From a virus (lineage: Duplodnaviria > Caudoviricetes): 27,517 nucleotides of DNA. Location: IMG/VR virus record IMGVR_UViG_3300026197_000009, positions 1 through 27,517 of that record; one strand, 5' to 3'. The position numbers and the translations under genes were made by a program. The notes under the pieces are model-generated. The model was not told the origin of the DNA. It worked only from the letters and a program-made list of their open reading frames with translations, and ran no database searches. Below are positions 1 to 27,517 of the stretch, in pieces; position 1 is the first letter of the stretch, and the number at the start of each line of letters is the position of its first letter.

Positions 1-86
1 CTAATATAGCTATGTATATTTCTCTTTCAAGTATTAATACTAGTACGTAGTATTTCCTCCTCGTTTATGTAGAATATTATAGTCAT
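1..86 (-). CDS. Hypothetical protein, runs off the left edge (MTIIFYINEEEILRTSINTGKRNIHSYI...)
   Basis: ATG at 86 with TTTA at -21; open to the window edge with one TGA. Confidence 0.5.
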
Positions 87-358
87 GCACCATCGTTATG
101 ACATAAACCATCAGAGGCTTCATCTATGTCATACATATCCTCTATACAAGATCAAGATCTTTCTAGGTTATACTCTAACAAGTCGAGATCTGTTTGCGTT
201 TCCATTGCTTCCTCTTCCTCTTGTTTTGTATATTTCTTGTCTTGTACGTCTTTTACTATTTGCATAAATTCCCTCTCTTCTTTGGTTGTTTGAAAAGGCT
301 TCAGTTGTTTTCTCATTTTATCGTATAACTTATTTTGTTTCTCTCGATCCATTGGCAT
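77..358 (-). CDS. Hypothetical protein, ~93 aa
   Basis: Track ORF 152..358 extended through TGA to TAA at 77-79; TTTA at -23. Confidence 0.75.
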
Positions 359-385
359 TTTTAAGTAGTTTAAAAACTAAAAAAT

Positions 386-619
386 TTATCTCATACAAAT
401 GACGATCTCATTTTTTGTTTGTGTTTGTTTCCAGTGACAAACATATCAATCATTCAAAAGGTTGTCTTTTTCTTGTATATACATTTTGTAAGGTATTTTT
501 ATATACTCGCTTTGTACTGGTTGCTTTCTTATAAGCGTAAACCATATAAGGAAAAACACAAATAAAGCAATAGAAACCCAAATATAAAAGTTTTGCTTTT
601 GTTTTTGTGTGTTTGACAT
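386..619 (-). CDS. Small single-TM membrane protein, 77 aa
   Basis: MSNTQKQKQNFYIWVSIALFVFFLIWFTLIRKQ hydrophobic helix; reads through TGA 446-448 to TAA 386-388. Confidence 0.75.
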
Positions 620-677
620 TCTAAAGAATAAATAAATAAAAAGACTACGAACACCTCTTGCATATTGCAAGCATAAA

Positions 678-899
678 CTATATAATACAACTATTTTTAA
701 TTATATCAAAGAATTTTTTTTCTGTTCTCCTTCAAATATTTTTATCTGTATTTTCGATTGTTCTTATGTGTTCTTTCACATACTTGTCACCAAATGGGAT
801 AAAATGCACCTCTTCAATAACATATCAATCTGTATATAATTTACAATCAAATTTATTATCAATAAGTCGATTCCAATCTGATAGTTTTTTTATATTCAT
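678..899 (-). CDS. Hypothetical protein, 73 aa
   Basis: ATG 899, two in-frame TGA, TAG 678-680; TTTA at -23. Confidence 0.7.
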
Positions 900-1019
900 A
901 GTATAACATATAAATAAATAAAAAGGTTGAAAGGTTTGGTTTTACTGGTTTTTGTTTTGTAGAGGTGCAAAACCTCGCAAATGTCCTCTACCTTACACAA
1001 GCCGTCAAGCCATCTTGTG

Positions 1020-1331
1020 TTATACAATATGTACATTATAATCTAATCAATTAGATATTTTTTTTGTTTTAAACTCTTTTTCTCATTTATCAAGTTTTTT
1101 CTTTATCTCATCATAATTAAATCAAATTTTTTCAATAAACTGTTTGAAATACTTTTTTGTTGTTCTTGAATGGTCTCGATCTGGATAGATGTAGATTATG
1201 CGTTCAGGTCGGCTTATCTTGCATATCTTGCTGTTGTAAGACTGAAATACCTCGTTTTTGTAGTCGGTAATATGAAACTGATTAGCGACTGGATTCCCAG
1301 TTCTAGGTGATAAAAGGTTTGATACTTCCAT
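1020..1331 (-). CDS. Conserved-looking phage hypothetical protein, 103 aa (NPVANQF...FQSYNS...PDWDHSRTTKKY)
   Basis: Extended through TGA to TAA 1020-1022; a WDxSRTT motif recalled from phage proteins appears when CGA 1176-1178 is Trp. Confidence 0.8.
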
Positions 1332-1365
1332 TTTTTTTAAATAAGAATATAAAAAGGGTTTTTAA

Positions 1366-1425
1366 TTAGATAAGTTGTAGATCTATAAGATCTTGAGTGT
1401 CTCAATCTGAGAGTACAAATCACAT
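1366..1425 (-). CDS. Micro-ORF, 19 aa (MGFVLSDGDTQDLIDLQLI)
   Basis: Same CCTTTTATA leader as its neighbours at the same spacing; exactly fills the gap between two genes. Confidence 0.5.
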
Positions 1426-1457
1426 TTTTGGATTGGTTAAGATATAAAAGGGTGTTT

Positions 1458-1607
1458 TTAATTGGCAAAAAAGGCTGTGTCTTCCTTAACTCGTTGATCT
1501 AGTTCATAAGTTCATAAATAAGCAACTAGCTCATCAAATAACTGTTCTTTTGTGAAAACTCACTCATCAATAAGATCTTGTACTTGTGCAAAGTTTGATA
1601 GTTCCAT
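1458..1607 (-). CDS. Small acidic hypothetical protein, 49 aa (first leftward gene)
   Basis: MELSNFAQVQDLIDEGVFTKEQLFDELVAYLGTYELDQWVKEDTAFFAN; TTTA at -22. Confidence 0.7.
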
Positions 1608-1736
1608 TTTTATAACATAATAATATAAAAGGTTGTTTTAATAATACTAATATCAATCGTTAATGCAAGAGATTTTTAAGTCTATATTTTTATTCGGTTG
1701 ACTGTGCCGAGATTTCCCTTGCTTGATTGTGTTGTC

Positions 1737-1764
1737 ATTATAATCAGAAAAAGACAAAAATCAA
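1737..1764 (-). promoter_or_regulatory. Leftward sigma70-like promoter TTGATT-N16-TATAAT
   Basis: Reverse complement reads TTGATT tttgtctttttctgat TATAAT, upstream of the leftward cluster. Confidence 0.65.
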
Positions 1765-2007
1765 GGGATAAATCAAAAAAACTTTTTGACTTGAAATATG
1801 CTTGATAACTAGTCAAATAAGAAAACGCTATACACTTTTTTGTCAAAAGCACTACAAAAACAAAAATAAATACTTATAAAAAAGATATAAAGAAAAACAA
1901 ACAATACACACAATAATAATAAACAATATATTTATTGTTAATTGTGACGACAGTGAGTATTACTTCAACATCTATTAAATGCATTTACCATCACATATAT
2001 ATAAGTA

Positions 2008-2589
2008 ATGAATAAACATAATACAAAGATAGATCCAAAAACAAACGATGATACACAAAAAGATAATAAAACAATAAAGACATCCCAAACATGGGATACT
2101 TTCCTCAAAAAGAAATCAGTTAAAAGAGTGTGACGTCCTTTGGCTGTTAGATCAGTAAAAGAGCTTTCAGAAAAGATGCAAGAATATATAGAACTATTGT
2201 ATGAATATAACAACAATGAGGCAAGCCTTAACAAAAAATTCCCATCATTGGAATGATTTGCTGTTATGTCCTGAATATCAGTTAGCACCTTGTATAGGTA
2301 TGCTGATGACGAAAAATATTGAAGGGTTATTGAAGCGTTTAAATCCTTACAAGGCGAGATATTATTAGATAAGATCAGTGATAAGAAGACATTTACGCCC
2401 TGACAGCAGTTCTTGCTTAAGAACATACTGAAAGACCACTATAAAGACAAAATAGAGACTGAAACAACGCACACTCACACGCTTGAAGCGGGGGAAAGCC
2501 TACGTAGTCTTGTTGAGGAAAAGGATAATATGCTCGGTAATACTCAAGAGTGGGAAACAATACCATCAGAAGACATGAACGACGCTTAG
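2008..2589 (+). CDS. terS: Terminase small subunit (P22 gp3-like), 193 aa
   Basis: With TGA=Gly: VGRP, PSLEGFAVMSGISVSTLYRYA (HTH), FLLKN...YKDKIE; upstream of terL. Confidence 0.85.
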
Positions 2590-2698
2590 AATTCAGTATA
2601 CAAAGCCTCTTGATAGTGTTTCCACCTTGCACAAGACTCATTGTGCAAAGTGTCCCCCCAAAGCATAGGTATCTCCTAGGTTTAGTTATGCCAAAGCA

Positions 2699-2727
2699 TT
2701 GACAAAACAGCCATATTATGGTATAAT
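2699..2727 (+). promoter_or_regulatory. Perfect-consensus sigma70 promoter TTGACA-N17-TATAAT with extended -10 TG
   Basis: TTGACA 2699-2704, TG 2719-2720, TATAAT 2722-2727. Confidence 0.75.
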
Positions 2728-2798
2728 CACAACGACGGGAGGGAGGAGGATGGAGACGGCGAATATTTATTTATAATCATCACTTCCCAACCATAGAA

Positions 2799-2816
2799 TT
2801 TCCAAAATTTTGGAAA
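2799..2816. repeat. Perfect 18-bp palindrome TTTCCAAAATTTTGGAAA flanked by GGGAGGGAGG direct repeats
   Basis: Read directly; repeats begin at 2737 and 2824. Confidence 0.8.
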
Positions 2817-3009
2817 CTTCATAGGGAGGGAGGGGTATTTGCAGAGATAAGGAGAATAAAACATAAGAAAAGTAAAAAAAATTTTACAAAAAAATTGAGA
2901 TATTTACCCCCAATAGTTGACATTTCAAAAAAGTGGGTATCAGGTGAATAGATAGTTAGCCAAAGATTTACTGTATGTAGGGAATGATTTATAAATTAAT
3001 ATATAAAAA

Positions 3010-3216
3010 ATGTCAAGTATAAAAGTAAAACATAAGATAGGAGATATTGTGCAGCACTCATTTAATGATGAAAAATTTAAGGTAATTGGATATACTTATA
3101 TAGATGGTGATTGAGTGCAATATATATGTATGTGAAATTCTGCTTGAGATTTGTATAATTTCAGGGATATAGAATTAGTAAGTAGTAATGAAACAACTAT
3201 AAACTTTAAGATATAA
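3010..3216 (+). CDS. Small beta-rich protein (KOW/SH3-like), 68 aa
   Basis: KHKIGDIVQH...FKVIG...YNFRDIEL pattern; three TGA read through. Confidence 0.75.
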
Positions 3217-3316
3217 ACAGTCGGGTCGCTTAAGTGCTAGGTAGACGGGGAGATTGGGTGAAAACCTGAAGTCCTGGGGTGGGAGTTCGTGGGAGCGAAA
3301 AAAAATAAAGAATCTC

Positions 3317-3344
3317 TTGATTTTTGAAAAAATATCCTTATAAC
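3317..3344 (+). promoter_or_regulatory. Putative promoter TTGATT-N16-TATAAC
   Basis: Same architecture as the promoters at 1737-1764 and 6335-6362; immediately upstream of the CAP gene. Confidence 0.5.
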
Positions 3345-3373
3345 ACTAGTATTTAATTTATAATAATATTATT

Positions 3374-3826
3374 ATGAAGAAACTATTCTTAGTGTTATTG
3401 TTTTTATGTATTGTTGGTGTATGATTTAGTTTCACTAATGAGTGGGATGTAGCGAATCAGGATTACACTGCAGATGAATGAGAGATATTAGAATTACACA
3501 ATTTTGTTAGAGGGTATATATGATTAGAAGAATTGGAGATAGATAGCGATTTAACGGATCTAGCTTTAGAGAGATGTAAGTATGTGTATAGAACAGAGAA
3601 ATTAACGCATTGATGGCATTTCAATAATTTAGCTGATGAGTATATTGCTGAAAAAGATGTAAACTTTGTGTGAGAGAATCTTGGGCAGTTTTATTTTAAC
3701 AATCTGTCTTTAATGATGGCATGGATAAAGAGTCCTACGCATTTAGATAATATTCTATTTAAAGAGTATAGATATATAGGAATTGTAGATTATTGACCTT
3801 ACACATGTGTAAGTTTTAGTACATAG
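3374..3826 (+). CDS. Secreted CAP (SCP/YkwD-like) domain protein, 150 aa
   Basis: N-terminal signal/anchor MKKLFLVLLFLCIVGVG; ILELHNFVR..GL..L, LTH, VGENLG, AWIKSPTHLDNIL...YIGI CAP motifs. Confidence 0.88.
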
Positions 3827-3839
3827 TGATAGATAGCGA

Positions 3840-4013
3840 ATGAAGTGTCATGATTGTTTAGAAAGACGAACAGAAGAATGAGCTGTTGGTTATGAGTGTG
3901 AGATATGTTGAGAAAGATACATAAGTATTGGTAATCTAAAGCCTAAGATTTGTATGAAATGCTCTGAAGAGAATAATTTATGTATGATATGTAAATCAGA
4001 TGGAGGAGAATAA
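3840..4013 (+). CDS. Cys-rich double zinc-ribbon protein, 57 aa
   Basis: Four CxxC pairs: CHDC, CEIC, CMKC, CMIC. Confidence 0.8.
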
Positions 4014-5652
4014 TGCTATAAATGAGATCTGGGACATTGATAAGGTTACTAATCCTTTAACAAAGAAGCTATTAGCTTCATGGTTAGAGGAATTAAATAA
4101 AGAGCATCCCAAGAAATCGGATAAAGACAAAAAAGAGATACTTAATAAAAAGTTAAGAGATTTTTTCAAAAAGAACATAAAGAATAGAATATGGAGACTA
4201 GTTAGCTGACATGTATATATGATTAAAGATAAAGATTGATTTATAGTGCCATTTAAGCCAAATAAACAACAGATATACTTATTAAAAAACCAACACCATA
4301 GAAATGTGATATTAAAAGCTAGGCAATTAGGGTTTTCTACACTTATAGAGATACAAGTTGCTGATGCTATAGTGTTTAATGATAACACTACGACATGAGT
4401 TATAGCTGATACACTATCAAACGCACAGTCATTATTTAGAGATAAACTTAAGTTTGCTATAGATAATATACCACACTGAGTAAGGGAAGAATTATGATTA
4501 CAAGCACAAACAGATAGTAAATCAGAGTTGTTTCTTAGTAATGGAAGTATGACAAGTGTTAGCACATCGTATAGATGAGGAACATTGCAAGTAGAACACA
4601 TATCAGAGTTCTGAAAAATATGTGCTAACGATTCAAAGAAAGCAAGAGAGATAGTAACAGGTGCGTTTAATGCTGTGCCTAAAAATTGAATGCTATTTAT
4701 AGAGTCTACAGCAGAAGGTAATAGTTGATATTTCTACGATATATTTAAAAAAGCTTGGGAATATAAAGAAAAATGAAAGAAACTATCTCCATTAGATTTT
4801 AAGCCATTCTTTTTTCCTCGACATGAAGAGGAGTCTTATAGATTAGACGATGAAGATATTATTATCACATCAGAAGATGAGTTATATTTCAATAAACTAG
4901 CTACAAGATGAATTGAGTTAGATGAATCACAGAAAAAGTGGTACGTTAAAATGAAAGAGACACAATGAGATGATATGTGAAGAGAGTATCCTAGTTATTG
5001 GGAAGAAGCGTTTGATTTGGCAGTAAAATGAGCTTTTTATGAGAGAGAACTATCTTTAGTAAGGAGACAAGATAGGATATGTAAAGTACCTTATGATAGT
5101 AATCTTGATGTATATGCTGCTTGGGACTTGTGATGAGCAAGTAAGGCTTGAGATGAGACAGCTATATGGTTCTTCCAGTTGTTTGGTAATGAGATAAGGA
5201 TAATAGACTACTGGGAAGGTAATTGATATAGTATATTAGAAATATTGAATCATATTATTAGTAAAAAGCCATACAAGATAGAGAAACACTATCTCCCACA
5301 CGATTCAGAAGTAACAGAGATGAGCACAGGAGTTAGGAGAACGCAAATATTCAAAAAACTATGACATACATATCAAGTTATAAAGAAAGCAGCTATTTCA
5401 GACTGAATAGACGCTGTAAGAACAATATTTAACAGATGTTACTTTGATGAAGAGAAAACAGCACAATGAATAAAGTGTTTATCTCATTATCAGAGGGAAT
5501 GGGACGAGAAAAATTGAGTATTTAAGCCTCAACCATTACATAATCGAGCTTCACATGGTGCAGATGCGTTCAGATATTTAGCCACAGCACTTATGAAGAT
5601 AGAAAAAAGAAAAAATAAAAAATTTAAGGTTGCAAAAGCTAAACGAGTATAG
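4000..5652 (+). CDS. terL: Terminase large subunit, 550 aa
   Basis: Walker A KARQLGFST, YRGGTLQ, Walker B HISEFG, ESTAEG coupling motif, FFFPW, AWDLG, YLPHD, PLHNWASHGADAFRY; open to TAG 5650-5652 with TGA=Gly. Confidence 0.97.
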
Positions 5653-5679
5653 TATTTTAAATTATAATTATTATAAAAG

Positions 5680-5976
5680 ATGAATTATTTCAAAATTAGT
5701 TCAGAAGACTACAGCAAAATCCTTAATATGTTTAAGGATAGAGAAGAAAAAGTGCTAAAAGTTATTGATGATTTACTAGGAGATGGAGATGAAAGAGGTA
5801 TTAACGCTCTTTTGGATGTACAAAAGTATAAAATCCACACAGAAAGTGAATTATTTACACTTAAAAAGAACGAAGAAGACATGGAAAAACAAAAAGAGCT
5901 TAAAGAAGCAGAAGAAAAAGAAAAAGAAGAGGCTGAAGTAGAAGAAGATGAAGAAGAAAGCTCAGATGATGAGTAA
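5680..5976 (+). CDS. Hypothetical protein with acidic tail, 98 aa
   Basis: Intact ORF; TTTA at -24. Confidence 0.8.
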   Translation: MNYFKISSEDYSKILNMFKDREEKVLKVIDDLLGDGDERGINALLDVQKYKIHTESELFTLKKNEEDMEKQKELKEAEEKEKEEAEVEEDEEESSDDE

Positions 5977-5996
5977 TTTATATCCTAATTACAAGG

Positions 5997-6266
5997 ATGA
6001 GAGGTAATAAACACATTACAAACCCATTTATTGTTACTATGACAAGAGAAGAATACTCAGAAATGGTATCTATACTGATAAATAGAATAGATAAAGTCTT
6101 AAATGATATTGATAAATATGATACAGGCTATGTTTTGAGCGTTATTAGTTGTTTATCAGACTTAACTACTCTATTAATAGAGTGTAAAGAATGAGAAATC
6201 AATGTAAATCATTATAACAATCTCATAGACGAAATGGTTGAAAGGCTAATGAAATTGCAAAAATAA
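5997..6266 (+). CDS. Hypothetical protein, 89 aa
   Basis: Track ORF extended through TGA 6192-6194 to TAA 6264-6266. Confidence 0.75.
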
Positions 6267-6291
6267 AAACGCCTAAATAATACTACATTAG

Positions 6292-6324
6292 AAGCATATC
6301 CAAAAACAAGGGTATGCTTTTTTT
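6292..6324 (+). terminator. Intrinsic terminator after the packaging genes
   Basis: Stem AAGCATATCC/GGGTATGCTT running into a T-tract. Confidence 0.75.
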
Positions 6325-6334
6325 GTTATACCAG

Positions 6335-6362
6335 TTGATTTTGTCGTAAAAATAGTTATAAT
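6335..6362 (+). promoter_or_regulatory. Promoter for the virion operon, TTGATT-N16-TATAAT
   Basis: Directly after the terminator and upstream of portal. Confidence 0.65.
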
Positions 6363-6483
6363 TGCTTTAGAATTTTATAATGGTATAAACTACCAGTGAT
6401 AAAAACTAATAACGCTTATTTCCATTTATAGAACAATGAGAACTACAATTAAGTGGTTGATTTTTTATTTATAAGATTAATTA

Positions 6484-8520
6484 ATGGCTGTTAATCATCA
6501 AAGTATAATGATAGACAAATGGGAAAAAAGCTTGGGTAAAAAGTGGTCTAAAATCAAAGAATCTAAATCAGATAGATGATTAGATTGGTATAGAAGGACA
6601 TGAGAGCAAATAAAAGCTGAAGATATATTAAAATATACTGAATTACAGAAAGATATTGTTTGAGCTTTATCACAATATAAAACTCAAGCAGAATCAAACT
6701 CAAAAAAGAAGCATAAACTATTTGTAGAGCGAGAAAGAGCAAGAACAAAGCCAGAAGTTTTTGATACAAACCATATTAAAGAGTATCTCCTACACCAACA
6801 CATAAAAGCTGCTACAGGTACTTATTATGATTCATGACTTAATGTAGAATATACTGGAGAGGAGTGAATATTAGACCAAGAGCAAGCACAAGTGTTTGCT
6901 GCACTAGCCAAGAATAGAAAAAAGGTTATGCAAAAGGATAAGAAAGATATGAAGTGGTTAGATAATGTATTATTTTATGGTTGTGGTATTGAGTGGAAGA
7001 CTTGATATGATAAAAACGCAGATGTTCTTACATATGAAGTGGTTAATCCAAAATATTGGATGCCAGACCCACAAGGTGATGTACTTACTAATAAGTTCTT
7101 ATATCATATTCTATCTACAAAATCAACAATAGAAGAATTGGTATATAATCCTAAACTATTCAACTTACAAAATCTTACAACATCATATAAAGACCCTAAT
7201 TGGACTGCTACTGATGCTACAAGATATTTAAGTTCAAGCGAATGAAACGATAATTTCTATCAAATATATAATTGGTCTGTACAAATAGGTAAATGGAAAT
7301 ATAGATGTGCGTTGTCTAATGATAATGGTAACATAATATTCCGAGAACCTATACAACCAATAAACCAAGAAGAAAGAAACGATCCTTCAAAGATACCTCA
7401 CGATGTAAATGTTACTAATTTGTTTTCTTTGGAAGGCGACCCTTTTGGAATGTGATATGCAGAGCTTATCTTATCTTTCCAAAATGCTAAGAATAGATTA
7501 AATAATTACGCAATTATAAAAGAACAAAGATATGCTGGTTTTGGTAACTACTTAGTAGATAATAATATCATACCAGATATAGATATGTTACTTGAAAGAA
7601 GCGAGAAGTGACCTATCTTTGTACCTACAGATAACCCTGATTGAGCACCATTAAGTAATGCTATAGCTCCTGTACAGGAGGAATGAGCAGATGGTAGCAC
7701 GCTTAATATAGCAGATAGAATTGATGTATTAGCAGGAAACCAAACTTGACAAACATCTATGAATAGATGAGCGAGCCCAGGAGCTGAAACGTTATGACAG
7801 TCAAAGATTATGGCTGTTAACTCAAACATCTCTTTCATGATTGATATGACAAATATATGATTTGGTTATGAGAGATTCTGGAAAAACTTCTTTAATAGAA
7901 GTCTCGTAGAGAATCGACCAACATATAAAGAGATATGGTTCAATATGGGAGAAGGGTTGATGACAAGAAAAGTTAAATTAAAGAAACCTAAATTCTTATA
8001 TGGACAAAACCTTGATGTTAGAGTATACTCTAAAGCATTAAGAAGACAAAAAAGGGAAGAAGAAATATTATACATGAGAGAGAAGTTGCAAAACTTAATG
8101 GTTAACCCAAACACACCAGAGTTTTCTAAAAAGTATTTCCAAAGGAAGTATGACGAACTCAATGGTATGGATATGTATGATATAGAATTAGCAAACCGAA
8201 CAGACCCTTCAGAAAGACATGCAAGAGGTATAGTAGAGTTGCTTAATAGAGATATAGAAGTAAAGAACCCATTCAGACCGTGAATGGATTTGAAAACAAT
8301 GTATGTTATTATAAATGAAGCTAACGATTCTGAGCAGAAAACAAAGATATTAGCACAGTTAGATCAACTTATGATAGATGAATGACTAACTACTCCTCAA
8401 CAAGTAGAAGGAGAATGATTCAATATGAATAACTCTATGAACGCAGCTATTACAAATAATAATATACAAAGAAAGCAACAAAATACTGATGTACCTACAA
8501 AGGCTGATTTAATGCAATAA
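6484..8520 (+). CDS. Portal protein (P22-like), 678 aa
   Basis: One frame joins track fragments 7039 and 7945; DNVLFYGCG and DPFGMGYAELI...Q..KNRL.N motifs; size, Q/N-rich tail and position after terL. Confidence 0.85.
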
Positions 8521-8530
8521 CAAACACAAT

Positions 8531-8881
8531 ATGAAAGACATTATACCAAATCTTACTGATGAAAATATAGAGTATGCAGAAGAAGTTGCTGAATTTATTA
8601 AGACAAAATGATTTGATATATTCTATAGACAGATATTATTATGATTATATGAGTCGTATTGTGTTGATGTATTAGCAGACAAAAACCAAGAAGAATCTAG
8701 GATGTATATGCAAGTAATCAAAACAATGTTAGATATACCAAAAAAGACTTTAGACAAGTTAAAAATAGGTAACAGAGACAATAGAAAATATAACGATTAT
8801 TTAGATATAATAAAAGAACAAATAAAAATAGATATTAATGGTAGCACAAAGAATGCTATCAAACAAGATGTAGAGAAGTAA
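8531..8881 (+). CDS. Hypothetical helical protein between portal and scaffold, 116 aa
   Basis: Open with two TGA; TTTA at -23. Confidence 0.75.
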
Positions 8882-8960
8882 CTCTAAAATACGTTTCTTT
8901 GTGTACGAAAACACATTGTTCGGACTATAAAACCGATATTTTATAAATAATACTACTATT

Positions 8961-9545
8961 ATGGTTATTGAAAAAGAAACTTTAGAAAAGCTATCTTCAA
9001 TTAGTGAAGATAACGTTGAAAATCTTGATGTGAATGCAATTAAAGAACTTGCGAAAGGCTATCAAGAAAAAGAAAGCCAAGCACAGGGTCTTACAAGTGC
9101 TTTACAAAAAGACAGAGAAGAACTTAAAATTGTTAAAAAACAATTAGAGGCTTTATCTAAAGAACAGAAACCAGAAAGTGGTGGTTCTGAAGAAGAAAAA
9201 CAAGCTAACAAGAAAAATCAAGAAACTCATGAGGAGTTAGTTAAAAGACTTCTGAAAGAACAAAAAGAGGCAGAAGAAAAAGCTGCCAAACAAAAAGCAG
9301 ATGAAGAGTTTTTTGCAAACAATCCTAGGCTTAATAAAGAAGAGGTTATGGATATTGTAAACAAACACAACTTTACTGCAAAAGAGGCTGTAGAATTTTT
9401 AGCTGCTAAAGATGGTGTAAATGTATCTACTATGATATGAGCACCAGAGGAAGCACCAAAAAAAGATGAAGCTCTTGAAAGAGCTGCAAACATTGCTGGT
9501 ATTTCTATTGAAGAAGCTAAAAAACTAAGAAAGCCTAGAAACTAA
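8961..9545 (+). CDS. Capsid scaffolding protein, 194 aa
   Basis: E/K-rich coiled coil upstream of the capsid genes; extends through one TGA (9438-9440) to TAA 9543-9545. Confidence 0.75.
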
Positions 9546-9570
9546 TTTTATTTTATTTTTATCTTATCTG

Positions 9571-10341
9571 ATGAAAGCTTTAAAATCAAAACACGGTGTA
9601 AGAACATACTCTCTTGAGAAAGATTCTTCTACTGTTATTCCTGCTGATAGTTTTGTTACTCTCAGTTCTGGGCTTGCTGTTGTTGCTGTTGCAGCATCTA
9701 GTGCTCTAGGATATACAAGAGGAGGTGCTGGTGAAGGAGAAACTGAAGTTCTTATCGACGCAGATGTAGATGTAGTATACGAAGGTACTGGAGATGCTGT
9801 TTTTGCAAAAACACAAAGAGGTACTGAAGTTGACCTAGTAATCGAACCTGCTTATTTAGAAACTGGAGTTGTTACTGAAACTGACGCTGATGTATGGGAA
9901 CTAATCACAGACGGTTCATTTAGAATCTCTATTGATGGAACTGCATACAATGTAGATGGAATAGACTTTGACACTGATGCTGATATGGATGATGTTGCTG
10001 CTTCAATCCAAACTGCATTACAATCTGCTACTTCTGGTTCAGAAACTGTAACTTGGGACTCAACAAACTCTAAATTCGTAATTAGCTCTGTATCTGCTAC
10101 TGCTTCTAGTGAAATAAGTGTATTAAGCACTTCTACTGGAACTGTTGGTACTGATATTAGTGGTTCTGACTACCTAAATGGTAGAAATGGATCTGGTACT
10201 GTATTTAATTATGAACAAAAAGTTGATGTTGGTGCATCTTCTACAGATGTATTCAAAATTCAACCTACTAACGACGCTGGAACTGTTGGTTCTGCTGATG
10301 GAATTAGATTCCAAATCAACAAACCACTTTTCGCTAACTAA
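9571..10341 (+). CDS. Capsid cement/decoration-like protein with an internal DUF3383-like insert, 256 aa
   Basis: Position between scaffold and MCP; small G/A/V-rich beta fold interrupted by ITDGSFRISIDG...IDF...DDVAASIQTAL...VTWD...KFVISS...GTDIS. Confidence 0.65.
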   Translation: MKALKSKHGVRTYSLEKDSSTVIPADSFVTLSSGLAVVAVAASSALGYTRGGAGEGETEVLIDADVDVVYEGTGDAVFAKTQRGTEVDLVIEPAYLETGVVTETDADVWELITDGSFRISIDGTAYNVDGIDFDTDADMDDVAASIQTALQSATSGSETVTWDSTNSKFVISSVSATASSEISVLSTSTGTVGTDISGSDYLNGRNGSGTVFNYEQKVDVGASSTDVFKIQPTNDAGTVGSADGIRFQINKPLFAN

Positions 10342-10368
10342 TTTTATTTTTTTTTAAATTAAATAACG

Positions 10369-11322
10369 ATGCTATCTACAGAAACTGTTGTTGCACAAAA
10401 GAAAGACATCAGCGATTTGTTCGAATCGTTAGCAGACATTACTATGTCTAACACTTATTTCTCTAAAGTATTTAGAGTAATGGATGATCTAGAATGGACT
10501 ACTAACTACGCACAATTCGAAGGTGGAACTGGTACAACTTGGTTGGAAGAAGCAGAACCTTATCCTGAAGTTAAACCAAACGATGGATATGAAACTAGCT
10601 TAACTCCAGAAAAGCTTGGTAACCAAATCATTGTAACTAAAACAATGAGAAGAAAAGCTATGGATTCTACTCAAAAAATGAGAGAATTTGTAGAACTACA
10701 AATGAGAAATCAAATCAATGATATGGCAAGATTCTTGGAAAAAGAAACTCATAAAATGTTTACTGATTATTCTAGTTATTTAGCTCCAGATACTAAACCT
10801 ATCTTTGCTAATAACCACAAATGGAATAATGATGTTGCATGAGATTACACTTTCGATAATCTACAAACCGCTGCTTCATTTAGTGATTCTGCTGTACAAG
10901 CTGTTAAAAAGTATGAAGGTACTTTAACAGATTCTACTGGAACACCAATTGATATCGAATTTGACACTATCATAACTGGACATGGAACTGCTGCTGCTAC
11001 AAAAGTAAGACAATACTTACAAGCTAATGGTGGACAGTATGAAACAAACTCTCTTTCTGGTGTAGTTGTTTACAATAATGGACGAACTCATATTGAAGAC
11101 AAATACCTTAAAGATGATGATAACTATGATAATATGTATATATTTAGAGCTTCAAGAGGACGAAAAGGTGAAAATTCTCTAGTTGTAGTCTTCCAAGAAA
11201 GACCAACTATGGGTGAACCTGTTGTTCAATCTAACGAATCAGTAGTATTCCCATACTCTGGATTTGTGAAGTATGGATGTGTATATATGCCATTAGATTA
11301 TATCTATAATGCTGGTGCATAA
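10369..11322 (+). CDS. Major capsid protein (HK97 fold, Mu gpT-like), 317 aa
   Basis: Track fragments 10369 and 11134 joined across a single TGA (10840-10842); APDTKPIFANNH motif; strong codon bias; followed by a terminator. Confidence 0.85.
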
Positions 11323-11332
11323 ACATAGGGAT

Positions 11333-11363
11333 GGGGAGATTAAGTTCTCCCCCTTCTTTCTTT
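11333..11363 (+). terminator. Intrinsic terminator after MCP
   Basis: GGGGAGA-ttaagt-TCTCCCC then a pyrimidine/T-rich tract. Confidence 0.75.
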
Positions 11364-11381
11364 ATAAAATAAACATAAAAC

Positions 11382-11681
11382 ATGGGAACTATGCAAAGAT
11401 TTAGATACAAGGGACATTGGCTATCAGCTCAACAACTAAAAACTCTTAAAGAAAGAGAACTAAAAGAGGAAACTTATTTTGAGGATGCCAAACTTGAAGA
11501 AAAAGAAGATGAACAAGTTGTTGATGAAGTCAAAGAAGTAGAAGAGATAAAAGAAGATGAACAATCTATTGAGGAGTTAAAAAAAGAATATGAAGACTTA
11601 ACTAACAAAAAAGCTGTTGGTAAATACGCAAAAGATAGAGAATGGCTTACTAAAAAAATAGAAGAAGCTAAAGCTGAATAA
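11382..11681 (+). CDS. Small acidic protein with a C-terminal helix-loop-helix-like segment, 99 aa
   Basis: Intact ORF; IEELKKEYEDLTNKK...WLTKKIEE. Confidence 0.75.
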   Translation: MGTMQRFRYKGHWLSAQQLKTLKERELKEETYFEDAKLEEKEDEQVVDEVKEVEEIKEDEQSIEELKKEYEDLTNKKAVGKYAKDREWLTKKIEEAKAE

Positions 11682-11751
11682 TCTAAAGATTCATAGACCT
11701 GTTTATGGGTCTATTAGATTGTTTCGTAATTTATTTTTCTGACACTAATAC

Positions 11752-12447
11752 ATGACGCCTCAAGATTTGAAGAATTTACTGATAAAGGTAACACATACTG
11801 ACTTAAGCGATGATGATGCTTATCTATATTTGAATATGGCATATAAAGAATTTCGAAACGCTATAGTAAATTCAAAAAAGAACTATAACTTTGAATTTTG
11901 GGTAACAAATGTATTATCTTGATTGAGTGAATATACGTTAAAACAACCAGACGTAACAGAAGTAAATCAAAGAGATAAACGATGACAACAAGCTGTTGAG
12001 AAAGTATTTATAAAATACGATACTGACAGTGATTTTGTTGAACTTAAACCTAGAACACGAGATACTATAGAAGCAACTCCTGAATACTTAAAAGAAAACC
12101 AATCACAATCAGACCCGATAGTGATTATATCAGATAACTCTTTGTTTATATATCCTACTCCTGATACTGTTGTAACAGATTGATTATTGTTTTACTGATA
12201 CAGGAAACCATATAATTTATCTGACACAACAACAAGTTCAGATGACATATTAGTACCTGAACAATGGAGGAAAGTAATAGTAACTGGAGCAAAGAAACGA
12301 GTATACGAAGCTCAACAACTACAAAACGAAGCAGAGAAAGCTGAAACTGATTATGTACAACAAAAGAGAGTGGCGTTATCTAGTATGGCAATGAGAAGAA
12401 CATCTGTTACACAGGGTATAGTACCAAAAGTAAGAGATATGGAGTAA
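11752..12447 (+). CDS. Head-tail adaptor protein, 231 aa
   Basis: YLNMAYKEFWNAI, GLSEYTL, FIYPTPD, LVPEQWRKVIVTGA motifs; synteny. Confidence 0.75.
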
Positions 12448-12468
12448 TTTATTTCATTAACGAAGTGT

Positions 12469-13962
12469 ATGCAACGAAATAGACGATATGGCTGAATGAG
12501 TGATACAAACACCTTCGTTGGTGATGCTCAATACGTATATTCAGAAAACATAGAAGTAAGAAAAAACCCAGAATATTTAAGACTATCAAATAAGAGTAAG
12601 AACCGAATAACTACTGATTACAATGTAGTTAATATGCTAACCTTCACAGACCGAAGAGGTATTTTTCTATTTTGAGAATGATGACAAGTAAGCGATTTGT
12701 GAGTTCCTCTATATACTTTATCTTGATGAGAGGAAATATTAGATGCTATTGCGTTTAATGATTACTATTTGTTATTTTACGTAAGAAGTAATAGGATAAG
12801 GATGGCTAGTATTGATATTGGCTCTGCTAATGCTTGAAACTGGACAGGTAATGTAACAGAAGATATACAAGACTGAACTGGTACGGTTATAGAATATGAT
12901 ATATGATATAATTCAAGCAATCAAAGAAAAATCTGACTACAGAATAGAGCAAACCAAATATTATATATAGCATCATGAAAATCTACACATAGATTGTTTG
13001 TTAGTTCTGGTTGAGATCGAGTTAGTGAAGCTCTAATAGAAAATATAGATAATGATTTCGTATGAATAACACAACATGGAAATTACTTCCACTTATATTT
13101 AAATAATTGAAGAAAATATTTATGGGATTGACAATGATGAGAAACTAAACAGTTAGCACTGTTAAATACAGAATTAAACATTACCAATGTAATAGAAACG
13201 CCGACTGTTGATTATATAGTTTGAGATAACGCAAGTCAGGATACAACATTATATTATTCTGCTTGATTGGATATGTTTAAGAAGGTAAAAAAAACTATTA
13301 AAATAGCAGAACCTGAAGAGAAGTATAAATTTCTAATTGAATCATGAAGCATAAGTAATCATTTTGCCAAATACTATGATGATATAACATATTTTACTGG
13401 TAAATGCTGAGATGATGCAGATACTTGAGCTTTAATATCTATATGACAAGAATATGATTGATTTCAGACATCAGTAGTTAATAGTATTACAGGTTGTGAT
13501 TGATGAAATGGAACAATCAGTGCAATAAACTGTATAACTACATTTGGTAGTTGATTCTTATATTATGCTTGGGAATGAGATTTGTGATGAGAAAGCTATT
13601 GAGTTGATTACATATATTTATGAGAATGAAAACAATCTAGCCAAGAATACCAAAAACAATGAGAATTATGGTCTAAAAGAGAGAATTACTGAAATAATGC
13701 TCTAACTAAGAAGATAATCAACTCTTACATAAGAGCAGATGTAGATACATCAAACTATATTAATGTATACTACTCTATAGATTGAGGTAGCCGAACCTTA
13801 TGGAAAAGACTAGATGATAGTACTAAAAAAAGACATAAACTATTAGACTTAAACAAGAAATTCTATGAAATACAGATAAAACTTGAATTTGTAGGAACAT
13901 GAACATCAACACCTAAACTATATCAATTTAATTTATTACCACAAGTGATAAATGAGCCTTAG
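12469..13962 (+). CDS. Tail nozzle / head stabilisation protein (P22 gp10-like, beta-propeller), 497 aa
   Basis: N-terminal WYGGMSD...SENIEV, beta-rich body, C-terminal YYSIDGGSW...EIQIKLEF...TPKLY; follows the adaptor. Confidence 0.7.
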
Positions 13963-14326
13963 AGATAATATAGATAAGATAAATGAAGATTTCAAAGTTG
14001 ATGTTGATAAAATGAATAAAGACTTTGAGAAAGATTTTTTATCTTTAGATGGTACTGAGGTAGATATATCAAAAAATGTAGAGGTTGATGAAGATAAAAA
14101 AGAATATGGGTATTCTAAACAAGCATTAGACCCTTATATAGCACTTGATAGAGATAAATTAGAAGAGTTTATTGAAGATTATTTAGAGGGAAACTCATAT
14201 ATGAGATATAGAGGTACATCATTACCTACATCAGACATAAGAGAATGAGATACATACACAACAGGTACAGGTACATTATTCATTTATAACTGAACAAGTT
14301 GGGTAAAAGTAGAAGAAAATCCTTAA
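13952..14326 (+). CDS. Small virion protein, 124 aa
   Basis: C-terminal LPTSDIREGDTYTTGTGTLFIYNGTSWVKV trimeric-fibre-type motif after TGA readthrough. Confidence 0.7.
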
Positions 14327-14348
14327 TTTATTTTAAAAACAATAAAAT

Positions 14349-16919
14349 ATGGTATCAAAAGCTAGACAACAGGAAATAGCTGCAAACATACAAGAAGCTG
14401 TAGACTCTTGAAGAATATCTCAAGAAGATGTTGCACAAGCTAAAGCAGATTTATGATTTGAGGGTAAAACTACTCAAGATGTTCAGCAAACCCAAACAAC
14501 ACCTCAACAACCTAGTCAATGAAAACCTCAACAAGAACAATCTCAACAACAAAGAGATACTTGATTAGACCCTGTTGAAGATATAACTGTAAGACAACCA
14601 GAGATACAACCTAAGGAATGAGAAAGAGTAGAATGAAAGGTGCAAGATAGAGTAGAACCTATGCAACTAGAAGAATGAGAAACAACTCAATTCTGACAAG
14701 CTGTTAAACAGATGTGACCTGACGCAAAACAATTTATGAATAGAAGAAATCAAGCGCTTGCAGATGAAACGCTTAATTCTTTGATGCCTAAAATAAATTC
14801 TGGACAAATAGATTTAACAGAAGAATCTTTAATATCCTCTATTACTAATACTATCACAAGACGTGGTGGTGAAGTTGTAAATATAAAAGACCGACAAGAT
14901 ACAATAAACGATATTAGAGATAGAATGTGATTTAGTGTTGGTACTGACTTAGATAAAATAAATCAAGAAACAAAATATGATAGATATAATGCTAATGTTT
15001 CATGAGAGAGAGCTGGATGACCTGAAGAAATATCTACATTAAAACAGAAAGTTACAGACTATCTTGAACAAGAAGGTATAGATTACGACGAAGCTAAATC
15101 TCAGATAGATATAGATGCAAGATATGAAGAGATAATCAATAATCCTGACTATAAGAATGCTAACTCAATGATGAATGAGAGTAAAAAGGTTGTTGACGAC
15201 TTAGAGGAACAGAAATTTAATCTATTATGAGAGATAGACGAAGCTTTTCCTTGAGAGCCTTCTTTTGTGATAGACGCAGTATATTCCGATAGACTTGAAG
15301 ATATTAATAAACAACTAAGAACAGCCACTATTACACATAACAAAAATGTTGCTAATTACCAATTTCAAGAAAAACTAGCACAACAAAAGTTATCAAACTA
15401 TATACAAGAATATCAAATAAACCAAGACCAGTTATGGAAAACAATTTCACAAGAAACTGGTATTGCAAAAGCAGACCGAAACCAAGATTGGACAAATTTC
15501 TATAAACAACAAGATAGAGAAGACCAGAAAGAATTACAACAACTATCTTTGTTAAGTCAATTAAATCTTAAAGGTATGAGCGATAGTAATATAGATTGAT
15601 TAGATACAACAAGTTTTGTTAAAGATATATTGAAATTTAAAAGTCAAGTAGATTCTAAACAGAAAGAACAAACAAATATGTATTACGATGAAAACTCAAA
15701 GAATATGGTCTTCTACGATAATTATGGAAACGTTATAAATACATATAGTCCACAATGATGATGAACTACTACATCAGAATGAACCTCAATGTGGGTTAGT
15801 CCAGAGAATATACCAGAATGATGACTAAGAACAGATAGACACAGAAATCCAACAGCCTTGATGTATACAGAATGAGTTGCCAAATTCTTTAAAAACAAGT
15901 GATATAACGTATCTAAATGAGATAAATTTCCAGATAGTAACAACTATACTTTAGATATGAGTAATATAGATGACCCTGTACAGGCTACTATAGATTATAT
16001 AGACGCATATTGATTTGATTATAAAGGACAAAACAGACGAACACATACATCAATGTCAGACGAATCTCGAAACAACTTAAATAATCAACAAAAGAGATGA
16101 GTAATTAAAAAGATGTATTCAAGAGAATTAGGTAGTTGAGAATTGTTCTGAGAAAATTATATTGCATGAGCACAAAGAAGTAACTCTTATAATAAAAACC
16201 TTTCAACAACATATAGAGAGTTTATTGTTAATGGTAAATCCCCTTCTGTTGCTGTATTAAAATCAGACTTTGGATGAAGTGCAGAGGAATTATGAAGACA
16301 AGCAAATAATTGGTTTAAAGATAATATATGAGAAGTATTAGGTGGTTCTAATGTTAATATGAAGAACCCTCAATTATTTACTTTTTGGACTAAAGAACAA
16401 AGAGATTGATCTATTGAATGAATGAAGACAATTAACAAAACATTATGATGAATAGAACAGGTTGTTGATTATATAGAAAATAACTTTGAAGATTGAAAAA
16501 TTATGTATGATTGATGAAGAAGTAAACTTAAAACATTAAGAGGTAAGATTACGAATTTACAATTATGAGTAAAAGATAAATGACTATATAACTTATGAGT
16601 ATTAAACTGACCTGACCTTGAGCTAATAGAGTCAGTAATACCAAATGTAAATTTCTTTAACCCAATCCCAATTGATAACGATAATTACATAACAAAAGAA
16701 GAAATGATTGAGAGGATGAAAGAAACTGCAAAAACTTTTGTTGAATGATATGATGATGAAAATATATTATACTGAATAAATGTTACAAACCCGTTCGCAT
16801 TAGATGATACACAAGGTGGTAATGTAGTATGACAAAGTAATCCTCAAATAAATGAAGAAGAGATATTGAAAGAAACATTAAATAGTACATCATATAGTGG
16901 GGCAATAGAATGATTCTAA
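14349..16919 (+). CDS. Internal virion / DNA ejection protein 1, 856 aa, with a possible muralytic domain
   Basis: One frame with many TGA (three in a row at 15756-15764); Q-rich coiled coil; RTDRHRNPTAL and YNLGVLNGPDLELIESVIP motifs. Confidence 0.7.
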
Positions 16920-16949
16920 TATTAATAATTTAATTATATATATATAAAT

Positions 16950-18869
16950 ATGGCACTAAATACTTGATTACAGAACACTTGATTACAGAATACCTGACTA
17001 CAGGGTATATGATTAAATAATACTTGAACAAATACTCCAACACAACAAAATAATCAAAAAGATTGAATGAGGAACGCTTGAACATCTTCATTTAACAAAA
17101 AATCAACACCAATTAAGTACATAACATTAGAAGATTTCTACAAAAAAGCAAAGCCACTAACAGAGAAATACAACAAATCTTATACACAAATAATGAAAGA
17201 CGTTGAGGATTCTTGAACAATGGTTATTGGTTCTGAAGTATTTAAACAAAAGATAACAAAAACAAATGTAGAAAAAACAGAAAGTCAACCATGACAATGA
17301 TTACAAAACTTCATGGACTCAGGTGTTTGAAAATTTGGAACAGAATTAGGAAATATATTTAAAAACGCAGTTGCATCAGCGCCAACAACCGTAACAAATA
17401 CTGCCGCATTTCTTCAGGAGATAAATCCATTAAGACTTGTAGATAAGGCTGTTGACGCAATATTGCCATGAGATCAACCAGACTATTTAAAAGAACAAGC
17501 AGATGATTTAAGAAATCTATGAGAAAATGCTAAAGTTGAGATACAAGATTTTTTAGATGCTGATAAAGAATGACGAAGTGCAACTGTATGAGCATTTATA
17601 CCTGAAGTAGTTGCTTTTTTCGCTTGATGAGAAGCTGTTCAATGAGCTAAATTTGTTAAAGCATTAAATAATTCAATTCGTTGAACTAAAATACTATCAA
17701 AGACACCTAGATTGGCAAAGTTTTTATGAGCTTTATCTAATGTAACATTAAGATGAGCTTGATGAGCAGAGGCAGGTAGTATTGTGTGAGAATGAAGAAC
17801 AGCAACACCATGAGAGCTTGCATTATGAGTTTGAGCAGAAGTTGGTATTGGAGCTGTATCTACTTTAATAGGTAAACCATTAAAATCATTATTTGCAAAG
17901 AAAATTCCTAAACAAGCTAAAACAGCATTTAAAAGATTAGGAATAAAAAAATATGATGATTTAGTCAACGCATGAGAGAAATCATCTTTAGATAGAACAA
18001 CAACAACACCAGCAGAGCTTGTTGCAAAAAATATAGAAGATTCGTTCGATAAAGCTCAGAAAGAGTTATTATGAGAATGAAAGAAACTTTGAGACATAAG
18101 AAAATGATTTACAGATATAGTTGCTTGAAACGAAATAAATTGAAATAGATTTGCAGACGAATTTGCTGATACAATAGAAGATAGATTATGAGCCAGAATA
18201 ATTGACTGAGATAAGCTTGATATAGTAGACGCACCCAATAGAACAAACCAAATATTTAAGGAGGCAGATGAAAGGCTTATTAAGAAGATATATAAAAAGG
18301 TTAATAGTCTTTGACCTAATACAAAGTTAAGTGAATTAGATGATATAGCACAACTTTTCTGAAAAATGGAAGATAAATCAACTAAATGAGCATTTGCTAA
18401 ATTAAAGAAAGACATTCTAAATAGGGTTGATGAATTATGAGGAAAAGAATTTAAACAAGCTAAATCACAATATAAAGAACTAATGGATTTCTTAGATGAA
18501 TCAACAGAATGAAAAAAATCAATACAACTACAAAAAGAGTTCTTTAGTAGTAATCCTACAAGATCTAAAAAGATTTTTGAGGATATTGAAAAGATTACTT
18601 GAATAGATCTAGTCCCAGAGATGGAAGCAGCTAGGTTTGTTATGGATTCATTGCAAGATCCTCAGTTTTCTAAGTTCTATCCTTCTGCACCTGGAATTAA
18701 AGAAAAAATTATAGAATCATTACAATCAAACTTAGATAAACCAATTAAAAGATGAAGAAAATTTGTTGAATGATATGAACCAGATAGAAAAATATTCTTA
18801 GAATGATTAAAATCATTAAAGTCTACTTTAATAGGTCAGGCGTCAACTTTAAATGATAACCAAGACTAA
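16950..18869 (+). CDS. Internal virion / DNA ejection protein 2, 639 aa
   Basis: N-terminal NTGLQ repeats, central G/A-rich hydrophobic segment, helical K/E-rich C-terminus. Confidence 0.7.
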
Positions 18870-18871
18870 CG

Positions 18872-19162
18872 ATGGTAACAACAGAATGGAGACTTGTTAG
18901 GGAAGATAGATGAGATGCTGTTCAGTTAGCTTGGAATACTTGAGATGATGATTTATTATTACGAAATACTGGAACTGAAGATGTTTTGACATATCAGCTC
19001 TTATGATTTACAGAATGGGAGTCTTATAACAACACTATAGTTGTTTGAATGCCATTAGAAACAGATTGATGATTATTATTACAAAACGAATCTTGACAAA
19101 CACTCGTAGGTAACGTTGCATATACTAAATGATGAACAGAATGGGGTGTATTTAATTCTTAA
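18872..19162 (+). CDS. Small tail protein, 96 aa, with TEW and WNTG repeats
   Basis: Open with TGA=Gly; internal LAWNTG/LLWNTG repeat. Confidence 0.7.
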
Positions 19163-19170
19163 TATAAAAT

Positions 19171-20508
19171 ATGGTAAAAGTTAACGATCTTCCAGAAAAA
19201 GATACGATTGTAGCTGCTTGAGATGAGTTGGTTATAATTGATAGTGGAGATAGCGATAAAACTAAAAGAATAGCTGCTAGCAAATTTAAATGAAATAGCT
19301 GAATAACAGGAGAGGAAACAACTATAGTTGATTCTTTCTGAAATTGAGATTATACAACTATATGAGCTGCTCTTACTGCTGGTGCTAATCGTATTTTTGT
19401 TAATGATTGAAATTACACAGAAACTTATTGGGATTTAACTAATAAAGATGTTAGAGTAAATTGTGCTTCTTATAATGTAAATATTAATTTCAACAACACA
19501 GATGTACATGGCTGAACTTATATATTAGCAGATGATGATACTACTGTTATTATACAGGATGGTACTTTCAATTTCACTATGAATAGTGTAAACACATTTT
19601 GATTAGACGGAGGTTTATCGGATGGTACTTTTATCTGGAAAGATTCTATTATAAATGTTAATTGAGACGATGTAGCTGGTAGGGCTTTTACAGATTTATT
19701 TATGGATAGAGGCTGAGAAAATTGACGACATTATTGTAAGTTTAAATTCTTAAATGCTACAAATACTAACCCTATAAAATTAACTGATGCTAGGACAAAT
19801 TTTAGTTTTTGTGATTTCTATTGAGGTAAAGTAATATTTTGAGGTAACTCATCAACAGAAATGAAAAGTTGTAGAACTACGGATTTAGTATGAATATGAT
19901 TTGATTGAGGTAGATATATAGATTGTTCGATGTCTAATTCTTCAGTAACAACTATATATGATAAAAACTGAACACAGACAGATTCTTCTGTAATAGATTG
20001 GTCTGAAAATAGTGCTATTTCTTTTTTTAACGCTACAACAGTTCCTGCTTGAATAACAATAGAGTGAAGTTCATCAAGTATATTTAATTTTGATTCAACA
20101 CCTATAACATTAGAAGATGGTACACTTTCATATGCTTGACATTCACATTCAGTATTTCTTTGGGATGGCTCGGTTGCTTGTACAATATTAGCTAATACTA
20201 TTACATGATGTTCATTTTCTAACAATACTGGTGGTAAGATTTCTATAGAAAAAGATTATAATGTAAGCTCTGGTAATGCTTTTCAAAATATAGATGTAGA
20301 CTTAATTTGATCTGGCATAGCTCTTACTGGTAATAGTAGGGTTTGAGACTTAATTATAAGTTGAGATAATTCGTCTATAACATGAAATAGCGATTTAGGT
20401 ACTGTAACATTTAATACTTGAGCCGATAATAATATATTATTAGCAAATACAGATGTATCAACAGTAACTGATAATGGGTCTGGGAATGTTAATGTTAATA
20501 ACACATAG
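19171..20508 (+). CDS. Tailspike with pectin-lyase-like beta-helix, 445 aa
   Basis: Anchor KVNDLPE...DELVIID...KTKRI; GNGDYTTIGAAL...IFVNDGNYTE; N/S/I/G-rich repeats. Confidence 0.78.
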
Positions 20509-20549
20509 ATAGTATATAACAATATAATTTACTTAAATAAACAATCTAA

Positions 20550-21935
20550 ATGGCTTGAACACCTAAAAGAATAGATGAACTAACAGAGATAGTATCAATC
20601 GCAGATGATGATATTTTAGTAGTAGTACAGGATTGAGAAACTGAAGCTAAGAAAATAAAGAAATCAAACGCTATAACTTGATGAAGTGGAGCTGTAGATA
20701 GTGTTAATTGACAGACTTGAACAGTTGTATTGGATGCTGATGATATAAGCGACACTACTACAACTAATAAGTTTGCTACATCTGCAGAGCTTACACAAAT
20801 ATCAACAAATACAAGCAATATATCTACTTTAGATACTGATAAAGCAGATAAAAGTAATGTATTAGAATTAAACAATACAACAGCATTCACTCCTGACGCA
20901 GATTACGAACCTGCTACAAAAAAATATGTAGATGATAATGCTGGTAGTGGTTGAGTTACTTGACCTGCTACTAGTACAGATAGTGCTATAGTATTATTTG
21001 ATTGAACTACTTGAGATACTATAAAAGATAGTGTAAAGACTATAGTTACTTCTACCACTTGATTGGGTAGTGACGATACTACAGTACCTACATCTAAAGC
21101 AGTAGCAGACGCTATAGGTAGTTCTTGAGGTTGAGATATGTTATCTAGTACCTATGACCCTACCAATGTTTCAGCAGACGCTTTTGATATGGATAATATG
21201 GTAGAATGAACTACTAATAAAATATTAACATCTGCAGAAAGAACTATCTTAGGCAATACATCTTGAACAAATACTTGAGATGAAGTAGTAGCAACTGGTG
21301 CAGAGGTAGATACCTGAACAGATGACACTAAAATGGTTACACCTAAAGCTATAGCAGATAGTAAAGTCAGCTATACTGACTGAACAGAAACACTAACAAA
21401 TAAAACGCTTACATCTCCGAAGATAAACGAAAATGTGGCAGTAACATCTACAGCTACAGAACTTAATATATTAGATTGAGCAACTCTTTCAACAACAGAG
21501 CTTAATTATGTAGATTGAGTTACAAGTTCTATACAGACACAACTAGGTACTAAGCTAGAAAATATATCAGAAGATACTACACCTCAACTAGGAGGAGAAC
21601 TAGACGCTTGAGCTAATAGTATAGGGTTTACACAAGGAACAGCTACAGGAGATGGTACTACTACTATTGACTGGGGGAATGGTAATAAATTCAAATTCAC
21701 ATTTGGAGCACAAAACGAAACATTCACATTCACAGCACCTGCTAAACCAGGTAACTTCTTATTAGTATTAGTACAAGATGCTACAGGTAGTAGAACTGCT
21801 ACACGACCTGCCACAGTAAAACGACCATGAGGAACAGCGCCTACACTTACTACAGATGCAAGTGCGGTAGATATAGTTTCTTTCTATTATGATGGGACTA
21901 ACTACTACGGACAAGCAGGACTAGATTTTAGTTAA
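20550..21935 (+). CDS. Tail fibre protein, 461 aa
   Basis: VDSVNGQTGTVVLDADDI, PATKKYVD, ETLTNKTLTSP, TELNYVDGVTSSIQTQL, QDATGSRTATWPATVKWPGGTAPTLT motifs. Confidence 0.88.
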
Positions 21936-21947
21936 TAAAATATACCA

Positions 21948-22238
21948 ATGGCTATATATAAATACACAAGACCAGAAATAAATGAAAACTATTACGCAGA
22001 TCCAGAGGTAAACTATGGTGATACTACTATAGAACAAACAGCATTTAATAAAGATCAAGACTATATTTGCTATGTTAATTGAGACACTAGTGTATTGCCA
22101 GACAACTTTAATTTTGTATCTATGACTGATACAGAAGCAATAGAATGGTGTAATACAAACATAGAACATAACGAGGGAGAAGAGTTTACCATACAAGACG
22201 GTAGAATCCAAGATAACAGAGTTTTAGAAATAATTTAA
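21948..22238 (+). CDS. Hypothetical tail-associated protein (possible chaperone), 96 aa
   Basis: Open with one TGA; follows the fibre gene. Confidence 0.7.
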
Positions 22239-22244
22239 TAAACT

Positions 22245-22919
22245 ATGGCTTTAAAAGACAATATAGTATGATACTGGAAGGCTGACACCAATGGGAGCTT
22301 TCCTGATAGTGTAGGTTCTAATAATGGTACAATAAATGGGGCAACATATACAGCTAGTGGTAAGATAAATTGAGCTTATTCCTTTGATTGAACTAATGAT
22401 AAAATCACAATTAATACTTCTTTCCCGTCTGAATGATGAATATCCTTCTGGTTTACTGCTGATGTTTTTGGTACTGGTTGATATGCAAGTACTAATACAA
22501 ATAATAATACATTATTACATGATACCACTGCAGGTTATCTTTGGATAAGTAGTGGTTTATCTTGAGAAATATCAGTTAATCTCTACGATACAGAGTTTAA
22601 AATAACAACTATTACCTCATTATCGGTTGATACTTGGTATCATTTAGTAGCGACTTGGGATACTTCAAACTATTATGTATATTTAAATGGGTCTTTAGAA
22701 TGAAGTTGAGTATTTTCTGGATTGTCAGCATTATCAGATTGAGTTGTTATAGGGAGTACATATGAAAACAATAGATATTGGGATTGAAATTTTGATGAAT
22801 TTGGAATATTTGACAGCTTATTATCACAAACAGACGTTACAAATCTATATAATGGGTGAGCTGGTAATCAATATCCATTTATTGAAGGTAATCCAATATT
22901 CTTCGGTGCTAATTTTTAA
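22245..22919 (+). CDS. LamG/concanavalin A-like domain protein, 224 aa
   Basis: IVGYWK.D, GKINGAYSFDGTND, TWYHLVATWD...YLNG, YWDGNFDEFGIF...LYNGGAG. Confidence 0.88.
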
Positions 22920-22936
22920 TCTTAACTAATATACTA

Positions 22937-22966
22937 ATGTGATGTAAATGAGGGAAAAGAAAATAG
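22937..22966 (+). CDS. Basic micropeptide MGCKGGKRK
   Basis: ATG TGA TGT AAA TGA GGG AAA AGA AAA TAG with TTTA at -22. Confidence 0.4.
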
Positions 22967-23008
22967 ATTAAAACAACATAAACCTTTTATATAATATATT
23001 TTAAAAAG

Positions 23009-24067
23009 ATGAAAAATCAATTATCTTTATACGGGATAAATTCTGACACTTATGTTGGAAAACCTACTAATGGAGATTTTATTACAGCATATCATTCTCA
23101 AAATGCTATTGCTATATCAAGTCTTCCAGACGAAATATCTGCAATGAAAAACTATGATATTGCAGGTATAGAAGTATACGACGCAGAAGGAAATCTGAGG
23201 TCGGTATTCACAAGAAATGGACACGCTATTTCTGTAACAAACGGAAAAATTCAGATTAAAGGGTTAACACCTGCAGAAGTTGAAAGAGGCTTCGAATCTG
23301 ATGACAATTTTATTGTATACACAAACATTCCTAGAGAAGCTAGTGGATCAAGTTCAAGTACATCTACATCAAGTGGTGTATCAGGAGCAGGTATAACTGT
23401 TGGAGTAGAGGATTGAGGATATACCTTCGATGCTTCTGCACAGACTGTAGAAATTACAGGACTAGGAACTATCAAACAAGAACAGATAGGTGTGATTGTG
23501 AATATTACTGATTGAGAGGTGATATATTCTCCTACTGTTTCTAACAAAGGAGGTACGCTATCAGGGAATGTTTTGACCCTAGACTATGATACAACAAGTA
23601 TGTCTGATGACGATTTGATAGGTATTAGTCTATCATACGATGTAGTAACTGACTACGATGTACAAGCAGAAAGAAATATTGAAATCAATCCTGAATACGC
23701 ACAAAGGACAGATTTCCTTCCTCTAGTAACTGCACAAGATTTAACTACTTCTTATGCTGATTTTGGTGATGTGATTGATGCAAGAGAAAAGAAATCATTA
23801 CTCTTGAAAGTAGGATATGACGTCAATGATTCTTGACCTGTAAAACTTAAAGTTCTTGGGCTTAAAACAGCTGACGACTCTAGTCCTGCAGACCTTAGTA
23901 GTTATGTCTCTGAGGTTACAGTATTCGATTCTGGGGATGATGATTGATTCAAAGGATATATAGTAAATACTGAATGACGACCATACCTACAAATACAAGC
24001 AAAAGATGAAGCAACTGGACAAGCAACTTTCGGTGACTTAACAATAGACTATTCTTTAGTATACTAA
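23009..24067 (+). CDS. Virion structural protein (multi-domain, beta-rich), 352 aa
   Basis: Joins track fragments 23009 and 23519; S/T/G linker; stop TAA 24065-24067. Confidence 0.75.
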
Positions 24068-24096
24068 TACTTGTAATACAGTATTAGTACCTTTTT
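24062..24096 (+). terminator. Possible hairpin/terminator
   Basis: TACTAATACT/AGTATTAGTA inverted repeat followed by CCTTTTT. Confidence 0.45.
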
Positions 24097-24118
24097 ACTG
24101 ATGTAAACAAAACAACTA

Positions 24119-24682
24119 ATGGTATTTTGATTTAGTCCATATACTGTTGCAGACGCTAATAGTGCAGACAACAAAACAATTAGAGACGCTATAGGGAATA
24201 AAGAAGATTGGGTAAGTGTACCATATAATCAAGGGATTAATTCTCTAATGGCACATATGAATACAGCTTATTACCACGTTCATGGTAAGCCTTTTTGTTA
24301 TCCAACAACAGCAGTAAGTGTTACTGTAACTTCATGAGCTGGTGCTTGGGGAACATGAGGGTCAATCACAGAAGTAATACCAGCAGATACGCTTACTGAT
24401 GCAGCTTTTGATTTGCATTGGATAAACTTAATTAATGGAGATGATGACGGAGAGTATTATATAGAAATATATGCTGGTGAGTCAGGTAGTGAGGAATTGA
24501 TAGGTTGCACAAGATATTGGCAAGATAGCTCTTTCTTTGGTGGTATTACTGGTAATACTACAAAAAGAATACAAATACCTCAACAACCTTCAGGAACAAG
24601 AATAAGTTGTAAAATATATTCAGAAGCAGCTGATGCTTCTAATATTGATATTAGTTTTGAATGACATTATTATACTTCTTAA
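24119..24682 (+). CDS. Virion structural protein (beta-sandwich-like), 187 aa
   Basis: Open with TGA=Gly; includes track fragment 24413..24664. Confidence 0.75.
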
Positions 24683-24706
24683 TTTTAATTTATTATACTT
24701 AAACAA

Positions 24707-25036
24707 ATGTTAAATTTTGAACCAAAACCAACAACAAGTACAGCTCCATTGACTGTGGAACTAGGTACTGCAATCTATAATCTTATAAAACAAGAGGGGA
24801 CAGCACTAAAAGCTATACAAGCTTCTATATATGACCCTGAAAATATATTAAGAATAGAAAAAGAAGTAGAAAGAATTGTAAAACTTATAGACAAAAAAGA
24901 GGTAGTAACTCCTGCTGAATTAGACGAACAAGGGAATGTAGTAACAGAGGAAGTGAAAGACTATGTAGAGCTTACAAGCGACATTATAGATGTTGATGTA
25001 GTGCTAGCAGATTTCCCTAGAACTGTAGAAGAATAA
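24707..25036 (+). CDS. Hypothetical protein, 109 aa
   Basis: Intact ORF; VTPAELDEQGNVVTE motif seen in tail-associated proteins. Confidence 0.75.
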   Translation: MLNFEPKPTTSTAPLTVELGTAIYNLIKQEGTALKAIQASIYDPENILRIEKEVERIVKLIDKKEVVTPAELDEQGNVVTEEVKDYVELTSDIIDVDVVLADFPRTVEE

Positions 25037-25060
25037 TTTACTTATAACCCATAAAAAATT

Positions 25061-26674
25061 ATGGAAAAAATAATAACTAAACCACAAGCAATATTTCGTG
25101 AGGACTTTCGTAGTAGAGCGAATGTTATCCGTAACGGTGGAACACCTAACAATGTAACCTTTGAGGATGGCAAGGCTGTTTTTGATGATACCATAGGTAA
25201 TAATATTAACTATGGTTGTTATAAATATTTAGCTACCAAAGGAAAATTCAGTATTAGAGCAAGGTTCAAGTTTACCACTCTTAACCAAGGTAATGTCGTT
25301 CGTATTGATAATTTCGGTATAATAAGAGTTATTGATGGTAAGATATTCACTTGGGGTCAAGGTATTAGTAGTAGTTTTTCAACTGGTGGTACTTACAATG
25401 ATGGTCAATATAAAGATGTTATAGTCACTGTTGATGTAGATTATGGTGTTAGAATTTTCGTTGATGGTGAGTTTGTTAAGGAAAATCTTGGTACTGGAGA
25501 TTTAACTATTATAGATGGTCTTTTATATGTAGGCTCTTTAAGTACTGGTAGTGAACCTTTTGATGGAACTATTGATTTCGTTGAAATCTACAACCGCACT
25601 CTATCCGCTGAAGAGGTTTCTCTTCTTAATAGTGGTTCTTACTCTCAAGGTTTGAGTTCTAGTGTTAAGGAGCAGCTTGGTGATGAGTTAGTTGTTAATG
25701 GTACTTTCGATACTGATAGTGATTGGACTGTAGGGTCTAATTGGTCTATCGAGAATGGTAAGGCTGTCGCTTCTGGCGTTTCCGGTGATGCTATAAAACA
25801 ATCCATTAATACAAGTTTGGGAATAAAATATCGTATTACTGTTGATGTTACTATTGAAAGTGGTAGCATTAGCGGTTATCTTGGTTCTAATGGCGGTATC
25901 GACCGTTTCATGGATATAAGTTCATCAGGTTCTTATCAATTTGAACATAATATATCTGTTAATAATAACCAGATTTTCATTTATGGGTTTGATGGGTTTG
26001 TAGGTAGTGTTGATAATATATCAGTAAAAGAAGTTTTTAACACTGATACTACTACACTCCTCGACTACCAAAGTATTAATGGAGTTATTGAGGATAAGAG
26101 TGGGTTGAATACACTAACACCTACTGATGTTTCAGTTAAAAAGAACGGTGCTTTATGGAGTGGAGAGTTTAACGGTTCATCTAGTAAGATTGATTGTGGC
26201 TCTGACTTTATTGGAACAAAAGCAATCACTATTATGGGTTGGATTAATCCTTATAGTTTTGGTGAAAATAATTTTGGTTCTATAATCCATAATTGTGCTT
26301 ATAATGGGGATAGTTTGAAGATTAGGATGTACGATGATAATAAAATGCAATTAACTTCTGATAGTGTTTCTTATGCACTATCTGGTAATGACAGTATAGA
26401 AATTAATAAATTGAAGTTTATAAGTATTACTCGTGATGAAAGTGGTGTAGTTAATTTCTATTTCGGTGATAAGGAGAACGCTCCTGAATTAACAGGAGAT
26501 GCTAACCAAGATAGTGGAACACCTACTGCTGGTGAAGAAAATGTTATTATAGGTAACGATACAACAATTATAAGAACCTTCGACGGTCAAATACCTATAC
26601 TCACAGTCAAGGAAGGAATTTTATCACTAGAACAGATAACCCAAGAACGAAGCAATACAAGGTGGAAAGTATAA
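25061..26674 (+). CDS. LamG + carbohydrate-binding-like + LamG receptor-binding protein, 537 aa
   Basis: FDGTIDFVEIYNRTLSAEEV; GDELVVNGTFDTDSDW...GSVDNISVKEV; second LamG FNGSSSKI...RTFDGQI. Confidence 0.85.
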   Translation: MEKIITKPQAIFREDFRSRANVIRNGGTPNNVTFEDGKAVFDDTIGNNINYGCYKYLATKGKFSIRARFKFTTLNQGNVVRIDNFGIIRVIDGKIFTWGQGISSSFSTGGTYNDGQYKDVIVTVDVDYGVRIFVDGEFVKENLGTGDLTIIDGLLYVGSLSTGSEPFDGTIDFVEIYNRTLSAEEVSLLNSGSYSQGLSSSVKEQLGDELVVNGTFDTDSDWTVGSNWSIENGKAVASGVSGDAIKQSINTSLGIKYRITVDVTIESGSISGYLGSNGGIDRFMDISSSGSYQFEHNISVNNNQIFIYGFDGFVGSVDNISVKEVFNTDTTTLLDYQSINGVIEDKSGLNTLTPTDVSVKKNGALWSGEFNGSSSKIDCGSDFIGTKAITIMGWINPYSFGENNFGSIIHNCAYNGDSLKIRMYDDNKMQLTSDSVSYALSGNDSIEINKLKFISITRDESGVVNFYFGDKENAPELTGDANQDSGTPTAGEENVIIGNDTTIIRTFDGQIPILTVKEGILSLEQITQERSNTRWKV

Positions 26675-26695
26675 TTTATTTATAAATACATATAG

Positions 26696-27517
26696 ATGAA
26701 AAAAATATTCAGTTTCAATAACAAAAGAAACGGCTCCTACATCGACTCAATGAGCGGTGTGCAAGGCGTTAACACTAACGGTGAATTCAAACAAACTATT
26801 AAAGGATTGGCTTATAAATTAGATACTTCAACATCGTTATCTTTCACCGTTGATAGTTTTGATGCTGTTAATCTTATAACAATGGCTGGTGGTAACGGTA
26901 CATTAAGAGTTGCTATTGGTTCTACAAACACAGATATTGTTCTTACTGGATGGTCTTTCGATAAAACTATTCTATCATTAACAGATGAAACTACTGTTAC
27001 ATTTTCTTGTACTTCAGGGACTGTTTACTTATCACGTTGTCTTATTTTTGATGAGAGTATTTCTACAGATGAAGAAAATGATTTAGAAAAACAATTCCTT
27101 AGAGCAAGTCCTATCACTCGTGGTAACGCAGGGACTAAGTATGCTAATCCTGCTAGTATGATTACTAACCTTGAGCGTGAGAAAGAAGCTTATTTAAAAG
27201 ATATTACTTATAACGATTTTAAAAACAGTGATAGCTTTCCATATACAACATTTACAGGAGACGGTACTAACGGGTTTAGTGTTTCAAGTGAGGTTAGTGA
27301 TATTTACATTGCTGGACTTGAAAATCTTAACCTTGTCGAGGGTGAGAAATATCATGTCACTTATAACGCTAGTTTAAACTGTTGTGAACCTCCAATCGCT
27401 AGATTTCAGGACGGTGTCGCTGGTAATTTTGCAAGTGATAACGATGATTACCATTCTGTAGAAGGGTTTAACGATGTCACTTATACAATAACAAGAACTA
27501 CAGGTGCTGATGGTGTT
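26696..27517 (+). CDS. Lectin/LamG-like virion protein, truncated at the right edge (274 codons in window)
   Basis: ATG 26696, open to the window end with no TGA; beta-rich; LVEGEKYHVTY CBM-like segment. Confidence 0.7.
   Translation, partial: MKKIFSFNNKRNGSYIDSMSGVQGVNTNGEFKQTIKGLAYKLDTSTSLSFTVDSFDAVNLITMAGGNGTLRVAIGSTNTDIVLTGWSFDKTILSLTDETTVTFSCTSGTVYLSRCLIFDESISTDEENDLEKQFLRASPITRGNAGTKYANPASMITNLEREKEAYLKDITYNDFKNSDSFPYTTFTGDGTNGFSVSSEVSDIYIAGLENLNLVEGEKYHVTYNASLNCCEPPIARFQDGVAGNFASDNDDYHSVEGFNDVTYTITRTTGADGV

Follow-up and report, generated by a model that had tools for sequence, protein, structure and literature searches.

A phage genome in which CGA very probably encodes tryptophan alongside glycine-encoding TGA

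It is very probable that the phage analysed here, in early as well as late genes, uses CGA where a tryptophan belongs and TGA where a glycine belongs, and that both codons are decoded accordingly by tRNAs of the predicted host, a member of the Absconditabacterales (SR1), and not by machinery of the phage. The window (the whole stretch of 27,517 nt that was analysed) is part of a complete phage genome of 47,686 bp with 63 genes. TGA is present in 58 of these genes (92%), the only gene stops are TAA (47) and TAG (16), and coding length is 13,730 aa when TGA is read through vs 4,058 under table 11. Codon counts in 30 window genes (AGA 191, AGG 36, CGT 13, CGC 2, CGA 34, CGG 0, TGG 76 and TGA 284) agree with the preliminary description, which had arginine mostly as AGA and TGG still in use for tryptophan. 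All seven codons that it cited are CGA at the coordinates given, each in the reading frame of a table-25 ORF. Apart from a single indel (10963), a single substitution (22518) and six differences within the final 23 bases, a second assembly (G001) matches the window, and contigs from another study (run X2) span 4819, 21804 and 21822 with zero differing letters; since both agree with the window, the CGA sites are not sequencing errors. Relatives in X3-X5 are fragmentary, and in a contig 84% identical to the phage 12 of 23 four-fold third positions are changed while both fibre CGA codons are kept (few sites).

Table 1. Features of the window with their TGA and CGA codons
Feature	Position	Strand	Remarks
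Early leftward gene (phrog_21575)	1020..1331	-	CGA 1176-1178 in Trp column; CGA 1209-1211 uninformative
Terminase small subunit	2008..2589	+	5 TGA, no CGA
Terminase large subunit (TerL)	4000..5652	+	22 in-frame TGA in Gly columns; CGA at 4819, 5545, 5644
TerL CGA	4819..4821	+	Trp column
TerL CGA	5545..5547	+	Aromatic column, not invariant
Probable portal	6484..8520	+	Named by position and size; 18 TGA, 4 CGA in poorly conserved columns
Probable scaffold, DUF3383-domain protein, probable major capsid, small gene	8961..11681	+	2 TGA among 55 Gly codons
Probable major capsid	10369-11322	+	CGA at 11083 and 11161
SU10-type adaptor	11752..12447	+	CGA at 11854, 11980, 12058, 12298
Putative nozzle	12469..13962	+	Named by gene order only; 38 TGA, 6 CGA
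Two long genes, likely ejection proteins	14349..18869	+	93 TGA, 5 CGA
Tail fibre (phrog_9017)	20550..21935	+	CGA at 21804 and 21822, near-invariant Trp columns
Two lectin-like (Laminin_G_3) genes	25061..27517	+	Second runs on in G001 to 8663

The clearest single sites are in the terminase and the tail fibre, where homologue columns were scored against a query whose CGA codons had been replaced by X. At TerL position 4819 all 83 standard-code homologues have tryptophan, as do 117 of all 119 homologues (arginine in two), and among 119 fibre homologues the column at 21804 holds W107, F11 and L1 and that at 21822 W115, F3 and Y1, with no arginine at either, so that these three columns are invariant or nearly so for tryptophan. 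The leftward gene has tryptophan at 1176-1178 in 7/7 homologues (6/7 on re-alignment). Other sites are aromatic without being invariant: TerL 5545 aligns with W44 and F26 of 83 homologues, and nozzle 13792 with Y14, F10, W8 and R2 of 42, while the two close relatives of the adaptor have W,W at 11854, W,W at 11980, F,F at 12058 and Y,Y at 12298, and five distant matches show T or I at 11854. The earlier statement that family motifs require tryptophan therefore stands for 4819, 21804, 21822 and 1176 and was overstated for 5545, 11854 and 13792. In the nozzle, CGA at 12475 and 12484 also falls in hydrophobic or aromatic columns, and that at 12604, 12652 and 13018 in variable ones; the portal columns are uninformative. 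As for names, 'adaptor' is borne out by a Pfam SU10_adaptor match, and 'nozzle' has zero profile matches behind it. Among further early genes, the DnaD-like gene has CGA in a column of W22, F17 and Y1 (of 40) and the NrdD-like gene in one with tyrosine in 8/9 close homologues; a preference of Pfam NRDD for arginine by 1.2 bits was set aside in view of those tyrosines. Support for the proposed double code thus comes from TerL, the adaptor, the putative nozzle and the fibre among late genes and from 1020-1331, the DnaD-like gene and the NrdD-like gene among early ones.

Summed over 22 columns, the profile test gave CGA log-odds of +33.8 for tryptophan, with phenylalanine next best at -5.1 and arginine at -33.0. 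The sum covers 22 of the 63 CGA codons in the complete genome, and about half of these columns are weakly conserved. Tryptophan scored above arginine in 19 of the 22, the columns favouring arginine being portal 478, adaptor 103 and nozzle 46. Control codons in the same test came out as expected from table 25 (TGA as glycine over 114 columns, TGG as tryptophan over 29, AGA and AGG as arginine over 74 and 14), with 56 of 60 scored codons agreeing with that table; CGT was not among the mismatches, and CGC had only one column. Top-match PHROG scores were higher with tryptophan in 10 of 14 proteins, with gains over arginine of 14.9 bits (tail fibre), 7.9, 5.1 (leftward gene) and 3.8 and losses of at most 1.6. 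The phosphoesterase gene, with zero PDB relatives and only itself matched among viral contigs, matched 187 phage records and gained 3.3 bits with tryptophan (profile scores only were used). CGG, with four codons in the complete genome, may also be read as tryptophan: one profile gained 2.8 bits in that reading, and the poor homologue alignments show K, S, N, E, G and L.

What the phage itself encodes points to the host as the source of decoding. No intronless tRNA was found in the complete genome at default ARAGORN settings, no release-factor domain in the phage genome and no aminoacyl synthetase among the genes scanned, and with neither a canonical tRNA nor a release factor the phage likely relies on host tRNAs. 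The host inference of the preliminary description gains support from a sister prophage: among 401 genomes of the class, the closest portal (E 5e-78; tree support 100/99) belongs to a prophage in G331, a genome of one 936,577-bp contig. This prophage, of 30% identity, is syntenic, has capsid, adaptor, nozzle and lectin homologues in common with the phage, and carries CGA/CGG in tryptophan columns within a chromosome of the same code. In that chromosome there is just one release factor, together with a Gly-like tRNA(UCA) and two Trp-like tRNAs, tRNA(UCG) and tRNA(CCG). Both Trp-like tRNAs share A1-U72, G73 and U20 with its tRNA-Trp(CCA), the other three Arg tRNAs having A20; we take them to be Trp-like on the basis of tRNA identity rules. 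A Trp-like tRNA(UCG) is found in G269 too. The meaning of CGA agrees between phage and host in 8 of 9 genome bins, with host code calls for G331 and G058 based on 2-3 synthetase sites each; the discordant bin (G170) has a host reading CGA as tryptophan and a binned contig reading it as R/K. No spacer-like match was found between window 1-20000 plus G001 16001-32000 and the 401 genomes (the class of G002 and G331; only two candidates per genome scored), and no CRISPR arrays lie near the 20 top loci. Host tRNA(UCG) would be charged with tryptophan and CGA decoding would be unambiguous; by drift during long residence in such a host the phage would have come to share its code, arginine shifting to AGA/AGG and CGA refilling ~31% of tryptophan positions.

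Ambiguous decoding in the host, with some CGA sites Trp-like and others Arg-like, was left open by Shulgina & Eddy and seems improbable to us here. An alignment-free neighbour test does lean to arginine (CGA mean -0.24, arginine -0.22, tryptophan -0.06; p=0.066 against tryptophan), with low power (AUC 0.57 for W vs R, one of five controls mis-sorted); moreover, roughly two thirds of the CGA codons have no column, and three of the 22 scored columns favour arginine. Against this, CGA is absent from all 10 conserved TerL arginine columns bearing an Arg codon in the phage, while relatives with CGA as arginine have 2-4 CGA in such columns within TerL alone; at four lectin sites where homologues use CGA for arginine the phage has CGT or CGC; and A20 is missing from the tRNA(UCG) of both G331 and G269.

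We consider it very unlikely that a decoding RNA of the phage's own serves a host of different code. The candidate is an Rfam tRNA-like element (40.2 bits), missed by default ARAGORN, with three more cloverleaf-like folds nearby (G001 17150-18420), but no UCG, CCG or UCA anticodon was seen in the canonical loop of any of the four, and the lack of a release factor, and of a synthetase among the scanned genes, also argues against it. A motif search for relatives of the elements returned only two unrelated contigs, and Rfam found no such elements in the G331 and G279 phage regions. TGA makes up 70% of glycine codons in early genes vs 42% in late genes (p=6e-16), the reverse of code-switching phages.

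That CGA is ordinary arginine (plain table 25, a Gracilibacteria-type host) with chance substitutions in tryptophan columns is the least likely reading, and is largely refuted by the TerL, fibre and leftward-gene columns and the summed test: although many close TerL relatives with TGA as glycine read CGA as arginine (L090, L176, L177, L178, L201), and relative L171 has a genuine arginine (AGG) in a near-invariant tryptophan column, so that single sites can mislead, it requires arginine in each of five independent aromatic columns, all near-invariant and spread over four unrelated genes, and faces a summed W-R gap of ~67 log units. Only the all-Arg adaptor returned a Pfam SU10_adaptor match, which proved a filter effect: neither of the two natural relatives gives a match, and at a single site the two readings differ by 1.1 bits.

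Tryptophan-encoding CGA together with glycine-encoding TGA matches the code of Absconditabacteria (SR1), described as UGA=Gly plus CGA/CGG=Trp (Shulgina & Eddy 2021, PMC8629427; repeated in PMC13092985), as do arginine mostly as AGA, low GC (30.7%), CGG rarer than CGA and TGG as the main tryptophan codon; unlike SR1 bacteria, the phage genome is without decoding tRNAs of its own. Across its 63 genes CGA has a frequency of 46 per 10,000 codons, vs <37 in Pfam-aligned host domains, with different denominators. In Gracilibacteria, CGG is predicted to be tryptophan in some and arginine in others (Shulgina & Eddy 2021, PMC8629427). Experimental verification is described as still lacking for the Arg-codon reassignments predicted in 2021, in bacteria included. 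Code-25 phages of Absconditabacteria and Gracilibacteria are known (Borges et al., 10.1101/2021.08.26.457843; Liu et al. 2023, PMC10746230), and the present phage resembles them in genome-wide glycine-encoding TGA (92% of genes here vs ~90% reported), matched to the host and with no code switch. The main texts of both papers score the stop codon only, 'CGA' occurring zero times in them, and we found no report of a CGA change in Absconditabacteria phages in the literature searched; unlike that treatment, CGA divides code-25 phages into a tryptophan class and an arginine class. The novelty of sense recoding in a phage had been overrated in the preliminary description, as Shulgina & Eddy 2021 include two phages of RFN20 Bacilli with host-matched AGG=Met; they too adopt a sense reassignment of the host and lack the decoding tRNA, but codon, residue and host are different, and the present phage combines a sense with a stop reassignment. 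In-frame stops throughout structural genes are shared with code-switching phages (Lak, crAss-like; code 15 or 4; Borges et al.), which have standard-code hosts, often suppressor tRNAs and mainly late genes recoded; none of this is true here, and the phage is not a code-switching phage. To the known SR1 code, code-25 phages and sense-recoded AGG=Met phages it thus likely adds a case of CGA=Trp with TGA=Gly, a modest surprise since a phage is expected to follow the code of its host.

The meaning of CGA sets predicted Absconditabacterales phages apart from other phages with glycine-encoding TGA, which stop-codon screens cannot do; the CGA reading can serve as a host marker. A peptide test of the reassignment is practicable on abundant virion proteins that have CGA at conserved Trp sites, namely the fibre (21804, 21822) and the capsid (11083, 11161). 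Whether code-25 phages fall into two populations whose sense codes are incompatible (CGA as tryptophan or as arginine) and track host order, the reassignment filtering host switching and gene import, we regard as an even bet. If so, CGA would be a one-codon host classifier, imported genes such as the lectin pair would lose Arg-CGA codons first, and virion proteomics could give the first direct proof of natural bacterial sense-codon reassignment.

'Fully adapted', as the phage had been described, is too broad, since the capsid block and the two lectin-like genes are nearly without TGA. The lectin pair, with one TGA among 120 glycine codons, is CGT-rich and was likely imported from a standard-code source; its CGA at 26648 faces tyrosine in one homologue.

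Such genomes are mistranslated in databases: the stored TerL has tryptophan at all 22 internal glycine (TGA) sites and arginine at all three CGA sites, 25 differences in total, and the Trp-for-Gly signature of mistranslation is found in 34 of 119 TerL homologues.

The preliminary description proposed that this phage reads CGA as Trp on top of TGA as Gly, and it cited seven codons, two each in TerL and the tail fibre and one each in the adaptor, the putative nozzle and a leftward gene; all seven proved to be CGA and in frame (marked as cited in the table). Under table 25 the window holds 30 complete genes and one running off its end, and the 30 contain 284 TGA, 34 CGA, no CGG, 76 TGG, 191 AGA, 36 AGG, 13 CGT and two CGC codons. 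The complete phage is present in a second assembly (G001, IMGVR_UViG_3300007537_000001; 47,686 bp, 123-bp terminal repeat, 30.7% GC), from which the window differs by one base, one substitution and six differences in its last 23 bases. A sequencing run from a separate study (X2) spans 4819, 21804 and 21822 with zero differing letters. Database copies of the phage proteins (P0002, P0122, P0242, P0245) deviate from the table-25 reading; in the TerL copy, P0002, TGA is rendered as W and CGA as R, so both codons are mistranslated in public proteins.

Features discussed, with positions and, for CGA codons, the residues of homologues in the same column
Feature	Position	Observation
Leftward gene, CGA (cited)	window 1176-1178	W7 (7 of 24 matching records)
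CAP-domain gene	window 3374-3826	hydrophobic N-terminus; between TerS and TerL
TerL, CGA (cited)	window 4819	W117 R2 (best 119 of 4,118 homologues); W in 83/83 without Trp-for-Gly sign
TerL, CGA (cited)	window 5545	W44 F26 among the 83 without Trp-for-Gly sign
TerL, CGA	window 5644	Y32 F13 W6, 25 gaps
Scaffold and capsid block	window 8961-11681	TGA 2/55 Gly codons vs 61% in remaining genes
Base absent from G001	window 10963	frameshifts capsid gene in IMG/VR record G001; window copy intact
Adaptor, CGA (cited)	window 11854	
Putative nozzle, CGA	window 12475	hydrophobic (42 distant homologues)
Putative nozzle, CGA	window 12484	F20 W5 R3 (same 42)
Putative nozzle, CGA (cited)	window 13792	Y14 F10 W8 R2 (same 42)
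Tail fibre, CGA (cited)	window 21804	W107 F11 L1 (119 homologues)
Tail fibre, CGA (cited)	window 21822	W115 F3 Y1 (119 homologues)
Substitution relative to G001	window 22518	
Lectin pair	window 25061-27517; G001 6558-8663	TGA 1/120 Gly codons; CGT/CGC 15/36 Arg codons
tRNA-like element, about 131 nt	G001 c18291-18422, minus strand	Rfam tRNA match, 40.2 bits; acceptor, D and T arms intact; three hairpins replace anticodon arm
Cloverleaf-like fold	G001 c17431-17500	
Cloverleaf-like fold	G001 c17353-17431	
Cloverleaf-like fold	G001 c17150-17247	ends in CCA
All four tRNA-like elements	L008 1150-2422, minus strand	in non-coding gaps, outside window
Prophage in G331	G331:C1 about 877,000-918,000	early and late blocks separated by a GroEL-like gene and a putative integrase, both named by eye
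TerL of relative L171 (JGI24709J26583_10004999)	L171 8091-9665	TGA=Gly; CGA 0, CGG 0; AGG in two Trp-type columns

Columns were read with CGA masked in the query. Aligning TerL and fibre homologues, a check called for in the preliminary description, came out in favour of Trp, with Arg in two of the best 119 TerL homologues at 4819 (83 of the 119 lack a Trp-for-Gly sign) and in none of 119 at either fibre site; the AGA neighbouring the fibre sites falls in a column with Arg in 113 of 119. The CGA column is W22 F17 Y1 in the DnaD-like gene (n = 40) and Y8 H1 in the NrdD-like gene (n = 9), and in a further early gene one CGA site aligns to W and another to I. At the four adaptor sites two close relatives carry W,W, W,W, F,F and Y,Y, and six distant loci carry mixed residues, R among them at two of the four. 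Three further nozzle sites are variable among the 42 distant homologues, and four portal sites are uninformative.

The codon-column profile analysis that had also been suggested agreed: a Codetta-like profile summed over the homologues collected, covering 22 CGA columns of the 63 CGA codons, gave W +33.8, F -5.1 and R -33.0, with W above R at 19 columns. Its controls returned G for TGA, W for TGG and R for AGA and AGG, and table 25 was matched by 56 of 60 scored codons, the exceptions being CGA, ATC (V versus I) and two single-column codons. Those database homologues in which CGA is mistranslated as R bias the summed test towards Arg. In paired PHROG scans the W reading scored better for 10 of 14 top hits. 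For CGG, with four codons genome-wide and poor homologue alignments, one profile gains 2.8 bits with W.

Against this, CGA fell close to Arg in a neighbour-context test (p = 0.066 versus W, 0.75 versus R). With an AUC of only 0.57, the test sorted all three CGA=W controls correctly but failed on one of two CGA=R controls; we take it as a weak hint that CGA decoding may be ambiguous. Moreover, AGG stands in the near-invariant AWDLG column of relative L171, which shows that genuine Arg can occupy such a Trp-type site. P0034 and P0065 likewise show R in the L171 columns holding AGG; either Arg is genuine in this clade or the pattern is left over from an earlier change of code.

A TGA=Gly code need not go with CGA=Trp: among the TerL loci available as DNA, several TGA=Gly relatives (L176, L177, L178, L201 and L090, the last from a bin labelled Gracilibacteria) have CGA in conserved Arg columns. 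Among the best 119 TerL homologues, R stands in Trp columns in 6 of 34 proteins with a Trp-for-Gly sign versus 0 of 83 without. Three homologues known from protein alone (P0030, P0034, P0065) have R in three to four of six conserved Trp columns, and in their phages CGA/CGG may have replaced most TGG. TerL matches occur in 17 of 401 genomes of the class to which the L090 bin belongs, with CGA/CGG in Trp columns at nine loci and in Arg/Lys columns at most others. When host code was typed from Ile-, Val- and Leu-tRNA synthetases, host and phage agreed in eight of nine genomes, as W in G279, G269, G058 and G331 and as R in G002, G310, G315 and G344; integration was shown for G331 only, G279:C8 consisting of phage sequence alone as far as it was read. 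The discordant bin, G170, pairs a CGA=Trp host with an 8.5-kb contig reading R/K (G170:C14, L362). This contig, and a TGA=Gly TerL contig (L124) in a bin labelled Neisseriaceae with two release factors, are probably misbinned phage contigs. No CRISPR spacer was found for window 1-20000 and G001 16001-32000 against the 401 genomes, with two candidates per genome scored.

G331, a single 936,577-bp contig which we assign to the Absconditabacterales from the published code, carries the prophage with the closest portal among the 401 genomes (30% identity), sister to the phage at 100/99 in a 14-row portal tree. Homologues of the capsid, adaptor, nozzle and lectin genes are also present in this prophage, which has CGA/CGG in Trp columns; the position of its GroEL-like gene and putative integrase gene suggests that it is rearranged or composite. 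G331 encodes one release factor. Its tRNA(UCA) has U73, as do its Gly tRNAs, and its tRNA(UCG) and tRNA(CCG) share A1-U72, G73 and U20 with its tRNA-Trp, the remaining Arg tRNAs having A20; we read these positions by tRNA identity rules. The proposed code and host group are, with high probability, right. The host TrpRS would charge tRNA(UCG) and the host tRNA(UCA) would read TGA, RF2 presumably having been lost, and the phage may have drifted into this code as Arg moved to AGR and CGA was refilled as Trp.

What the phage itself provides is codon placement without decoding machinery: neither a release factor nor an intronless tRNA was found in its genome. Four tRNA-like elements showed no UCG, CCG or UCA anticodon loop, and a motif search returned no relatives; the same hairpin motif precedes two of them.

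Across 63 genes we counted 138 TGG, 63 CGA, four CGG, 514 TGA and 499 GGN codons, with TGA in 58 genes, CGA/CGG in 39, and only TAA (47) and TAG (16) as stops. TGA makes up 70% of Gly codons in leftward (early) genes and 42% in rightward ones, with no difference between the two sets in the share of Trp encoded by CGA+CGG (p = 0.29). The pattern is the host-matched one of code-25 phages in Borges et al. (10.1101/2021.08.26.457843), and not a late-gene switch. The preliminary description had the double code throughout early and late genes; Trp columns do occur in both, but the capsid block and lectin pair are almost without TGA. In the block this is likely an expression bias, and in the G331 prophage the capsid gene has TGA in 0 of 22 Gly codons. 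Four genomes of the class contain lectin homologues that almost lack TGA and that, at four sites, have CGA for Arg in place of the phage's CGT/CGC; the pair looks imported and then purged of Arg-CGA.

Shulgina & Eddy 2021 (PMC8629427) predicted that Absconditabacteria read both CGA and CGG as Trp, and also described AGG=Met in two phages; the Absconditabacteria code is restated in PMC13092985, and gTranslate (10.64898/2026.05.24.727570) calls arginine reassignments unverified. Code-25 phages are described by Borges et al. and by Liu et al. (PMC10746230), 'CGA' occurring in neither main text, nor is it mentioned in the passages of PMC11452946 consulted. Within the literature searched, which excluded most subscription papers and all supplements, we found no report of CGA=Trp in a phage. 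The phage very probably follows a published host code, with a CGA change apparently not yet reported for a phage. The case is of use for assigning hosts, for getting annotation right and as a subject for proteomics.

TerS, TerL, the SU10-type adaptor, the tail fibre and the lectin-like proteins have profile or database support, whereas the labels portal, capsid, nozzle and ejection protein are putative and come only from gene order and size; we infer a short-tailed phage. The rest of the genome includes amidase, exonucleases, HNH proteins, phosphoesterase, NlpC/P60, YopX, a primase-helicase and the DnaD-like and NrdD-like genes, and a CAP-domain gene lies beside the terminase genes.
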